This document shows, one piece after another, positions 1 through 54,475 of a stretch of 54,475 nucleotides of DNA; positions within the stretch are counted from its first letter, which is position 1; every line of letters begins with the position of its first letter. The notes under the pieces are model-generated. The model searched no databases. It was not told where the DNA came from and worked only from the letters and a program-made list of their open reading frames with translations. The position numbers were made by a program, and so were the translations under genes. The DNA is taken from assembly GCA_013298625.1 (NCBI GenBank), contig JAAFIF010000068.1:1-54475 (forward strand), given 5' to 3'. This DNA is from Myxococcales bacterium (GTDB taxonomy: Bacteria > Myxococcota_A > Polyangia > Polyangiales > Ga0077539).

Positions 1-81
1 GCGAGACGGGCGCGTCGTCGTCGGTGATGGGCATCGTTGCGCGAGTGTGCACGAGCGGTCACCGGCAACGAAAGTCCGCGG

Positions 82-1128
82 CTACAGCAGCTTCTCTCGA
101 TCGCCAGCGCGCTCGAGCAGGACCATCGCCAGCGCCACCATCACCAATCGAATCGGGTCCATCGGGCCCGCGAGGCGCAGCACGCCGAAGCCCGCGAAGA
201 GCACCATGAGCCACCCGAGTGACCGTCGCGCGCCTGCCCCGTTGTCGTAGCCGACGGACGCCGTGGACAGCGCCGCTGTGCCGAGCAAGAGCGTGGGCGC
301 GATGGCGTACGCCAGCAGCGCGAGGCGGCTTACGGTCGACTCCGCTCCGCTCGTGACCAGGTCGAAGCGCGCGCCGAACGTCGTGCGCCCGAGCACCGCC
401 GCCGCGGCCGCCGGCACCATCACCACGATCGCGACGATCATCGCCGCCAACGCCACAGGAAACGGCAGAAACAGCTGCGTCCGCTTCGCCCCCACCGCGC
501 GCTCGCCCGCGCGATACGCCCAGACCGTAGCCGCGACCGCGCCGAGCAGCGTGCACAGCTCCGCCGCGCGCCCGAGCCACGCCATGGTGACGGCGCCCGA
601 GCCCGCAGGCGGAAGCATCGCTTGCGCCGGCGCGTACGCGAGCTCGATCGACTCGCCGACGAGCAGCAACGCGAACGCGATTCGCGCCGATGCGAACGCC
701 CCGGGCCGCGCCGCGCCCAGCACCGCGCTGAAGACCACCGTGCTCGCCGCGCCCACGAGGCCCGCCCACTGCAAGCCCATCTTCGGCTCGCCGAACATCG
801 CCGCGAACACCAGCAGCGCGACCGGCGCGGCCAACAGCGCGCGCGCTGCGTGAATGGCCCTCGCGCCGCCCTGGCTCGCGGCCGCAGCGCGCACGAGCGT
901 CCCCAGCAACGCCAGCGCAGCGAGCACCGCGCCGAAGACGCCCGCGAACGTCGCGATCTCGAGCATGCGCGGGCTGCGCGCGGTGATGTTGGCGAGCGCG
1001 CGCGACAGCACGAACCACACAAACAGCGCCGCCAGCGCGGTGCCCGACGGAAACGTCGATCCCTCGTCGTGCTCAGCCTGATCGCTCGTCGCGTCGGCGG
1101 GCGATCGGTACACAGCGTCGTCGCTCAC
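82..1128 (-). CDS. hypothetical polytopic membrane protein
   Basis: 348-aa ORF with strong GC3 bias and multiple hydrophobic helices (LAALFVWFVLSRALA, LLLVGESIELAYA, AAMIVAIVVMVPAAA). GTG at 1128 or an internal ATG could be the start. Confidence 0.55.
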   Translation of the reverse strand: MSDDAVYRSPADATSDQAEHDEGSTFPSGTALAALFVWFVLSRALANITARSPRMLEIATFAGVFGAVLAALALLGTLVRAAAASQGGARAIHAARALLAAPVALLVFAAMFGEPKMGLQWAGLVGAASTVVFSAVLGAARPGAFASARIAFALLLVGESIELAYAPAQAMLPPAGSGAVTMAWLGRAAELCTLLGAVAATVWAYRAGERAVGAKRTQLFLPFPVALAAMIVAIVVMVPAAAAAVLGRTTFGARFDLVTSGAESTVSRLALLAYAIAPTLLLGTAALSTASVGYDNGAGARRSLGWLMVLFAGFGVLRLAGPMDPIRLVMVALAMVLLERAGDREKLL

Positions 1129-1161
1129 AGTTGCCCGTACCGTAGCACGCTCGCCGCGTCG

Positions 1162-2649
1162 TTAACCGCTGCTGCGCTCGCGCGCGCGGCGAAGGTACGT
1201 TCGCGCCACCTGCTCGGGATCGACCCGAAGCTGCCGCGCGAGCTCGAGCACGAAGCCTCGGAGGTACACCGCGGGCGGGAGCAGCTCGTACGACTCGTCT
1301 TCGATCGCCTTCAAGCTCGTGAGCGGAATCTTCGTGCGCGCGGCGAGCTCTCTCAGGTCGACCCCGCGCGCCTCGCGCACCGCGCGCAGCAATCCGCCGC
1401 TGAATTCGCTGTCCGGCGTGAGCTCGGGCATCGGCGGAAGCTCCACTGGCTCGGGCTGCGCTGGCGCCTCGGCGAGCGAGGCGACCAACTCGCGCTCGGG
1501 CATGGTGATGCTGAGGTCGTACGGCCGTCGTCGGACAGGGTCGAGCAGCACGTCGCGCGCCTCTTCGACGCGCGAGAGCGAGGCCTCTCGCTGCTCTTCT
1601 GAGCACAGACCCGCGCTCGCGAGCGAGTCGTTGGCGTACAGGTCGCGCATGCGGCGAACGGCGCGCCGCACTTCTTCGTCGGTCGCTCCGCGGTCGAGCA
1701 AGAGCGTCTCGTAGTGCGTCGAGGGCGCGGGCTCGTGCGGCGGACGCACCGCGCGGTGCTCAGCGGTCGGCTCGATCGAAGAGTGCGCCGCCGCGAGCCT
1801 TCGCGCGAGCCGCTCGAGGTTGCGAGAGGCCTTCGCGCCCGGAGAGTCCACGAGCAGCGGTCGCCGCTTGCGCGCGGCGAGGCTGACGGCTTCGTCGTAC
1901 TCGACGTGCCCGAGAAAGCTCAGCTCGACGCCGAGTCGTTGCCGCGCGAGCACGCTGATCGACTCGCCGAGCTCGAGGTCGACGCGCGAGCGCGAGGCGT
2001 TGACCACGAACCACGGTCGCAGTTCGTGCAGGGCGCTCCACACGACGGTGGCCACCGACGGCTCGGCGCGGGCGATGGCGCGGGCGAGGTCGATGGGCGA
2101 GGGGGGCGCTGCTTCGCGCTCGATCGTGGCGCGCATCACGTCGAGCGCCGGGGGCGAGGTCTTGAGCGCGTGCGAGAGCGAGCGCGCGTACGCGTGGCGA
2201 ATCCAGCGGTAGATCGCTTCGACCGACGAGGGCTCTGGGAGCGCCACGAGCACGGCGGCGTCGACGTCGAGCATGGCGTCGAGCAGCGCGTGCTGAGTGC
2301 CCGGGCCGAGGTCGAGCACGACGTGGTCCGCCCCCGAGTGCGCGGCGATCTCGCGGGGGCGCTTGAGGGTGACGCCCGAGACCGTCCCCGCTTCGCTGTA
2401 GGCCGACAGGAGCCTGACGTTGGGCACGACCGTCTCGCGGCCGCGCGGATCTTGCGCGGCGCTGTGCCACGGCTGCTGGTGCATCGGCGGCGCGGCGCAG
2501 CCGAAGCTCGTCGCGAGCTGCGGCGCGTTGGGATGTCCGTCGACGACGAGGACGCGCTTGCCGAGCTGCGCGAGAAAAACCGCGAGGCCCGCGGCGACCA
2601 CAGAGCGCCCCGCGCCGCCCTTTGCGCCTCCGACTGCGATGACCGTCAT
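1162..2649 (-). CDS. ParA/MinD-family P-loop ATPase with C-terminal XRE/RodZ-like HTH domain
   Basis: ATG at 2649 gives MTVIAVGGAKGGAGRSV (deviant Walker A, KGGxGK[ST]). The C-terminus LRELAARTKIPLTSLKAIEDESYELLP is HTH-like. The ORF-track 5' extension is Arg-rich and non-coding-like. Confidence 0.75.
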   Translation of the reverse strand: MTVIAVGGAKGGAGRSVVAAGLAVFLAQLGKRVLVVDGHPNAPQLATSFGCAAPPMHQQPWHSAAQDPRGRETVVPNVRLLSAYSEAGTVSGVTLKRPREIAAHSGADHVVLDLGPGTQHALLDAMLDVDAAVLVALPEPSSVEAIYRWIRHAYARSLSHALKTSPPALDVMRATIEREAAPPSPIDLARAIARAEPSVATVVWSALHELRPWFVVNASRSRVDLELGESISVLARQRLGVELSFLGHVEYDEAVSLAARKRRPLLVDSPGAKASRNLERLARRLAAAHSSIEPTAEHRAVRPPHEPAPSTHYETLLLDRGATDEEVRRAVRRMRDLYANDSLASAGLCSEEQREASLSRVEEARDVLLDPVRRRPYDLSITMPERELVASLAEAPAQPEPVELPPMPELTPDSEFSGGLLRAVREARGVDLRELAARTKIPLTSLKAIEDESYELLPPAVYLRGFVLELARQLRVDPEQVARTYLRRARERSSG

Positions 2650-2684
2650 GCCTTGGCGCGGAGGTATACCGCACCGCGCGACGG

Positions 2685-3335
2685 TCAGTCGTTGTCCATC
2701 AGCGCGTGGGCATCCGCCGCGCCGTTGGCGTGCTCCCAGAGCTGCGCGAGCTCTTTGGCGCCGGGCAGCGTCGCGAGAAAGGGATCCCACTCGCGCGGAC
2801 GCGTCGGCGAAAACGCCAGCGCGAGCACGGGAGACCACCGCGGTCGAGTGGGCTTTCGCAGGAGCTTCATGCCCGCCTCGGCCGGCGTTCGACCGCCCTT
2901 CTCGAGGTTGCACACGCGGCACGAGCACACGAGGTTCTCCCAGCTCGATGGGCCTCCGCGCGAGCGGGGCATGACGTGATCGAGGTTGAGGTCTCTCGCG
3001 CTCGAACGATTGCCGCAGTACTGGCAGGTGTACGCGTCGCGCAAAAAGATGTTGCGCCGCGAGAGGCGCACCGATGCCCGCGGCATCCGGTCGTACGCGA
3101 TCAGCTGTAGCACGCGCGGGACGCGGATCGGCCCCCGCGCCGTCCCGAACGACGCGTCCGTCTCCCTCGTCGGAACGCTCGCCCACGACTGAAAATCATG
3201 GCCCATCCAGTGCTCGTCGAGCGCGCGCGCCACGTCGGTGAACAGCAGCACGAACGCACGCTTGGCAGACGTGATGTGCACAGCTTGCATGCAACGGTTG
3301 ACGACGAGGACCTGGGTGCTCTGAGCGCTCTGCAT
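2685..3335 (-). CDS. HNH endonuclease domain protein
   Basis: Motif YTCQYCG...LNLDHVMPRSRGG...WENLVCSCRVCNLEKGG, i.e. a Cys4 zinc site with the HNH catalytic His/Asn. Confidence 0.8.
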   Translation of the reverse strand: MQSAQSTQVLVVNRCMQAVHITSAKRAFVLLFTDVARALDEHWMGHDFQSWASVPTRETDASFGTARGPIRVPRVLQLIAYDRMPRASVRLSRRNIFLRDAYTCQYCGNRSSARDLNLDHVMPRSRGGPSSWENLVCSCRVCNLEKGGRTPAEAGMKLLRKPTRPRWSPVLALAFSPTRPREWDPFLATLPGAKELAQLWEHANGAADAHALMDND

Positions 3336-3368
3336 CGCGTTCGACCGTCGGGTTGGTAGAAGGAGTTG

Positions 3369-4857
3369 TTATCCGTCGCGCGGATCGTCTTGATCGTCGT
3401 CGCGCGGCGGGAGGGGGGCGGGTGTGTTCGTATCGTTGGTTCTGTGTGGCTGCGCGAGGGCGCGCGCAAGAGCCGCGGCCACGAGCGGGACGTCGTCGTC
3501 GGCGAGCGTTCGCGCGTCGAGCCACAGCGTGTCGTCGGCGATGCGCGCGATGACGGGCGGCTCGCTCTCGGTGCGAAGCGCGCGCTCGACGCGCGTGAGC
3601 GGCGGGCACGACGGGTGCGGCGCGAGGGCGAGGGCGGCGCTGGGGAGCTCGGCGAGCGGGAGCGTTCCTCCGCCGACGCGGGCGATCGACGGAGAGAGAG
3701 AGAGAGACGGCGATGCCGTGAGCGCGCGCACCGACGAGAGCAGCCGCTCGGCCCGCGCGCGGACGATTTCGACCGGCTCGCACAGCGCGCGCATCGCCGG
3801 TAGCTCGCTGCTCGCCCTGCCCGAGGCGTACCTCGCGAGCGTCGCCTCGAGCGCCGCGAGCACGATGCGCCCCGGCCGGAGCGCGCGCATCAGCGGGTGT
3901 TTGCGCAGCCGATCGATCCACAGGGCGCGCCCCACCAAGATGCCCGCCTGCGGGCCGCCGAGCAGCTTGTCCCCAGAGAACATCACCACGTCCGCGCCGC
4001 CCGCGACGGCTTCGCGCGCCGTGGGCTCGTGCGGAAGTCCCCACTGCCCGAGGTCGATCAACGCCCCGGACCCGAGGTCTTCGAGCAACGGGACGCCCCT
4101 CGCTGCGGCGATCCGCGCGAGCTCTTCGCGCGACGCTCGTTGGGTGAACCCCACGACGGCGAAGTTGCTCTGGTGCACGCTGAGCAGCGCGCCGGTGCGC
4201 TCGCTGATCGCGCGCTCGAAATCCGCCGCGCGCGTCTTGTTCGTGGTGCCCACTTCGACCAGCGTCGCTCCGCACGACGCGATCACGTCCGGAACGCGAA
4301 ATCCCCCGCCGATCTCCACGAGCTCTCCGCGCGACACGATCACCTCGCGCCCCGCCGCGAGCCGTGCACGCGAGCAGCACCGCCGCTGCGCAGTTGTTCA
4401 CGACGATCGCGTCCTCGGCGCCCGTGAGCGCGACGAGCAGCCCGCGCACCACGCTGTCCCGATGCCCGCGCGCGCCCTCGTTCAGGTCGTACTCGAGCGC
4501 GGCGTAGCCCCGACACGCGTCGCGCACGTCGTCGAGCACGGCGTCTCCGAGCGGAGCTCTGCCGAGGTTCGTGTGCAAGACCACCCCCGTTGCGTTGATG
4601 ATCCGCCGCAGGTTGCGCCGCGAAGCGCCCCGCGCTCGCTCAGCCAGCGCCGCGTCGAGCGCCCGAGCGAGCGCGTCGCGATCGCCGGTGACCGTCCCGT
4701 CGAGCAGCGATTGGCGCAGCGAATCGAGCAGCAGACGCGCCTCGGCCCGAAGCCCTTCGTCGCCCAGCGCCGCCCGCAGCGCGGCCGCCCCTTCGCCCGC
4801 CAGCACCCGCTGCATCGGCGGAATCGCTCGCAACCTCGACTCGCCCTCGTCGCTCAC
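3369..4857 (-). pseudogene. selA: L-seryl-tRNA(Sec) selenium transferase SelA, reading frame broken by a 1-nt indel (authentic pseudogene or sequencing error)
   Basis: The N-terminal part (frame of ORF 3196..4857) reads RIINATGVVLHTNLGRAPL...LTGAEDAIVVNNCAAAVLLAC. The C-terminal part (frame of ORF 3369..4343) reads GREVIVSRGELVEIGGGFRVPDV...VHQSNFAVVGF. Both match SelA. The frames switch around 4345-4366 (acggctcgcg; one extra base). Confidence 0.8.
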
Positions 4858-5066
4858 AGCGTCGAGAAGCGTTGCACGCTACCCGTGCGCGCTGCCAATT
4901 TGCGCCCCGCTGCCGCACAGACCGTCGCACACCCCTAGTGACACTGCCGCGGGCCCGTGCTAGAGAGCGCGCCCCTTTTCAAGATGAAGAGGGGATCGCC
5001 GTTCCTCGCTCGCGGATTTCTGACTGGCACACCGCGGGCCTGAACGTCCAGGAGGCACGTGCCAAC

Positions 5067-5627
5067 ATGACCATCGAAGCAAATATCGACCGGTCTCGAG
5101 CCACAGACTACGAGACCATTTTCATCCTTCGCGCAGACATCGACTCGGACGCGTCCGAGAAGGCGATCTCGCGCGTGCTCACTGCGATCGAGCAGGGCGG
5201 CGGCAAGCTGCTCAAGGTCGAGAGCTGGGGCAAGCGCCGCCTCGCGTACGCGATCGGCAAGCAGCGCAAGGGCTTCTACGTCTACGTCCGCTACCTCGGA
5301 TACCGGGGCGTCGTGGCGGAGATCGAGCGCAACCTGCGCATGCTCGACAGCGTGCTTCGCCACATGACCGTGGCGCTGCGCAAGAACGTCGACCCCAAGG
5401 CCATCGCGGTGGACGCGGACGACGTGAAGGTGCGCCGCATCGAGATCGTCGAAGGCGAAGACGACAAAGAGGACAACATCGAGTCCTCGCTCGGCCTGTC
5501 CGACGACCGGCCCAGCATGGCGCCGCGCGGCGGCGATCGCTACGAAGCCGCCCCCGTCGAAGCTGCCCCCCCGGCGGCTGAAGCTGAGGCCAAGAAGGAC
5601 GAGGGCGAGAAGCCCGCGCAGGGATGA
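5067..5627 (+). CDS. rpsF: 30S ribosomal protein S6 with acidic C-terminal tail
   Basis: YETIFILRADIDSD...KLLKVESWGKRRLAYAIGKQRKGFYVYVRY. The ATG at 5067 is preceded by GGAGG at 5051-5055. The upstream part of ORF 4872.. is Arg-rich junk. Confidence 0.9.
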   Translation: MTIEANIDRSRATDYETIFILRADIDSDASEKAISRVLTAIEQGGGKLLKVESWGKRRLAYAIGKQRKGFYVYVRYLGYRGVVAEIERNLRMLDSVLRHMTVALRKNVDPKAIAVDADDVKVRRIEIVEGEDDKEDNIESSLGLSDDRPSMAPRGGDRYEAAPVEAAPPAAEAEAKKDEGEKPAQG

Positions 5628-5639
5628 ACGGAGGCGCCA

Positions 5640-5945
5640 ATGTCGATGCGTGATCGTGGAATGGATCGTGACGATATCGTCGAGGCAGGAGAGGCAGAAG
5701 TTGCCGTTCTCAATCTGTCCGAGCGCCGTCGCGGTGGTCGCAAGAAGATCTGCAAGTTCTGCGCGGAGAAGGCCACCTCGGTGGACTACAAGGACTCCAA
5801 CGCGCTCCGTTACTTCCTCACCGAGCGCGGCAAGGTTGTGCCGCGTCGTATCTCGGGCAACTGCGCGTTTCACCAGCGCATGGTCAACGAGGCGATCAAG
5901 CGTGGACGCATGATCGCTCTGCTGCCCTTCACCGTGGCGCAGTGA
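5640..5945 (+). CDS. rpsR: 30S ribosomal protein S18
   Basis: [63 protein letters not shown]. Confidence 0.9.
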
Positions 5946-5966
5946 TCACCGGAGGAGAAGTTCATC

Positions 5967-6431
5967 ATGGCTCGTTCGGTTAACGTGGTTTTGCAGAAGG
6001 ACGTCGAGAAGCTCGGTAAGGGCGGAGACGTCGTGAAGGTCTCGCCGGGCTACGCTCGCAACTATCTCGTCCCCAAGGGCTTCGCCCTTCCGGCGAGCGA
6101 GGGCAACGTGGCGCGCTTCGAGCACATCAAGCGCGTCGCTGCCGAGCGCGCGGCCAAGGCTCGCGCCGAGGCCAAGACGCTCGCCGACAAGGTCAACGCC
6201 GTCGAGATCGCGATCTCGGCCCGCGCTGGCTCCGAAGGCAAGCTCTACGGCTCGATCACCCACAAGGACATCGAGACGGCGCTCAAGGCCAAGGGCTTCG
6301 ACATCGACAAGAAGAAGCTCAAGGTCGACAACATCCGCGCCACCGGCACGTACGAAGTCACCGCGCACATCGCCCCGGAGGTCAACGCGACCTTCAAGGT
6401 GATCGTGACGGCTTCTGCTGTCGAAGCGTGA
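5967..6431 (+). CDS. rplI: 50S ribosomal protein L9
   Basis: MARSVNVVLQKDVEKLGKGGDVVKVSPGYARNYLVPKGFA; RBS GGAGGAG at 5951. Confidence 0.9.
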   Translation: MARSVNVVLQKDVEKLGKGGDVVKVSPGYARNYLVPKGFALPASEGNVARFEHIKRVAAERAAKARAEAKTLADKVNAVEIAISARAGSEGKLYGSITHKDIETALKAKGFDIDKKKLKVDNIRATGTYEVTAHIAPEVNATFKVIVTASAVEA

Positions 6432-6442
6432 TGCGCTAACTG

Positions 6443-6534
6443 CATTCCGGGGGGAATGCGGCCGGGCCTCATCCAGGTTCTCGCTCTGATCACTGAGTGA
6501 TCGGAGATGAAACAGGGATGAGGCCCGACTTTTT
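6443..6534 (+). terminator. Nested hairpins ending in a T-run downstream of rplI
   Basis: CATTCC-GGGG-GGAATG sits at 6443-6458. GGCCTCATCC (6465-6474) pairs with GGATGAGGCC (6516-6525), enclosing the palindrome GATCACTGAGTGATC. CGACTTTTTG follows. Confidence 0.4.
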
Positions 6535-6553
6535 GCTACGTTCGGCGCGCGCA

Positions 6554-7900
6554 ATGACTCTCGCAAGAACACTGACTCACGCGCGCTCGCTCGCCGCGAT
6601 CGCAACGTTCACCGCCGCATCGCTCGGCGCGACCTCGGCGCACGCGCAGGTCGAGCTCCGCTGCCCGCAAGGCTGGACGACGGCCCCTCCCTTCGTGCAA
6701 GGCGCAGAAGGACAGCGGCCGATCGTGAGCTGCCGCAAGGACCCGATGACCGTCGGCGGGCTGCAAGTCGACGTCGCGGTTCCGCAGGCGGCCGAGGCGC
6801 GGCTCGCGATCCAGCTGCTGATGGAAGCGCAGTTTCCTCCGCCCGAAGAGATGCCCACGCTTCGCGACGAGACGTTTGGCACGATCCGAGGACGCGTGCT
6901 CGAGCGCGAAGCGCAGGGCGAAGGCCCCGGCGGAACCACCACCCGCGTCACGGGCGCGGTCGCGTTGATCCCCGTCGGCGGAAGCACGGTCGTCCTTCGC
7001 GCGATCTCGACCAACGCGCGCAACACCGCGCTGAGCGCGCTGCGCACGATCATCCCTGCGATCGTCGGGCTCGACGGCGCGCCCCCGCAGTGGCGCGTCG
7101 GGATGCCGTCGTGCCCGCGTCCTCTCACCCGCGGCGACGCGCGCGGCGCGACGCCCAACGGCCTGCGCCTCGCTGGGACGTGCATGGTCGAAGCCGAGGG
7201 AAAGTCCGTCGAGGTCCTCGAGTCTCGCTTGCCTGCGCGCACCGTCGTCGAAGCCCGCGCAGCGGCGGACTTCTACCGCCAGACCATGGAGCGTCAGTTC
7301 GCTCGCCGCGGCGGAGGACGGGTCACGATGGACGAGCCGACTCCCATCACCGTGCAGGGCGCGCAGGGCTTCTACAGCGTGATTCACGCGGTGGTGAGCG
7401 TGCAAGAGGCGCCCAACGCGCCGCCGCAGCAGCTGCGGATCGACCGCGCCATCACGGTGCTCCCGCTCGACAACGGCGGGCACGCCGAGCTCGTCGCCAC
7501 GGTGGCGAACGCGACCGACGCCACCGCCGTGCGCTCGCTCATCGACGCGCTGGGCGCCGTCGTGAAGCTCGACGGCTCACAGGTCACCGGAAGCACCGCG
7601 GCGCCCGGCGCGAGCGCAGGAGACGGCGGAGCTCCCAGTGAAGGCGACGCCGCAGCGGGCGCGAGCGCGAGCCCCAGCGCCCCAGAGCCGCCGCGGTCCA
7701 ACTTCGACCCCAACGCGCCCATGCCAGATTGGTCGCAGGCCGCTGCGGACCGCCCCCGCGTGACGCCCCAAGCAGCGCAGAAGAACGCCTGCGGTTGCAG
7801 CGTCCCGGGCGCGACGCGACCGTCAGCGACGTGGCTCTCGATCGCCGCTGCGACGGTGGCGCTCGCGACGATTCGTCTGCGAAATCGCAGAAAGAACTAA
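6554..7900 (+). CDS. secreted hypothetical protein with MYXO-CTERM-type C-terminal sorting signal
   Basis: Signal peptide MTLARTLTHARSLAAIATFTAASLGATSAHAQ. C-terminus ...ACGCSVPGATRPSATWLSIAAATVALATIRLRNRRKN (GC motif, TM helix, basic tail). The track start 6497 (GTG) and the ATG at 6518 overlap the upstream terminator. Confidence 0.7.
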   Translation: MTLARTLTHARSLAAIATFTAASLGATSAHAQVELRCPQGWTTAPPFVQGAEGQRPIVSCRKDPMTVGGLQVDVAVPQAAEARLAIQLLMEAQFPPPEEMPTLRDETFGTIRGRVLEREAQGEGPGGTTTRVTGAVALIPVGGSTVVLRAISTNARNTALSALRTIIPAIVGLDGAPPQWRVGMPSCPRPLTRGDARGATPNGLRLAGTCMVEAEGKSVEVLESRLPARTVVEARAAADFYRQTMERQFARRGGGRVTMDEPTPITVQGAQGFYSVIHAVVSVQEAPNAPPQQLRIDRAITVLPLDNGGHAELVATVANATDATAVRSLIDALGAVVKLDGSQVTGSTAAPGASAGDGGAPSEGDAAAGASASPSAPEPPRSNFDPNAPMPDWSQAAADRPRVTPQAAQKNACGCSVPGATRPSATWLSIAAATVALATIRLRNRRKN

Positions 7901-8226
7901 GGCACTGCGCACGCCGCGTAGCCGAGCACCTTCGGGCCGTCGACCGTGTCCGTCGCCGTGGGGGACCAGCCGCGCGCGAGGCGCGCTTCGAGCAGCGAGC
8001 GCTCTGTCGGCTCTTCTTCGCAGATGGCGACCGCCATCAGCCCGCCCAGTCACGTGGTGTCGTACACGAGCCAGCGATCGCCGTCACGAATCACCACGTC
8101 GTGCGTGTACTCGTCCTGGATCACCACGCGGACGAGCGAGGTTCGACCGCCGCTCGCGACGCAGATGGTCAGCAGTTCTTCGAGAGTTTTCAGCGTCCCG
8201 CTGGTGAGCAGATCGGTGGCACTCAT
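7897..8226 (-). CDS. candidate selenoprotein (109 aa), UGA at 8050-8052 read as Sec
   Basis: The ORF MSATDLL...RWLVYDTT ends at TGA. The same frame continues with unchanged high GC3 for 50 codons (LGGLMAVAICEEEPTERSLLEARLARGWSPTATDTVDGPKVLGYAACAVP) to TAG at 7897-7899. A SECIS-like hairpin follows the UGA. Confidence 0.5.
8020..8041 (-). promoter_or_regulatory. SECIS-like stem-loop 11 nt downstream of in-frame UGA
   Basis: mRNA reads UGA CUGGGCGGGCU GAUGGC GGUC GCCAUC UGC. The stem is a perfect 6 bp and is extendable. The apical loop GGUC puts G/U at +22/+23 from the UGA, as in the E. coli fdhF SECIS. Confidence 0.45.
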
Positions 8227-8311
8227 GCGTCGGACCGTGTGATAGCGTCGCCGACCTTCGCGCGCACCTGACACATCACAACACCCGAAGCAGGGTGCGG
8301 CACCGAACGCC

Positions 8312-9019
8312 ATGACCAAGCACGTTCTCCAGGCGATCCTCGAGCGAATCCACTCTCTGCGCGGCCAGCGCCCTGTGGTCTTGTTCGACCTCGACGGGAC
8401 GCTCTACGACAATCGCCCGCGCACGCTGCGCATCTTGCACGCGTTTGCGGCGCAGCTTCCCAAAGAGCACGCCGAGGCCGCGCGCGCCCTGCGCTCGCTG
8501 AACGCGGGCGACCTTCTGTACCGCCTCGACGAGACCCTGGCGCCGCGCGGAGTGTCCGCGGAGATCATCGCCCAGGCGCAGGCCGCGTGGCGCGTGCGGT
8601 TCTTCACGGACGCTGCGTGCGCGGACGATGTTCCGCTCACGGGGTCCGTCGCGTTCGCGAGAGAGTGTTGGGACGCCGGCGCGACGCTGGTCTATCTCAC
8701 CGGCAGGGACATCCCCGGGATGCTGCTCGGAACGACGCGGACGCTGCGCGACGACGGGTTTCCGATCGGCGTTCCCAGGGTCGAGCTGGTGATGAAGCCG
8801 TCCTTCGACGAGCCCGACGTGGACTTCAAGAACCGCCTGCTCGACCCGCTCGACGAGCTCGGCACCGTGGTGGCCTCGTTCGACAACGAGCCGGGCAACT
8901 GCAACTTGTTTCACCGCCGATGGCCCGACGCCTACACGGTCTTTCTCGACACGCAGAAGGCGCCCGGCGCGCCTCCGCTCGTCGAGCAGTGCATCACCAT
9001 CGCGAACTTCACGCACTGA
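8312..9019 (+). CDS. HAD-superfamily hydrolase
   Basis: VVLFDLDGTLYDN (DxDxT motif I); the VYLTGR and DNEPGN motifs are also present. Confidence 0.8.
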   Translation: MTKHVLQAILERIHSLRGQRPVVLFDLDGTLYDNRPRTLRILHAFAAQLPKEHAEAARALRSLNAGDLLYRLDETLAPRGVSAEIIAQAQAAWRVRFFTDAACADDVPLTGSVAFARECWDAGATLVYLTGRDIPGMLLGTTRTLRDDGFPIGVPRVELVMKPSFDEPDVDFKNRLLDPLDELGTVVASFDNEPGNCNLFHRRWPDAYTVFLDTQKAPGAPPLVEQCITIANFTH

Positions 9020-9034
9020 GCGCGGGCGAGCGCG

Positions 9035-9784
9035 ATGACCGACGCACTGCGCATCGCGCGCTTGTCCAAGCGCTGGCCCAACGGGACGACCGCCCTCTCG
9101 GACATCGACCTCACCGTGGGCGGCGACGAGTTCGTCGCGATCCTCGGCGGCTCCGGAGCGGGCAAGAGCACGCTGCTCCGCTGCGTGGCGCGCTTGATCG
9201 AGCCGAGCGCCGGCAGCGTCGTGGTCGACGGCGTGGACGTGACCGCGGCCAAGGGCCGAGCGCTCACCAAAGCGCGCTCGCGCGTGGGCTTCGTGTTTCA
9301 GCAGTTCAACCTGGTTCCGAAATACACGGCGCTCGAGAACGTGCTGCTCGCGCGGGTCTCGCGGCACTCGTATTGGCGCGGTTTGCTCGGGCGATTCACG
9401 GACGAAGACCGCCTCGCGGCGCGCTCGGCGCTCGAGCGCGTGGGCCTCGGCGACAAGCTCGACGCGCCCGCGAGAGAGCTCTCTGGGGGACAGCAGCAGC
9501 GCGTCGCCGTGGCGCGCGCGTTCGCGCAAGAGCCCAGGCTGCTGCTCGCCGACGAGCCCACTGCGTCGCTCGACCCGCGGCTCGCCGAGGTCGTGCTCGA
9601 CCTGCTTCGCGACTACGGAAGAGCCAATCACGTCGCGGTGCTCGTCAACGTTCACGCGATCGAGCACGCGCGCAATTTCGCGACGCGCGTCGTGGGTTTG
9701 CAGAAGGGCGCCGTGGTCTTCGACGGCCCCGCGTCGAGCTTGGACGACGCCGCGGTCGAGCGCATCTACGGTGAGCGCAAGTGA
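9035..9784 (+). CDS. ABC transporter ATP-binding protein, PhnC-like
   Basis: Walker A GGSGAGKST, signature LSGGQQQRVAVARA, Walker B LLLADEP, and a PhnC-like C-terminus GLQKGAVVFDGP...RIYG. Confidence 0.8.
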   Translation: MTDALRIARLSKRWPNGTTALSDIDLTVGGDEFVAILGGSGAGKSTLLRCVARLIEPSAGSVVVDGVDVTAAKGRALTKARSRVGFVFQQFNLVPKYTALENVLLARVSRHSYWRGLLGRFTDEDRLAARSALERVGLGDKLDAPARELSGGQQQRVAVARAFAQEPRLLLADEPTASLDPRLAEVVLDLLRDYGRANHVAVLVNVHAIEHARNFATRVVGLQKGAVVFDGPASSLDDAAVERIYGERK

Positions 9785-9790
9785 GCGCGC

Positions 9791-10645
9791 TTACGGCGCG
9801 AGCGCGGTGATGAACGTCACGCAGCCGCGCGCGACGTAGATCGGGATCGAGCGCATGCGGCCTTCGAACGAGAGAACCACCTGCGTTTTCACAGGCATCG
9901 CGGGCGCGACGAGGTTGGGCACGATCGCCGTCCCCTGCGGGCCGCTCGAGTCGAGGATGCCGAAGAGCGCGCCGTCGGTCTCGTACGCGACCAGCGGCGC
10001 AGGGCCGCCAGCGAACACGACGCGCACGCCTCGGACGCGGGCGCGCAGGGCGTTTTCGACCTCGATCACCACGTGGGCGAGCGAGGGATCGACGGTGATG
10101 CCCGTCGGGGCCATCGCTTCAGCGAGGCGCGCGGGCGTGACGGACAAGATCGAGACGTCCTCGCCGTCGCTGCGGTAGTGGCCGATCGCGCACTGACCGG
10201 GCGTCGGAGGGACCGCGCGCAGCGGGGCGATGCGCTCGTCGTCGACGGGCGCGGTGAGCGTGAAGCCGCCGCGTGGGTCGGTGAGCACGGGCATCATGGC
10301 GTTGTCGGTCAGCGAGCGAACGGACCAGCCCGCGACCGCGACGGTGTTTTCGGCGCGGATGCGGGGGAGGGCGCGGACTTCGCCGACCGTTCCTCGCACG
10401 GCGATCGAGGCGCTCGGCGCGCTGTCGGTGGACGCGTCTGCGCCGCGCACGCCCGAGTCGTACGGCCCCGCATCCGGGTCGCCCGGAACATTGGGAAACC
10501 TCGGCGTCCCCGTCGAACACGGCTCCATCGCGCACGGCGGCGGCGGCGCCATCACAGGCCCACAATGCGCCAACAGCGCTCCGGCCGACGTGGCCAAGAC
10601 GAGAGCAACCCCAGCGCGCACACGCGTGAACGGTCCCTGCATCAC
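9791..10645 (-). CDS. secreted hypothetical protein
   Basis: 284 aa with very high GC3. Signal peptide MMQGPFTRVRAGVALVLATSAGALLAHC. Confidence 0.6.
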   Translation of the reverse strand: MMQGPFTRVRAGVALVLATSAGALLAHCGPVMAPPPPCAMEPCSTGTPRFPNVPGDPDAGPYDSGVRGADASTDSAPSASIAVRGTVGEVRALPRIRAENTVAVAGWSVRSLTDNAMMPVLTDPRGGFTLTAPVDDERIAPLRAVPPTPGQCAIGHYRSDGEDVSILSVTPARLAEAMAPTGITVDPSLAHVVIEVENALRARVRGVRVVFAGGPAPLVAYETDGALFGILDSSGPQGTAIVPNLVAPAMPVKTQVVLSFEGRMRSIPIYVARGCVTFITALAP

Positions 10646-10685
10646 GCGATCGACCGTAGCGCGGGCGAGCGCTTCCGGCGAGCTT

Positions 10686-11558
10686 TCAGACCGAGCGCAG
10701 GTTGTTGTCCGCGTCGAACGCAGCGTCCGTTTGAAACAGCGCGATCAGCCCTTCGATCACCGACACGATCGCCGGAACGCCCGTCCACGACGTGAGCAGA
10801 TAGATCAAACCCCACACGGGCTTGCCCTGATAGAACTTGTGCAACCCGATGAATCCCAGGAGAAACGCGAGGATCGCGAACACCGATCGATTGGCGTTTC
10901 CCACGCGGACCACGCCCGACGGCTGCGCAGCGTAGCCGTACGGCATCATCCCCGACGGCTGCATCATCGGCATCATCTGCGGCTGCTGCTGCACCATCAC
11001 GTGAACGACGGTGGCCGTCGTCGCGAGCGGGTACTGCTGTTGCGGCGCCGTGTACGCCGCGGGCAGCGGCTGCGGCGGCATCGCGTACGGCATGGGCGCA
11101 GGCTGCGGCGGCATCGCGTACGGCATCGGCTGCGCGTACGGCGCAGGCATCGCGTGCTGCGGCGCGTGCGCGAGCGGATACTGCTGCTGGGGCGCGTACG
11201 CGGGCTGCGGGGCATATGCAGGCTGCGGCGCGTACGCGGGCTGCGGCGCGTACGCGGGCTGCGGCGCGTACGCGGGCTGTGCGTAGGGCGCGGGGGCCAC
11301 GGGCGGCGCGTAGGCGGGCGCTGGCTGGCCGTACGCGGGATGCGCGTAGACGGGAGTGGGCTGCGGCTGCCGCGGAGGCTCTTGTCCCGCGGGCTGCGCG
11401 TACACGGGCGCGGTCGCGCTCGAGGGCGAGGGAGGGGGCCACACGCCCACTGTCGCGAGCGCGCTGCTCGAGGTCGGCTTGGAGGACGCGACTGCAGGCT
11501 GCTCGTCGGAGCTCGCAGGAGTCGCTGGCGTCGGCTGCGACGGATCGTCGTTGTTCAT
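10686..11558 (-). CDS. TM2-domain membrane protein with N-terminal Pro/Ala/Tyr/Gln-rich repeat region
   Basis: C-terminal TM2 domain NRSVFAILAFLLGFIGLHKFYQGKPVWGLIYLLTSWTGVPAIVSVIEGLIALF. The N-terminus carries (PAYAPQ)n. The start ATG overlaps the upstream gene's stop (ATGA). Confidence 0.75.
   Translation of the reverse strand: MNNDDPSQPTPATPASSDEQPAVASSKPTSSSALATVGVWPPPSPSSATAPVYAQPAGQEPPRQPQPTPVYAHPAYGQPAPAYAPPVAPAPYAQPAYAPQPAYAPQPAYAPQPAYAPQPAYAPQQQYPLAHAPQHAMPAPYAQPMPYAMPPQPAPMPYAMPPQPLPAAYTAPQQQYPLATTATVVHVMVQQQPQMMPMMQPSGMMPYGYAAQPSGVVRVGNANRSVFAILAFLLGFIGLHKFYQGKPVWGLIYLLTSWTGVPAIVSVIEGLIALFQTDAAFDADNNLRSV
11193..11293 (-). repeat. In-frame 18-bp tandem repeat (about 5 units) encoding PAYAPQ
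   Basis: gcgtacgcgggctgcggc repeated head-to-tail with minor variants. Confidence 0.6.
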
Positions 11559-12496
11559 CGCGATGAGGACTCCGACGTAGACGCCGGCAGCTGCGCAGGC
11601 GGGTCGATCAGCTCGCGAAACACGTACGTCACGATGCCGATCTCGGGGTCGAGCTCGACGTCGACGTAGTGCGAGCGGGCCATGGATTGCAGCGCTTTCT
11701 CTGCTTCATCGAGGGTGATGCCGAGGCCTTGGGCCGTGGACGTCACCGTCAATCGTCCCTTTTTCTGTCCCGCGAGCGCCAAGAGCTGCACTTGAACTTC
11801 GGGGTCGAGGTCGACCTTGCCGCGCGCGCGTCTGCGCTGGCGAAGGAGCCACACTCCGAGGCCGCCCGTGACGCCGCTGGCGACCGCGGCGGACGCGAGC
11901 ACCGCGCCCACGGGCACGACGAAGAAGGTCACCGTGGCCAGCGCTGTCGCGAGGATGAGCCCGCTCGTCGCGATCGAAAGCGCGCCCACCGAGCCTGCGT
12001 CGCCGCCGCCGTAGCGCTCGCCGTTGCGGGCGAGGCCTTCTGGGTCGCGCACGGCCAGGCCCGACTCACCGGGCGCTCCCGCGCCGAGCTCCGGCGGTTG
12101 CGGGTGCGTCCATCCGGGTGCGTACGCAGCGGGCGCGTAGCCTCCGGGCGTGACCGTCGCGGGCAACGGGGGCATCGGCTGCATCGCTGGCGGCGCGTAC
12201 GGCGCGTACGGGGGATACGCGGGTTGCGCGGGCGCGCCGGTGGTGACCGTGACCGAGACCGTCGTGCCTTGCTGCGCGCCCGGCATCATGGGATGCGGGT
12301 ACGGCATGGATGGCATCGGTGGTTGCGCGCCGTACCCGTACGGGACGGTCCCAGGCGGAATCGCCGGAGCTCCCACGGGATAGTAGGGCGCTTGTGGATA
12401 TGGAGCCGCCGATGGGTGCGGTGGTGCGGGCACCAGCGTTCCGTCAGGGGCAAGCATGTAGCCGGGCGGGATGGCACCCGGACCCCAATGCGTCAT
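11555..12496 (-). CDS. Pro-rich membrane protein, hypothetical
   Basis: 313 aa with a proline-rich N-terminus, TM segments (LSIATSGLILATALATVTFFVVPVGAVLASAAV) and a structured C-terminal domain. Its stop overlaps the start of the TM2-domain gene. Confidence 0.6.
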   Translation of the reverse strand: MTHWGPGAIPPGYMLAPDGTLVPAPPHPSAAPYPQAPYYPVGAPAIPPGTVPYGYGAQPPMPSMPYPHPMMPGAQQGTTVSVTVTTGAPAQPAYPPYAPYAPPAMQPMPPLPATVTPGGYAPAAYAPGWTHPQPPELGAGAPGESGLAVRDPEGLARNGERYGGGDAGSVGALSIATSGLILATALATVTFFVVPVGAVLASAAVASGVTGGLGVWLLRQRRRARGKVDLDPEVQVQLLALAGQKKGRLTVTSTAQGLGITLDEAEKALQSMARSHYVDVELDPEIGIVTYVFRELIDPPAQLPASTSESSSR

Positions 12497-12552
12497 TCGC
12501 GAACGAACCTCGACAACGATTCTAGACTCCGCCCCTGCAGAGGGCCACTCCG

Positions 12553-14649
12553 ATGAACCTTCGCTCGCAGACTGAGCTCATCTCCGCTTTTCTGGCGCTC
12601 TCGATCGTCGCGGGGGTGCTCTTGCGCGAGCGCAAGCGGCGGCTCCACTGGCTGTTCGCGGCGTTCGGCGGGACCGTCGGGCTCTGGTTCGCGGCGCTGT
12701 TTCTCCGCACGCGGTTTCCGTCGGTCACGCTGTGGTCGCACCTCGCGTCGGTCTCGCTGGTGATCTTGCCGCAGTTCGGCGTGCGGTCGCTGCGAGCGTT
12801 TCTCAGCGAGTCCGCGCTCAAGCCGAGCCGGCTGCTCGCGTGGGCCACGGGGCTCGGCGTCCCGCTGCTCGTGCTCGCGATCTCGCCCTGGCACGCGCAC
12901 ACGGCCGCCAAAGCAGCGCTGTCGATCTACGTCGTGGGGCTCTTCGCCGCGCTCGCGTGGGAGTTCTTCACGAAGTCCCGCGCGGCGCCGTCGCGCGTCG
13001 AGCGCGCGCGCGCGGGCTATCTCGCGGGTGTCTCCGCTGCGACGACGGTGGTGTTCTTCACGGACCTCCTGCCGTTCACGGGCATCGACGTCGGACCGGT
13101 CGGGACGACGCTGGTCTTGATCGTCTTGTTCATGCTCTCGCAAGTGATGGAACGCTCGCGGCTCGTGGACCTCTACGAGCTCACCGCGCGCCTGGTGGTG
13201 CTCACCGCCCTCGCGTTCGTGCTGGCTGGCGTCTACTACCTGCTCGTGGACTGGGCGCGCGGACAAGCGCCGTACGTGCTCAACGCGATCGTGGCCTCGC
13301 TGGTGATCTTGATTCCGCTCGATCCGCTGCGGGCCAAGACCGAGGCGCAGGTGGCGCGGTTCTTCTTTCGCGAGCGCTTCGACTTGGAGTCGACGGTGGA
13401 CGCGCTGCGCTCGAAGCTCGCGCACGTGCTCGAGCTCGACGAGCTCGGACGAGAGCTCATCGACGGCCTCGCGGCCTCGCGAAGGGTCACCAACGCGGCG
13501 CTGTACTTCGCGGACGCGGAGCGCAAGGGGCTCGATCGGTTCGTGCATTTGGGCGCGGTTCCGCCGGACCGAATCGAGTTTGCGTCGGTGCGGCCGCTGC
13601 TCGATCGCGTGGCGCGCGACGGCGCGGCAGTGGCCGAGCAGCTCGAGCGAGACGCGAGCGACGCGCGCGAGCGCGGAGAGATCCGCGAGGCCGTCGAGCT
13701 CAGCGAGGTGTCCGCGCACTTGCGACGGCACATGGCGTCCGTGGCGATCCCTGTGCTCGACGCGCAGAACCAGCTCGTCGGGATGCTCTTGCTCGGAGAC
13801 GACCGGATCGCAGAGCCGTTCAGCGCAGAAGAAGTGCAGATCCTGCGGTCGCTCGGCGCGCAGATCTCGGTCGTGCTCGAGAACACGCAGGGGCACTTGC
13901 GGATCAAAGAGCGCGATCGATTGGCGGCGATGGGCGAGATGGCCGCGGGTCTCGCGCACGAGATCCGCAACCCGCTCGGCAGCATCAAGGCCGCCGTGCA
14001 ATTGATGCAACCGCAGGCGGTCTCGGGGACGACCGAGGCCGAGTACCTCGGGATCATCGCCGAGGAGGTCGATCGGCTCGACCGCGTGGTGCGCAACTTC
14101 CTCGACTACGCGCGGCCGGGAAAGGGCGACTCCGAGCTGGTCGACCCGCGCGAGGCCGTGCAGCGGACGTTGCAGATCGTGCAGAGCGATCTGCCTGGGA
14201 CGGTGCAGGTGCACTTCGTGGCGGAGCAGGATGTTCCGGCGGTGCGGATGGACCCTGCGCACTTGCGGCAGGTGGTGATGAACCTCGTGCGCAACGCGGT
14301 CGAGGCGATGGACTCGAAGGGCAGCGTGACGGTGGTGGTGCAGCGCAAGGCGAGCGGTCCGGCGATGGCCGAGATCGTCGTGCGCGACTCGGGGCCGGGC
14401 ATCGACGCGAAGCTGGTTCCGAAATTGTTCACGCCGTTCGTGACGACGAAGGCGCACGGGACGGGCTTGGGGCTCGCGATCTCGCAGCGGCTCGTGGCGG
14501 GCGTCGGCGGCCGCATCGAGCTGCGCACGCAGAGCGGAAGAGGGACGACGTTTGTCGTGGCGATCCCGGCGGCCGAGACAGCGCGCGAATCGGGGCGGCC
14601 GAGCCTCGCGCCGGCGGCGAGCCGCGGCGAAGACGCGGCGCGGGCGTAG
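12553..14649 (+). CDS. sensor histidine kinase (multi-TM N-terminal domain, GAF, HisKA, HATPase_c)
   Basis: H-box MGEMAAGLAHEIRNPLGSIKAAVQL; N/G boxes NLVRNAVEAM, VRDSGPGID, GTGLGLAISQRLV; N-terminal hydrophobic helices. Confidence 0.85.
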   Translation: MNLRSQTELISAFLALSIVAGVLLRERKRRLHWLFAAFGGTVGLWFAALFLRTRFPSVTLWSHLASVSLVILPQFGVRSLRAFLSESALKPSRLLAWATGLGVPLLVLAISPWHAHTAAKAALSIYVVGLFAALAWEFFTKSRAAPSRVERARAGYLAGVSAATTVVFFTDLLPFTGIDVGPVGTTLVLIVLFMLSQVMERSRLVDLYELTARLVVLTALAFVLAGVYYLLVDWARGQAPYVLNAIVASLVILIPLDPLRAKTEAQVARFFFRERFDLESTVDALRSKLAHVLELDELGRELIDGLAASRRVTNAALYFADAERKGLDRFVHLGAVPPDRIEFASVRPLLDRVARDGAAVAEQLERDASDARERGEIREAVELSEVSAHLRRHMASVAIPVLDAQNQLVGMLLLGDDRIAEPFSAEEVQILRSLGAQISVVLENTQGHLRIKERDRLAAMGEMAAGLAHEIRNPLGSIKAAVQLMQPQAVSGTTEAEYLGIIAEEVDRLDRVVRNFLDYARPGKGDSELVDPREAVQRTLQIVQSDLPGTVQVHFVAEQDVPAVRMDPAHLRQVVMNLVRNAVEAMDSKGSVTVVVQRKASGPAMAEIVVRDSGPGIDAKLVPKLFTPFVTTKAHGTGLGLAISQRLVAGVGGRIELRTQSGRGTTFVVAIPAAETARESGRPSLAPAASRGEDAARA

Positions 14650-14704
14650 CGGGGAGAGGGCGGGGGCGGGGCGGAGCGCCGCAGTCGTGGGGATGAAGCG
14701 CTGC

Positions 14705-15529
14705 TCAGTCGGCGATGCGAAATGAGAAAAAGACGGTTTCTCCGATTACATCGATTGAGCGCCCATCTGCGACGAAACTGCGCCGCGAAGCTGTGCTGAT
14801 CTCTGCGGTGCGACTTCGATACGGGGCGATCACCTCGAGAGCAGCGGGTGACACTTCGAGGGTGTTCACCGATGGAGACCAGCAGCTCAGCTGCAAGTTG
14901 GGGTCGAGTTGAATCGTGAGATGCAGCTCTTCCGTGCGGGCGTCAGGCGGAGCGATAACGGGAATCACCAAGGGCGTCGCTGGGATCCATCGATAGTCCT
15001 CGGCGGCATTCCAAGCGGCCGCGGCCCGGAGGGCAACCGGCAAGCCCGCGCCCGTCGAAAACGCAGGAAACGCGTCGTCGTGCAGCTTGTCGGCAGAAAA
15101 CCAGCTGAGTTGATCGGCTGCCGCGGTCGTGACGTCACCGACGTATTCGCCAGCGGGTGACGTTGCCTCGATTGTTGCGGTCATCGAGCCCGCTCGCACC
15201 TCGATTGGCGCTCCGCGAACGAGCAACGTCGAATCATCGCGCCATGTACGACGCAACGTACACTCTCCGGCCGTACGTTCGCTGGTCCACGCAATGCGAG
15301 CGTCGACGCGGACAAGCGCGGCACGAAAGACTGCGGGGCGACCACCACCAGCGTACCGAACGAGAGAAATCTCGCTCGTCGGACCGACGACAGCGACGTC
15401 GGATGAGTCAGAATCGAGCGCTCTCGCGTCGCTCGCGGCGTCCGGGGTGAGAGTGGGCGGAGCGCACGCTACGTTCTGCAGCGTCACAACACAGACAACG
15501 CTCAGTCGTCGAGGCGAATGTCTATTCAT
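14705..15529 (-). CDS. hypothetical lipoprotein
   Basis: 274 aa with N-terminal RRLSVVCVVTLQNVACAPP. It overlaps the upstream gene by 8 nt. GC is slightly lower than the surroundings. Confidence 0.5.
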   Translation of the reverse strand: MNRHSPRRLSVVCVVTLQNVACAPPTLTPDAASDARALDSDSSDVAVVGPTSEISLVRYAGGGRPAVFRAALVRVDARIAWTSERTAGECTLRRTWRDDSTLLVRGAPIEVRAGSMTATIEATSPAGEYVGDVTTAAADQLSWFSADKLHDDAFPAFSTGAGLPVALRAAAAWNAAEDYRWIPATPLVIPVIAPPDARTEELHLTIQLDPNLQLSCWSPSVNTLEVSPAALEVIAPYRSRTAEISTASRRSFVADGRSIDVIGETVFFSFRIAD

Positions 15530-16358
15530 AGATGATCCCAGCGGCTACGCGCTCTGTCCGAACCTCGACGTCGAGCGCCTGGGGAGTGAGCGTCGCGCGG
15601 TCAATGTTGACGGAGGACACGTACAGATCGATCCGTCCCGGCGGGATGACCGCGCGAACAGCTGGCGACAAGGTGTACTCGCCGCGATCGCTACGAACGT
15701 TGCAAACGATGCTAGTGTCTTGCGAGGGCGCAGCGAAGCTGATGCGCAGCCGCACATCGCACGGCAGCGACGGACGTCGCCACCGAACCGTGAGCGAGTC
15801 GAAGACCGCCCGCGCCCGCCGGGAGGAGCCCGGCTCGGGCGATAGCAACTGGAGCGCAGGTGGAATGCGCAGCGAAGACGAGAAACGCGTCGTGCCGAGA
15901 CCGAGAGACTCGACGCGAACCGCGAGACCGTCGTTGGGTGTCGGTAGTGAAATCATGGCAAAGTAAGAATTCATGGCAGTGGGAGAGAACTCTTCGACCA
16001 AGCCAGACCACGATACTCGCACCGGTCCGACGGAGGCAGGTTGCTGGTCGTGAAAGACCGTGCGCGTCGAGCATTCTCCAAAGGCCCGTTCCTCAACGCG
16101 TCCAAACATGCCTCCACCGAACGAGAAGCGGCCCGCAGCGCCGTCGGCCCACGGACGCTCGGTGATCCAGAACCAACCAGCGAGAGGCCGCGGCGCAGTG
16201 GACCCGTCCGACCCGAGGCTTACGTCTGCGCGCTCGACGCCGGTGTCGACGACAACAGCATCGCGAGGATCGACATCCGCGTCGATTGCTGGGGTCACGG
16301 ACGCGCCGCACCCAACGAGCGTCGCGACCACCACGGATACGAGTGGACGTCCGCTCAT
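15522..16358 (-). CDS. hypothetical lipoprotein
   Basis: Start MSGRPLVSVVVATLVGCGAS (lipobox LVGCG). Its ATG overlaps the stop of the upstream Cys-rich gene (ATGA at 16355-16358). Confidence 0.5.
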   Translation of the reverse strand: MSGRPLVSVVVATLVGCGASVTPAIDADVDPRDAVVVDTGVERADVSLGSDGSTAPRPLAGWFWITERPWADGAAGRFSFGGGMFGRVEERAFGECSTRTVFHDQQPASVGPVRVSWSGLVEEFSPTAMNSYFAMISLPTPNDGLAVRVESLGLGTTRFSSSLRIPPALQLLSPEPGSSRRARAVFDSLTVRWRRPSLPCDVRLRISFAAPSQDTSIVCNVRSDRGEYTLSPAVRAVIPPGRIDLYVSSVNIDRATLTPQALDVEVRTERVAAGIIYE

Positions 16359-18775
16359 GGGCAATTCACGAACTCGCCCATGATTTGGAGTTTGCACAGC
16401 CCAGCCGCCACAACCAGCGGCGGCTGGCATTGAGCTGAGCCACACTGGTTATTGCATGCAGGTTGATCACATCCTCCGCACCCTTCGCAGGTGCTGCCGT
16501 TGCACACCAATCGAACGCCCGCACCGGTATCCCGACACCACTGCCCATCGCAGCATGGTTGCCCTGCCGATTGACCGCAGGCCTGGCACGTCACATCGGG
16601 CTGGCCCCCGCCGCCACTCGTGGCGGGATTGTGTCTCGGCAATAGCTGAGCGGTGGTGCAAGCAAAACCCGGCACGCAGCGCCGCGGGGACAGAGCGAAG
16701 GCAGGCACGGTTGCGCCACAGAACAGTGGCTCTTCGACCAAATCGACCATGCGGCGCTGCTCTGCAGGAAGTCCCGCGAAGAGCGGATTCGAAATATTTA
16801 CAAAGTCCTGAATCGGGGTGAGCGGCGGCAGCGGCTGGGCTCCGCTCGCACCGCGAATTCGATTGAAAGTGTTCGCAAGGTCCAAGTCGCAGCACATCTG
16901 ATTCGGACCGCCGCAGGGTTCGCACGTCCCTTGCGGTCCGCAGATTCCACCGGCTCGACACCGTGAACCTTGCGGGATGACCACATCCGAATCGGGAGAA
17001 CCGACCGGCGTATGCACGAACCCGCTTGCGCCAATCGCGGCCGGACAACAAATTTCGCCAAGGTCGCCGCAACGCGGCCCTGGAGTGGGGATGCCGGTCA
17101 CGTCGATGCTGTCGGCGAATCGGCGATCGAGGCACACGTTGGCTACGCACACGAGGTTCGGCGTGATGACGCCGCCGAACGCCGTCGGAGGCACATCGCC
17201 GATCGGGCCCGTTGGCGACACCCCTACGAACGGAGCTGACACCATCGACGCCCCGCAGGACGGAGCGTGCTTGTTATCGCGACCAGAGCAACACCGCTCG
17301 CCTTCTTGGCCACACGGCATACAAACGGTGGCGCGCTCGGTCTGTCGAAACGGCGCGCCAAACGTAGGAGTGACCGGAAACGGCCACGGACTCGCGACCA
17401 GCTCTGACCCAGCCATCGCAGTGCACTCAGTCCCCGACGGACAGCGGAGTGCTACCGGAATAGGATTTGCTACCGCAGAGAGCAGACTGAAGTCCTCCGC
17501 GATACCAGGATCGCAGCCGGCTCGGCAAACGCGCTGTGGCGAAGTCGGCGCTCCCGTCTGTCCTACCGGCTCGACAGGAACACAACGGCTCGGCGCCGAT
17601 CCGGTGTTGCAACAATCGCGGTCCTGATCGCAACCCTGTCCCGGAGCTCGGCAGCACCGAAACTGACCGAAAGAAATGTTCAGCCCGTTCGGTGCTGCCG
17701 CCGCATTGTCCGCGCGACACGCGTCGTTGTTCAACCGACACGGATTTACGTTGTCCGCCGGACTGCCTGCCACTGGCGACTCCGCTGGCGTGTAGACGCG
17801 AGTGCTGGTATCGACGTAGGCATAGCGCGACGGTCGCGCGTCCGGTGGCAGCCGACACGTGCCGTCCGGTCGTCGGTCCGCAGCAGGACACCATTCAGCC
17901 CTAGCAACGGTGTCGAGCACCGAGCGCGTCTCGTAGCTTGCCGGTGGCGCGCACGTCTCCCCGTGTGGACTGTCACGCACGCAAACGTTTACCAATCCAC
18001 TCAGAGGATTGCCAGACGTTCGCAGATGCGGCTCACATCGGTAGTCGTAGGAGATCGGCGGACCCGCGGCCGTTGCGGCAAGCGTCTGTGGCGGCTGGCA
18101 GGCGTTCAACCCGCCGACGGCCGAATCGCACCGACGCATACAGACCCTGCCAGTCGCGCCATCAAGCCGACGCATGCAGACCATGCCCGGTCCGCACGCG
18201 CGACACGGTTGAGCCGCACCGCCCGCGACGACTCCGGTCCACTCCCCGTCACAGGTCGCGCCCTCTGTGATCGCGCCGATACACATGCCCGGAGCGTTGG
18301 GAGCATTTGGCACGCCAGCGGCGAAGCAACTTGCAGGGCGGCAGTGCTGAAACGGCTGCTGGGTACACGCGCTGTTCGCCGACCCGAGCGGTTGCATTGG
18401 ATCACAGTACGGTGACGCGAGCGCTCCGTCGAGGGGCGCGATCGACTGGCATGTTCCCATGTTCGGTAGACAACTCGAAGTGTCGCCGCACGGCTGACAA
18501 CGCATGTTGGGCCCGCAGACAAGCGGCACTCCTAGATTCTGCGGGTTGCACGGATCGAAGTCACAAGGAGCACCGACTCGCGTCGTGACGTCTGCGCATT
18601 GCCCGACGCAGACTTTGCGCTGCCACGGTCTGCATGCTGCGAGAAAGCCCCTCCCGGGATTCGCAAATGGATCGATCGTCGGCGGACAGCCAGTCAAGAC
18701 TAGCAATCCGACCAAGCTGATCCAGGAAAAGCCGAAGCTGACACGAAGTCGAGCGCCAGAACTGCGGTTGCCCAT
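16355..18775 (-). CDS. large cysteine-rich lipoprotein, hypothetical
   Basis: Start MGNRSSGARLRVSFGFSWISLVGLLVLTGCPP (lipobox). About 100 Cys in CxxC, CxC and GxCxPC patterns. Confidence 0.6.
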   Translation of the reverse strand: MGNRSSGARLRVSFGFSWISLVGLLVLTGCPPTIDPFANPGRGFLAACRPWQRKVCVGQCADVTTRVGAPCDFDPCNPQNLGVPLVCGPNMRCQPCGDTSSCLPNMGTCQSIAPLDGALASPYCDPMQPLGSANSACTQQPFQHCRPASCFAAGVPNAPNAPGMCIGAITEGATCDGEWTGVVAGGAAQPCRACGPGMVCMRRLDGATGRVCMRRCDSAVGGLNACQPPQTLAATAAGPPISYDYRCEPHLRTSGNPLSGLVNVCVRDSPHGETCAPPASYETRSVLDTVARAEWCPAADRRPDGTCRLPPDARPSRYAYVDTSTRVYTPAESPVAGSPADNVNPCRLNNDACRADNAAAAPNGLNISFGQFRCCRAPGQGCDQDRDCCNTGSAPSRCVPVEPVGQTGAPTSPQRVCRAGCDPGIAEDFSLLSAVANPIPVALRCPSGTECTAMAGSELVASPWPFPVTPTFGAPFRQTERATVCMPCGQEGERCCSGRDNKHAPSCGASMVSAPFVGVSPTGPIGDVPPTAFGGVITPNLVCVANVCLDRRFADSIDVTGIPTPGPRCGDLGEICCPAAIGASGFVHTPVGSPDSDVVIPQGSRCRAGGICGPQGTCEPCGGPNQMCCDLDLANTFNRIRGASGAQPLPPLTPIQDFVNISNPLFAGLPAEQRRMVDLVEEPLFCGATVPAFALSPRRCVPGFACTTAQLLPRHNPATSGGGGQPDVTCQACGQSAGQPCCDGQWCRDTGAGVRLVCNGSTCEGCGGCDQPACNNQCGSAQCQPPLVVAAGLCKLQIMGEFVNCP

Positions 18776-19020
18776 TTCTCGAACTGCCCCAATCGTCGAA
18801 GGTTGCTTCGCATGCTGAAGGAGCGAACACAGCCTCTCCCCCAAACTTCGAGGAGACTCGCGTATCGCGACGCTCACGTCAAGGTCGGGCGGTCGAAAAA
18901 GCTCGCTGCGTCACGTTGGCTCCTGCGCTCGTGAAGAAACACCAGTGATGTCAGCGGTGGAATCATCGCTGCCTCGCGCTCTCTTCTCCCCTAGTCTCGG
19001 GGCAATTGCGCAGTACGCTC

Positions 19021-19152
19021 AACTACTACCGCGCCGGGGTTCGTAGTTGTCCCGGTGCGCGGCGGTAGTTTGACTCGAGCTCTGCCGCGCTGATCCGCTC
19101 CGCGCGTCTTCGACGCCCGTCGCGGGCGCGGTATCGAACGCCTCGTGGACGG
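19021..19152 (-). repeat. ~125-bp repeat family, copy 1 (inverted relative to copies 2 and 3)
   Basis: CTACTACCGCGCCGGGGTTCGTAGTTGTCCCGGTGCGCGGCGGTAGTTTGACTCGAG...CGCTGATCCGCTC...CGCCCGTCGCGGGCGCGGTAT aligns to the reverse complement of 22236..22370 at about 80% identity. Confidence 0.6.
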
Positions 19153-19224
19153 TGGCTTGGCGCACGAAGACTGGTCGTTGTGACGACACGGGCGGAGCGA
19201 GGGATCGCCCAAAGTTGCTCAACT

Positions 19225-19448
19225 GAGTAAAAACCTTCCCCCTCAGCCCTGATCCCCCGCTCGCCAAGGTAAAAACCTTCCCCGTGCCGCCATGCACCCG
19301 CCCAGCCGAGGTTGAAACCTCGACTCAGCCGCCATCGCTGCCATCTGACCAAGGTAAAAACCTTCTCCGCGCTGCTCTGCACCCGCTCGACCGAGGTTGA
19401 AACCTCGATCCGCTACCGCTCGCCCGCTCTGACCAAGGTAAAAACCTT
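19225..19448. promoter_or_regulatory. Array of six phased AGGT-N4-ACCT palindromes (A-AGGTAAAAACCT-T alternating with G-AGGTTGAAACCT-C) at 42-bp spacing
   Basis: The palindrome midpoints are about 19231, 19272.5, 19314.5, 19357.5, 19399.5 and 19441.5. This equals 2.6 copies of an 84-bp tandem unit. It lies 130 bp upstream of the 19580 gene start, in a divergent intergenic region. Confidence 0.55.
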
Positions 19449-19579
19449 CCCCAATCCGCCAGACCACGACTCCCTGCCAGCGAGCGCCGCCAAATCCGCA
19501 CGGTCATGCTCTTTCTCGCTTGACTCTTCCCATTGCCCGATGCCACCCCTCGACACTCACACGGGAGGAGTCGTTTCAT

Positions 19580-20479
19580 ATGGGTATCGGGGAACATCCG
19601 GAAGCAGACCGTTTCGACGGCGACGAGCGCGCCGTTCAACAGCAGCACCTTCGCGCCGCTGCGCTCGACGCCATTCGCGCTGAGCTCGACGCGCTCGAGC
19701 TCGACAAGACGCCCGTCTACACGATGAGCGCCTCGTTTGCTGCGCCGACGGCGATCGACGCGTTCGACCGCTGCGCGTCGCTGATGCCGACGATCGAGCG
19801 ATTGCCCGACCTCGACGTCCCCCGATTGAAACGAATCGTCACCTACGCCAACGCGCTGCTCTACTGCAACGCCCGCGTCAACGCATACCAGGAGACCGAA
19901 GACGAGCTCAGTGACGTCGTCGAGGCCGCCCGCGAGATGCGCGGGATGTTGCTCGATGCGACCGCCGTTCCGCTGCGAAAGAAGAAGCTGCTGGCGTCGG
20001 TGGTCGACGAGCTGCGAAAGAAGAACACCACGGCCGAGCTCGTCGATGTGCTCGGCTCGCTCTACGAGCTGCTCTCGCCGTTCGTCGGGTCGTACATCGA
20101 GCAGAGCGACCTCGACCAGGCCAGCAAGCTCGTCGACGCGCTCGCAGCCAAGAGCAAAGCGAAGAACCGCCAGGACGTCACCTACTCGTCCCTCGTCGAT
20201 CAACGACGCAAGGTCGGCGCGCTGCTCGCCGCGGCGTACAAAGACCTCCGCGCCGCGGTCGCGTTCATTCGTCGCGAGCAAGAAGACCAAGACGACTTCG
20301 CGCCTGCCATTCGTGGCGGCGGCCGGCCCGCCAAGCAAGCGAAGGCCGAAGAGCCCGCGAAGCCCGAAGAGCCCAAAGAGCCGAGCAAGCCCGCGGACCC
20401 AGAGAAGCCGCGGTCGCTCACCCGCGGGCTCGTCGACGAGCCGTCGGATGACCCGTTCGATCAGGGCGAGTCGAAGTAA
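19580..20479 (+). CDS. hypothetical alpha-helical protein with charged Lys/Pro/Glu-rich C-terminal tail
   Basis: ATG at 19580 is preceded by GGGAGGAG. 300 aa with no recognised domain. It lies 18 bp upstream of the DUF853 ATPase gene. Confidence 0.6.
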   Translation: MGIGEHPEADRFDGDERAVQQQHLRAAALDAIRAELDALELDKTPVYTMSASFAAPTAIDAFDRCASLMPTIERLPDLDVPRLKRIVTYANALLYCNARVNAYQETEDELSDVVEAAREMRGMLLDATAVPLRKKKLLASVVDELRKKNTTAELVDVLGSLYELLSPFVGSYIEQSDLDQASKLVDALAAKSKAKNRQDVTYSSLVDQRRKVGALLAAAYKDLRAAVAFIRREQEDQDDFAPAIRGGGRPAKQAKAEEPAKPEEPKEPSKPADPEKPRSLTRGLVDEPSDDPFDQGESK

Positions 20480-20497
20480 TTCTCTGCGAGGTCTTCG

Positions 20498-21907
20498 ATG
20501 GTCATGCGACTCGGTCGTTGTTTGCCGCTCAGCAGGGACGGCGCCGCGTCGGTCTACGAGCTTCCCGCGCACCACCTCGTCACCCACGCCTTTCTCACCG
20601 GAATGACCGGGAGCGGAAAGACGGGGCTCTTGTTCGTGCTCGTCGAAGAGGCGCTGCGCGAGGGCGTCCCCGTGGTGCTGGTGGACGTGAAGGGGGATCT
20701 CACGAACCTCTTGCTGGCCTTCGACCTCGATGACCGCGAAGCGTTTCGTCCGTGGATCGACCGCGGCGCGCCGCAGTTCAAAGGAATCCCCGAGGACGAC
20801 ATCATCGCCACGCTCGCGGCCGCCCGCGACCACGGGCTCTCGCGCGCGGGCCTCGACGCCGACGACGTTCGGCGCTTTCGCGAGCGCACGCACGTCCGAA
20901 TCCTCACGCCCGGCACCACCGCGGGAGAGCCCGTTCATCTCTTTTCGTCGCTCGAACACCGATCGGCCCTGTGGGACACGGACGAAGAGGTCGCGCGCGA
21001 CAGCCTCGCGACCGCGGTCTCGCTGGTGCTTCGCCTGGTGGGCCGCGACGGCGACCCCGCGCGCTCGCGCGAACACGTCCTGCTCTCGCTGCTCGCCGAG
21101 CGCCGCCTGCGCGACGGCCGCAGCGCCGAGCTCAGCGAGCTCGTGCGCGAAGTGATCGACCCGCCCATCGAGACCGTCGGCGCGATGGAGCTCGACGCGT
21201 TTATCTCCAAGCGCGACCGCAACGCCCTCGCGGCGGCGCTCAACGCCCTGCTCGCCTCGCCGTCGTTCGCCTCGTGGCGCACGGGCGCGGCCCTCGATGT
21301 GAAGCAATGGCTCGCGCCGCGCGAAGACGGCCGCACGCCCGCGGTGATCGTGAGCGTCGCGCACCTCGACGAGGACGAGCGCCGCGAAGTGCTCGGGCTG
21401 GTCCTCGACGAGCTGTACGCCTACGTTCGCTCGCTCTCGGGCACCTCGGCGCTGCGCGCGCTCATCGCGATCGACGAGGTGTACGGAATGCTTCCTCCGC
21501 ACCCCGCCAACCCCGCGACCAAGCGCCCGATCGTCTCGCTCATGAAGCAAGCGCGCGCGTTCGGCGTGGGAGTCGTCCTGGCAACGCAGAACCCGATGGA
21601 CGTGGACTACAGGGCGCTCAGCAACGCCGGGCTGTGGTTCGTCGGCTGTTTGCAGACCGACGCCGACCGCGAGCGGGTGATCGAAGGTCTCTGCTCGTCC
21701 GACCAAGGGCCCAGCGACCGCGCGAGCCGCAAGGAGCTCTCGGACACGGTCAAGCGCCTCGGCCGCCGCTGGTTCGTCGTGCGAAACGCGCACGACCGCA
21801 ACGCAGGAAGCGCGCTGCTGCAACCGCGGCACACGATCGCGTGGATGCGCGGGCCCCTCACGCGCGCCGAGCTCAAGCGCGTCGCTGCAGAGCGCGACGT
21901 GGAGTGA
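20498..21907 (+). CDS. HerA/FtsK-superfamily P-loop ATPase, DUF853 (YjgR-like)
   Basis: Walker A LTGMTGSGKTGL, Walker B-like ALIAIDEVYGML, and VLATQNPMDVDYRALSNAGLWFVG (the HerA-type TQxP motif). Confidence 0.8.
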   Translation: MVMRLGRCLPLSRDGAASVYELPAHHLVTHAFLTGMTGSGKTGLLFVLVEEALREGVPVVLVDVKGDLTNLLLAFDLDDREAFRPWIDRGAPQFKGIPEDDIIATLAAARDHGLSRAGLDADDVRRFRERTHVRILTPGTTAGEPVHLFSSLEHRSALWDTDEEVARDSLATAVSLVLRLVGRDGDPARSREHVLLSLLAERRLRDGRSAELSELVREVIDPPIETVGAMELDAFISKRDRNALAAALNALLASPSFASWRTGAALDVKQWLAPREDGRTPAVIVSVAHLDEDERREVLGLVLDELYAYVRSLSGTSALRALIAIDEVYGMLPPHPANPATKRPIVSLMKQARAFGVGVVLATQNPMDVDYRALSNAGLWFVGCLQTDADRERVIEGLCSSDQGPSDRASRKELSDTVKRLGRRWFVVRNAHDRNAGSALLQPRHTIAWMRGPLTRAELKRVAAERDVE

Positions 21908-22235
21908 GGGGGAGCGAGCGGAAGAGCGCGAGCGCACACAGTGCGGCCGCGCAGCGGCGTTCGTCGAAGCGATTCTCGCGGCAGAGGTGTCGCGCGAACC
22001 GGGGCGCTCGAGGCTCGTTTTGCAGCAGTTGCGCGCCATCGACGCGGCGTGTCGTGCTTCGCGGTCGGGCTCGCCACATAGGCTCGGCGAACGGGCGAAC
22101 GAAGCGCGATGATGACCACGCGTCGAAGACGGTCGTTCGTTTCGCCAGGCGTGGCTGTCCGGGCTCGTCCTGTCGTGCGGCGAGAAGACGGGGCAGGGCG
22201 TTGCCTGCAAAATGCCCGTGCGCAGAACGCGCCCG

Positions 22236-22370
22236 GCTGTCGTCCTCGTCAACTATACCGCGCCCGCGACGGGCATCGAAGATGCCCAAGCGGATCAGCG
22301 CGGTTGAAATCAAGTCAAACCACTGCCGCGCACCGAGAAAACTACGAACCCCGTCGCGGTAGTGGTAGAG
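22236..22370 (+). repeat. ~125-bp repeat family, copy 2
   Basis: See copy 1. It contains the hairpin GGGCATCgaaGATGCCC and the inverted segment CCACTGCCGCG...CGCGGTAGTGG. Confidence 0.6.
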
Positions 22371-22535
22371 GAGAGCGACGTTTCAACGATCCGTCGAGTT
22401 GGCGACGATCCACGGCACGGACGTTTCGATGGGACACTCCGACGATGGAAAGCGTGTAGACTCCGCCTTCGAAATCAAAACTGACGATCGGCCGAAGTTC
22501 CTGTGGAGGCGATAGTGCTACGCGAGTGCGGTCTG

Positions 22536-22832
22536 ATGTTGATGGTGTTGTCTTCAGGTTGCGCTCCGTGCTCGCGACTGCCGTTCGTTTCGGGACGCCA
22601 GGTCACTCCATCGGAGATCGAGGTTTTTCGCGACGCCGGAATTCAGTCGGACAGCGAAGCAGACGAAGCAGGCTGCGCCGTTCTGTGTCCTTCTCGGTCC
22701 GTCGAACAGTGCGCCTATTACGTCTATTGCCGTGGTGAGGCAGGATTCGGCGCATGCGACCACGATGCGGGAGGCGTGGCATTTGGAAGAGTGTATTGCA
22801 CGTCCTCTGTTTGCTCGAATTCGCTTCCTTGA
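22536..22832 (+). CDS. possible small lipoprotein (low-GC island)
   Basis: MLMVLSSGCAPCS lipobox-like start in a 55%-GC segment. No homology recognised; weak call. Confidence 0.3.
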   Translation: MLMVLSSGCAPCSRLPFVSGRQVTPSEIEVFRDAGIQSDSEADEAGCAVLCPSRSVEQCAYYVYCRGEAGFGACDHDAGGVAFGRVYCTSSVCSNSLP

Positions 22833-22898
22833 CCCGCTTCGAACGCTTGATCCGGGGACTGTGACCAACGGGGACCACGGCAAACGGGGACGGCAAAC

Positions 22899-23111
22899 GG
22901 GGACGGTGTTCAATAGTTCACAACTCCGGGATAACTCCGCGAGATCACGTTGGCCCGCGTCGGCGCTGCCGTCGCTGCGCTGCTGGGCGCGTTCGCAATC
23001 GATTGAACGCCGTCGCTCCCCCGCGGTCTCCCTTGGCCCACCCGCCCTGCAGCCCGCTGTCGCGATCTCGCGGAGTTATCCCGGTGTCGTGAACTATTGA
23101 ACACCGTCCCC
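22899..23111 (+). mobile_element. MITE-like non-autonomous element, copy A (213 bp, about 48-bp terminal inverted repeats)
   Basis: Left end GGGGACGGTGTTCAATAGTTCACAACTCCGGGATAACTCCGCGAGATC. Right end GATCTCGCGGAGTTATCCCGGTGTCGTGAACTATTGAACACCGTCCCC. No ORF is present. Confidence 0.7.
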
Positions 23112-23242
23112 GTACCGTTGTTTCGTCGCCTGTGCACGCTGTCTCGCGAGCGCCGTCGGTGTGGCGCAGTCGATCGCCGCGGCTTGACCACGGCGGGACC
23201 TGCTCGGATCCCTGCCAAACAGTGGCTGACGGCGCAGTCTTG

Positions 23243-25411
23243 CTACAACGTCTTGCGCCAGCATGTCTGAATACGGAGGTCATGCAATTCACACTCGCCT
23301 TCGCCGGATGTGGTCACGCCGAAAGAAATCACGACATCGTCCAGCGGAATATCGATAGCGCAACTTGCGAATGTCCAGTCCGACGTGGGAGTGACGCGTT
23401 GCTGAGAGACAGAGAGCAACACTCGATCCAACGTGTCTAGCCGAATCCAAACGCTCACTGCAAATTGATCGTTACTTCGGGCTCGCAGAGAAAACTGCAC
23501 ATGAGCGAGATCGGGCGCGCCCCGAGAACGCAGGCAGATGACCGCCGCGTCGTCTTGTTCGGCCGATACCCCTCGGACGAGTATCACCTGACGACCGTCT
23601 CGCAACGATTGCTGCACCGAGCACTCGAACCCATTTCCGCAACGGTGTGGAGGTGTTGCCCAATGCTCAGGTAGTTCGCCTGTTCGTGCGTTGTCGATGT
23701 CTGGAGACTCCAGGTTGCTCGATGTAGGAATGTCGTACGAAGAGCCAATGTGCGAAGGCAGCAGCGCGACAGGGGTAGACGCGCGAACACAAATCAGTGC
23801 ATCGGTGGAGCGAAGGGCGTGCGTGATGGAGGAGCTGCCGCTCGGCGTAGTCGAAATCGCAACCGCACCGATAGAATGACAGTGATGCAGGGGATCGAGG
23901 TACAGTTGAGGCTCCCCTGTGGTATCAGTCATAATTTCAGGTGACGCCCACACACCGAACGATGCCGTACGATCGAGTGCGCTCGATTCTAACGCGGGGC
24001 TGCGAAGTGGATCAAGACGGCAAGCCTGCAATTGAAAACCGCTGTTCTGCTGTGGGACAGCAGCGAGAAACTCTCCGTCCAGCGCGCTCAATCCAATGAC
24101 AGAATACGAAACGCCTGCTCGCAGCAACTCGCCGCCAAGTGTTGCGGCATCTCCAAATGCATCCTGCCTCTGAAGATGTGCTAGGTGGGCGAAAACAAGG
24201 CCGCCGCTTGGCGATAGATCTCGCTGCGCCTGCGCAACACGGCGAGCCATCATTGCATCACGGACGATCGACTGCTCGCGCAACGACGCACAGCGGCGAA
24301 GCTCGAGACAATCGCGAACGTAGCTGGAAATTCTCTCAAACAGCGGACAGGAGCCGAGTTCAAATTGCAGTGAGGCGATGAGCTCGCCGGTCTGCTCCAC
24401 CACGCAGTCGCACATGGGACTCGAAGAGGACGCGCGCAGCTCGTCGCGATGTGTACGGTAGAGCGCGCTCGCTCGCTTGCGCCACGCGAGCGAAATGTGT
24501 GGGTGTCGAATAGTCCACCGAAACGCAGAGTCCAGACCCTGCGCGTCGATACCGACAATACAAATTCGCTCCGAAATGCCGTGCTCGAAGTTCCATGCCC
24601 GCAACCACAGCAGCATATCGAGAAACTCTCGAGTTCGGTGAATCCACCAGCCCGTATCGAGCAGAATTTTATGTGAGTCTCGGGACTCGCCGCAAACAAA
24701 TTGGTTCAGCTCAGCGATGTCGAGATCGTTCGCTTCTACTGCTATCCAGCGAAGCCATCCAAGTGAAGCTGCGCCTTGCGCAATTGCCAAGCGTGCTGCC
24801 CCGAACTCTGCGGTGCCGTGAGTGGTTTCACCAACTCCCACGATATCAGAAGCGGAAAACACCTTCGCGCCGACTTCGGATAGCAGCGGCTGAATTGCGA
24901 GCTCTGCCAGCGTGTCGATGGACCTGCGCGTCCAGCGGAATGCACGAGGTGGTTGACTCGGCCGGAGAGAACAGTCAACTCCGGGGACACACCAAGTCCA
25001 ATCAGTGACCTGCGCGCCGTCGTGGAATGCAGCAGCAACCCAGCCGCCTTCGTCGAGACACTGCAGGTCCCAGGTGCCGGTCGCATCTTCCGCAAGAGTC
25101 GCGCAAACTGCGCGGTTTTGCACCGTTGTACTGCATGCGAGCACGACGACGTCGCGTGCACTGGACTGAAGTTGAACTCTGCCACGAAGCCAACGTTCTG
25201 GACGATCTGGTTCAACACCCGTCTGGTCGCGTCGTCGTTGCAGCGTGCCACTAACGCTGACTACAAAGATCTCGTGTCTGTCCGGCGCTCCGACCGACGA
25301 TCGGTGGCGGATGCCGTGCGCATCGGTGCGCAGATTTGCCGTGATCGGCAACACACTCTGGTTTGGCCAAGTCACCACGACACACATCCTCGCGGCTGGA
25401 ATATTCTGCAT
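23243..25411 (-). CDS. erythromycin esterase (Ere/ChaN-like) family protein with extra N- and C-terminal domains
   Basis: FSASDIVGVGETTHGTAEF and LLDTGWWIHRTREFLDMLLWLRAWN match the Ere-family GEATHGxxEF and WxxRNxxM...WLR motifs. 722 aa at about 54% GC. Confidence 0.7.
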   Translation of the reverse strand: MQNIPAARMCVVVTWPNQSVLPITANLRTDAHGIRHRSSVGAPDRHEIFVVSVSGTLQRRRDQTGVEPDRPERWLRGRVQLQSSARDVVVLACSTTVQNRAVCATLAEDATGTWDLQCLDEGGWVAAAFHDGAQVTDWTWCVPGVDCSLRPSQPPRAFRWTRRSIDTLAELAIQPLLSEVGAKVFSASDIVGVGETTHGTAEFGAARLAIAQGAASLGWLRWIAVEANDLDIAELNQFVCGESRDSHKILLDTGWWIHRTREFLDMLLWLRAWNFEHGISERICIVGIDAQGLDSAFRWTIRHPHISLAWRKRASALYRTHRDELRASSSSPMCDCVVEQTGELIASLQFELGSCPLFERISSYVRDCLELRRCASLREQSIVRDAMMARRVAQAQRDLSPSGGLVFAHLAHLQRQDAFGDAATLGGELLRAGVSYSVIGLSALDGEFLAAVPQQNSGFQLQACRLDPLRSPALESSALDRTASFGVWASPEIMTDTTGEPQLYLDPLHHCHSIGAVAISTTPSGSSSITHALRSTDALICVRASTPVALLPSHIGSSYDIPTSSNLESPDIDNARTGELPEHWATPPHRCGNGFECSVQQSLRDGRQVILVRGVSAEQDDAAVICLRSRGAPDLAHVQFSLRARSNDQFAVSVWIRLDTLDRVLLSVSQQRVTPTSDWTFASCAIDIPLDDVVISFGVTTSGEGECELHDLRIQTCWRKTL

Positions 25412-25486
25412 GAAGTTCTACCCTCTGGCTGAAGAGTGCGTGCGTCCGTCGCGAAGGAGGAGATAAGCGTGAGGTTGTGGGCCAAC

Positions 25487-25698
25487 GGGGACGGTGTTCA
25501 ATAGTTCACGACACCGGGATAACTCCGCGAGATCACGTTGGCCCGCGTCCGCGCTGCCGTCGCTGCGCTGCTGGGCGCGTTCGCAATCGATTGAACGCCG
25601 TCGCTCCCCCACGGTCTCCCTTGGCCCACCCGCCCTGCAGCCCGCTGTCGCGATCTCGCGGAGTTATCCCGGAGTCGTGAACTATTGAACACCGTCCC
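25487..25698 (+). mobile_element. MITE-like element, copy B (same orientation as copy A, about 95% identical)
   Basis: GGGGACGGTGTTCAATAGTTCACGACACCGGGATAACTCCGCGAGATC...GATCTCGCGGAGTTATCCCGGAGTCGTGAACTATTGAACACCGTCCC. Confidence 0.7.
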
Positions 25699-25837
25699 TG
25701 TGGCGCTGCGTGCGAACCGCGCACGACCGCAACGCGGGCAGCGCGCTGCTGCAACCGCGGCACACGATCGCGTGGATGCGCGGGCCCCTCACGCGCGCCG
25801 AGCTCGAGCGCGTCGCTGCAGAGCGCGAAGCCGAGTG
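25699..25837 (+). pseudogene. 3'-terminal fragment of a DUF853 ATPase paralogue
   Basis: It encodes ...AHDRNAGSALLQPRHTIAWMRGPLTRAELERVAAEREAE*, which is about 93% nucleotide-identical to 21787-21907 (the end of the intact DUF853 gene). It begins immediately after MITE copy B. Confidence 0.5.
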
Positions 25838-25847
25838 ACGGGAGCGA

Positions 25848-26363
25848 GTGAAAGCACGAGCGCACACAGAGCGGCTGAAGGCATCGGTCGTCACAGCGGT
25901 GCGGCTTGCGTTGGCCTCGGTCACGCGCCGCGGGCTCAGCGTGCGCTGGTCTGTCTGGGCGCTCGCGCTGTTGTCGAGAGGATGCCTCGCTCGAATCGCA
26001 GTGAGCTCTTCGCTGTCGTCGGTCGCCGTGCTCGCGTTGCCGATGCGATTGCGCGCTGCGCTCGTGTTGCAGCAGGTGTCCGCGGATCCAGCAGCGCGAA
26101 GGCTCGCAGAGCAGCGCGCGCTGGCGGCCATCACGTGGAAGATGGACCTCGACGCAGTGCGGGGAGAGGGGCGCGTCGAGGGCGAAGCGCGCGGTGAAGA
26201 GAAGGCTCGCACCGCAGCGCTTCGCGCGTCGATCGTCGACCTGTGCGACGTGCTTGAGATCGCGCTGACCGACGAGCAACGCGCCGCGCTCGCGGCGATG
26301 ACGTGGACCGAGCTCGACTCGCTGCGACTGCGCATCAAGAGCGAACACCGCCGGCCCGAGTGA
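25848..26363 (+). CDS. hypothetical protein (171 aa)
   Basis: High GC3. A degenerate, truncated homologue (…RSRLVLQQLRAIDAAC…) lies at 21910-22080 just downstream of the intact DUF853 gene. Confidence 0.5.
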   Translation: MKARAHTERLKASVVTAVRLALASVTRRGLSVRWSVWALALLSRGCLARIAVSSSLSSVAVLALPMRLRAALVLQQVSADPAARRLAEQRALAAITWKMDLDAVRGEGRVEGEARGEEKARTAALRASIVDLCDVLEIALTDEQRAALAAMTWTELDSLRLRIKSEHRRPE

Positions 26364-26576
26364 TTCGCCATCGCCCGCGCCGACGCAGGCCCGCGCCGAC
26401 GACGCCCCACATCCCCCGCGTCGCGTAACGCCCCGCAACGCAAATTCTCTGGAAATACTCGGATAAATCAGTAGCTTCGCGCGCCCGTTGCAGGGCTGTT
26501 GCGCGATCGCCTCGTTGACCTTCGGCGCGCGTCCGGCCCGAATTTTCACCATTCGCACTTTGGAGCACACGAAATC

Positions 26577-27125
26577 ATGATCTCGCTGAAAACCCTGAGC
26601 CCCTTCGCCCTCTCGCTCGCGCTCGTGGCCTGTGGACCGACGACGCCCGCCGGCCGTGACGGATCGACGACCGGCGACGCCGCCGCGGTGACCGACACCG
26701 GCGTTCGCGCGGACTCTGGGACCTCGAGGCCCGACGCCATGACCAACAGCGACCGCTGCGCGGCGACGGACATGAACGCCAACTCGACCGTCGGCTGCAA
26801 CGGCGGCTTCGCCATGGGCACGCCCGCGATGAACACCCCCGGCGGCACCTGCAGCGGCGGTGGCATGGCGATGCCCATGGGCTCGTGCGGCGCCAACATG
26901 CAGTGCAGCGCCGACATGGGCGCGATGGGCATCTGCTTCGCCGGCTGCATGCCCGGCTCGACCTACGTCAGCACCGGCGGCTGCCCGACGGGCTCGCGCT
27001 GCTTCGACCTCATGGGCAACGGCCTGTGCTTCCTCGACTGCGACGCGACGCACGCGTGCCCCAACGGGATGATGTGCGACGGCGAGGGCTCGTGCGTGCC
27101 GCCCATGATGGGCAAGGCGAACTGA
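26577..27125 (+). CDS. Cys/Gly/Met-rich lipoprotein, hypothetical
   Basis: MISLKTLSPFALSLALVACG lipobox; RBS GGAG at 26561. Confidence 0.6.
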   Translation: MISLKTLSPFALSLALVACGPTTPAGRDGSTTGDAAAVTDTGVRADSGTSRPDAMTNSDRCAATDMNANSTVGCNGGFAMGTPAMNTPGGTCSGGGMAMPMGSCGANMQCSADMGAMGICFAGCMPGSTYVSTGGCPTGSRCFDLMGNGLCFLDCDATHACPNGMMCDGEGSCVPPMMGKAN

Positions 27126-27133
27126 GCGTCGCG

Positions 27134-27162
27134 GTCAGGGCTTCTTCTTCCCTGACTTTCCT
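27134..27162 (+). terminator. hairpin between convergent lipoprotein and pth genes
   Basis: GTCAGGG-cttcttctt-CCCTGAC followed by TTTCC. It overlaps the pth stop codon. Confidence 0.35.
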
Positions 27163-27728
27163 GCGGGGGGATTGCTCTTGGCGATCGCGGCTTCGATGCC
27201 GTCGCGCAAGGTGAGCTCGACGAGCTCGGCCGCGCGATCGAGCACCGCGGGCAGCTCCGCTTGCTCTTCGCGCGAGAACGGCGAGAGCACGTACGAGTCC
27301 ACAGCGCCCACCGTGGGGCGGCCGATCCCGACGCGAATCCGCGCGAAATCAGCGCCCAATCGCGCGGTGATGTCCCGCAGCCCGTTGTGCCCCGCGTGCC
27401 CTCCGCCGAACTTCGCGCGCACTTGCCCGAACGGAAGCTCGAGCTCGTCGTGCACCACGATCACCTTGCCGATCACGAAGCGCTGGTCCATCGCGCACTT
27501 CTGCACGGACTGACCCGAGAGGTTCATGAACGTCTGCGGCATGAGCAGCGAGACCGACTGGCCCGCGAGGATGCCTTTGCACGCGAGGGCGCTGTACTTC
27601 TCGCGCCACTCGGACGCGCCCGCGAGCGAGTGCAGCCGTTCGAGCACCATGAATCCGACGTTGTGGCGGTGCGCGCGGTAGGAGGGACCGGGGTTTCCGA
27701 GGCCGACGAGGAGCATCGACCGCGTCAT
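27135..27728 (-). CDS. pth: peptidyl-tRNA hydrolase
   Basis: LLVGLGNPGPSYRAHRHNVGFMV...GGHAGHNGLRDI. Confidence 0.9.
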   Translation of the reverse strand: MTRSMLLVGLGNPGPSYRAHRHNVGFMVLERLHSLAGASEWREKYSALACKGILAGQSVSLLMPQTFMNLSGQSVQKCAMDQRFVIGKVIVVHDELELPFGQVRAKFGGGHAGHNGLRDITARLGADFARIRVGIGRPTVGAVDSYVLSPFSREEQAELPAVLDRAAELVELTLRDGIEAAIAKSNPPAGKSGKKKP

Positions 27729-27859
27729 GCCGATTCAGCGCGCGCGAGGCAAGGGCGCTGCGATCGCTCGCGACGCCCTCTCGCACATTCGTACAGTCTC
27801 TCCCCCGAAGGTCTCGTCGCTCAGCGCGCCTCCCCGGATGGCGGCGCCGAGCGCGAAGA

Positions 27860-28537
27860 TCACTTCTTCTTGGCGGGCGCTGCGGCCTTGGCGTCCTTGG
27901 CGGGCGCAGCTGCCTTGGCGTCCTTGCCAGCGGCCGGAGCCGCGGCGGCGCCAGCGGCAGGAGCGGCCTCGCCGCGGTCCTTCTCGGGCGCCACGACGGA
28001 GACGATCGTCTGGTTGGCGTCGAGCATCACGCGCACGCCTTCGGCGAGCACGAGGGCCTTGGTGGCGACCGCGTGGTGGAGCTCGACGTTGGTGATGTCG
28101 ACCTCGAGCTTGGCGGGGATCTTGTCGGGCGTGCAGCGGACCGGCAGCTTGCGGAAGATCTGCTGCAGGATTCCACCAGCGGCGACGCCCTTGGACTTGC
28201 CGACGAGCACCAGAGGAACCTCGACGTCCACCGGGCGATCCAGGCTGACCGTGTACAGGTCCGCGTGGAGCAGGTCGCGCGTGACGGGGTGGTGCTCGAA
28301 GTTCTTCACCATCGCGAGCTGATCAACGCCGTCGATCGAGAGCGTGAACACGGTGTTGCGGCCCATGGGCTGGAGCAACACGGTCTTGACCGACTTGGGG
28401 TCGATCGCGATCGACTGCGCGGTCTTGCCCGGTCCGTACACGATGGCGGGGAGCTTGTTGCTCGCGCGGAGGCGGCGGGCAGGGCCCTTTCCCGAGGAGG
28501 CGCGGTTCTGGGCTTCGACTTTGATCGTGGTCTGCAT
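27860..28537 (-). CDS. rplY: 50S ribosomal protein L25/general stress protein Ctc with Lys/Ala-rich tail
   Basis: MQTTIKVEAQNRASSGKGPARRLRASNKLPAIVYG...; the L25 beta-barrel and Ctc C-domain pattern are present. Confidence 0.85.
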   Translation of the reverse strand: MQTTIKVEAQNRASSGKGPARRLRASNKLPAIVYGPGKTAQSIAIDPKSVKTVLLQPMGRNTVFTLSIDGVDQLAMVKNFEHHPVTRDLLHADLYTVSLDRPVDVEVPLVLVGKSKGVAAGGILQQIFRKLPVRCTPDKIPAKLEVDITNVELHHAVATKALVLAEGVRVMLDANQTIVSVVAPEKDRGEAAPAAGAAAAPAAGKDAKAAAPAKDAKAAAPAKKK

Positions 28538-28717
28538 GGCTGGTGTCTCTCCCCCATCCGTTCGTGCAGCGGGGCCCTTCGTGTTCGTGACCGACGACGC
28601 GACCGTTCGCGTGGCTATCGGCAGGGGCCCTTCGGTTGCGAGTGCGCTGCTTCGCGGCCGTGGGAGGGGGCGGGGGTGTATCTCACTGTGTTTCTGCGGT
28701 CAACCAGCGCAGGGCCG

Positions 28718-31700
28718 TCACGGGACGCCCATCGCGTGCTTGATCAGCCCTTCGACGATGCGGCCGAAGCGCCGAACGACCGTGTCCGTGTCGGGCCCGT
28801 CGCACTCGACGTAGTGCGGAAACAGCACCTCGGGCAACGGCTGCACGGCGATCTGCGCGCAGCACATCTTGTGGCGCCGCGTGAGCTCGAGCGCGAGGTG
28901 CTTGAGCGACGCCGCAGAGCACTCGGTGGGCATTCCGTCGGAGATCATCACCAGCAATTTCGCACGCCGACGCGAGGCGCGCGCGACGTTGGCCGCGTGC
29001 CACAGGGCGCCCGCGTCGTTGTTGCCTCCGCCCGCTTCGAGCGCGTGCACCGCGGGGCACCGCGCGTCGCCGGCGTCGTAGATCACCCTGTCGGTGAAGC
29101 CGAAGATGCGCACATCGACGCTGGGCATCGCGCGGGCGGCCTCGGCGATGAGCGCGCCGAAGAGCCTCGCGCGCGGCATGTTCTCGCCGCTCGCCATCGA
29201 GCCCGAGCAGTCGATCACGACGCCAATGAACAGGTCGGTCTTCACTTGGATCTCTCGCGCGATGAGCACGCGAGGGTCGCCGCGGGTCACGAGCGCGCGC
29301 GTTCGGGGCGCGTCCACGCGTCGACCCCGCAAGCGAAGGCGCTCGGGCTGCAAGTGAAGGCCGAGCCGCTCGAGGTAGACCCGCAGCGTCCCGGCCGAGC
29401 GACGGACGCGCGTCGAGAGGGCGTGGTGCTTCGAGCTCTCGTAGCGCACGCGAACGACCTCGGTGATCAAGTCGAAATCCGTCGCCTCCGTGACGTTGAG
29501 CCAGCGCTTCGCGCCGGGGCGAGCGCCGGACATCCCGTCGTCCTCGCTGCGCTTGGGGTTGACGATGCGGTCGACCTCGCGGCGGATCTCTTCGTCGGTG
29601 ATGCCTTCGGTCGCGCGCTCGACGTCGCCGGGCTCTCCTTGGCCCACGTCCTCGTGCGTCGAGCAGACCCCGAGCAGCCGGCACTCGTCGCCGAAGATCG
29701 CGCGCACCTCGCGGGCGATCGCGAGCAGCTCGCGCATGGTGCTCTTGCGAAACGCTGTTCCTGAGAAGAGGGCGAGCGCGCGGGAGACCTTCTCGTCGTT
29801 GTGCCGATCGCCCAGGCCCATGCGCAGCGCGCGCACCCAACGGGCGAAGCTCGACCCGGATTTCTCCAGCGCTTGCAGCAGGCGACCGTGCTCGACGATC
29901 ACGCTCTGCGCGTCGATGGCGAAGCGCACCGACGCGGTCGAGAGCACCTCGAGCATCGCGCCCCGCAGCACGTCGAACAGCGTGTCGATCGCGATCGGCC
30001 GGTCCATGTGCTGAAACGCGTACGCCGTCAGCTTCTTGAGCCTGTCGCCGTACTCCGCGTCGAGCGCGCGGATGTTGCGCTCGAGGTGCTCGTCGGCGAC
30101 CAGGTTGAGCAGCGGCCCGATGCCCTCCGCTGCGCCCTCGTCCCACGCCTCGCGCTGCTCGACGCCGCGGTGATACCGGTGGTGCCCGAGCTCGTGCAGG
30201 ATCAGCCCCTCGACCACGGCGCGACCGAAGCGCTCCCCGCGCAGCAGCGGGAGGGCGCTGATGAAGATCCGATCCTCGTCGAGCCGCGTGTACCCGAGCG
30301 TCTGATCGCGCGCGAGCTGCAGGGACATCGCGCGGCCGGTCAGCTCGACGCTCACGAGCGCTCCCCACGCGAACGTCTTGGCGATCGCGCGCAGCTTCGC
30401 CGTTCGCGCTGTGCGAAAGAACCGCCCTCGGTTCAGCTCGTTGATCGCCGCTTGTCGGGTCTCTGCGAGGCTCGCGCCCGAGAGCAGCTGCGACCACAGC
30501 TGGCTCGCGATCGCGGGGCAGGCGCGCAGCAGCTCGATCAGCGCGCTCTCGGCGATCGTTTGCGCTCCTCCCGTAAGCGCTGCGTCGACCATGGCCGAGA
30601 CGTGCTCGGGCGAAGCTGCGCCGAGCCAGTCGGGCGCGCCCGTCGGCTCCGCGAACCATCCCTGCGCGAGCACCACGAAGCCCGCGGTCGCGCCCCGCGC
30701 CCACAGCCAGCGCGCTGCGCGCCGACGAAGCGCGTCTTCGCTGGCGGGCAAGCGCAACAGCGCGCGCTCGACCTCGACCGCGAGCGTCCTACGGCCGTCG
30801 TCCGTCGCGTACGGGCCGTCCGCGAAGTCCGAGTTGGACAGAATACGTCCGAGCACGAACGTCGCGTTCGCCGCGCACGACGCGCCGAGGAGCTCGACGC
30901 TGACCTCGATCTCTCGTGGGCCGAGCGCGGCGAAGAGCGCGCCCATCGTCGCGTCAGTGAGCCTCGTGTCCGCCGAGCGCGCTCGTTGGATCGCGCGATC
31001 GAGCGCGGCCACTTCGCCCCGCGCGACGCGGGCGAGCTCGATCTCGACGGCGGTCTGCGCGCCGATCGCCGCGAGCGCCGCGTCGAGACGCGCGCGCATC
31101 GGGCCGGTCCACGACGGGCTCATCGCGATGATCGCGGCGCGCGCGGGCGAGGGAGGATCCATCGCGAGCGCGTCGATGAGCGTGAACCGGCGCTCGTCTG
31201 GGGCCGAATCGAGCTCGCGCGCCACGCGCTCGGCGTCCGTGGTCCGCAGCTCCTTGAGCCTCTCGCGCAGCGCGCGCGCCTCCGCAGAGAGCTCTGCGCG
31301 CTTGCTCACCGGCCGCTCGAGCCACGGGGCCAGCAGCGCAGCGCGCGCGGCTGGCAGCTGTCGTCGCGCCTCGCGAGCGTGCGACTCGAACGGCTCGATC
31401 AGCGCGCGTCCCGCGCTCGTGCGGCTGAGCGCGACCAGCAGCAGCGCCGCGTTGTCGCGCACGATCTCCCGGTCGTCGCCGCGCGCTTCGTCGAGCGCGA
31501 GCGCCACGACCGGCTGCCAGAGCGAGGCCTCGAACAGCGCGCCTCCGTCGCGCCCCGCGGTGATCTCGACGGCGCGCGCTGCCGCCGCCCACGCGCGCGC
31601 TGCGAGCTCGGGCGGCCATGGATCCAGCGTCGAGAGCACGTGCTCGATCGATCCGTGCCTGCGCGCGATCTCGACGAAGCGCAGCGCGTGCCGCTCCCAG

Positions 31701-33787
31701 CGATACAGCCACGCGCTCGCGAGCAGACCGAGGTCCGTTCGGTGCGCGAGGTGCGTCGCCGCGAGCTCGTCGAGCAGCTCGCGCTCGGCTTCTTCACGGG
31801 GCCAGTACATCGGCAGCACCGTCGCGACGTGCTCGGGCCCGTCGTCCGCGCGCAGCAGCGCCGCGCAGATCAGCGCCGCTGGCTTGGGCTCGTCGCGGTG
31901 CTCGAAGGCCGCAGCCACGCCGCGCGTCGGCCAGTGCAAAAACGGCACGATCGTCGTGGCCAGCGTCGCGTCGTCGACGTACGTGAGGTCGTCGAGCGCC
32001 GCAGCGTCGGGGCGCTGGATCGGCGCCGACGTCTCGATCTCGGCCGTCACCTCGGCGCGCTCGACGGTCTCGGCGGTCACGACCCGCAGCGCGCGATCGA
32101 GCTCGATCCGCGCGAGGGACACGGCCGTTGCGAGCGAGCACCGGCGCTGGGCGCTCAGCGCGTCGAGCAGCGCGCGGGCGGCGTCCGTGTCGGGCTCGTT
32201 GCGCGCGCGCAGCGCGGACGCAAGCGTGTCCGCGGGCTGAGCGTCGAGCGCGTCGACGAGCCACGCGAACACCGTGGGCGAGGGCGGCGCGCCCTTCGTG
32301 CAGTGATCCCAGAGCGCTTCGACCGCCGCGGCGCCGAGCCTGCGCGCGACGATGACCCTCGGATCGGACGCGGAGATGTGCGGGCGCGCGCGTCGAGCGT
32401 GCTCGAGGAGGGCTTCGAGCGCAGCGCGCGGCCCGAAGAGCTCGACGACGCGCTCTGCACACGGGCCGCCGAGCTCGAGCGTCGCCGTCGCGAGCTGCGT
32501 CACGGCGCTCGGAGTTCGAGCCTCCACGATGGACGCGAGCCGTTGCCACAGCGCGATCGACGACGACGGCTCGACGACGAGCAGCGCGGCTTCGCGCGGG
32601 TGCGCTTCGATCGCCGCGACGAGCGCGTCTTCGCCGACGAACGCGAGCGACCGCTCTGCGCTGCTCCGCTGGTCGATGTGCGCGATCGACGCGAGCAACG
32701 TGAGGCGCTCGGCGTCGAGCGGGGCGCTCGGGTCGCGGCGAAGCGGGTGGCGCTCGGCGAGCGCGCGCGCAGCCTCGGCGTTGGCCGTAGTGATCATGCT
32801 CGAGGCGACGCGCGCGCGGATCGCGATCGCGCACCACGCAGGGTGCAGCGGAATCGAGACGAGCGTCTGCGGCGCGAACAAGAAGCACGCGACCACGCCT
32901 CCCGCGGACCAGCTGCCCTTTCGCTTGAACAGCGCCCACGCCGAGGCCGCGATGCGCACGCGCGTCGCGTCGTCGTCGCACTCGCACACGAGGCGCCACC
33001 AGAGCGTCGCGCTCGGGTCGGGAGGCGTCGCGTCGGACCACTCGAGCCCGAGCAGCTCGTCGATGGCGTCGAAGGTTTCGGGATCAGCGGCGTCGGGCTC
33101 GGCGTCGATCGAGCGCGCCGGCTGCTGCGCGATCCACTCATTGAGGGCCTCGCGCGCGACCTTGGCGACGTACGCGACGGCGAGCGGCGCTTCGATCCAA
33201 CCTCGACGAACGGCGTCGAGCACGAACAGCACGCCCGCCGGCGGCGTCGCGCTCGCGCTCGCGAGCCACGCGCGCAGGCGCGCTTCGACTTGCGGGCGAA
33301 GCGTCGGGTCTGCGAGCAGCGGGAGCTCGTAGAGCTCGGCGCCCACCGGCGCGCCGACGGCGATGGCGCTCGCGCGCACGTCGTCGCGTCGGTGCGTGGT
33401 GGCGACGAGCCAACGGCCGGGCTCCGCGGCGCTGAGCGTTCGAAGCGAGCGGATGGCGGCTGCGCGGACGGCGTCGTGATCGTCGTCGAGCCCTCGCTCG
33501 ATGGCGTCGCGCGCCCGGCCTCCGCGCGCGCCAGAGAGCGCGCTCAGCGCCGCCGCGCGGACCGCTGGCCGCCCGTCGGCGAGCGCGGCGTTGCTGAGCG
33601 CTCCGAGCCAGGCGAGACGGCGTCGCAGCGAGCGCGCGGCGAGCTCGTACATCGCGCGCACAACCGACGCCTCTGGGGTCTGATCCGCTCCGTCGGTGAG
33701 CGCGCGATAGAGCGCGATGTCGTTGATGTGCGGCGCAGCGCGGAGCGCGTCGTCGGCTGGGGCAGAGTGCGTGGGTTGGTCGTGCAC
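28718..33787 (-). CDS. giant (1689 aa) HEAT/ARM-like repeat protein with C-terminal putative HExxH metallopeptidase and VWA domains
   Basis: The C-terminal VWA MIDAS motif is VVIDCSGSMASG...LLVMISDGMPT. LILHELGHHRYH is a putative metallopeptidase motif. The N-terminal 1200 aa are Ala/Leu/Arg-rich helical repeats (DDDHDAVRAAAIRSLRTL). The plus-strand ORF 29801..33799 is the Arg-rich antisense. Confidence 0.75.
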   Translation of the reverse strand: MHDQPTHSAPADDALRAAPHINDIALYRALTDGADQTPEASVVRAMYELAARSLRRRLAWLGALSNAALADGRPAVRAAALSALSGARGGRARDAIERGLDDDHDAVRAAAIRSLRTLSAAEPGRWLVATTHRRDDVRASAIAVGAPVGAELYELPLLADPTLRPQVEARLRAWLASASATPPAGVLFVLDAVRRGWIEAPLAVAYVAKVAREALNEWIAQQPARSIDAEPDAADPETFDAIDELLGLEWSDATPPDPSATLWWRLVCECDDDATRVRIAASAWALFKRKGSWSAGGVVACFLFAPQTLVSIPLHPAWCAIAIRARVASSMITTANAEAARALAERHPLRRDPSAPLDAERLTLLASIAHIDQRSSAERSLAFVGEDALVAAIEAHPREAALLVVEPSSSIALWQRLASIVEARTPSAVTQLATATLELGGPCAERVVELFGPRAALEALLEHARRARPHISASDPRVIVARRLGAAAVEALWDHCTKGAPPSPTVFAWLVDALDAQPADTLASALRARNEPDTDAARALLDALSAQRRCSLATAVSLARIELDRALRVVTAETVERAEVTAEIETSAPIQRPDAAALDDLTYVDDATLATTIVPFLHWPTRGVAAAFEHRDEPKPAALICAALLRADDGPEHVATVLPMYWPREEAERELLDELAATHLAHRTDLGLLASAWLYRWERHALRFVEIARRHGSIEHVLSTLDPWPPELAARAWAAAARAVEITAGRDGGALFEASLWQPVVALALDEARGDDREIVRDNAALLLVALSRTSAGRALIEPFESHAREARRQLPAARAALLAPWLERPVSKRAELSAEARALRERLKELRTTDAERVARELDSAPDERRFTLIDALAMDPPSPARAAIIAMSPSWTGPMRARLDAALAAIGAQTAVEIELARVARGEVAALDRAIQRARSADTRLTDATMGALFAALGPREIEVSVELLGASCAANATFVLGRILSNSDFADGPYATDDGRRTLAVEVERALLRLPASEDALRRRAARWLWARGATAGFVVLAQGWFAEPTGAPDWLGAASPEHVSAMVDAALTGGAQTIAESALIELLRACPAIASQLWSQLLSGASLAETRQAAINELNRGRFFRTARTAKLRAIAKTFAWGALVSVELTGRAMSLQLARDQTLGYTRLDEDRIFISALPLLRGERFGRAVVEGLILHELGHHRYHRGVEQREAWDEGAAEGIGPLLNLVADEHLERNIRALDAEYGDRLKKLTAYAFQHMDRPIAIDTLFDVLRGAMLEVLSTASVRFAIDAQSVIVEHGRLLQALEKSGSSFARWVRALRMGLGDRHNDEKVSRALALFSGTAFRKSTMRELLAIAREVRAIFGDECRLLGVCSTHEDVGQGEPGDVERATEGITDEEIRREVDRIVNPKRSEDDGMSGARPGAKRWLNVTEATDFDLITEVVRVRYESSKHHALSTRVRRSAGTLRVYLERLGLHLQPERLRLRGRRVDAPRTRALVTRGDPRVLIAREIQVKTDLFIGVVIDCSGSMASGENMPRARLFGALIAEAARAMPSVDVRIFGFTDRVIYDAGDARCPAVHALEAGGGNNDAGALWHAANVARASRRRAKLLVMISDGMPTECSAASLKHLALELTRRHKMCCAQIAVQPLPEVLFPHYVECDGPDTDTVVRRFGRIVEGLIKHAMGVP

Positions 33788-33934
33788 GGCGGCTCTTGAT
33801 CGAGCGTTGTAAACCGACTCGCGACGCTGCGGGGCGTCTGCGCGTGGATATCTGCGGGAGAAATAGCAACGCAGCGGCCGCGAGTGTCGCGCGGTCGCTG
33901 CGTTCGGAGCGTCGTTGCGCGCCGAGGTGACAGG

Positions 33935-34050
33935 CTCTACCGCGCCCGCGACGGTCGTCGATGAACGTCACTGCGCAGCGGCGGTTGAAATGAAGTCGAA
34001 CCACCACCGCGCACGGAGAAAGCTACGATGCCCGTTGCGGCAATGGTTGA
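33935..34050 (+). repeat. ~125-bp repeat family, copy 3
   Basis: CTACCGCGCCCGCGACGG...GCGGTTGAAATGAAGTCGAACCACCACCGCGCACGGAGAAAGCTACGATGCCCGTTGCGGCAATGGTTGAG is about 80% identical to copy 2. It lies about 150 bp upstream of the giant gene's start. Confidence 0.55.
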
Positions 34051-34779
34051 GCGACTGCCTGCCGGCAGATCGAACGTCAGAGCGGAGAGCGACGCTGTGG
34101 GCCATCGATCGTTCGGTTGAGTGGAAGACGGTGTGTCCAAAGACGCCCGGTCGGTGGTGCTGATTGGGCATCGGATCCCGCGCGCGACTGCTCCCACCAG
34201 AGAAGTCGCCGAACTCGCGCGGTCGTCGTGGCTCTCGCGATCGTCGCCGTTCGCTTCGATCGCAGCCGTGGCTGCTGCTCACCCTCGGCGATCGTCGCGT
34301 CGGTCCACGAAGGAAACGCGGGCGGCGATCGGGGGGTGAACAACGTGTGTCTCGTGAAGTGCGGCCCTCAGGTCTCTCGAATCCCTCTGCGCCTGCGCGG
34401 CGGACGCCGCGGAGGCCGTGCTGGTCGAGCGCTCAACGCGCCGCTGGCTTCGTGGTGAAGACAGCGTGCGCTGGCGCTGCGGGGGGCGGCGCGCGGATTC
34501 GCTCCGCGTGCGCGATGCCCCTTCGGGCCCGCGCGTGCCGCCTCGTGTGAAGGCGGATCATGTTGGTCAGTCCTTTCACTGGTGAGTTCGCGTCGTCGTG
34601 AAAAAGAGCGGGCCGCGGTGGTGGCTCTGACCTCGCGCTTGCTCGCGCCGAGGTGTCAGCCTCCCGATGCTCTCGACGGCGCGCGTCGGTGACGCACGAG
34701 ATCGCGAGCGGCGACGGTTTCGGACACTAGTCATCCTCGCCCGCTTCGCAAGGTGGCGCGCTACGCTCGCGGCCTCACT

Positions 34780-35682
34780 ATGTCCAAGCAACCACCGCAG
34801 CCTGGTCCGCCCTCGCGCGCGGCGCAGATGCGCCCCGAGACCGTGCGTCGCGTGGGCGTGCGCAGTCAGCGCTTCGCGGACCTCTATCACTTTCTGCTCA
34901 CGACGAGCTGGCCGCGGTTCTTCGCGCTGGTGACGATCGCGTACCTCGCGGTCAACGCGCTGTTCGCTGGGCTGTACCTGCTCGATCGCGACGCGCTCGA
35001 CGGCGCGACGGGCCGGCCCGCGCTCGACGCGTTCTTCTTCTCGGTCCAGACCATGGCCACCATCGGCTACGGAAAAATGACCCCGAAGACCCCCTTCGCG
35101 AACATCCTCGTCACGATCGAAGCGCTGATCGGAATGCTCGCGATGGCCATGGCGACCGGCCTCATGTTCGCCAAGTTCTCGCGGCCCACGGCGCGCGTGC
35201 TCTTCTCGGACACGTGCGTGATCCACGCGCGAGACGGCGTTGAGACGCTGGTGTTTCGCATGGTCAACGAGCGCACGACGCAGATCGTCGAGGCGCAAGT
35301 GCACGTGGTGCTGCTCACCGACGAGACGACCGCCGAGGGCGAGCGCATCCGACGGCTGCGAGACCTCACGCTCGTGCGCTCCAACACGCCGGCGTTCTCG
35401 CTCAGCTGGGTGGTGTTTCATCGCATCGAAGGCGACAGCCCCATGCTCGGCCTCGACGCAGCGGCGCTCGCCGCGAAAAACGCGGCGATCCTCGTGTCGT
35501 TTATGGGCCTCGACGAGTCCTTCAACGCGACGGTGCACGTGCGAAAGTTCTACACGTTCGAAGAGCTCCGCTTCGGCCGCCGCTTCGTCGACATCTTGAA
35601 GGACGACGGCGAGTCTCGCTTGCTCGACCTGACCAAGGTGCACGAGACCGAGCCCGAGACCATCACCGCGCCGCGCGCTTGA
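34780..35682 (+). CDS. inward-rectifier potassium channel, KirBac family
   Basis: Selectivity filter TIGYG in FFFSVQTMATIGYGKMTP, two TM helices, and a C-terminal cytoplasmic Ig-like domain. Confidence 0.85.
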   Translation: MSKQPPQPGPPSRAAQMRPETVRRVGVRSQRFADLYHFLLTTSWPRFFALVTIAYLAVNALFAGLYLLDRDALDGATGRPALDAFFFSVQTMATIGYGKMTPKTPFANILVTIEALIGMLAMAMATGLMFAKFSRPTARVLFSDTCVIHARDGVETLVFRMVNERTTQIVEAQVHVVLLTDETTAEGERIRRLRDLTLVRSNTPAFSLSWVVFHRIEGDSPMLGLDAAALAAKNAAILVSFMGLDESFNATVHVRKFYTFEELRFGRRFVDILKDDGESRLLDLTKVHETEPETITAPRA

Positions 35683-35697
35683 TCGCGCCGCGGGCGC

Positions 35698-37185
35698 TCA
35701 ATCGAAGCACGCCAGCAGCGCTCGAACGCGCTCACGCAGCGCGCCGCGATCGCCCTCGCCAACGGCCCACGCGCCGCTCAGCCGCTCGCACTCGGTCACG
35801 AGCGCGACGTACGCGCCGCGCAGCTGCGCCGCCCTCGGCGCGCGGGCGACCCACGGCGCCGACCACACCGGAACCACCTCGCTCACCCACGCCGCGCTCG
35901 CCCCGTCCTCGCACAGCCGCGCGAGCACCTTCGCCCGCGCCTCGAGCGCTGCGATCCGCGCCCGCCCTGCCGCTGTGTGCGCAGAGCGATGCCCCTCGAG
36001 CGCGCGCCGCTCGACCTCGCACTCTGCGAGCGCGCCAGCCGCGTCGATCGCCTCGATCGCCTCGATCACCGCTTCTTCGCCGCTCGCGATCACCACGCTC
36101 GGGTCGCCGCGACCTTCGTCGTACTCGCGCAGCTCAGAAGAGCCAGGCTCGAGCGTGTCCGCGCCCCTCGGCGCGCTGATCGCGCGACGCAAGCACCGAC
36201 GGCCTTCGAGCACAGCAGCGAGCCGCTCGTCGCTGAGGTCCAAGGCCAGCGCCACCATCGAGCCGCACGGCCCCGCCACGAGCGTCGCAGGGTGCAAGAG
36301 CTTCGTCGGCAGCGGCAGGTGCCCGATGCGGCACAGCGTTCGAGCAGCGCGCATCGACTCGACGCCGCACTGCTCGCACGCGGCCCCCGCGGTGTCGCGG
36401 CCCGAGAGCGCCCCGCACAAGCACACGAAATCAAGACCCGTCCCGAACACCCGCGCGCAGCGCAGGCTCTCTGCGACCGCGGGATCTTCGCTGGCGTTCG
36501 AAACCACGCCCGTGGATCGCGACAGCCACGCCTCGGGCGCAGGCAACATCGGCGGCTCGCCGTCGGTCCACTTCGCTGTGAACCACGCGAGCGCAGGCGC
36601 GAGCCCGATGAGCTGCGCCGTGATGTCGTCGTCGTCCGCGCGATCGGCTTCGGCTTCGAGCTCCGTCGCGCTGGCTTCGTCGCCGACGGCCCTCGCGTCC
36701 CGCGCCAACGCGCGGGCGCACTCGTGCACGAGCCACGCCCTGGTCTCGGTCTCCGCGCACTGCCGCGCGAGCTCGATGGCTCGAGTCCACGCGGCGCTCG
36801 CGCCCGTGGCGTCACCGACGAGCTCGAACGCCTGCGCGAGGTCGACCTTCGCTTCTGCGAGCGCGTCGATCGGGCCCGATGCTTGCCATCGCTCGGCGCG
36901 CTCGAGCAGCGCGATGGCAGCGCGCGCGCGCCCCACAGCGAGCTCGTCGCGCGCGAGGCGCCGAGCGATCAGCGCCGCGTGAGCGCCCGCCACGTCGCCG
37001 AGCGAAGAAGGGTCCACTCCGATGGCGTCGAGCAGGTCCAGCGCGGCGCGCGCGTGGTCGTCACGGTCGAGCTCGGCCGAGAGCAGCCGCGGGTGGGTCA
37101 TCTGCTCGGCGCGCTGGGCGAGCAGCGCGCGCTGCGCGTCGGGGTCGTCGAGCGCTCGATCTTCGAGCGACCGCGGGTCGGTCAT
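35698..37185 (-). CDS. hypothetical protein with TPR-like N-terminus and RNAP beta'-like zinc-ribbon motif
   Basis: ATG at 37185 overlaps the lipB stop (ATGA). The motif FVCLCGALSGRDTAGAACEQCGVE resembles the beta' CxCGK...CExCGVEV zinc site. Confidence 0.55.
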   Translation of the reverse strand: MTDPRSLEDRALDDPDAQRALLAQRAEQMTHPRLLSAELDRDDHARAALDLLDAIGVDPSSLGDVAGAHAALIARRLARDELAVGRARAAIALLERAERWQASGPIDALAEAKVDLAQAFELVGDATGASAAWTRAIELARQCAETETRAWLVHECARALARDARAVGDEASATELEAEADRADDDDITAQLIGLAPALAWFTAKWTDGEPPMLPAPEAWLSRSTGVVSNASEDPAVAESLRCARVFGTGLDFVCLCGALSGRDTAGAACEQCGVESMRAARTLCRIGHLPLPTKLLHPATLVAGPCGSMVALALDLSDERLAAVLEGRRCLRRAISAPRGADTLEPGSSELREYDEGRGDPSVVIASGEEAVIEAIEAIDAAGALAECEVERRALEGHRSAHTAAGRARIAALEARAKVLARLCEDGASAAWVSEVVPVWSAPWVARAPRAAQLRGAYVALVTECERLSGAWAVGEGDRGALRERVRALLACFD

Positions 37186-37901
37186 GGGCCGTCCACGCAC
37201 CGCGCGCCGAAGACGTCTTCGAAGTGCCCCACGGCGCGCCGCGCGAACCACTGAAGGCCCGGCAGGTCTTCGACGCCCAGCGACTCGAGCGAGCAGACGG
37301 GGTGCTCTTTGATTCCGCACGGGACGATCATCGAGAAGTCGTCGAGGCGCGTGCGGACGTTGAGCGCGAACCCGTGCTGCGTGACCCACCTGGAAATCTT
37401 CACGCCGATCGCGCCGATCTTCGCCGGCCTGCGCGCGAGCTCGTCGCCCGGCCACGCCGCGCGCGGCGCCTCGAGGTCCACCCACGCGCCGATCATCGAG
37501 TGGTGCGCGCCTGCGCCGATCGAGAAGTCACCGCACAAGCGAGACATCACTTCGACGAGGTCGCGAACGTACTTGCGCACGTCGCAGCGGTCCGGGCGCA
37601 GGTCGAAGATCGGGTACGCCACGAGCTGTCCAGGGCCGTGGTACGTGACGTCTCCGCCGCGGGTGGTGCTGACGAGCTCGACCCCGCGCGCCGCGCGCTC
37701 GTCGTCGGAGACGATCACGTTGGAGCCGTCGGCGCTGCGGCCGAGCGTCAGGACCGGGTCGTGCTCGAGCAAGAGCAGCGTGTCCGTGCCCTCTCCGCGC
37801 TTGCGCCGCTCGCAGAGCTCGATCTGCATGTTCATCGCGCGCTCGTAGGGCACGCGGCCGAGCCAGCGCGCCGCGAACGTCCGAGTGGTAGCCACCGTCA
37901 T
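37182..37901 (-). CDS. lipB: lipoyl(octanoyl) transferase
   Basis: LLLLEHDPVLTLGRS...GGDVTYHGPGQLVAYPIFDL...KIGAIGVKISRWVTQHGFALNV. Confidence 0.85.
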   Translation of the reverse strand: MTVATTRTFAARWLGRVPYERAMNMQIELCERRKRGEGTDTLLLLEHDPVLTLGRSADGSNVIVSDDERAARGVELVSTTRGGDVTYHGPGQLVAYPIFDLRPDRCDVRKYVRDLVEVMSRLCGDFSIGAGAHHSMIGAWVDLEAPRAAWPGDELARRPAKIGAIGVKISRWVTQHGFALNVRTRLDDFSMIVPCGIKEHPVCSLESLGVEDLPGLQWFARRAVGHFEDVFGARCVDGP

Positions 37902-37960
37902 GCCGCGGGACGATGGCTCACTTTCTCGCGGGCGGCCACTGCTCTCGCGCTGCGAACGCT

Positions 37961-38548
37961 TCAGCCGCGCTTGCGCTCGAAGATCCACTGCTCGCCGAGC
38001 ACGTCGTGCTCGTCGACGGCCACTTTGCGCAGGCCCACTTTTTCGAGCACTCGGACCGACGCGCGGTGCCACGGAAACGTCCGTGCTTGCACGGTGTGAA
38101 TGGGCTCTTGCGCGAGGGCCCACTCGATCGCCGCGTGCGTGGCCTCGGTGGCGTACCCCATGCGCTGCACGTCCTCGTCGACGCCGTAGCCCACCTCGGC
38201 GACGCCGTCCTCAGGAAACCCGTGAAACACCACGCTCCCGACCACGCGCCTCCGCTCGCCCTTCACGATCATCAAGCGATCGCCCCACAGTCGCCGGTCG
38301 GGCGCCGCGCGGATGCGGTCGAGCGACGCGGAGAAGGCGCGTTCGACCAGCGCGCGGCCCGGCCAACGCATGGGCATGTCCGCGCCGATGAGCCGCCGCG
38401 CGTCCTCGCGTCGATCGAGCATCACGGCTTCGACGATGGGCAGCGTGATGGGGACGAGCTCGAGCCTCGCCGTCTCGATCACGCTCGTCGGCGTGAGGAT
38501 CTCGCGCTGTGCGCCGCGCTGCTCGACCGCTCCGCTCCGGCTGTCCAT
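37961..38548 (-). CDS. GNAT-family N-acetyltransferase
   Basis: RVVGSVVFHGFP...VGYGVDEDVQRMGYATEATHAAIEWA (acetyl-CoA-binding motif A-like). Confidence 0.75.
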   Translation of the reverse strand: MDSRSGAVEQRGAQREILTPTSVIETARLELVPITLPIVEAVMLDRREDARRLIGADMPMRWPGRALVERAFSASLDRIRAAPDRRLWGDRLMIVKGERRRVVGSVVFHGFPEDGVAEVGYGVDEDVQRMGYATEATHAAIEWALAQEPIHTVQARTFPWHRASVRVLEKVGLRKVAVDEHDVLGEQWIFERKRG

Positions 38549-38591
38549 GCAGTGTGTTGTGAACGACTTTTCTGCGACAATCCACCGCGCG

Positions 38592-39290
38592 ATGCGTCAC
38601 GAAACACACGACACACCGCGGCAGCGGGCGGGCCTCGTGCTCGCTCTCTCCCTGCTCGCGCTCCCGTCGCTCACCCGCGCAGACGGCGGTCCCATCCGCT
38701 ACCCGGGTCGCTGGCAGCTCACCCAGTACTGGATCGCTCGCGAGCGCGCGGGCGAGCGCGACCGTCGCGCTTCACCGCTGTTTTCTCGGGGCGGACGCGC
38801 GATCACCTACGCGTGTCCCACGTTCGTCACCGACCTCACCATGGAGGGCACGGGCCTCACCTGGGACGATCGCTTGCTCAACTGGGACGGCCGCGAGCAA
38901 GAGCGCGCGTGCTTCGTCGAAGTCGACCGCGGGAGCTATCCCTACGGCATCGGCGTGCAGGGATTCTCGCTCGTCCCGTACCGCTCGTTGGCCGTCGATC
39001 GCAGGTACATCCCCGTCGGACACACCGTCGAGATGAGCGAGCTCGCGGGCCTGCGCTTGCCCGATGGGAGCGTGCACGACGGGTGCTTCGTCGCCGTCGA
39101 CGGCGGCGGGGCGATCGTCGGGCACCACATCGACCTGTTCGTTCCGAGTCAAGCCGATTGGCAGCGGTTGTCGCTGGCCAGGCAGCTGCCGACCGCTGTG
39201 CGCTCGGTGGTCGTGGACGCGCCTCGATGCCGCTCTGCGCAGCGATTTGCCTGGATTCCGCTCGCAACGGACCCGGCCCTCGCGCGCTGA
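38592..39290 (+). CDS. secreted 3D-domain (MltA/RlpA-like) protein
   Basis: Signal peptide AGLVLALSLLALPSLTRADG. The C-terminus has CFVAVDGGGAIVGHHIDLFV (3D-domain Asp triad). Confidence 0.7.
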   Translation: MRHETHDTPRQRAGLVLALSLLALPSLTRADGGPIRYPGRWQLTQYWIARERAGERDRRASPLFSRGGRAITYACPTFVTDLTMEGTGLTWDDRLLNWDGREQERACFVEVDRGSYPYGIGVQGFSLVPYRSLAVDRRYIPVGHTVEMSELAGLRLPDGSVHDGCFVAVDGGGAIVGHHIDLFVPSQADWQRLSLARQLPTAVRSVVVDAPRCRSAQRFAWIPLATDPALAR

Positions 39291-39355
39291 GCAACCCATG
39301 GCTGCGCGTGGTTTCGTGCTGCCAACCCGCGGCTGGGGACGGTAGAGTCCCTTTC

Positions 39356-41185
39356 ATGCTCACCGATCGCGCGCGCCCCTCGGCGCTGACGGCGAAGACC
39401 CATCGCTCGACCGTTCGACCCTTCGCGCTGCTCGCCCTCGTCCCCGCGACGATCACCGCTGGTTGCGCTCCGGTCGCCTCCGACGCGCCCGCGCCCATGG
39501 CGATGCGAGTGCGCGTCCCGCAGATCACGCTCGATCGCCTCGACGCGCAGCTGCACTTGCGCGTGTTCGAGAAGACCGGCGACCTCGACTGCAACACCGC
39601 CACGGGCCGCGTCACGGGCACCAACGCGTACGAGACCATCGCGGGTCGCAACGTTCCGCCCAACGAGCGCTGCGATGCCACGCGCTGGGCGCAGCTTCGA
39701 ATGACCGCGGGAGAAGCCTCGCCCGTCGATACCTGCTTCGATAAGAGCATGCCGATGCAGCCGCAGCGCGTCCCCGGCGGCAAGCGCTACATCGTCCTCG
39801 TCGAAGGCTCTGGCACGACGCCCACCCCCGGCGGCGGAACGCGAACCCGCACCCTCGGCTCGGGCTGCGCCGTGGTCAACACCATGCCCGGCGCCACCGT
39901 CAGCGTCGCGATCGAGATGCAAGAGATCGCCGACGTGGGCGTGTGCGGCGACATGGTCGTCTCGTCCGACGAGGTCTGCGACGAGGGCATGGCCACGCCC
40001 ACGTGCAACGCGCGCTGCCGCATCCCCGAGATCACCGCGTCGGGCACGATGGGACCCAAGGGCCGCCCCTCGCTCGCGTGGTCGATGTCGAACAACATGG
40101 TCGTCGGCTTCGCGATGGCCGACACCGCCAGCGACCCGATGCTGCGCTTGCTGAGCCCCACCGGCGAGCTCATCACCAGCCCCGCGATCAACGCGCGAGA
40201 CAACCCCCTCGACGCCATGGCGCGCAGCGAGCAGTCCAACGTGCGCGTCGCGTCGAGCCCGACAGGCTACGCCGCGGTGTGGCAGACCCTCGAGTCCACG
40301 GCGTACAACATCAACGGCTTCGGGACGAACAACTTCGACGCGCCGGTCGCGCAGCAAATGCTCGTCAACCCGACAACCATGCCGGGCGTTCAAGGCATGG
40401 TGAACCCCGCCGTCGCCATCGGCGGGACGCGCGTGGTCTTCGTGTGGGAAGACTCGGACGCGCGAGTGATTCGCACGTCGAACACAACGCTGGCTGCGAC
40501 CACCGCGGCTCCCATGGCAGACACGCCGCTCGTGATCGCGGCGATGCCGGGGGGCTCCAACGGAGCGGCTCCAGTGATCGCGGCGCTCGCAGACGGCACG
40601 TTCGTCGTCGCATGGGTGGGCGGAGGCGTCGGCGCCAAGGACATCTACGCGGTCAAGCTCAGCGCTGCGGGCGTCGCGATGGGCACGCCCATCACCGTCA
40701 ACACGCAGACCGGCAACGACCAGGACCAGCCCGCGATCGGCACCAACGGAACAGACGTGGTGATCGCGTGGCGCGACGCGAGCCTCGGCGATCCGATGGA
40801 CATGAGCGGGAGCGCGGTGCGCTTTCGGCACTTCAACGGCTCGCTCACCCCGAGCGGGATGGACCACCTCGCGCCCACGACGGTCGAGGGAGATCAGTCG
40901 AATCCCACCGTCGCGATGGCGTCCACCGGGACGTACTTCGTCGGCTGGCAGCACGCGGGCGGGACCATTCGGGGCCGGCTCTTTCGCGCGGACGGCGCGC
41001 TCGTGGTCAATCGCTTCAACGCGAGCACCGCGGACTTCGAGGCCAACGCGAGCGCCGACGAGATGGGGCCCGCCGGAGGAAACAGGCAGTTTCCGTCCGC
41101 TGCTTTCGGCGGCGCGGGTCGCTTCGCGGTCGGCTGGCTCGACGGCGCGAGCAACGATATTCGTGTGCGCGTATTCATCGAGTGA
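39356..41185 (+). CDS. lipoprotein with myxobacterial Cys-rich repeat and beta-propeller-like repeats
   Basis: ALLALVPATITAGC lipobox; CGDMVVSSDEVCDEGMATPTCNARC. Its stop overlaps the start of the kinase gene. Confidence 0.65.
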   Translation: MLTDRARPSALTAKTHRSTVRPFALLALVPATITAGCAPVASDAPAPMAMRVRVPQITLDRLDAQLHLRVFEKTGDLDCNTATGRVTGTNAYETIAGRNVPPNERCDATRWAQLRMTAGEASPVDTCFDKSMPMQPQRVPGGKRYIVLVEGSGTTPTPGGGTRTRTLGSGCAVVNTMPGATVSVAIEMQEIADVGVCGDMVVSSDEVCDEGMATPTCNARCRIPEITASGTMGPKGRPSLAWSMSNNMVVGFAMADTASDPMLRLLSPTGELITSPAINARDNPLDAMARSEQSNVRVASSPTGYAAVWQTLESTAYNINGFGTNNFDAPVAQQMLVNPTTMPGVQGMVNPAVAIGGTRVVFVWEDSDARVIRTSNTTLAATTAAPMADTPLVIAAMPGGSNGAAPVIAALADGTFVVAWVGGGVGAKDIYAVKLSAAGVAMGTPITVNTQTGNDQDQPAIGTNGTDVVIAWRDASLGDPMDMSGSAVRFRHFNGSLTPSGMDHLAPTTVEGDQSNPTVAMASTGTYFVGWQHAGGTIRGRLFRADGALVVNRFNASTADFEANASADEMGPAGGNRQFPSAAFGGAGRFAVGWLDGASNDIRVRVFIE

Positions 41186-43146
41186 TGGCTGAGTCCGAGC
41201 GCAAAGCAGGAGCCGTCATCGCCCATCGCTACACGCTCGAGCGTCAGCTCGGGGAGGGAGCGTTCGGCGAGGTGTGGATCGCCACCGACGCGAAGGCGTT
41301 CGGCCGTCGCGTCGCCGTGAAGTTTTTGCTTCAGCAGCACCTCGCCAACGAAGAGGTCGTGCGGAGGTTTCAGCAAGAAGGCCAGGCGACCGCGGCGCTC
41401 TCGCACCCCAACGTCGTGGCGCTGCTCGAGTTCGGCGAGGACGCGCAGCACATCCCGTATCTGGTCAGCGAGTTCGTCGAGGGCGAGCCGCTGCGACGGG
41501 TGCTCGACCGCTGCGTCGAAGAGAAGCGCTTGCTGCCCGTCGACGACGTGCTCGCGATCTTTCGACAGGCGTGCGCAGGGGTGCTCGCAGCGCACCAGAA
41601 GAAGATCGTTCATCGGGACCTCAAGCCCGAGAACATCATGGTGCAAAACATCGGGACGCCCGCGGTCGTCGTGAAGGTCCTCGACTTCGGCGTCGCGCGC
41701 ATCCTCGGCAAAGACAGCCAACAATCCCTCGGCCGCACCGAGGTCGGAAAGATCATCGGCTCGCTTCAGTACATGTCCCCCGAGCAAGTGCTCGGCGACG
41801 TGCGCAGCATCGATCGACGCACGGACATCTTCGCGATGGCCGCGGTGCTGTTCGAGTTGTTCGCGCAGCGCCCCGCGTTCGACGGCGGCTCGTACCAAGA
41901 GGTGATCGGCAAGATCCTCGACCCCAATCGACCGAAGCTCGCCGCGCTTCGACCCGACGTTGGCCCCGCGCTCGACCCGGTCTTCGAACGGGCGTTCGCG
42001 ATGCACCGCGACCAGCGCTACGGCGAGGTCACCGAGCTGCTCGAAGCCGCCGAGCAAGCGCTCGCTGGGCACGTTCGACCGCGCAGAACCACGGGAATTC
42101 GCCAGCCGATCGTCGTCGTTCCAGACCTCTCGGGGCAGTGGGGCGCGGCGAAAGAAGCGCCGCCTACGCAAGAAGTCGAGCAGCCGCGCAAGAGCAACGC
42201 AAACGCCGAGGTCACCGTCGACGAAGAGCTGCCCGAAGAGCAGCCGACAGGGCGACCGTGGCTCGTGTTTTTGACGGTGTTCGTTGTCGTCGCCGTCGGC
42301 GGTTCGCTCGCTGGGACCGCGCTCGTCCGTCGTCGCAACGCGCAGCTCGCGGACGCCGACGCGGGCGCGGCCGCGACGCCCATCGTCGACGCCGCCGCCG
42401 CGCGCTCGTCGTGGACCGCGCCGCCCGAAGACGCCGCGCAGTGGGCGCTCGTCGATGCCCCTGCGGCGCCTGTCGCGCTCGGTCGCGCGCGTCCCACGGA
42501 CGATCGCGGAGGCTTGCTGCCCGCAGCGCACGCGCAGTTCGCCGGACCGTCGTTTCGGATCATGAAGCGCGAGGTCACCTACGGTGAGTTCGAGCCCTGG
42601 TACGAAGCCAATCAGCCACAGCCGCTGCGGGTGCCATCTTGGGTTCCGTCGCTCGCAGAAGCGCGCGCGGCGCTGCCCGTGGTCAACGTGTCGTGGGCCA
42701 GCGCGCGGGCGTACTGCGAGGCCATCGGCGCGACGTTGCCGAGCGAAGAGCAGTGGGAGTTCGCGGGCCGCCGCGCCACGGGCAGACTCGACCCGTGGAC
42801 GGGCCCAGCTCCCGCGGATTTGCCTGCGTTTCAACCGGGCAGAGGGCGCTTGCAGCCCGTCGGCTCGTACGCCGCGGACGTCACCGAAGAGGGCATCTCG
42901 GGACTCGCGACCAACGGCACCGAGTGGACGCTCTCGCCGTATCGCGAGGACAACGGCAGCGAGCGCGCGGACTACGTCGGCTACTACGTCGTGCGCGGAC
43001 TGCCGCTCGTGCAGCCGTTGCCCGTTGCCGTCGTGCCTGCGTCGCTCTTGCACCGCAACGCGGGCTGCGCCAAGCCGGTGTGCGCCGTGAGCGAGCGCGA
43101 GATGATCGAAGACGTGGGATTTCGCTGCGTAAAGCCCACAGGATAG
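41185..43146 (+). CDS. Ser/Thr protein kinase fused via TM segment to C-terminal FGE-sulfatase (SUMF1-like) domain
   Basis: GEGAFGEVW, VAVK, HRDLKPEN, DFGVA; TM helix WLVFLTVFVVVAVGG. C-terminal FGE-like RIMKREVTYGEFEPW...NGTEWT...GFRCV. Confidence 0.85.
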   Translation: MAESERKAGAVIAHRYTLERQLGEGAFGEVWIATDAKAFGRRVAVKFLLQQHLANEEVVRRFQQEGQATAALSHPNVVALLEFGEDAQHIPYLVSEFVEGEPLRRVLDRCVEEKRLLPVDDVLAIFRQACAGVLAAHQKKIVHRDLKPENIMVQNIGTPAVVVKVLDFGVARILGKDSQQSLGRTEVGKIIGSLQYMSPEQVLGDVRSIDRRTDIFAMAAVLFELFAQRPAFDGGSYQEVIGKILDPNRPKLAALRPDVGPALDPVFERAFAMHRDQRYGEVTELLEAAEQALAGHVRPRRTTGIRQPIVVVPDLSGQWGAAKEAPPTQEVEQPRKSNANAEVTVDEELPEEQPTGRPWLVFLTVFVVVAVGGSLAGTALVRRRNAQLADADAGAAATPIVDAAAARSSWTAPPEDAAQWALVDAPAAPVALGRARPTDDRGGLLPAAHAQFAGPSFRIMKREVTYGEFEPWYEANQPQPLRVPSWVPSLAEARAALPVVNVSWASARAYCEAIGATLPSEEQWEFAGRRATGRLDPWTGPAPADLPAFQPGRGRLQPVGSYAADVTEEGISGLATNGTEWTLSPYREDNGSERADYVGYYVVRGLPLVQPLPVAVVPASLLHRNAGCAKPVCAVSEREMIEDVGFRCVKPTG

Positions 43147-43157
43147 CCCGCCGCGCT

Positions 43158-44858
43158 TCAGTGAATCGAGTAGCCGAGCGACACGACGGCTTGGCCGCCG
43201 ACGCCAAACGGCGGGCTCGCGGCGACGACCGTGTTGATTCCGCCGCCCATCGGCATGGTGGACATCTGCCGATCCCATCCTGCGGGGACCTGCGAGACCT
43301 CTCTGTTTCCCAAGCTGCCCGCCGCGGCGGGGTCGTTCTGCAGCAGTCGCAGCAAGAACAATCCGCGCACGTCGATGGCGACGAAGAGGCCCGCCACGAG
43401 GCGGATGGTGGAGCGATAGCTGAGCTGAGTCGCGAGCGCTCCGCCCGAGAATTCCCAGCCGACGCCGAGCCCGACGCGCCACGCGTGACGCTCGCTGACG
43501 CCCTGCTGCCCCACGTCGAGCACCGCGAGGTGCATCGGCGCGGTCGTGATGCACCAGCCCGGATCCGAGCGCGTCACCGAGCCTGTCATCTGCGACGGAT
43601 CGGGGCAGGGCCGCGGGTCCGTCGTGTTGCCGGACGCCCACGTGTTGCCCGGCCCGTACGTGTAGATCGCTGAGAGCGACAGGTCGCCCGCGATCAGCGT
43701 CGCGGCGCCAGAGACCACACCGTTGTTGTACGCCGCTTGCCCGGTGTGAATGGCCCGGTTGCTGTCCGTCGTCGTCATCGCAAACCCCGCGACGTACGCG
43801 TTGGGAAAGTACACGAACTGATACCCCCCGCCCGCGCTCAGCTGCACGCCAGGGCCGTGACCCCAACGCGTCGCTCGTCGCTCGGCCTCTTCTCTCGCCA
43901 GCTGCTCCCTCCGCAACCGCTCTTCTTCTGCCTGCGTCGCTCTCTCAGCGGCCACTCTCGCTTCGAGCGTCGGATCGATGCACCCGCGGTTGGCCTGATA
44001 CCGATACCCGTCGGGGCACACGACGTCGGCCACGCAGTTCGCGCCCTCCACGTGTGATCCCTCTGGGCAGCGGTTCGTCTGCACAACGCTCGCGACGCAC
44101 TGCCCGCTCTCTGCGCGAAAGCCCGCGTCGCACACGCACGATCGTCGCTCTCCGTCCCACCGCGAGTGCGTGATCGCGCTGCACACCGACCGGCACTGCC
44201 CGTCGATCCACTGCTCGCCCTCGACGCACACGTGGTCGGGCGCGCAGCGGTCTCCATCAACGTGATGCAGCGCCGGGCACACCAGCGGCGCGACGCACCC
44301 GCGGCCCTCGACGAACTGCGTGTTCGCTGGGCACGTCGGCGTCGCGACACAACCGCCCTCGGGCCGCCGCGTCGTGCCCGTGGGGCACGTCACGTCTTGC
44401 GATACGCACGCGCCGTTGGTGAGCACCGTCCCGCTCGGGCACGTCACGTCGGTGACGCAACGATTGCCGTCGAGCCTGCTGCCTTCGGGGCACGTGATCT
44501 GCGACATGCACTGGCCGTCGCGCCGCTCGGTCCCCGGCGGGCACGCGACCGCGTCCGCCACGCAACGGCTGCCCTCGGGGTGCGAACCCGAAGGACACAC
44601 GCGACGACCGACGCACGCGCGCTGCTGCTCGTTCCACGTGGTGCCAGCGGGGCAGCGAACGGTGGGCGGGGGCGCCTGCGCCGCGCCACAGCAGCCGTTG
44701 CTGTCGCGCACTTCGCCGACGAGGCAGGTGCGACGGCACTCTTGCGCGCTCGCCGTCGCGCTCACCGCAGTGGCCGTCAACAACGCCACTCCCCCGAGCA
44801 GCGCCGACGCGATCCCCGAGCTTGCCCTGCGAGTCTGCTGCGGTTTCACGCGCAGCAT
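43158..44858 (-). CDS. secreted Cys-rich repeat protein with C-terminal beta-rich domain
   Basis: Signal peptide ASALLGGVALLTATAVSATASAQ, followed by about 15 repeats of CPxGxxxxxGxCV. Confidence 0.65.
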   Translation of the reverse strand: MLRVKPQQTRRASSGIASALLGGVALLTATAVSATASAQECRRTCLVGEVRDSNGCCGAAQAPPPTVRCPAGTTWNEQQRACVGRRVCPSGSHPEGSRCVADAVACPPGTERRDGQCMSQITCPEGSRLDGNRCVTDVTCPSGTVLTNGACVSQDVTCPTGTTRRPEGGCVATPTCPANTQFVEGRGCVAPLVCPALHHVDGDRCAPDHVCVEGEQWIDGQCRSVCSAITHSRWDGERRSCVCDAGFRAESGQCVASVVQTNRCPEGSHVEGANCVADVVCPDGYRYQANRGCIDPTLEARVAAERATQAEEERLRREQLAREEAERRATRWGHGPGVQLSAGGGYQFVYFPNAYVAGFAMTTTDSNRAIHTGQAAYNNGVVSGAATLIAGDLSLSAIYTYGPGNTWASGNTTDPRPCPDPSQMTGSVTRSDPGWCITTAPMHLAVLDVGQQGVSERHAWRVGLGVGWEFSGGALATQLSYRSTIRLVAGLFVAIDVRGLFLLRLLQNDPAAAGSLGNREVSQVPAGWDRQMSTMPMGGGINTVVAASPPFGVGGQAVVSLGYSIH

Positions 44859-44892
44859 CGTGGCAGAAACGCCCCCCTGGCGCTACCGCAGG

Positions 44893-47415
44893 TTACTCCT
44901 TCGCGCCTTCGCCGAGGGCCTTCGGCTCGCGCCCCGCGACCTTCGCGAGCACATCCGCGACGGACGTCCCCGCGAGCAGCCGCCCGAGCACGTCGGACAC
45001 GCTCTCTCCGCCGAGGATCGCGAGCGGCGCCATGCTCTGGGCCATCTTCTCTGCGAGCGCGCGGTCTCCGAACGCTTGCAGCGCCGCGATGAGGTCCGGC
45101 GAAAACGCCTTCGCTTTCTCCGCCGCGGCCTTCACCTGCGCGTCGAGCTCGCGCAGCGTTCGGTCGCTCTCGGCGCGGGCCACTTCGTCGTCGAACTGCG
45201 CCCGCGCGCGCTCGCGGGCGAGCTGTGCGGTCGCGACCGAGTCGAGCAGCTGCTGCAGCGCGACCTCGGCCTTGTGTCGGTTCTCTCGGGTGTCTGCCTC
45301 GGCTCGAATGCGCGTGAGCTCGACCTCGTGCTTGCGCTCGACCTCGCGCCCTTCGATGTCGAGCAGCTGCAGCTTGGTGGTGGCTTCGAGCGTCGCGGAC
45401 TCTTGCCGCGTCGACTCGCGCGCGCGGGTGAGCTCGAGCCTCCTGCGCTCGGCGGCCACGGCCAACGCTTGCTGCACCGATGCGTGCTGGGCTTCGACGA
45501 GCAGCTTGGCGATGGTCTCGTCGCCGATCGAGACGCCGAGCACTTCGACGTCGTACACGCGCATGCCGTTCTCGCTGAAGCGTCGGCCTGGGCGCTTTCC
45601 GTCCTCGCCTTGCGCGCCGAGGATGATGTCTCGCACGATGGTGACGGCGTTGCCGTAGAAGTGCTCGACGCCGTGCTGCTTGACCGCGTGACGCAGCAGC
45701 GATCGCAGGTGATCCGTCAGGAATTTTACGTAGTTTTCTGCGGCGAACCACTGCGCGGGCTCGCCCTCGAAGTCGACCCTGTACGACAGGCGCATGTGCA
45801 CCTTCACGAGGTCGGTGGTCTCGGCTTCGACCAGGTCGCTGACCTTGTTGTTCTTCACGCGCAGGTACGCCGTGCGCATCAAGCGGTCGTCGCTCTTCGG
45901 CGTGCCGGTGCTGAGCTCCATCGCTTGCAGCGTCTCGTCGTACTCGAGCAAGAAGGTGGTGGGTCCCACTTCGACGCGGCGCTTTCCGGCGCGGGATTTC
46001 ACGAGCACGGCGTAGCCGGTCCACAGGTCGATCGAGACCGCGCCCTCGAAGCGGTTGTCGAGCACGATGGTGCGCGGCGGCGTGAACGTTTGATTTCGTG
46101 TGACCGCGTCGCCGACGAAGGCCGCTTCGGTCTTGGCGCGCTCGTTGGGCTCTGGCGCCTTGCGTTGACCGGCTTGCCGCGCCTCGTCGTCGATGACGAA
46201 CTCGTTGCCCGCCTCGCTGCGCTTGAGCGCCGAGAGCCGCGCGTTGTACTCGAGCGCCTCTTTGTTGCCGGGAAACAGCAGCTCGACGTTCTTCGGGTCG
46301 AGCACCTTGCGCACGATCACCTCGCGGCGCGGGTCCGGCAGAAACACCGTGGGGCCGCGCTCGAGGCGGATGTTGCCCTGCGTGCGATCGAGGACGTACC
46401 GCGCTTCACCGGCGGGGATCGCCACGCCGTAGTGAATCTCGCGGCCGCCGTAGCGGATCATCGCGTGCTCGGGGCGAGGAAAGTAGATCATCTGCTCGCG
46501 GCCGGTGATGAACAGCTCGTCGCCGACCTTGTAGCTCTTGCCGCCCTCGTCGTAGGGCGCGATCACCTTCACGTAGACGCCCGAGATTTCGGTCAGCTCG
46601 ATCGCGCGAAACTTACGGCTCGCGTTGCGCTCGATGAAGGTCTCGGTCGGCCGAGGAAACACCACCGCGGGCCCCTGGATGAACCGCTTGTTGCCGTCCT
46701 CGTCGAGCAGGATCGTGTACTCGAGCCGCTCGAGCGTGACCGCGTCGCGCACGTACTTGCCCTGCTCGTCCGCGACGATCTCGATGCCCGTCGGCGGAAT
46801 GTAGAAGCTCACGTCCGTCCCACGGATCACCAGGTGTTTGCCCATGGTGAGCTCGGGCACGTTCTTCGACGGGTCGAGCACGCCTTGCTCCGTCGCTTCG
46901 GCGAGCGCGTCGCCGCCGGGCGTGGTCTGCCGCTTGATGACCGCCTTGGCCCAGTTGGTCTTCGCCGCCTCTTCGTCGTACACGCGCACGAGCAGGTACT
47001 GATTGGACCGAAGGCTGTGGCCGGGGACCACCTTCACCATCTGTCCCGGCCAGAGCGCGTACGAGACCGGGCCGGGCGTGTTGACCTTGCGGCCCACGTC
47101 GAGGTCCGGGAGGTTGTTGAGCGCCCCGGTGCGCGGGTGCGAGCTGTCCCGCGCGGGGTTCTTCAGGACCAGGTACCAGCCCTCTGGAGCGACGGCGTGC
47201 ACGCCGATCGCCTGCTCGAGCGTCACGCGCTTGAAGCGCTTGGTGTCGTAGTCGAACACCACGGGCTGATCCGTGTTGGCGAGGCTCGTCTTGTGCGGCC
47301 CCACGTACACGTTGATGTTGCCCTTGGTCTCGTCCGAGATGAACGCGAACTCGTTGGGCGCCAACACCAGATCGCGCTCGCGCCCACGCTCTCGTCCCAG
47401 ATCCCTCTCGTTCAT
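44893..47415 (-). CDS. major vault protein (MVP) homologue, full length
   Basis: The N-terminus EFAFISDETKGNINVYVGPHKTSLANTDQPVVFD...NPARD parallels human MVP [41 protein letters not shown]...NPVSRD. The shoulder (TTDLVKVHMRLSYRVDFEG...VEHFYGNAVTIVRDIILG), the cap-helix coiled coil and the C-terminal cap ring also align. Confidence 0.8.
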   Translation of the reverse strand: MNERDLGRERGRERDLVLAPNEFAFISDETKGNINVYVGPHKTSLANTDQPVVFDYDTKRFKRVTLEQAIGVHAVAPEGWYLVLKNPARDSSHPRTGALNNLPDLDVGRKVNTPGPVSYALWPGQMVKVVPGHSLRSNQYLLVRVYDEEAAKTNWAKAVIKRQTTPGGDALAEATEQGVLDPSKNVPELTMGKHLVIRGTDVSFYIPPTGIEIVADEQGKYVRDAVTLERLEYTILLDEDGNKRFIQGPAVVFPRPTETFIERNASRKFRAIELTEISGVYVKVIAPYDEGGKSYKVGDELFITGREQMIYFPRPEHAMIRYGGREIHYGVAIPAGEARYVLDRTQGNIRLERGPTVFLPDPRREVIVRKVLDPKNVELLFPGNKEALEYNARLSALKRSEAGNEFVIDDEARQAGQRKAPEPNERAKTEAAFVGDAVTRNQTFTPPRTIVLDNRFEGAVSIDLWTGYAVLVKSRAGKRRVEVGPTTFLLEYDETLQAMELSTGTPKSDDRLMRTAYLRVKNNKVSDLVEAETTDLVKVHMRLSYRVDFEGEPAQWFAAENYVKFLTDHLRSLLRHAVKQHGVEHFYGNAVTIVRDIILGAQGEDGKRPGRRFSENGMRVYDVEVLGVSIGDETIAKLLVEAQHASVQQALAVAAERRRLELTRARESTRQESATLEATTKLQLLDIEGREVERKHEVELTRIRAEADTRENRHKAEVALQQLLDSVATAQLARERARAQFDDEVARAESDRTLRELDAQVKAAAEKAKAFSPDLIAALQAFGDRALAEKMAQSMAPLAILGGESVSDVLGRLLAGTSVADVLAKVAGREPKALGEGAKE

Positions 47416-47530
47416 GACGTGCCGTCCTCCGATGCTCAGTGACTGAGCGAAACTAGACTTAGTTGCATAGTGAAACTAAGTCAACACGGGCCCATTGTTT
47501 CTCCGACGGTTTGCTACCCTCGCGCCCCTG

Positions 47531-49447
47531 ATGCACGCAGAACCCACGGCTACACCGAGCGCGCCGACGAAGGCTCCCGACGGCGTCGACCCCGAGCTCC
47601 ATTGGTACAAGACCGTCTACCAGGGCGACACGCAGGCGCAGTTTACGCTGCGCTCGTTCTTGATGGGCTCGGCGCTCGGCGCGTTCATGGCCCTCTCGAA
47701 CCTGTACGTGGGGTTGAAGACCGGCTGGGGCTTGGGCGTCGCGATCACGGCGTGCATTTTGTCCTTCGCGGTCGGCAGGGGCTTTCAGGCGATCGGCCTG
47801 TTCAAGACCAACCTGTCGTTGCTCGAGAACAACGCGATGGCGTCGACCGCTTCTTCCGCGGGGTACTCGACGGGCGGGACGATGGTCTCGGCGATGTGCG
47901 CGTACCTGCTGGTGAAGGGCTCGCACATGCCGTGGCCGTTGCTCATGGCGTGGACGTTCTTGTTGGCCGTGCTCGGGACGGTGATGGCCATCCCGATGAA
48001 GCGCCAGATGATCAACGTCGAGCAGCTGCAGTTTCCGAGCGGAACCGCCGCCGCTGAGACGCTGCGCTCGCTCTACTCTGCGGGCGAAGAGGCGAGCCAG
48101 AAGGCGCGCTCGCTCTTCGCTGCGATGGGCGTCGGCGCGATCCTCGCGTGGCTCCGTGACGCGCACGCGGCGAGCACGACGGGCGCGCTCGCGCTGCTCA
48201 CGAAGCTCTCGAAGGTGCCTGCGACCTTTGGCATTCCCGGGCTGAAGATCGCGGGGCAGCCCGCGCTCTCGTGGACGATCGGCTTCGAGGGCTCGCTCAT
48301 CATGGTCGCCGCGGGCGCGATGATGGGCCTGCGCACGACGATCTCGATGGTGGTCGCCGCGCTGATCAACTACGGCGTGCTCGCGCCGAAGATCCACGCG
48401 ATGGGCGGGATCACCCGTATTTCGTACCGTGGAATCGTCTCGTGGTCGCTCTGGCCTGGCGCGGCGCTGATGGTGACCTCGGGGCTGCTCACGTTCGCGT
48501 TTCAGTGGCGGACGATCATGCGCGCGTTCTCGGGGCTCGGCGCGCTTCGCAAGAAGAAGCCGGGCGAGGGCGCGCCGTACCGCGAGGGCAGCGAGGTGAC
48601 CGAGAAGGACCAGATGGCGGCGATCGAAGTGCCGACGAGCTGGTTCGGCGCGGGGATGCTCTTCGCCACCGTTGGGCTGGTGATCGTTGGATACCTTGGC
48701 TTCGGCATCGCGCCGTGGCTCTCGGTGTTGGCCGTGCTGCTCTCGTTCATCCTGTCGATCGTCGCGTGCCGCGCGACGGGCGAGACCGACACGACGCCGG
48801 TCGGCGCGATGGGAAAGATCACGCAGCTCACCTACGGAGTTCTCGCGCCGGCGAACGTGACGACCAACTTGCTCACGGCGAGCATCACGGCCGGAGCCGC
48901 CGGAAGCGCTGCAGATTTGCTGACGGATTTGAAGTCTGGCTACCTGCTCGGCGCCAACCCTCGCAAGCAGTTCCTCGCGCAGTTCTCGGGGACGTTCGTC
49001 GGGACGCTCGTGGTCGTGCCCGCGTTCTATCTGCTCGTGCCCAACGCCAACGCGCTCGGCGGTGATCGCTTTCCCGCGCCCGCCGCGCAGGTGTGGAAGG
49101 GCGTCGCCGAAGCGCTCTCGCACGGCGTGCACTCTTTGCACCCGACGGCGCGCTGGGGAATGCTCGGCGGAGCCATCGTCGGGCTCATCCTGCCGACGCT
49201 CGAGCTCTTGTTTCCGAAGCACAAGAAGTACATCCCCAGCTCGATGGGCCTCGGCCTCGCGCTGGTGATTCCCGCGTGGAACTCCATCAGCATGTTCATC
49301 GGCGCCCTCCTCGCGTACGCCTTCGCGCGCGCCAACGAGAAGAAGGCCGAGACGTACACGATCCCGGTCGCCTCGGGGATCATCGCCGGCGAGTCGCTGC
49401 TCGGCGTGGCAATCGCGTTGATGGGCGCTGTGGGGTGGCTCTCTTGA
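47531..49447 (+). CDS. OPT-family oligopeptide transporter
   Basis: About 16 TM segments. The OPT-like N-terminus is WYKTVYQGDTQAQFTLRSFLMGSALGAFMALSNLYVGLKTGWGLGVAITACILSFA. The track start 47495 is TTG. Confidence 0.8.
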   Translation: MHAEPTATPSAPTKAPDGVDPELHWYKTVYQGDTQAQFTLRSFLMGSALGAFMALSNLYVGLKTGWGLGVAITACILSFAVGRGFQAIGLFKTNLSLLENNAMASTASSAGYSTGGTMVSAMCAYLLVKGSHMPWPLLMAWTFLLAVLGTVMAIPMKRQMINVEQLQFPSGTAAAETLRSLYSAGEEASQKARSLFAAMGVGAILAWLRDAHAASTTGALALLTKLSKVPATFGIPGLKIAGQPALSWTIGFEGSLIMVAAGAMMGLRTTISMVVAALINYGVLAPKIHAMGGITRISYRGIVSWSLWPGAALMVTSGLLTFAFQWRTIMRAFSGLGALRKKKPGEGAPYREGSEVTEKDQMAAIEVPTSWFGAGMLFATVGLVIVGYLGFGIAPWLSVLAVLLSFILSIVACRATGETDTTPVGAMGKITQLTYGVLAPANVTTNLLTASITAGAAGSAADLLTDLKSGYLLGANPRKQFLAQFSGTFVGTLVVVPAFYLLVPNANALGGDRFPAPAAQVWKGVAEALSHGVHSLHPTARWGMLGGAIVGLILPTLELLFPKHKKYIPSSMGLGLALVIPAWNSISMFIGALLAYAFARANEKKAETYTIPVASGIIAGESLLGVAIALMGAVGWLS

Positions 49448-49466
49448 GCGTACCCTGCGCCGCACG

Positions 49467-51014
49467 ATGCACAGCATTCCCGAACTGATCGCCGTCTCGA
49501 AGGACTCGCTCTCTCACGAAGCCACCGCGTTCGACGCGCTCATCGTGGTGAGCGCATCGCCGCTGGGGGACTACCTCGACAAGCTCGCGCTGCCTGGGGA
49601 CGCGCGCGCGGTCATCGAGTCCGTGCTCGGCGCAGATCGCGCCTTCGCGCGCGGCGCGCAGGGGCCTGTGGTGCTGCCGTCTGCGGGCGTTCCGGGCGGC
49701 AGGCTCGTGCTCGCGACGTGCAACGCGATGGGCGATGACACCGACGACGTTCGCCTCGTCGCCGAGACGGTGACCGCCGCGATGAACCGCGCCGTCGCCG
49801 CGGGCGCGCGCAGGCCCATGATCACCGTCGCGACGCCCGATGACAGCAAGTACCACCGCGCGCTCGACGTCGCCGCGCTGGCTGCGCTCGGCTCGCAGTG
49901 GCACGCGCTCGAAGCGCGCGAGGCGAAGAAGGCAGCGGACCCCGCGACGGGCGTCGCCATCGTCGGCCTCGACCCCGCTCGAGCCACCTACCTCCGCGGC
50001 GTCGAGCTCGGCCGCGCGCTCGGCCGAGACATCACCGGAACCGAGCCCGAACGCATGGCCCCCATGCGCGCAGCGCAGCTCTGCGAGGCTTCGTTTGCAG
50101 GCACCGGCGTGCGCGTGAAGATCCAGACCGACACCAGCGCGTACCCGCTGCTCAGCGCCGTCGCGCGCGCGTCCAACGTCGTCGAGCGCCACCGCCCGTG
50201 CGTCATCGAGCTCGAGTACACGCCCGAAGACGGGACCTTCTCTCGCACGCTCTACCTCGCAGGAAAGGGGCTCACCTACGACACCGGCGGCGCGGACCTG
50301 AAGGTCAACGGCGCGATGGCCGGCATGTCCCGCGACAAGGGCGGCGCTGGCGCCGTCGCTGCGTTCGTCCGCGCCTGCGCCGCGGCGAAGCTGAAGGGCA
50401 CGCGCGTCGTCGCGTTGCTCGGCATGGTGCGCAACTCGATCGGTGAAGAGTCGTTCGTCAGCGACGAGGTGATCACCTCTCACGCTGGCGTCCGCGTGCG
50501 CATCGGCAACACCGACGCCGAAGGCAGGCTCGTGCTCGCGGATCTCCTCTCGGACCTGCGCGGCCGCGCCAAGGCCGACGGTGGAGAGAGCGTGATCGCA
50601 TCGCTGGCCACACTGACGGGCCATGTGATCCGCGCGTTCGGCCCGTACGTGGGCGCGATCGAGAACAAAGCCTCCCGCGATCGAGGGATCATCGCGCAGC
50701 TCGTCGACTGCGGAGAGCGCTGGGGAGAGCCCTTCGAGTGGACCCGCGTCCGTCGCGAGGACTACGCGTTTTGCGCGGCGAAGACCAACGCAGAAGATTT
50801 GGTGTCCAGTAATCGACTCGCCAGCGTGGACACCATGCGCGGCCACCAGGGACCGTTCGCATTTCTCGACGCCGCGAGCGGGCTGAAGGGCAGCGGGCTT
50901 CCGTACGTTCACCTCGATATCGGCGGAGCTGCGTTTCTTCCGCTCGACTGGCAGTTCGGTCGGCCGACGAGCGCGCCGTGCGTCGCGATGCTCGCGTGGT
51001 GCGCTGGCGAGTGA
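49467..51014 (+). CDS. leucyl aminopeptidase, M17 family
   Basis: LAGKGLTYDTGGADLK and NTDAEGRLVLAD, the M17 signature. Confidence 0.85.
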   Translation: MHSIPELIAVSKDSLSHEATAFDALIVVSASPLGDYLDKLALPGDARAVIESVLGADRAFARGAQGPVVLPSAGVPGGRLVLATCNAMGDDTDDVRLVAETVTAAMNRAVAAGARRPMITVATPDDSKYHRALDVAALAALGSQWHALEAREAKKAADPATGVAIVGLDPARATYLRGVELGRALGRDITGTEPERMAPMRAAQLCEASFAGTGVRVKIQTDTSAYPLLSAVARASNVVERHRPCVIELEYTPEDGTFSRTLYLAGKGLTYDTGGADLKVNGAMAGMSRDKGGAGAVAAFVRACAAAKLKGTRVVALLGMVRNSIGEESFVSDEVITSHAGVRVRIGNTDAEGRLVLADLLSDLRGRAKADGGESVIASLATLTGHVIRAFGPYVGAIENKASRDRGIIAQLVDCGERWGEPFEWTRVRREDYAFCAAKTNAEDLVSSNRLASVDTMRGHQGPFAFLDAASGLKGSGLPYVHLDIGGAAFLPLDWQFGRPTSAPCVAMLAWCAGE

Positions 51015-51050
51015 CGACGCCGCGGCGAGCAGTGCGCTAGAGTGTGGCGC

Positions 51051-51782
51051 ATGAAGCTCGCGACGATGCTGGTGATGGTCGGTCTCTCGCTGCGCGTGTG
51101 TGGTGAGTCGCCGAGGACGCCCAACGTTCAAGAAGCGCCGCGAACAGAGCAGGTCCCCGCGGGCACGACCAACAGCGTCGGCGTCTCTGCGGCGCTCACC
51201 ACCAGCGTCTCGTCGCAGCCCGACGGGACGCTCGTCGCCGAAGTGCGCGACCCCGCGGGCGAGCCCGTGCGCGCGCACGCGATCACCGTGGAGATTCGCA
51301 GGCCCGACGAAGATCCGCTGCCCGTCGTGATGACCTACGACGAGCCGCAGCATCGCTACGTCGGTCACGTCACCGGCGTGACCGCGGGCAGCTACCCGGT
51401 GCAAGTCACCGTGCAAGCGACGCCCACCGCGCAGCCGGTCGAGGTCGTCGCTGCGCCCATCACCGTGGTCGCCGTCGGCGGTCCGACTGCGGTCGTTCAG
51501 GCGCCCACCGTCGCGGTCGCTGCGCCCTCTGTTGAAGTGCAACGGCCGCAGGTCGTCGTGCAACAGCCCGCGGTGGTGGTCGAGCAGCCTGCGGTCGCCG
51601 TCGTCGGCCCGTCGATCACCGTGCAGACGCCGGGCGTCGTGGTGGCGCCCATGCTTCCGGGCGTCGTCGTGGTGGACGGCGACGACGACGACCATCACCA
51701 CGGTCGCCATCGCGGCCGTCATCGCGGTCACGGCCACGGTCGCGGTCGGGGACGCGGCGTGTTCTTCGGGGTATTTCACTGA
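51051..51782 (+). CDS. secreted hypothetical protein with His/Arg/Gly-rich C-terminus
   Basis: MKLATMLVMVGLSLRVCG signal; repetitive PxVxV segments; ...DDDDHHHGRHRGRHRGHGHGRGRG tail. Confidence 0.55.
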   Translation: MKLATMLVMVGLSLRVCGESPRTPNVQEAPRTEQVPAGTTNSVGVSAALTTSVSSQPDGTLVAEVRDPAGEPVRAHAITVEIRRPDEDPLPVVMTYDEPQHRYVGHVTGVTAGSYPVQVTVQATPTAQPVEVVAAPITVVAVGGPTAVVQAPTVAVAAPSVEVQRPQVVVQQPAVVVEQPAVAVVGPSITVQTPGVVVAPMLPGVVVVDGDDDDHHHGRHRGRHRGHGHGRGRGRGVFFGVFH

Positions 51783-51791
51783 GGAATCGCG

Positions 51792-53753
51792 TTGAGCAAC
51801 CCGTCGATCACCGACCGTGACGCGCCCACAATGGGGCCGCGTTCGACGGCCGCCGCGAGCGCGCCAGCGCCGGCTCAGCCCGAGGATGCGCCGCGCGCGT
51901 CTGCGCCGAGCGACCCGCTCGTGGGCGCGCTGGTCGCCTCGCGCTTTCGCGTGATCGAGCGCATCGGCGAGGGCGGTATGGGCGCCGTGTACCTCGCCGA
52001 GCACACTGCGCTCGGCAAGAAGGTCGCGATCAAGATCCTGCACGCGGACATGCACTCGAACGCCGAGGTGCGCGCGCGCTTCGAGCGCGAGGCGATGGCC
52101 ATGGCGCGGCTCGAGCACGAGAACATCGCGTCGGCGTCGGACTTTGGTCAGCTCGACGACGGCGCGTTTTTTCTCGCGATGGAGTTCATCGAGGGGCGCT
52201 CGCTCAGAGAGCTGCTCGCCGAGACGCCGCGGCCCGCGACGCTGCGCGCGCTCAAGCTGTTGCGACAGATCGCCTCGGCCCTCGGCAGAGCGCACTCGCT
52301 CGAGATCGTCCATCGAGACCTCAAGCCCGAGAACATCCTGGTCGTTCCGCGCGCCGCGGGCGAAGAGCTCGTGAAGATCATCGACTTCGGGATCGCGCGC
52401 TTCACTGGCGCCAGCGAGAGCGACAAGCCCCTCACACAAACCGGCGTGATCTTTGGAACGCCGCACTACATGTCCCCCGAGCAGGCCATGGGCCGCCGCG
52501 TCGACGCTGCCGCCGATCAGTACGCCTTCGGCGTCCTCGCGTTCGAGCTGCTCACCGGGCGAAAGCCCTTCGACCACAAGAACCTCCTCGAGCTGCTCGA
52601 TCTGCAAGTGAACGGGGCGGTCCCGCGCGCGAGCTCCGCGGCGCCCGATCTGCCAGCGGCGATCGACGGCGTCTTCGATCGCCTCCTCGCCAAGAGCCCG
52701 ATCGAGCGCTTCTCGTCGGTCTCCGACGCGATGGACGCCATCGACGAGTGCCTTGCGCCCGCGCTCGCGACGGCGACCGCGCAGCTCGGCTTCGCCGCGA
52801 CGCACCCAGCCACCAGCAGCGTCGTCGCGCACGAGAAGACCCTGTACGCGGCGCAGGGCGCCATCGACGCGCCGACGGTCTCGAATACTGCCCCCACGAT
52901 TCAAGATCACCTGCAAACGACCGCTCCGAGCGCGCTCGCGCCCGCTGGTGCGACCGCGCCGCCGAAGATCCTCGGGCTGCCGGTGATCCGCATGGGGCGG
53001 CTCGGTGAAGTTCCGGTCGTCGTCATCGTGATCGTCGCGCTCAGCGTCGTGGTCAACCTCTCGTGGTCGCTCGCGTCCACGTCCGGCCGTCGCGCGCGCG
53101 TCGCCCGAGCGTCGAGCACCAGCGAGCGCATCGCGGCGCTTCGGGCGCAATCCGACGTCTCCTCGGCGCTCTCGCGCGCCGCGCACGGCGACGTTCGCTC
53201 GGCCATTGATGCGCTCGTCGCCCGCAAAATCGCGCACCCCAACGCCGAGGACGACGCGCTCGTCTCGATGCAGCTCGCCATGCTCTACGCCGCGGATCGA
53301 CAAGGGGTCGCTGCGGTCGGCGCGTTCGCCAACGCCACCTCGCGCGACCCGCAGCTCGCCGAGGACGAGGCGCTCGTGCGAACGCTGCTGCGTCTGCTCG
53401 ACGACCCTGGCGCGGGCAGCAGCGCCGAGACGCTCTTGCGCGTGGGGGCGCTCGCTCGCTCTCGCACCGCGGCCCGCGTGCTCGCAGAAGAGACCGTGTT
53501 CGGCCGCTCACAAGACGCGCGACGCCGGGCCGGGCGCCTCGCGCGAGAGCGGCTCGCGTTGCTCGACGCCGCGAGCCGGGCGAGGGTGGTGCTTCGAACG
53601 AGCGACCGCTGCGACGAGCTGCAGAGCGTGATGGCGCAGCGCGCGACGCTCGCAACGACGCCAGCGGGCGCGGACATCGAGCGGCTGCGCGCGGGGCAGT
53701 GCGCGATGCTGCTGCGCAGGCAGCTCTGTCAGTGCGTCGCAGGACGCAACTGA
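51792..53753 (+). CDS. Ser/Thr protein kinase with TM segment and C-terminal TPR-like region
   Basis: GEGGMGAVYLAEH, VAIKIL, HRDLKPENILV, DFGIAR; TM VVVIVIVALSVVVNLSW. TTG at 51792 or ATG at 51831 could be the start. Confidence 0.8.
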   Translation: MSNPSITDRDAPTMGPRSTAAASAPAPAQPEDAPRASAPSDPLVGALVASRFRVIERIGEGGMGAVYLAEHTALGKKVAIKILHADMHSNAEVRARFEREAMAMARLEHENIASASDFGQLDDGAFFLAMEFIEGRSLRELLAETPRPATLRALKLLRQIASALGRAHSLEIVHRDLKPENILVVPRAAGEELVKIIDFGIARFTGASESDKPLTQTGVIFGTPHYMSPEQAMGRRVDAAADQYAFGVLAFELLTGRKPFDHKNLLELLDLQVNGAVPRASSAAPDLPAAIDGVFDRLLAKSPIERFSSVSDAMDAIDECLAPALATATAQLGFAATHPATSSVVAHEKTLYAAQGAIDAPTVSNTAPTIQDHLQTTAPSALAPAGATAPPKILGLPVIRMGRLGEVPVVVIVIVALSVVVNLSWSLASTSGRRARVARASSTSERIAALRAQSDVSSALSRAAHGDVRSAIDALVARKIAHPNAEDDALVSMQLAMLYAADRQGVAAVGAFANATSRDPQLAEDEALVRTLLRLLDDPGAGSSAETLLRVGALARSRTAARVLAEETVFGRSQDARRRAGRLARERLALLDAASRARVVLRTSDRCDELQSVMAQRATLATTPAGADIERLRAGQCAMLLRRQLCQCVAGRN

Positions 53754-54214
53754 GCGGCGCTCCACGGCGCGAGGTGCAACGGCCCGCGTCCCTCTCGATG
53801 CCGAACGAAATTGCTCACGGCCGAGAAGAGCACGAGCGAGAGCAGCAGCGCGCCCGCGACGCGTTTGCTTCGGCGGTTCGCCCAGAAATCTCGCACGAGC
53901 GTGCGCCCGGTGAAGAGCTGCGCGAGGTACGCGAGCCCGTGCGCGAGCACGATCGCGAACGCCAGCGGAGAGCCCGCGTTGGCGCGCAGCGCGTACTCGA
54001 GGTCGGCGTGAAGAAGGCCTGCGAAGGCGCGGGTCATTCCGCAGGTCGCGCATGGCGTGTCGAAGACGAGCCGCGAAGGGCAGAGGGCCGGGCCGCTCGT
54101 CGCGAGCCCGCTGTACGCCGCGGAAAATGCAGCGAGGCCGACGACGAGCACGATCGCCGCACGCGCGCGCGGTGATCGTTGCACTCGGTCGACGGCCTCG
54201 CTGAAGGCGCTCAT
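53729..54214 (-). CDS. DUF2752-family membrane protein
   Basis: LCPSRLVFDTPCATCGMTRAF (the CPxxxxxxxCxxCGxTR motif). Confidence 0.65.
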   Translation of the reverse strand: MSAFSEAVDRVQRSPRARAAIVLVVGLAAFSAAYSGLATSGPALCPSRLVFDTPCATCGMTRAFAGLLHADLEYALRANAGSPLAFAIVLAHGLAYLAQLFTGRTLVRDFWANRRSKRVAGALLLSLVLFSAVSNFVRHREGRGPLHLAPWSAAQLRPATH

Positions 54215-54222
54215 CGCGCGCT

Positions 54223-54475
54223 CACTCCGGGAGGAGCGAGTTGCCCTGGGCGTCCTTCATCTTGCCCATGCCGATCATGATGTAGTCGATCAAGAACCAG
54301 ATGCCGCAGCCTCCACCGGTGAGGAGCTTGGCGATGCCGAGCCCCGTCTGGCCGAGGTAGAAGCGGTCGGCGCCGAAGAAGCCGCCCAGCCACGAGAGCA
54401 AGAACGCCGTCGACTGCTGGCGCGTGGGGGTCCCGACGATGGGCTCGGTGCGAAGCGCGCGTCCCTGCGCGTCGC
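54223..54475 (-). CDS. TM2-domain protein, 3' part (5' end beyond window)
   Basis: Reverse-strand translation gives ...LSWLGGFFGADRFYLGQTGLGIAKLLTGGGCGIWFLIDYIMIGMGKMKDAQGNSLLPE*. It is not in the ORF track because no start codon falls inside the window. Confidence 0.6.

Follow-up and report, generated by a model that had tools for sequence, protein, structure and literature searches.

What is the function of a 1689-residue bacterial protein that combines an HExxH motif with a C-terminal VWA domain, and with what does it work? The question is raised by a contig of a Myxococcales bacterium (JAAFIF010000068.1, assembly GCA_013298625.1), all 54,475 nucleotides of which were analyzed and are referred to below as the window. 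Direct annotation of the whole protein with Pfam, NCBIfam, PADLOC and PDB sequences yields solely sub-threshold HEAT and VWA matches, and a search of the entire 54-kb window against Rfam gives no match. On balance, comparison with its homologs suggests that the protein is the large adaptor of a remodelling system of the MoxR-class AAA+/VWA type made up of two genes, and that in the clade to which the window belongs the gene for the partner most likely lies elsewhere in the genome.

The gene and its protein family

Re-translation of the minus strand confirms the coordinates and the 1689-aa product of the preliminary description (Table 1). The GC3 of this frame stays between 0.85 and 0.92 over its entire length (GC1/2/3 = 0.745/0.533/0.900), and full-length homologs with 36-63% identity are detected; this is a genuine gene. 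Nor is it split into several smaller coding sequences, given that about 120 representatives of 1600-1800 aa align with it end to end. The antisense 1332-aa frame, already suspected to be spurious, shows a GC1/2/3 pattern that mirrors the true frame in this genome of 70% GC and is thus a shadow frame. The HExxH and VWA motifs that had been reported are present in the translation, which contains LILHELGHHRYH (with H1198, E1199, H1202 and H1206), NLVADEHLER (1228-1237), DCSGSM (1526-1531) and ISDG (1615-1618). HExxH, the D-E-x-x-E of the helix downstream of it and the DxSxS...SDG of the MIDAS do not vary among the 124 representatives.

A word-index homolog search had indicated a tiny family of 9 proteins, a result overturned by an exhaustive profile search that recovers 427 representatives at E<=1e-30, mostly of 1600-1800 aa. 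Members of the family occur in 136 or more species-level genomes, from Polyangia (Myxococcota) and some Planctomycetota, with cultured hosts that include Minicystis rosea and Plesiocystis pacifica, and its architecture is uniform. Among GTDB representatives, the best match to the window protein is 88% identical. Counts of residue conservation given here refer to an alignment of 124 representatives, and the Pfam survey covers 29 diverse members.

Table 1. Features of the adaptor locus and its surroundings in the window
Feature	Coordinates	Strand	Basis or remarks
pth (peptidyl-tRNA hydrolase)	27135..27728	-	Pfam Pept_tRNA_hydro, E=5.8e-59
rplY (ribosomal protein L25/CTC)	27860..28537	-	Pfam Ribosomal_L25p and Ribosomal_TL5_C
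Intergenic region, promoter-like box and leader for rplY	28538..28717	-	Conserved in six loci
Large adaptor gene, 1689 aa	28718..33787	-	GTG start; stop 28718-28720; ORF list, GC3, homologs
VWA domain with MIDAS, residues 1519-1689	28721..29233	-	DCSGS 29198-29212; SDG 28934-28942
Conserved Arg-rich segment ahead of VWA, residues 1470-1518	29234..29380	-	Conservation, CobT alignment
Zincin-like HExxH domain, residues 1129-1411	29555..30403	-	
NLVADEHLER helix, candidate "glutamate helix"	30077..30106	-	Conservation; helical in both models
HELGH, catalytic-type zinc motif (H1198 E1199 H1202)	30182..30196	-	Invariant residues
Ala/Leu/Arg-rich middle region, residues 144-1128	30404..33358	-	No recognizable family; diverging fast
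PBS-type HEAT-like repeats, N-terminal, about 3 units, residues 64-143	33359..33598	-	HEAT_2, family profile
Antisense ORF, 1332 aa	29801..33799	+	Shadow frame, no gene; GC1/2/3 0.896/0.546/0.758
Major-vault-protein (MVP) homolog, 840 aa	44893-47415		MVP_shoulder E=9e-25, Vault_3

Domain architecture

The N-terminal module is related to HEAT repeats. Pfam HEAT_2 scores 26.0 bits on the window protein, under the cut-off of 27.7, and matches 25 of the 29 family members with a best E of 3e-10; comparison of the family profile with alphaRep/HEAT chains gives E values down to 5.5e-22, confined to profile positions 41-123. The preliminary description spoke of about 1200 aa of Ala/Leu/Arg-rich helical repeats. 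The composition of this stretch is as described (A 21%, L 12-13%, R 9-11%), but the presence of repeats throughout it is not confirmed: HEAT-like units are seen at residues 64-143 only. The middle region has no Pfam, NCBIfam or PDB match, and hhalign runs over residues 146-1110, with the HEAT unit compared to the region and the region to itself, reveal neither cryptic HEAT units nor internal repeats. It is alignable in 124/124 representatives with a column conservation of 25-45%, and the approximately 950 residues that follow the HEAT-like module are probably helical.

The next domain carries the HELGH motif, whose two histidines and glutamate do not vary in any of the 124 representatives, with H1206 kept in 118. 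Equally invariant are N1228, D1232, E1233, L1235, E1236 and R1237 of the downstream NLVADEHLER helix, a candidate for the carrier of the third metal ligand. The HExxH motif lies on a helix that comes after a mixed sheet, with the candidate ligand-bearing helix downstream, an arrangement that is gluzincin-like. A Foldseek search with the model of this domain gives no significant match. The fold matches of the domain are mostly peptidases; its nearest known counterparts include minigluzincins and peptidases of the M48/M56 type (projannalysin, selecase, HtpX, BepA, ZMPSTE24). This is a zincin-like domain with neither a Pfam model nor a close solved structure, and the adaptor probably has protease activity.

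The Arg-rich segment that connects this domain to the C-terminus contains seven invariant residues (L1475, G1476, R1485, G1488, D1492, P1505 and R1511), is of low confidence in the model (A2 residues 380-417) and aligns with the equivalent segment of the cobaltochelatase subunit CobT. It may be a site of contact with the ATPase discussed below.

The C-terminal domain itself is a VWA domain of the CobT/CoxE/NorD type. At E<=0.001, Foldseek finds VWA/MIDAS domains only, the best being the MIDAS domain of Rea1/MDN1 and NorD of the NorQD complex, with E about 1e-5. Across the 29 members, VWA_2 matches 19, CobT_C 17 and VWA_CoxE 10, with best family-wide E values of 4.4e-9 for VWA_CoxE and 4.4e-5 for CobT_C; on the window protein, VWA_2 (17.5 bits) and CobT_C (12.7 bits) are both under the cut-off, and the split C-terminal product of P0004 has a precomputed VWA_CoxE match. 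D1526, S1528, S1530 and D1617 are invariant. The intact MIDAS reported earlier holds for the DxSxS motif and the SDG aspartate; the position of the canonical threonine is apparently taken by the invariant N1589-N1590-D1591, judging from the spacing and from the alignment of NND with NID of CobT. The compact VWA model has no obvious NorD-like finger insertion, hence the contact with the ATPase may differ from that in NorQD.

The order of an HExxH domain followed by a VWA domain is also that of the MoxR-linked DUF2201_N + DUF2201 proteins of about 400 aa, and a MoxR-class partner is another feature that they share with the present family. The preliminary description proposed a DUF2201-type MoxR partner that has gained an N-terminal HEAT extension. 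However, identification of the HExxH domain with DUF2201_N and of the VWA domain with DUF2201 had to be rejected: PF13203 and PF09967 match 0/29 diverse members at E<=1, the window protein has no match to them either, and the VWA domain matches VWA_2, CobT_C and VWA_CoxE instead. A DUF2201 origin is, then, very improbable.

The partner ATPase and its absence from the window

Analysis of the gene neighborhoods identifies one partner. In 69 of the 78 informative genome loci, an ATPase gene lies downstream of the adaptor gene on the same strand; in 58 of these 69 the gap is 130 nt or less. It is usually 15-130 nt, and a 4-nt overlap of the two genes in two loci (L006 and L007) suggests translational coupling. 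The pairing of the HExxH+VWA module with a MoxR-type ATPase, as assumed in the preliminary description, is thus a property of the family at large. The partner is a conserved protein of 370 aa, about 100 of which form an N-terminal domain, with an AAA_5 module in addition; it belongs to the AAA_5/AAA_3 class, neither its Walker A motif (GPQGCGKT) nor its Walker B motif (LDELN) varies, and it goes under the name "MoxR family ATPase" in the source databases. Clustering of the flanking ORFs from 84 loci shows that the adaptor and the ATPase are the only widely shared neighbors; no third conserved gene, including VMAP, FtsH and beta-propeller genes, is found beside the pair across these loci.

The window itself does not follow this pattern. 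A tblastn search with five partner ATPases finds no MoxR-like ATPase in the 54 kb (best E=0.6), and of the only two Walker A sites in the window, one belongs to an ABC-type context while the other is HerA-like. The earlier observation that no MoxR gene is adjacent is confirmed. The window's clade (loci L002, L008, L009, L010, L011 and L090) shares the adaptor-rplY-pth synteny, with no ATPase gene within 10 kb, and a metagenome scan for intermediate relatives retrieves one locus with this rplY-pth arrangement. Upstream of rplY, six loci keep the sequence TTGACC-N17-TACAC, a leader of 28 nt that is invariant and the ribosome-binding site GGGGGAG; the promoter-like box directly follows the stop codon of the large gene, and no terminator-like site is found in the intergenic region. 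The claim that the large gene replaces prs is accordingly a matter of position only, since no prs signature is found in the window and rplY comes with a promoter-like box of its own.

Adaptor and ATPase genes can be unlinked within one genome. The Byssovorax MAG GCA_046351295.1, with the adaptor gene on JAXLYT010000073.1 and the ATPase gene on JAXLYT010000020.1, is a precedent. Compared with the clade orthologs, the window protein is 40-60% identical over the N-terminal two thirds and 80-92% identical at the C-terminus; the respective dN/dS values, which are inflated because dS is compressed at GC3 = 0.9, are 0.62-0.72 for the middle and N-terminal two thirds and 0.14-0.22 for the C-terminal third. 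In this clade, purifying selection still acts on the VWA/MIDAS and peptidase parts, and for this reason the ATPase gene most likely lies at another place in the genome. The absence of the ATPase gene from the window most likely reflects a lineage-specific rearrangement rather than a new stand-alone architecture.

Comparison with known AAA+/VWA systems

MoxR/VWA pairs are widespread, and few have a known mechanism (NorQD, CbbQO, RavA/ViaA, the chelatases and Rea1). The present adaptor/ATPase pair appears to be uncharacterized and its family unstudied. It resembles NorQ/NorD and CbbQ/CbbO (the CbbQ/NorQ/GvpN group) in that two genes form the unit, one for an AAA_5 ATPase and one for a partner with a MIDAS-bearing VWA domain at its end: the adaptor VWA has NorD among its best fold matches, no solved single-module ATPase is closer to the partner ATPase than NorQ and CbbQ (about 30 bits), and the adaptor has the NorD/CbbO layout of an N-terminal domain, a linker and a C-terminal VWA domain. 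Unlike these systems, however, the present one has no linked target enzyme gene, and the gene order is adaptor, then ATPase; an additional N-terminal domain of about 100 aa sets the ATPase apart from NorQ and CbbQ, and the adaptor adds the zincin-like HExxH domain and the HEAT-like repeats to what NorD and CbbO contain. It is also 2-3 times longer than NorD (1700 aa versus a 69-kDa protein; PMC13036017).

The closest solved relative of the adaptor VWA domain by sequence is that of CobT (21vt_A, E=3.7e-6 against the family profile). This match spans the Arg-rich pre-VWA segment and an N-x-D motif at the MIDAS threonine position. In contrast to CobS/CobT, the family lacks a CobN partner and the CobT N-terminal domain, and the NCBIfam CobT model scores 13 bits, with a cut-off of 759. 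CoxDE and CobST work like NorQD, that is, in metal insertion. The similarity to CobT, including the pre-VWA segment, the CobT_C matches in more than half of the surveyed members, and the presence of NorD, part of a metal-insertion system (PMC13036017), among the top fold matches are compatible with a chelatase-like or cofactor-insertion chaperone, which would use the VWA domain together with the ATPase to open a target metalloenzyme, while the HExxH site would hold or deliver the metal and cut no peptide. Yet a CobN/BchH-like domain is absent, the neighborhood contains neither a conserved third gene nor a target enzyme, and the fold matches of the HExxH domain are mostly peptidases; moreover, the HExxH glutamate, a general base that is needless for metal storage, never varies. 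Such a chaperone is, on this evidence, quite unlikely.

The MIDAS domain finds its top fold matches in Rea1/Midasin (MDN1; 6qtb, 8ql1), the partner ATPase matches midasin AAA modules, and the overall logic of an AAA_5 ring, a long helical part, an acidic loop and then a MIDAS domain is similar. However, midasin joins six AAA modules in a single polypeptide and lacks a peptidase domain, whereas the ATPase here is separate and has a single module. The ATPase was considered as a midasin ortholog and rejected as such: the high whole-protein score of 76-81 bits sums several AAA modules, and the two best modules score 24-26 bits, no better than NorQ. The relationship to Rea1/Midasin is a resemblance of design, not orthology.

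Predicted mode of action

The two-gene system proposed here would operate as follows, by analogy with NorQ/NorD, CbbQ/CbbO, CobS/CobT and Rea1, the docking, pulling and cleavage steps being modelled on the NorQD mechanism (PMC13036017). The adaptor comprises five parts, the HEAT-like module, the approximately 950 fast-evolving residues, the HExxH domain, the Arg-rich connector and the CobT/NorD-type VWA domain, and its normal partner is the 370-aa ATPase from the immediately downstream gene. A hexamer of the ATPase would dock on the VWA domain and the connector; a target protein would be held by the MIDAS site and the N-terminal scaffold; and ATP hydrolysis would strain the adaptor, with the result that the target is remodelled and the zincin domain probably cuts it. 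Within the clade of the window, the adaptor gene immediately precedes the rplY-pth unit, which has a promoter-like box of its own, and the ATPase gene is no longer nearby. For annotation, what was a "hypothetical protein" becomes a two-component system that can be tested, and an active peptidase would link MoxR-type remodelling to proteolysis.

A stronger version of this proposal can be entertained, although it is unlikely. The pair would then be an ATP-dependent proteolytic or processing machine of a previously unrecognized kind, in which a MoxR-class ring acts via a VWA/MIDAS adaptor that bears a zincin active site, and a MIDAS-captured substrate on the 1000-residue scaffold is cut only under strain from the ATPase. 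Such a machine would parallel FtsH or Lon in function and be built from midasin-like parts.

The difference in evolutionary rate between the two ends of the adaptor could also point to a conflict or immunity module of the vWA-MoxR kind found in multicellular bacteria, with a fast-evolving helical sensor, a MoxR switch and a peptidase effector. Fusions of the vWA proteins of vWA-MoxR systems to HEAT/TPR scaffolds and, rarely, to metallopeptidases have been reported (Kaur et al. 2020, PMC7159879); the hosts of the present family are mostly Polyangia, which are social bacteria, and the partner ATPases show weak bpMoxR matches. Unlike the vWA-MoxR ternary conflict systems, however, the pair has no conserved third component beside it in the 84 loci (no VMAP, FtsH or beta-propeller) and no PADLOC match; its length and architecture are uniform, the gene neighborhoods are housekeeping-like, and the compressed dS inflates dN/dS. 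A role in conflict is distinctly improbable, and a remodelling system with a probable peptidase activity is preferred.

The neighboring MVP homolog

The window also encodes a homolog of the major vault protein, 11 kb from the adaptor gene (Table 1). VPARP contains a VWA domain, and the preliminary description mentioned, as speculation, an echo of VPARP in the large protein. A vault-associated protein analogous to VPARP that works with this MVP homolog is extremely improbable: PARP, VIT and BRCT domains are absent from the window protein and from the 29 family members, the conserved partner is the ATPase and not MVP, and in 79 of the 80 other genome loci there is no MVP homolog within 10 kb. 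The single co-location is close to chance for a 10-Mb genome (0.16 expected, a rough estimate). In that locus (L060), a 43%-identical MVP homolog lies 3.6 kb from the adaptor gene and, as in the window, the ATPase gene is not close by (none within 5.6 kb), a coincidence that speaks for the vault connection.

Reading frame and spread of the large gene

The window has a GC content of ~70%, and codon-position GC identifies the 1689-codon minus-strand ORF as a genuine gene: its GC1/2/3 is 0.745/0.533/0.900, with GC3 of 0.85-0.92 across all 200-codon blocks. The 1332-codon ORF on the opposite strand shows the mirror-image pattern (0.896/0.546/0.758) and is thus a shadow frame, as the preliminary description had supposed; re-translation also recovers LILHELGHHRYH, NLVADEHLER, DCSGSM and ISDG at the positions given. 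In the unusually long intergenic region upstream of the gene, codon-position GC points to no credible ORF, and Rfam gives no match.

Coordinates of the features discussed
Feature	Sequence	Positions	Strand	Remarks
Large gene, 1689 codons	window	28718-33787	minus	ORF listing
Antisense ORF, 1332 codons	window	29801-33799	plus	opposite strand of large gene
Intergenic region, ~965 nt	window	33788-34752		between large-gene start and KirBac-like gene
KirBac-like potassium channel gene	window		divergent	upstream of large gene
180-nt spacer	window	28538-28717	minus	before rplY
rplY (L25/CTC), then pth	window		minus	downstream of large gene, same strand
Major vault protein (MVP) homologue, 840 aa	window	44893-47415	minus	Pfam MVP_shoulder E=9e-25, Vault_3 E=6e-8
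MVP homologue	L060	15299-17221
Partner ATPase	L007	10974-12080
Partner ATPase	L004	15169-16278
Kelch-type beta-propeller gene	L001	15149-16312		between large gene and ATPase gene
Low-GC stretch	window	~14000-26000		GC 0.61-0.66
HerA-like ATPase gene	window	20498-21907		in low-GC stretch
Erythromycin-esterase-like gene	window	23243-25411		in low-GC stretch
ParA/MinD-type ATPase fused to DnaJ-like stretch and HTH_25 domain, and SelA (selenocysteine synthase) gene	window	1162-3186, 3369-4343	minus	side by side

A word-index search identifies just 9 relatives, all but two of 1670-1707 aa, which align end to end. An exhaustive profile search started with the C-terminal 590 residues of the large protein detects 2227 representatives with E<=1e-3, of which 427 reach E<=1e-30; nearly all of the best 150 matches are 1600-1800 aa long, with the HExxH/VWA module at the C-terminus. 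When a single genome per species is scanned, the family turns up in 136 genomes. The best 80 of these belong mainly to Polyangia (Polyangiales, Sandaracinaceae, Nannocystaceae, Kofleriaceae and Haliangiales), with the cultured strains Minicystis rosea DSM 24000 and Plesiocystis pacifica SIR-1 among them; among the remainder are Planctomycetota (Pirellulaceae, Gemmatales, Rhodopirellula). The nearest relative of the window protein, from a Polyangiales MAG, is 88% identical in the C-terminal part. In the close relative P0004 (12467-bp contig), gene calling splits the gene into products of 1331 aa and 340 aa (VWA_CoxE) with an 8-nt overlap, probably a frameshift or sequencing error. A literature search found no paper on this adaptor family, which appears to be an undescribed form of the MoxR/VWA kind.

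Domain architecture of the adaptor

The 124 full-length representatives can be aligned over the whole length, with column conservation of 25-45% in the stretch 150-1110, rising to 50-80% beyond residue 1140. AlphaFold2 modeling of residues 1100-1689 (pLDDT 75.7) yields a compact VWA domain at 1519-1689. Among solved structures, this domain best matches the MIDAS domains in Rea1/MDN1 and NorD (the latter taken from the NorQD structures of 2026), with generic VWA domains ranking next. The MIDAS residues D1526, S1528, S1530 and D1617 are invariant in all 124 representatives, and Pfam matches among 29 diverse members are to VWA_2 (19/29), CobT_C (17/29) and VWA_CoxE (10/29). By sequence profile, the sole solved relative is cobaltochelatase CobT; this alignment takes in the Arg-rich stretch preceding the VWA domain, and the NND of the family pairs with NID in CobT.

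The HExxH domain, modeled alone with 34 sequences (pLDDT 89.8, pTM 0.88), consists, in this order, of three strands, the HExxH helix, one further helix and a helix with D1232-E1233-H-L-E1236. No match to DUF2201_N, the assignment initially proposed, to DUF2201 or to any peptidase model was found among the 29 diverse members, apart from a single Zincin_1 match (E=0.087). Given that H1198, E1199, H1202, D1232, E1233 and E1236 are invariant in the 124 representatives, and that the named families are not matched, this is taken to be a domain of the zincin type, probably catalytic, that lacks a close described relative. A chelatase-like role in metal insertion for the adaptor and its ATPase fits the similarity of the VWA domain to CobT and NorD but leaves unexplained both the invariant catalytic-type glutamate and the absence of a linked target.

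The N-terminal part was initially described as 1200 aa of HEAT repeats, which holds for a small portion only: HEAT_2 spans residues 64-143 (26 bits in the window protein, slightly under the cut-off; matched in 25/29 members), and alphaRep/HEAT chains match the family profile at positions 41-123 only. The HEAT-like repeats are genuine but short. Profile comparison detects neither a HEAT signal nor internal repeats in the Ala-, Leu- and Arg-rich residues 144-1128. The N-terminal two thirds change rapidly throughout the family; in the clade of the window, dN/dS is 0.62-0.72, an upper estimate because dS is compressed at GC3 = 0.9.

The partner ATPase

The neighborhoods of distant relatives all contain a ~370-aa protein matching AAA_5, AAA and AAA_3, encoded directly downstream or 2-4 kb away, with a 4-nt overlap of the two genes in L006 and L007. 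In the genome set, the ATPase ortholog lies downstream on the same strand in 69 of the 78 informative loci, within 130 nt in 58 of these, which supports the suspected link to a MoxR-type partner. In L001, from a distant relative, but not in other loci, a Kelch-type beta-propeller gene intervenes, an arrangement that recalls MoxR-vWA-beta-propeller systems. Clustering of all flanking ORFs reveals no other gene widely common to the loci; this lack of a third component and the absence of defence-model matches speak against a role of the pair in a conflict system, which the fast-evolving N-terminus would fit.

The partner ATPases are 61-100% identical to each other, show no variation in the Walker A and B motifs, and are named "MoxR-like ATPase" or "NorQ" in the source databases. 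Their best PDB match is midasin; orthology was rejected, and only class membership is claimed, because the whole-protein score sums several AAA modules. In the profile search, the two best of these modules reach 24-26 bits, much as NorQ and CbbQ do. A conserved N-terminal domain of ~100 residues (motif RAPKVVLSDD...PGVPCLV; e.g., in L007, L004 and orthologs) has no Pfam match and might bind the substrate or the adaptor.

Loss of linkage in the clade of the window

The preliminary description noted no adjacent MoxR gene, and such an ATPase is in fact absent from the entire 54 kb: five partner ATPases, searched by tblastn, give no match better than E=0.6, and the only two Walker A sites are in an ABC-type context and HerA-like, respectively. 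In all seven loci of the clade (the window, L002, L008, L009, L010, L011 and L090), the large gene is directly upstream of rplY-pth, with no ATPase gene within 10 kb and a KirBac-like gene upstream wherever a match is detected. The spacer before rplY, strongly conserved in six loci, contains a promoter-like box (TTGACC-N17-TACAC), a leader of invariant sequence (CCCGCCCCCTCCCACGGCCGCGAAGCAG) and a strong ribosome-binding site (GGGGGAG); it has no Rfam match and may serve as a leader of rplY or have a regulatory function. These conserved elements suggest that rplY-pth is transcribed as a separate unit and that its adjacency to the large gene is incidental. The proposed replacement of prs is not supported.

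Lost linkage does not equal a lost partner: in the Byssovorax MAG GCA_046351295.1, the large gene (L015, JAXLYT010000073.1) and the ATPase gene (L089, JAXLYT010000020.1) are on different contigs; the genes flanking the latter encode a C-type lectin protein and a BolA protein. In the clade of the window, the C-terminal third retains every invariant residue and evolves at dN/dS of 0.14-0.22, likewise an upper estimate, which argues that the adaptor continues to act together with an ATPase whose gene lies elsewhere.

Possible mechanism

In NorQD, a portion of the VWA protein is inserted into the pore of the ATPase. Hydrolysis of ATP twists and stretches the linker of the adaptor, with the target gripped by the MIDAS site and the N-terminal domain (PMC13036017). 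For the present family, the domains, their conservation and the gene pairing are observed; by analogy, we infer that the adaptor would dock in the pore of its ATPase, which would pull on the linker while the target is held. The zincin domain would then sit where the adaptor is strained, so that the remodeled target might be cleaved, or the peptidase gated by the ATPase.

Other features of the window

One curious fact favors the suggested VPARP-like, vault-associated role: a homologue of the eukaryotic MVP is encoded 11 kb from the large gene, and another, of 43% identity, 3.6 kb from the family member in L060. The adaptor, however, contains no VPARP domain, and there is no general co-location with MVP homologues, so that this likeness is not upheld; such homologues have already been described in Myxococcales bacteria (bioRxiv 10.1101/872010). 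The low-GC stretch (vs 0.68-0.73 over most of the remaining window), where several further ORFs also lack Pfam matches, may represent an acquired island.

Follow-up and report, generated by a model that had tools for sequence, protein, structure and literature searches.

The MVP-like protein encoded in the window (the whole stretch of 54,475 nucleotides analysed here) is, judged from profile comparisons, a divergent sister of the eukaryotic major vault protein (MVP). We consider it probable (roughly 0.6) that it is a cytoplasmic shell protein that forms a vault-like or SPFH-like cage. Its gene stands alone, without a conserved partner gene. Both reading frames described in the first-pass annotation were recovered at their positions and encode 840 and 566 amino acids (Table 1).

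Table 1. Positions of the MVP-like gene, its domains and its neighbours in the window
Feature	Position	Strand	Description
MVP-like gene	44893..47415	-	ORF of 840 aa plus stop; product soluble, cytoplasmic, Cys-free
N-terminal beta-repeat region	45856..47376	-	residues 14-520; counterpart of MVP R1-R9, with 8-9 modules
STGTPK of the LSTGTPK motif	45895..45912	-	residues 502-507; aligned with the human "keyhole loop" LSAGRPK 500-506
Shoulder (SPFH-like) domain	45520..45855	-	residues 521-632; PF11978 match, pLDDT 90-97
Cap-helix equivalent	45112..45519	-	residues 633-768; DSSP helix in AF2 model
C-terminal segment, cap-ring equivalent	44896..45111	-	residues 769-840; conserved motif SPDLIAALQAFGDRALAEKMA.SMAPLAILGGES
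Intergenic gap, MVP-like / Cys-rich gene	44859..44892	-	34 nt
Cys-rich exported protein gene	43158..44858	-	566 aa; lineage-specific neighbour, not conserved together with the MVP-like gene
OPT transporter gene	47495..49447	+	Pfam OPT, E 2.6e-89; divergent from the MVP-like gene, 79 nt from its start

A profile is needed to recognise the relationship, since a single-sequence phmmer search of the PDB with the MVP-like protein found no MVP match even at E<=10. With a shallow alignment (28 sequences, at least 61% identity) hhalign covered only residues 225-835, the N-terminal 235 residues alone gave a non-significant E of about 0.02, and AF2 produced a low-confidence model (pLDDT 51, below 50 in the N-terminal half). 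A deeper alignment of 115 representatives at 39-52% identity repaired the AF2 model, the reach of hhalign and the N-terminal significance. The claim of a whole-length alignment with eukaryotic MVP therefore stands for a profile of the diverse family and falls for a single sequence or a shallow profile. Identity to human MVP in the profile alignments is 22-24%, and the motifs quoted in the first-pass annotation fall in register there. YVGPHKT corresponds to human EVGP-KT and LKNPARDS to VANPVSRD in the N-terminal part, GKHLVIRG to GEEWLVTV and GDELFITG to GDHWLIRG among the repeat units, and VEHFYGNAVTIVRDIIL to FDDFHKNSARIIRTAVF as a further pair. The long helix predicted to follow the shoulder (residues 633-768) aligns with human 648-795, and the C-terminal cap-ring segment, likewise anticipated, pairs residues 769-799 with human 800-829 in the local hhalign alignment; the global mode extends this to residue 840 and human 876.

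Collinear counterparts are present for R1, R6, R7, R8 and R9, whereas residues 58-216 are divergent compared with human R2-R5. In particular, the stretch 92-181 is compressed and poorly aligned against human 69-235, so that the R2-R5 region has about 90 residues compared with about 167 in human MVP, i.e., some 75 fewer. The secondary-structure string of the AF2 model, which is a monomer, suggests 8-9 modules. Vaults are the best structural matches and SPFH cage proteins the next, and the MVP fold is borne out for both halves: the N-terminal half displays the tandem small antiparallel beta-sheet modules of the MVP repeat. Profile alignment, Pfam and fold matches support the original proposal of a homologue that combines the repeats with an SPFH-like shoulder, a cap-helix and a cap-ring-like tail, and the similarity clearly extends beyond the coiled coil.

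Pfam recognises the shoulder (PF11978) at residues 522-632 with E 9.3e-25 (87.4 bits, cut-off 25) over profile positions 2-118 of 118, and finds it in 28/28 relatives. Directly before it lies an R9-type repeat (Vault_3, PF17795, residues 477-512; 33.1 bits, cut-off 28.8), and the R9 segment matches human R9 at E 1.8e-9. The Vault (PF01505), Vault_2 and Vault_4 models do not match the MVP-like protein at E<=10, whereas human MVP, taken as a control, is strongly matched by all three; among the 28 relatives Vault is weakly matched in four (best E 0.035) and Vault_4 in one. Band_7 (PF01145) reaches 17.4 bits, below the Pfam cut-off of 23.6, and is weakly matched in 20/28 relatives (best E 1.1e-6); human MVP has no Band_7 match. 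NCBIfam holds no model that matches the protein, and the ten longest family members carry no fused extra domains. The other 840-aa ORF of the window (16355-18877, minus strand) was considered as a paralogue and is unrelated.

The cap-helix equivalent, which has a high content of Ala, Glu, Arg and Leu, forms a single unbroken helix of 136 residues in the AF2 model (DSSP). Conservation in the 116-sequence family alignment is lowest in this region and highest in the repeat region, with R1 well conserved. The C-terminal segment has invariant or nearly invariant columns between 773 and 816. The low pLDDT of that segment in the monomer model (34-61) is to be expected if it folds only in the oligomer. 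A low-confidence loop (residues 419-449) coincides in position with the R8 loop. Inspection of the sequence reveals no Cys, signal peptide or transmembrane segment; the highest 19-residue Kyte-Doolittle mean is 1.32, and a TM-like segment (mean >1.6) is found in 0/116 family members.

The keyhole loop of human MVP (LSAGRPK, 500-506) lines an NAD+/ADP pocket in the shoulder, situated between two neighbouring subunits, where K506 contacts NAD+ (PMC12280208). K507 of the MVP-like protein aligns with this lysine, is invariant in all 116 sequences (at 39-52% identity) and is the sole invariant charged residue of the family alignment. In the same loop S502 is invariant as well, P506 is present in 111 of the 116 and G504 in at least 90%. 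Most of the remaining NAD+-pocket residues differ from human MVP: H509, R511, W545, P565 and K573 are unconserved in the bacterial family, and two basic positions have turned acidic in the MVP-like protein (H509 to D, K573 to D). By likeness to NAD+/ADP binding in human vaults, the conserved loop, which would face the lumen and carries the invariant lysine, may serve as a site for a phosphate-bearing ligand between adjacent subunits.

The mammalian vault is a hollow 78-mer with D39 symmetry. By homology with MVP, many subunits of the bacterial protein would pack laterally, with the N-terminal beta-repeats as a thin barrel wall that would narrow at the SPFH-like shoulder. The 136-residue helices would bundle into a cap, to be closed by the conserved C-terminal segment, and the product would be a vault-like cage (two cups) or an SPFH-like cage (one cup) around a lumen. 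Its geometry would have to differ from that of the mammalian vault because R2-R5 are compressed. The residues that join the mammalian vault halves (F6, R9, D39, R42) are not conserved in the bacterial family.

These unconserved waist residues are also compatible with a single SPFH-type dome on the cytoplasmic membrane, of the kind built by HflK/C, QmcA, flotillin or prohibitin, which would organise or shield membrane proteins instead of closing into a free vault. The SPFH-like shoulder, the weak Band_7 matches here and in most relatives, the rank of SPFH cages among the structural matches and the NCBI label of the Enhygromyxa salina orthologue ("SPFH domain-containing protein") point the same way. 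We nevertheless regard such a dome as rather unlikely: no family member has a TM-like segment, the MVP-like protein has neither a signal peptide nor a Cys for lipidation, about 500 residues of MVP-type repeats stand where SPFH proteins have their membrane anchor, NfeD or FtsH partner genes are absent nearby, and the good conservation of R1 fits an R1 interface. An assembly smaller than any cage was likewise considered, i.e., a monomer or small oligomer that reuses the MVP-like fold, for example as a nucleotide-binding or scaffold protein. The prediction of a cage rests on homology, the invariant lysine loop could bind a ligand independently, and it is the repeat region, not the cap-helix, that is most conserved. 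However, the structurally characterised relatives (MVP and SPFH proteins) all form large closed or ring assemblies, a lone 136-residue helix would probably need bundling for stability, and the human pocket spans two adjacent subunits, all of which makes this reading improbable.

The Cys-rich neighbour has the features first ascribed to it, with 32 Cys, about 13 tandem CPxG...C units and a signal-peptide-like N-terminus. The signal peptide (about residues 1-38) is followed by the repeats (41-293, with 30 of the Cys), a charged helical linker (300-332) and a C-terminal domain rich in Gly, Ala, Val and Ser; signal peptide and Cys content mark it as an exported, disulfide-rich protein. Nothing in Pfam or NCBIfam matches it above threshold (DUF5874/TIL-like noise is sub-threshold), the PDB holds no relative, the database search gave only 16 matches, and homologues among 5.8 billion proteins number only about 13. 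The short gap, in which no terminator-like site was found on the minus strand, makes co-transcription plausible, and the Cys-rich gene may share a transcript with the MVP-like gene.

The first-pass annotation went further and offered the Cys-rich protein as a possible partner or cargo of the vault protein. The common strand and the recurrence of the pair in four related genomes (syntenic loci L001-L004, gaps of 33-58 nt) would fit a module of a cage and its partner, but this is very improbable and largely refuted by the distribution of the pair. It is missing from the other 76 of 80 loci, where MVP identity is 67% or less, and the four loci that have it are all from the closest relatives. The flanking genes are largely syntenic in the same four (OPT in 4/4, an M17 peptidase and a kinase in 3/4 each), so that the adjacency carries no extra information. 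The Cys-rich protein has only about 13 homologues, the MVP-like protein more than 6,700, and the two products differ in location, one exported, the other cytoplasmic and Cys-free. The Cys-rich protein is a lineage-specific neighbour and very probably not a functional partner.

This is consistent with the wider neighbourhood. When the ORFs within 8 kb were clustered all against all, no neighbour gene family proved conserved across the 80 loci, and the ORFs directly downstream of the family genes are heterogeneous. Ser/Thr kinases occur in 16/80 loci at variable position and strand; we attribute their recurrence to chance, since kinases are abundant in Myxococcota. The OPT transporter is located upstream on the opposite strand, as annotated. 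PADLOC defence and PHROGs phage models matched none of the window's proteins, and a search with all curated Rfam families found neither vault RNA nor any other family at threshold in the window.

Bacterial MVP homologues had been called rare, which does not hold: the family is large, spread over many phyla and already catalogued. A family profile search retrieved 1,662 clusters at 50% identity (767 with E<=1e-30), and relatives form more than 6,700 clusters at 90% identity. They are present in genomes of at least 282 species, among them Myxococcota, Desulfobacterota, Chloroflexota, Riflebacteria, Sericytochromatia and Bacillota, and on 285 viral contigs in IMG/VR (42-52% identity to the MVP-like protein). 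Relatives abound among myxobacteria and on phage contigs, and the wording "only a few Bacteria", still in use in 2026 (PMC12962969), greatly understates the size and spread of the family. The cluster representative, 98% identical to the MVP-like protein, is labelled "major vault protein" by JGI. MVP-like proteins of Myxococcales and Cytophagales, including Enhygromyxa salina, were described in a 2019 preprint by Sokolskyi (bioRxiv 10.1101/872010), and Daly et al. 2012/2013 had also pointed out bacterial ones. The description as uncharacterised seems accurate in so far as the searchable literature contains in silico work only and reports no experimental particle from any bacterial MVP-like protein.

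A recent horizontal acquisition of the gene from a eukaryote, which the classically eukaryotic nature of vaults and other eukaryote-like traits of myxobacteria, e.g., sterol synthesis (known from the literature), might suggest, is hardly credible. All 270 sampled family members are at 22-32% identity to human MVP, the one eukaryotic sequence used (median 24.4%, at most 109 bits), so that none is close to eukaryotes. The breadth of the family argues against such a transfer too, as do the syntenic locus, the GC of the gene region (0.65-0.70, inside the window range of 0.61-0.73) and a published tree that sets MVPs of chemotrophic bacteria apart from a clade of eukaryotes and cyanobacteria (10.1101/872010).

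The locus adds another member to a recognised family (Pfam, JGI, several in silico papers) and is not a new kind of object; the only idea specific to it, the Cys-rich partner, fails. Researchers have sought the function of vaults for almost forty years. Tentatively, bacterial and phage MVP-like proteins may form true vault-type cages in the prokaryotic cytoplasm in which nucleotide binding (ADP-ribose/NAD-type) between subunits, as the invariant keyhole-loop lysine would indicate, is an ancestral, conserved activity, a possibility to which we give less than even odds. If so, the eukaryotic vault would have its origin in a nanocompartment widespread among bacteria or phages, and a tractable, genetically simple bacterial system could show what vaults do; the origin of MVP also bears on eukaryogenesis. 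The invariant lysine in the loop that binds NAD+ in human MVP offers a concrete, testable handle on function, and hundreds of viral contigs carry the family.

Compared with eukaryotic MVP (rat, human and rabbit vaults; PDB 4V60, 4HL8, 9BW5, 9Z4W, 11DR), the bacterial protein has the same domain order with near-identical landmarks, R9 from about 460, the shoulder at about 520, then a long cap-helix and a cap-ring-like tail, and shares the keyhole-loop motif LS.G.PK. It differs in its low identity (about 24%), its Pfam matches, the shorter R2-R5, and a distinct waist and NAD+ pocket. The full ribonucleoprotein vault is associated with vault RNA, TEP1 and PARP4, and the Rfam search found no vault RNA in the window. 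Bacterial assembly is predicted from homology. The SPFH/Band-7 cages (HflK/C, QmcA, stomatin, prohibitin, flotillin, erlin) have a membrane anchor, whereas the MVP-like protein has beta-repeats before its SPFH domain and a Band_7 score below threshold. Asgard archaeal MVP homologues, known from prediction only, also have repeats, shoulder and cap-helix (PMC12962969); they reportedly carry five repeats, compared with 8-9 in the protein of the bacterial clade, and half of the Asgard proteins are placed with eukaryotic MVPs. Phage-encoded MVPs (bioRxiv 10.1101/2023.11.10.566534) are full-length relatives within the same bacterial family, but the locus in the window is without phage context, its neighbours being cellular and syntenic in related genomes. 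At the closest locus (L001) identity is 91%, the MVP-like protein being an orthologue from an uncultured Polyangiales-like MAG. The Enhygromyxa salina protein (A0A0C2D5V5 / KIG17060.1; 64% identical across 98% of the length) belongs to the same family and length class (810-850 aa) and has the same Pfam pattern (Vault_3, MVP_shoulder and weak Band_7); the two show no substantive difference, and only the gene neighbourhood described here is particular to its own small clade.

The 840-aa MVP-like protein is a true bacterial homologue of the eukaryotic major vault protein (MVP), and the first-pass annotation recognised it correctly as such. It scores above the Pfam cut-offs for MVP_shoulder (87.4 bits, residues 522-632) and Vault_3 (33.1 bits, residues 477-512). 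A single-sequence phmmer search of the PDB returned no match to rat or human MVP; a profile of 28 family sequences matched MVP with E 3.7e-23 (query 464-774, rat 465-808). Against the human reference, which is identical to PDB chain 11dr_A across all 893 residues, BLASTP aligned query residues 192-618 with human 246-633 (22% identity, E 4e-13). A shallow hhalign profile covered query residues 225-835 (99.0%), the first 235 query residues alone giving no significant match, and a deep profile, made of 115 of 150 diverse representatives from an exhaustive HMM search (39-52% identity), reached 99.9% with E 3e-32 over 689 columns. The same 115-representative alignment raised the pLDDT of the AlphaFold monomer from 51 (shallow alignment) to 83.5; values exceed 90 in the repeat region and the SPFH-like shoulder. 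Vault chains take the first 12 places among the Foldseek matches of this model (E 1.5e-34 to 1.3e-27, 860-946 columns), and the murine R1-R7 crystal structure was matched independently (7e-16). Since vault matches from Pfam, hhalign and Foldseek extend across repeats and shoulder, the similarity is not limited to the coiled coil, and the homology withstands the refuting condition set in the first-pass annotation.

Features of the MVP-like locus and further ORFs of the window
Feature	Position	Strand	Basis or remark
MVP-like gene, 840 aa	44893-47415	-	ORF call
Keyhole-loop counterpart, LSTGTPK motif (residues 502-507)	45895-45912	-	alignment with human LSAGRPK
Cys-rich gene, 566 aa	43158-44858	-	ORF call
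OPT oligopeptide transporter	79 nt upstream of MVP-like gene	opposite	Pfam E 2.6e-89
OPT and M17 leucyl aminopeptidase pair	47495-51014	+	
Kinase-FGE-sulfatase fusion gene	41185-43146	+	
609-aa ORF	about 39359-41185	+	directly 5' of the kinase gene
Second 840-aa ORF	16355-18877	-	

By analogy with its relatives and from features of the model, the MVP-like protein would self-assemble into a cytoplasmic cage, a reading to which we assign a probability of about 0.6. To our knowledge, every solved MVP or SPFH relative forms a large closed assembly, in which subunits pack laterally and long helices build the cap. The model contains a solitary helix of 136 residues and a C-terminal segment that is conserved yet of low confidence; both are expected of an oligomer subunit and fit a protein that is fully folded only in the oligomer. 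The main rival to such a cage is a single dome docked on a membrane, similar to SPFH proteins. Similarity of chemotrophic-bacterial MVPs to Band-7 had already been noted (Sokolskyi 2019, 10.1101/872010), and the SPFH model Band_7 matches the protein below threshold. Neither a signal peptide nor a TM-like segment was found in the MVP-like protein, and a TM-like segment is likewise absent from all 116 relatives.

The keyhole loop of human MVP elaborates the SPFH domain in a way specific to MVP and forms an NAD+/ADP pocket between adjacent subunits, where K506 contacts the diphosphate of NAD+ (PMC12280208). This lysine has a bacterial counterpart, K507, which is conserved without exception among 116 diverse bacterial sequences (116/116); no other charged residue of the alignment is invariant. 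In contrast, the other human pocket residues are not conserved in the bacterial family, and ligand binding at this site is therefore put forward as a hypothesis.

The MVP-like gene and the gene of its Cys-rich neighbour lie exactly where the first-pass annotation had placed them; the gap between them measures 34 nt. No terminator-like hairpin was found on the minus strand within this gap, and co-transcription of the two genes is possible. The proposal that the neighbour is a partner or cargo of the MVP-like protein is not supported. Among 80 genomic MVP-like loci (tblastn, 10-kb flanks), the Cys-rich gene occurs in four, L001-L004. The MVPs of these loci are the four most similar to ours (76-91% identity), and their flanking genes are largely syntenic in general (OPT in 4/4, M17 and kinase in 3/4 each). 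Beyond these four, to which the suggested check on conservation of the two-gene arrangement thus confines the pair, the gene downstream differs or is absent, and no neighbour family conserved across the 80 loci was found. Furthermore, the compartments differ, as the Cys-rich protein is predicted to be exported and disulfide-rich and the MVP-like shell protein, with zero cysteines, to be cytoplasmic.

The N-terminus of the Cys-rich neighbour is basic, then hydrophobic, and ends in ASA|QE; it is followed by about 13 tandem CPxG...C units (30 Cys), a charged helical linker and a C-terminal domain rich in Gly, Ala, Val and Ser. Comparison with Pfam, NCBIfam and PDB yielded no family assignment, and a search of 5.8 billion proteins gave only 16 matches, about 13 of them convincing. 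At the locus of Enhygromyxa salina SWB007 (L023, about 12485-13415, plus strand), a different ORF of 309 aa, which encodes 29 Cys and begins like a lipoprotein, is situated 46 nt downstream of the MVP-like gene; tblastn did not pick it up as a homologue of the Cys-rich protein. Cys-rich exported proteins are common in Myxococcota, so this position is probably a coincidence.

The OPT transporter was correctly placed upstream on the opposite strand, and the M17 gene starts 19 nt after it. Together the two could plausibly serve to take up and degrade peptides; they diverge from the MVP-like gene and are retained in synteny in L001-L003. GC content around the MVP-like gene is unremarkable. Convergent with the Cys-rich gene across an 11-nt gap lies a fusion of a Ser/Thr protein kinase, a predicted TM segment and a C-terminal FGE-sulfatase (sulfatase-modifying-factor-like) domain, which is syntenic in L001, L003 and L004. 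Its start overlaps by one base the stop of the 609-aa ORF, whose product has a lipoprotein-like N-terminus (…ITAGC) and matched no Pfam family, and the two genes are apparently translationally coupled. Another ORF of the window has the same length, 840 aa, but was rejected as an MVP-like paralogue, as comparison shows no relation; the fragments compared contain cysteines and, close to the N-terminus, a hydrophobic stretch, which hints at an exported Cys-containing protein.

Contrary to the first-pass annotation, bacterial MVP homologues are not rare. The first homology search returned >6,700 clusters at 90% identity. Lengths among the best 120 lie without exception between 810 and 900 aa; these clusters are mostly from Myxococcota and in many cases named 'major vault protein' by JGI, as is the 98%-identical cluster representative of our protein. 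At 50% identity, the exhaustive HMM search gave 1,662 clusters with E<=1e-3, of which 767 reach E<=1e-30; alignments of the best 150 span most or all of the profile. A scan that covered a single genome of each species and used no more than two peptide patterns revealed family members in at least 282 species, including Polyangiales, Nannocystaceae, Desulfonema, Chloroflexota, Riflebacteria, Ozemobacteraceae, Moduliflexus, Sericytochromatia and Bacillota. The identity of sampled members to human MVP is 22-32% in 270/270, none being eukaryote-like, which argues against recent transfer from eukaryotes.

Full-length relatives (42-52% identity) are likewise encoded by 285 IMG/VR viral contigs, and many MVP-bearing contigs measure 100-436 kb; no more than two phage MVPs are on record in the literature, described in a 2023 preprint (bioRxiv 10.1101/2023.11.10.566534). 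On one viral contig the gene is flanked by SbcD-like and SbcC-like phage nuclease genes (L081:2962-5493), on another it adjoins an M23 peptidase and a phage-type helicase (L084:3001-5499). The scattered occurrence of the family over phyla could be due to its transport by phages.

Bacterial MVPs were mentioned by Daly et al. in 2012, and Asgard homologues were described in a 2026 paper (PMC12962969). A 64% identical homologue from Enhygromyxa salina (P0112, UniRef A0A0C2D5V5) was analysed in the Sokolskyi 2019 preprint, in whose tree the MVPs of chemotrophic bacteria form a clade of their own, separate from that of eukaryotes plus cyanobacteria (10.1101/872010). All of these studies of prokaryotic and phage MVPs are computational and no experimental particle was found, in agreement with their earlier description as uncharacterised. 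The family to which the MVP-like protein belongs, as an unexceptional member, has been catalogued before, is surprisingly large and is an attractive, experimentally untouched target; the interest of the single locus is moderate to low.

Compared with eukaryotic MVP, identity is about 24%, and the mammalian vault waist residues are not conserved in the family. The Pfam R1-R8 models (Vault, Vault_2, Vault_4) do not match the MVP-like protein, nor convincingly any of 28 relatives, whereas human MVP matches all three and is without Band_7 signal. Within the family, repeats R5-R8 and R9 are most conserved and the cap-helix least, and a low-confidence loop (residues 419-449) occupies the R8 loop position in alignment and model. 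Query residues 58-216 are divergent in a segment-wise profile comparison, and in the full alignment residues 92-181 lie opposite human 69-235, one or two repeats being therefore shortened or missing. The claimed alignment along the whole length is poor over this divergent and compressed stretch, but with the deep profile it runs from query residue 14 to 799 against human residues 6-829, and R1, R6, R7, R8 and R9 are collinear with their human counterparts (E 2e-9 to 7e-5).
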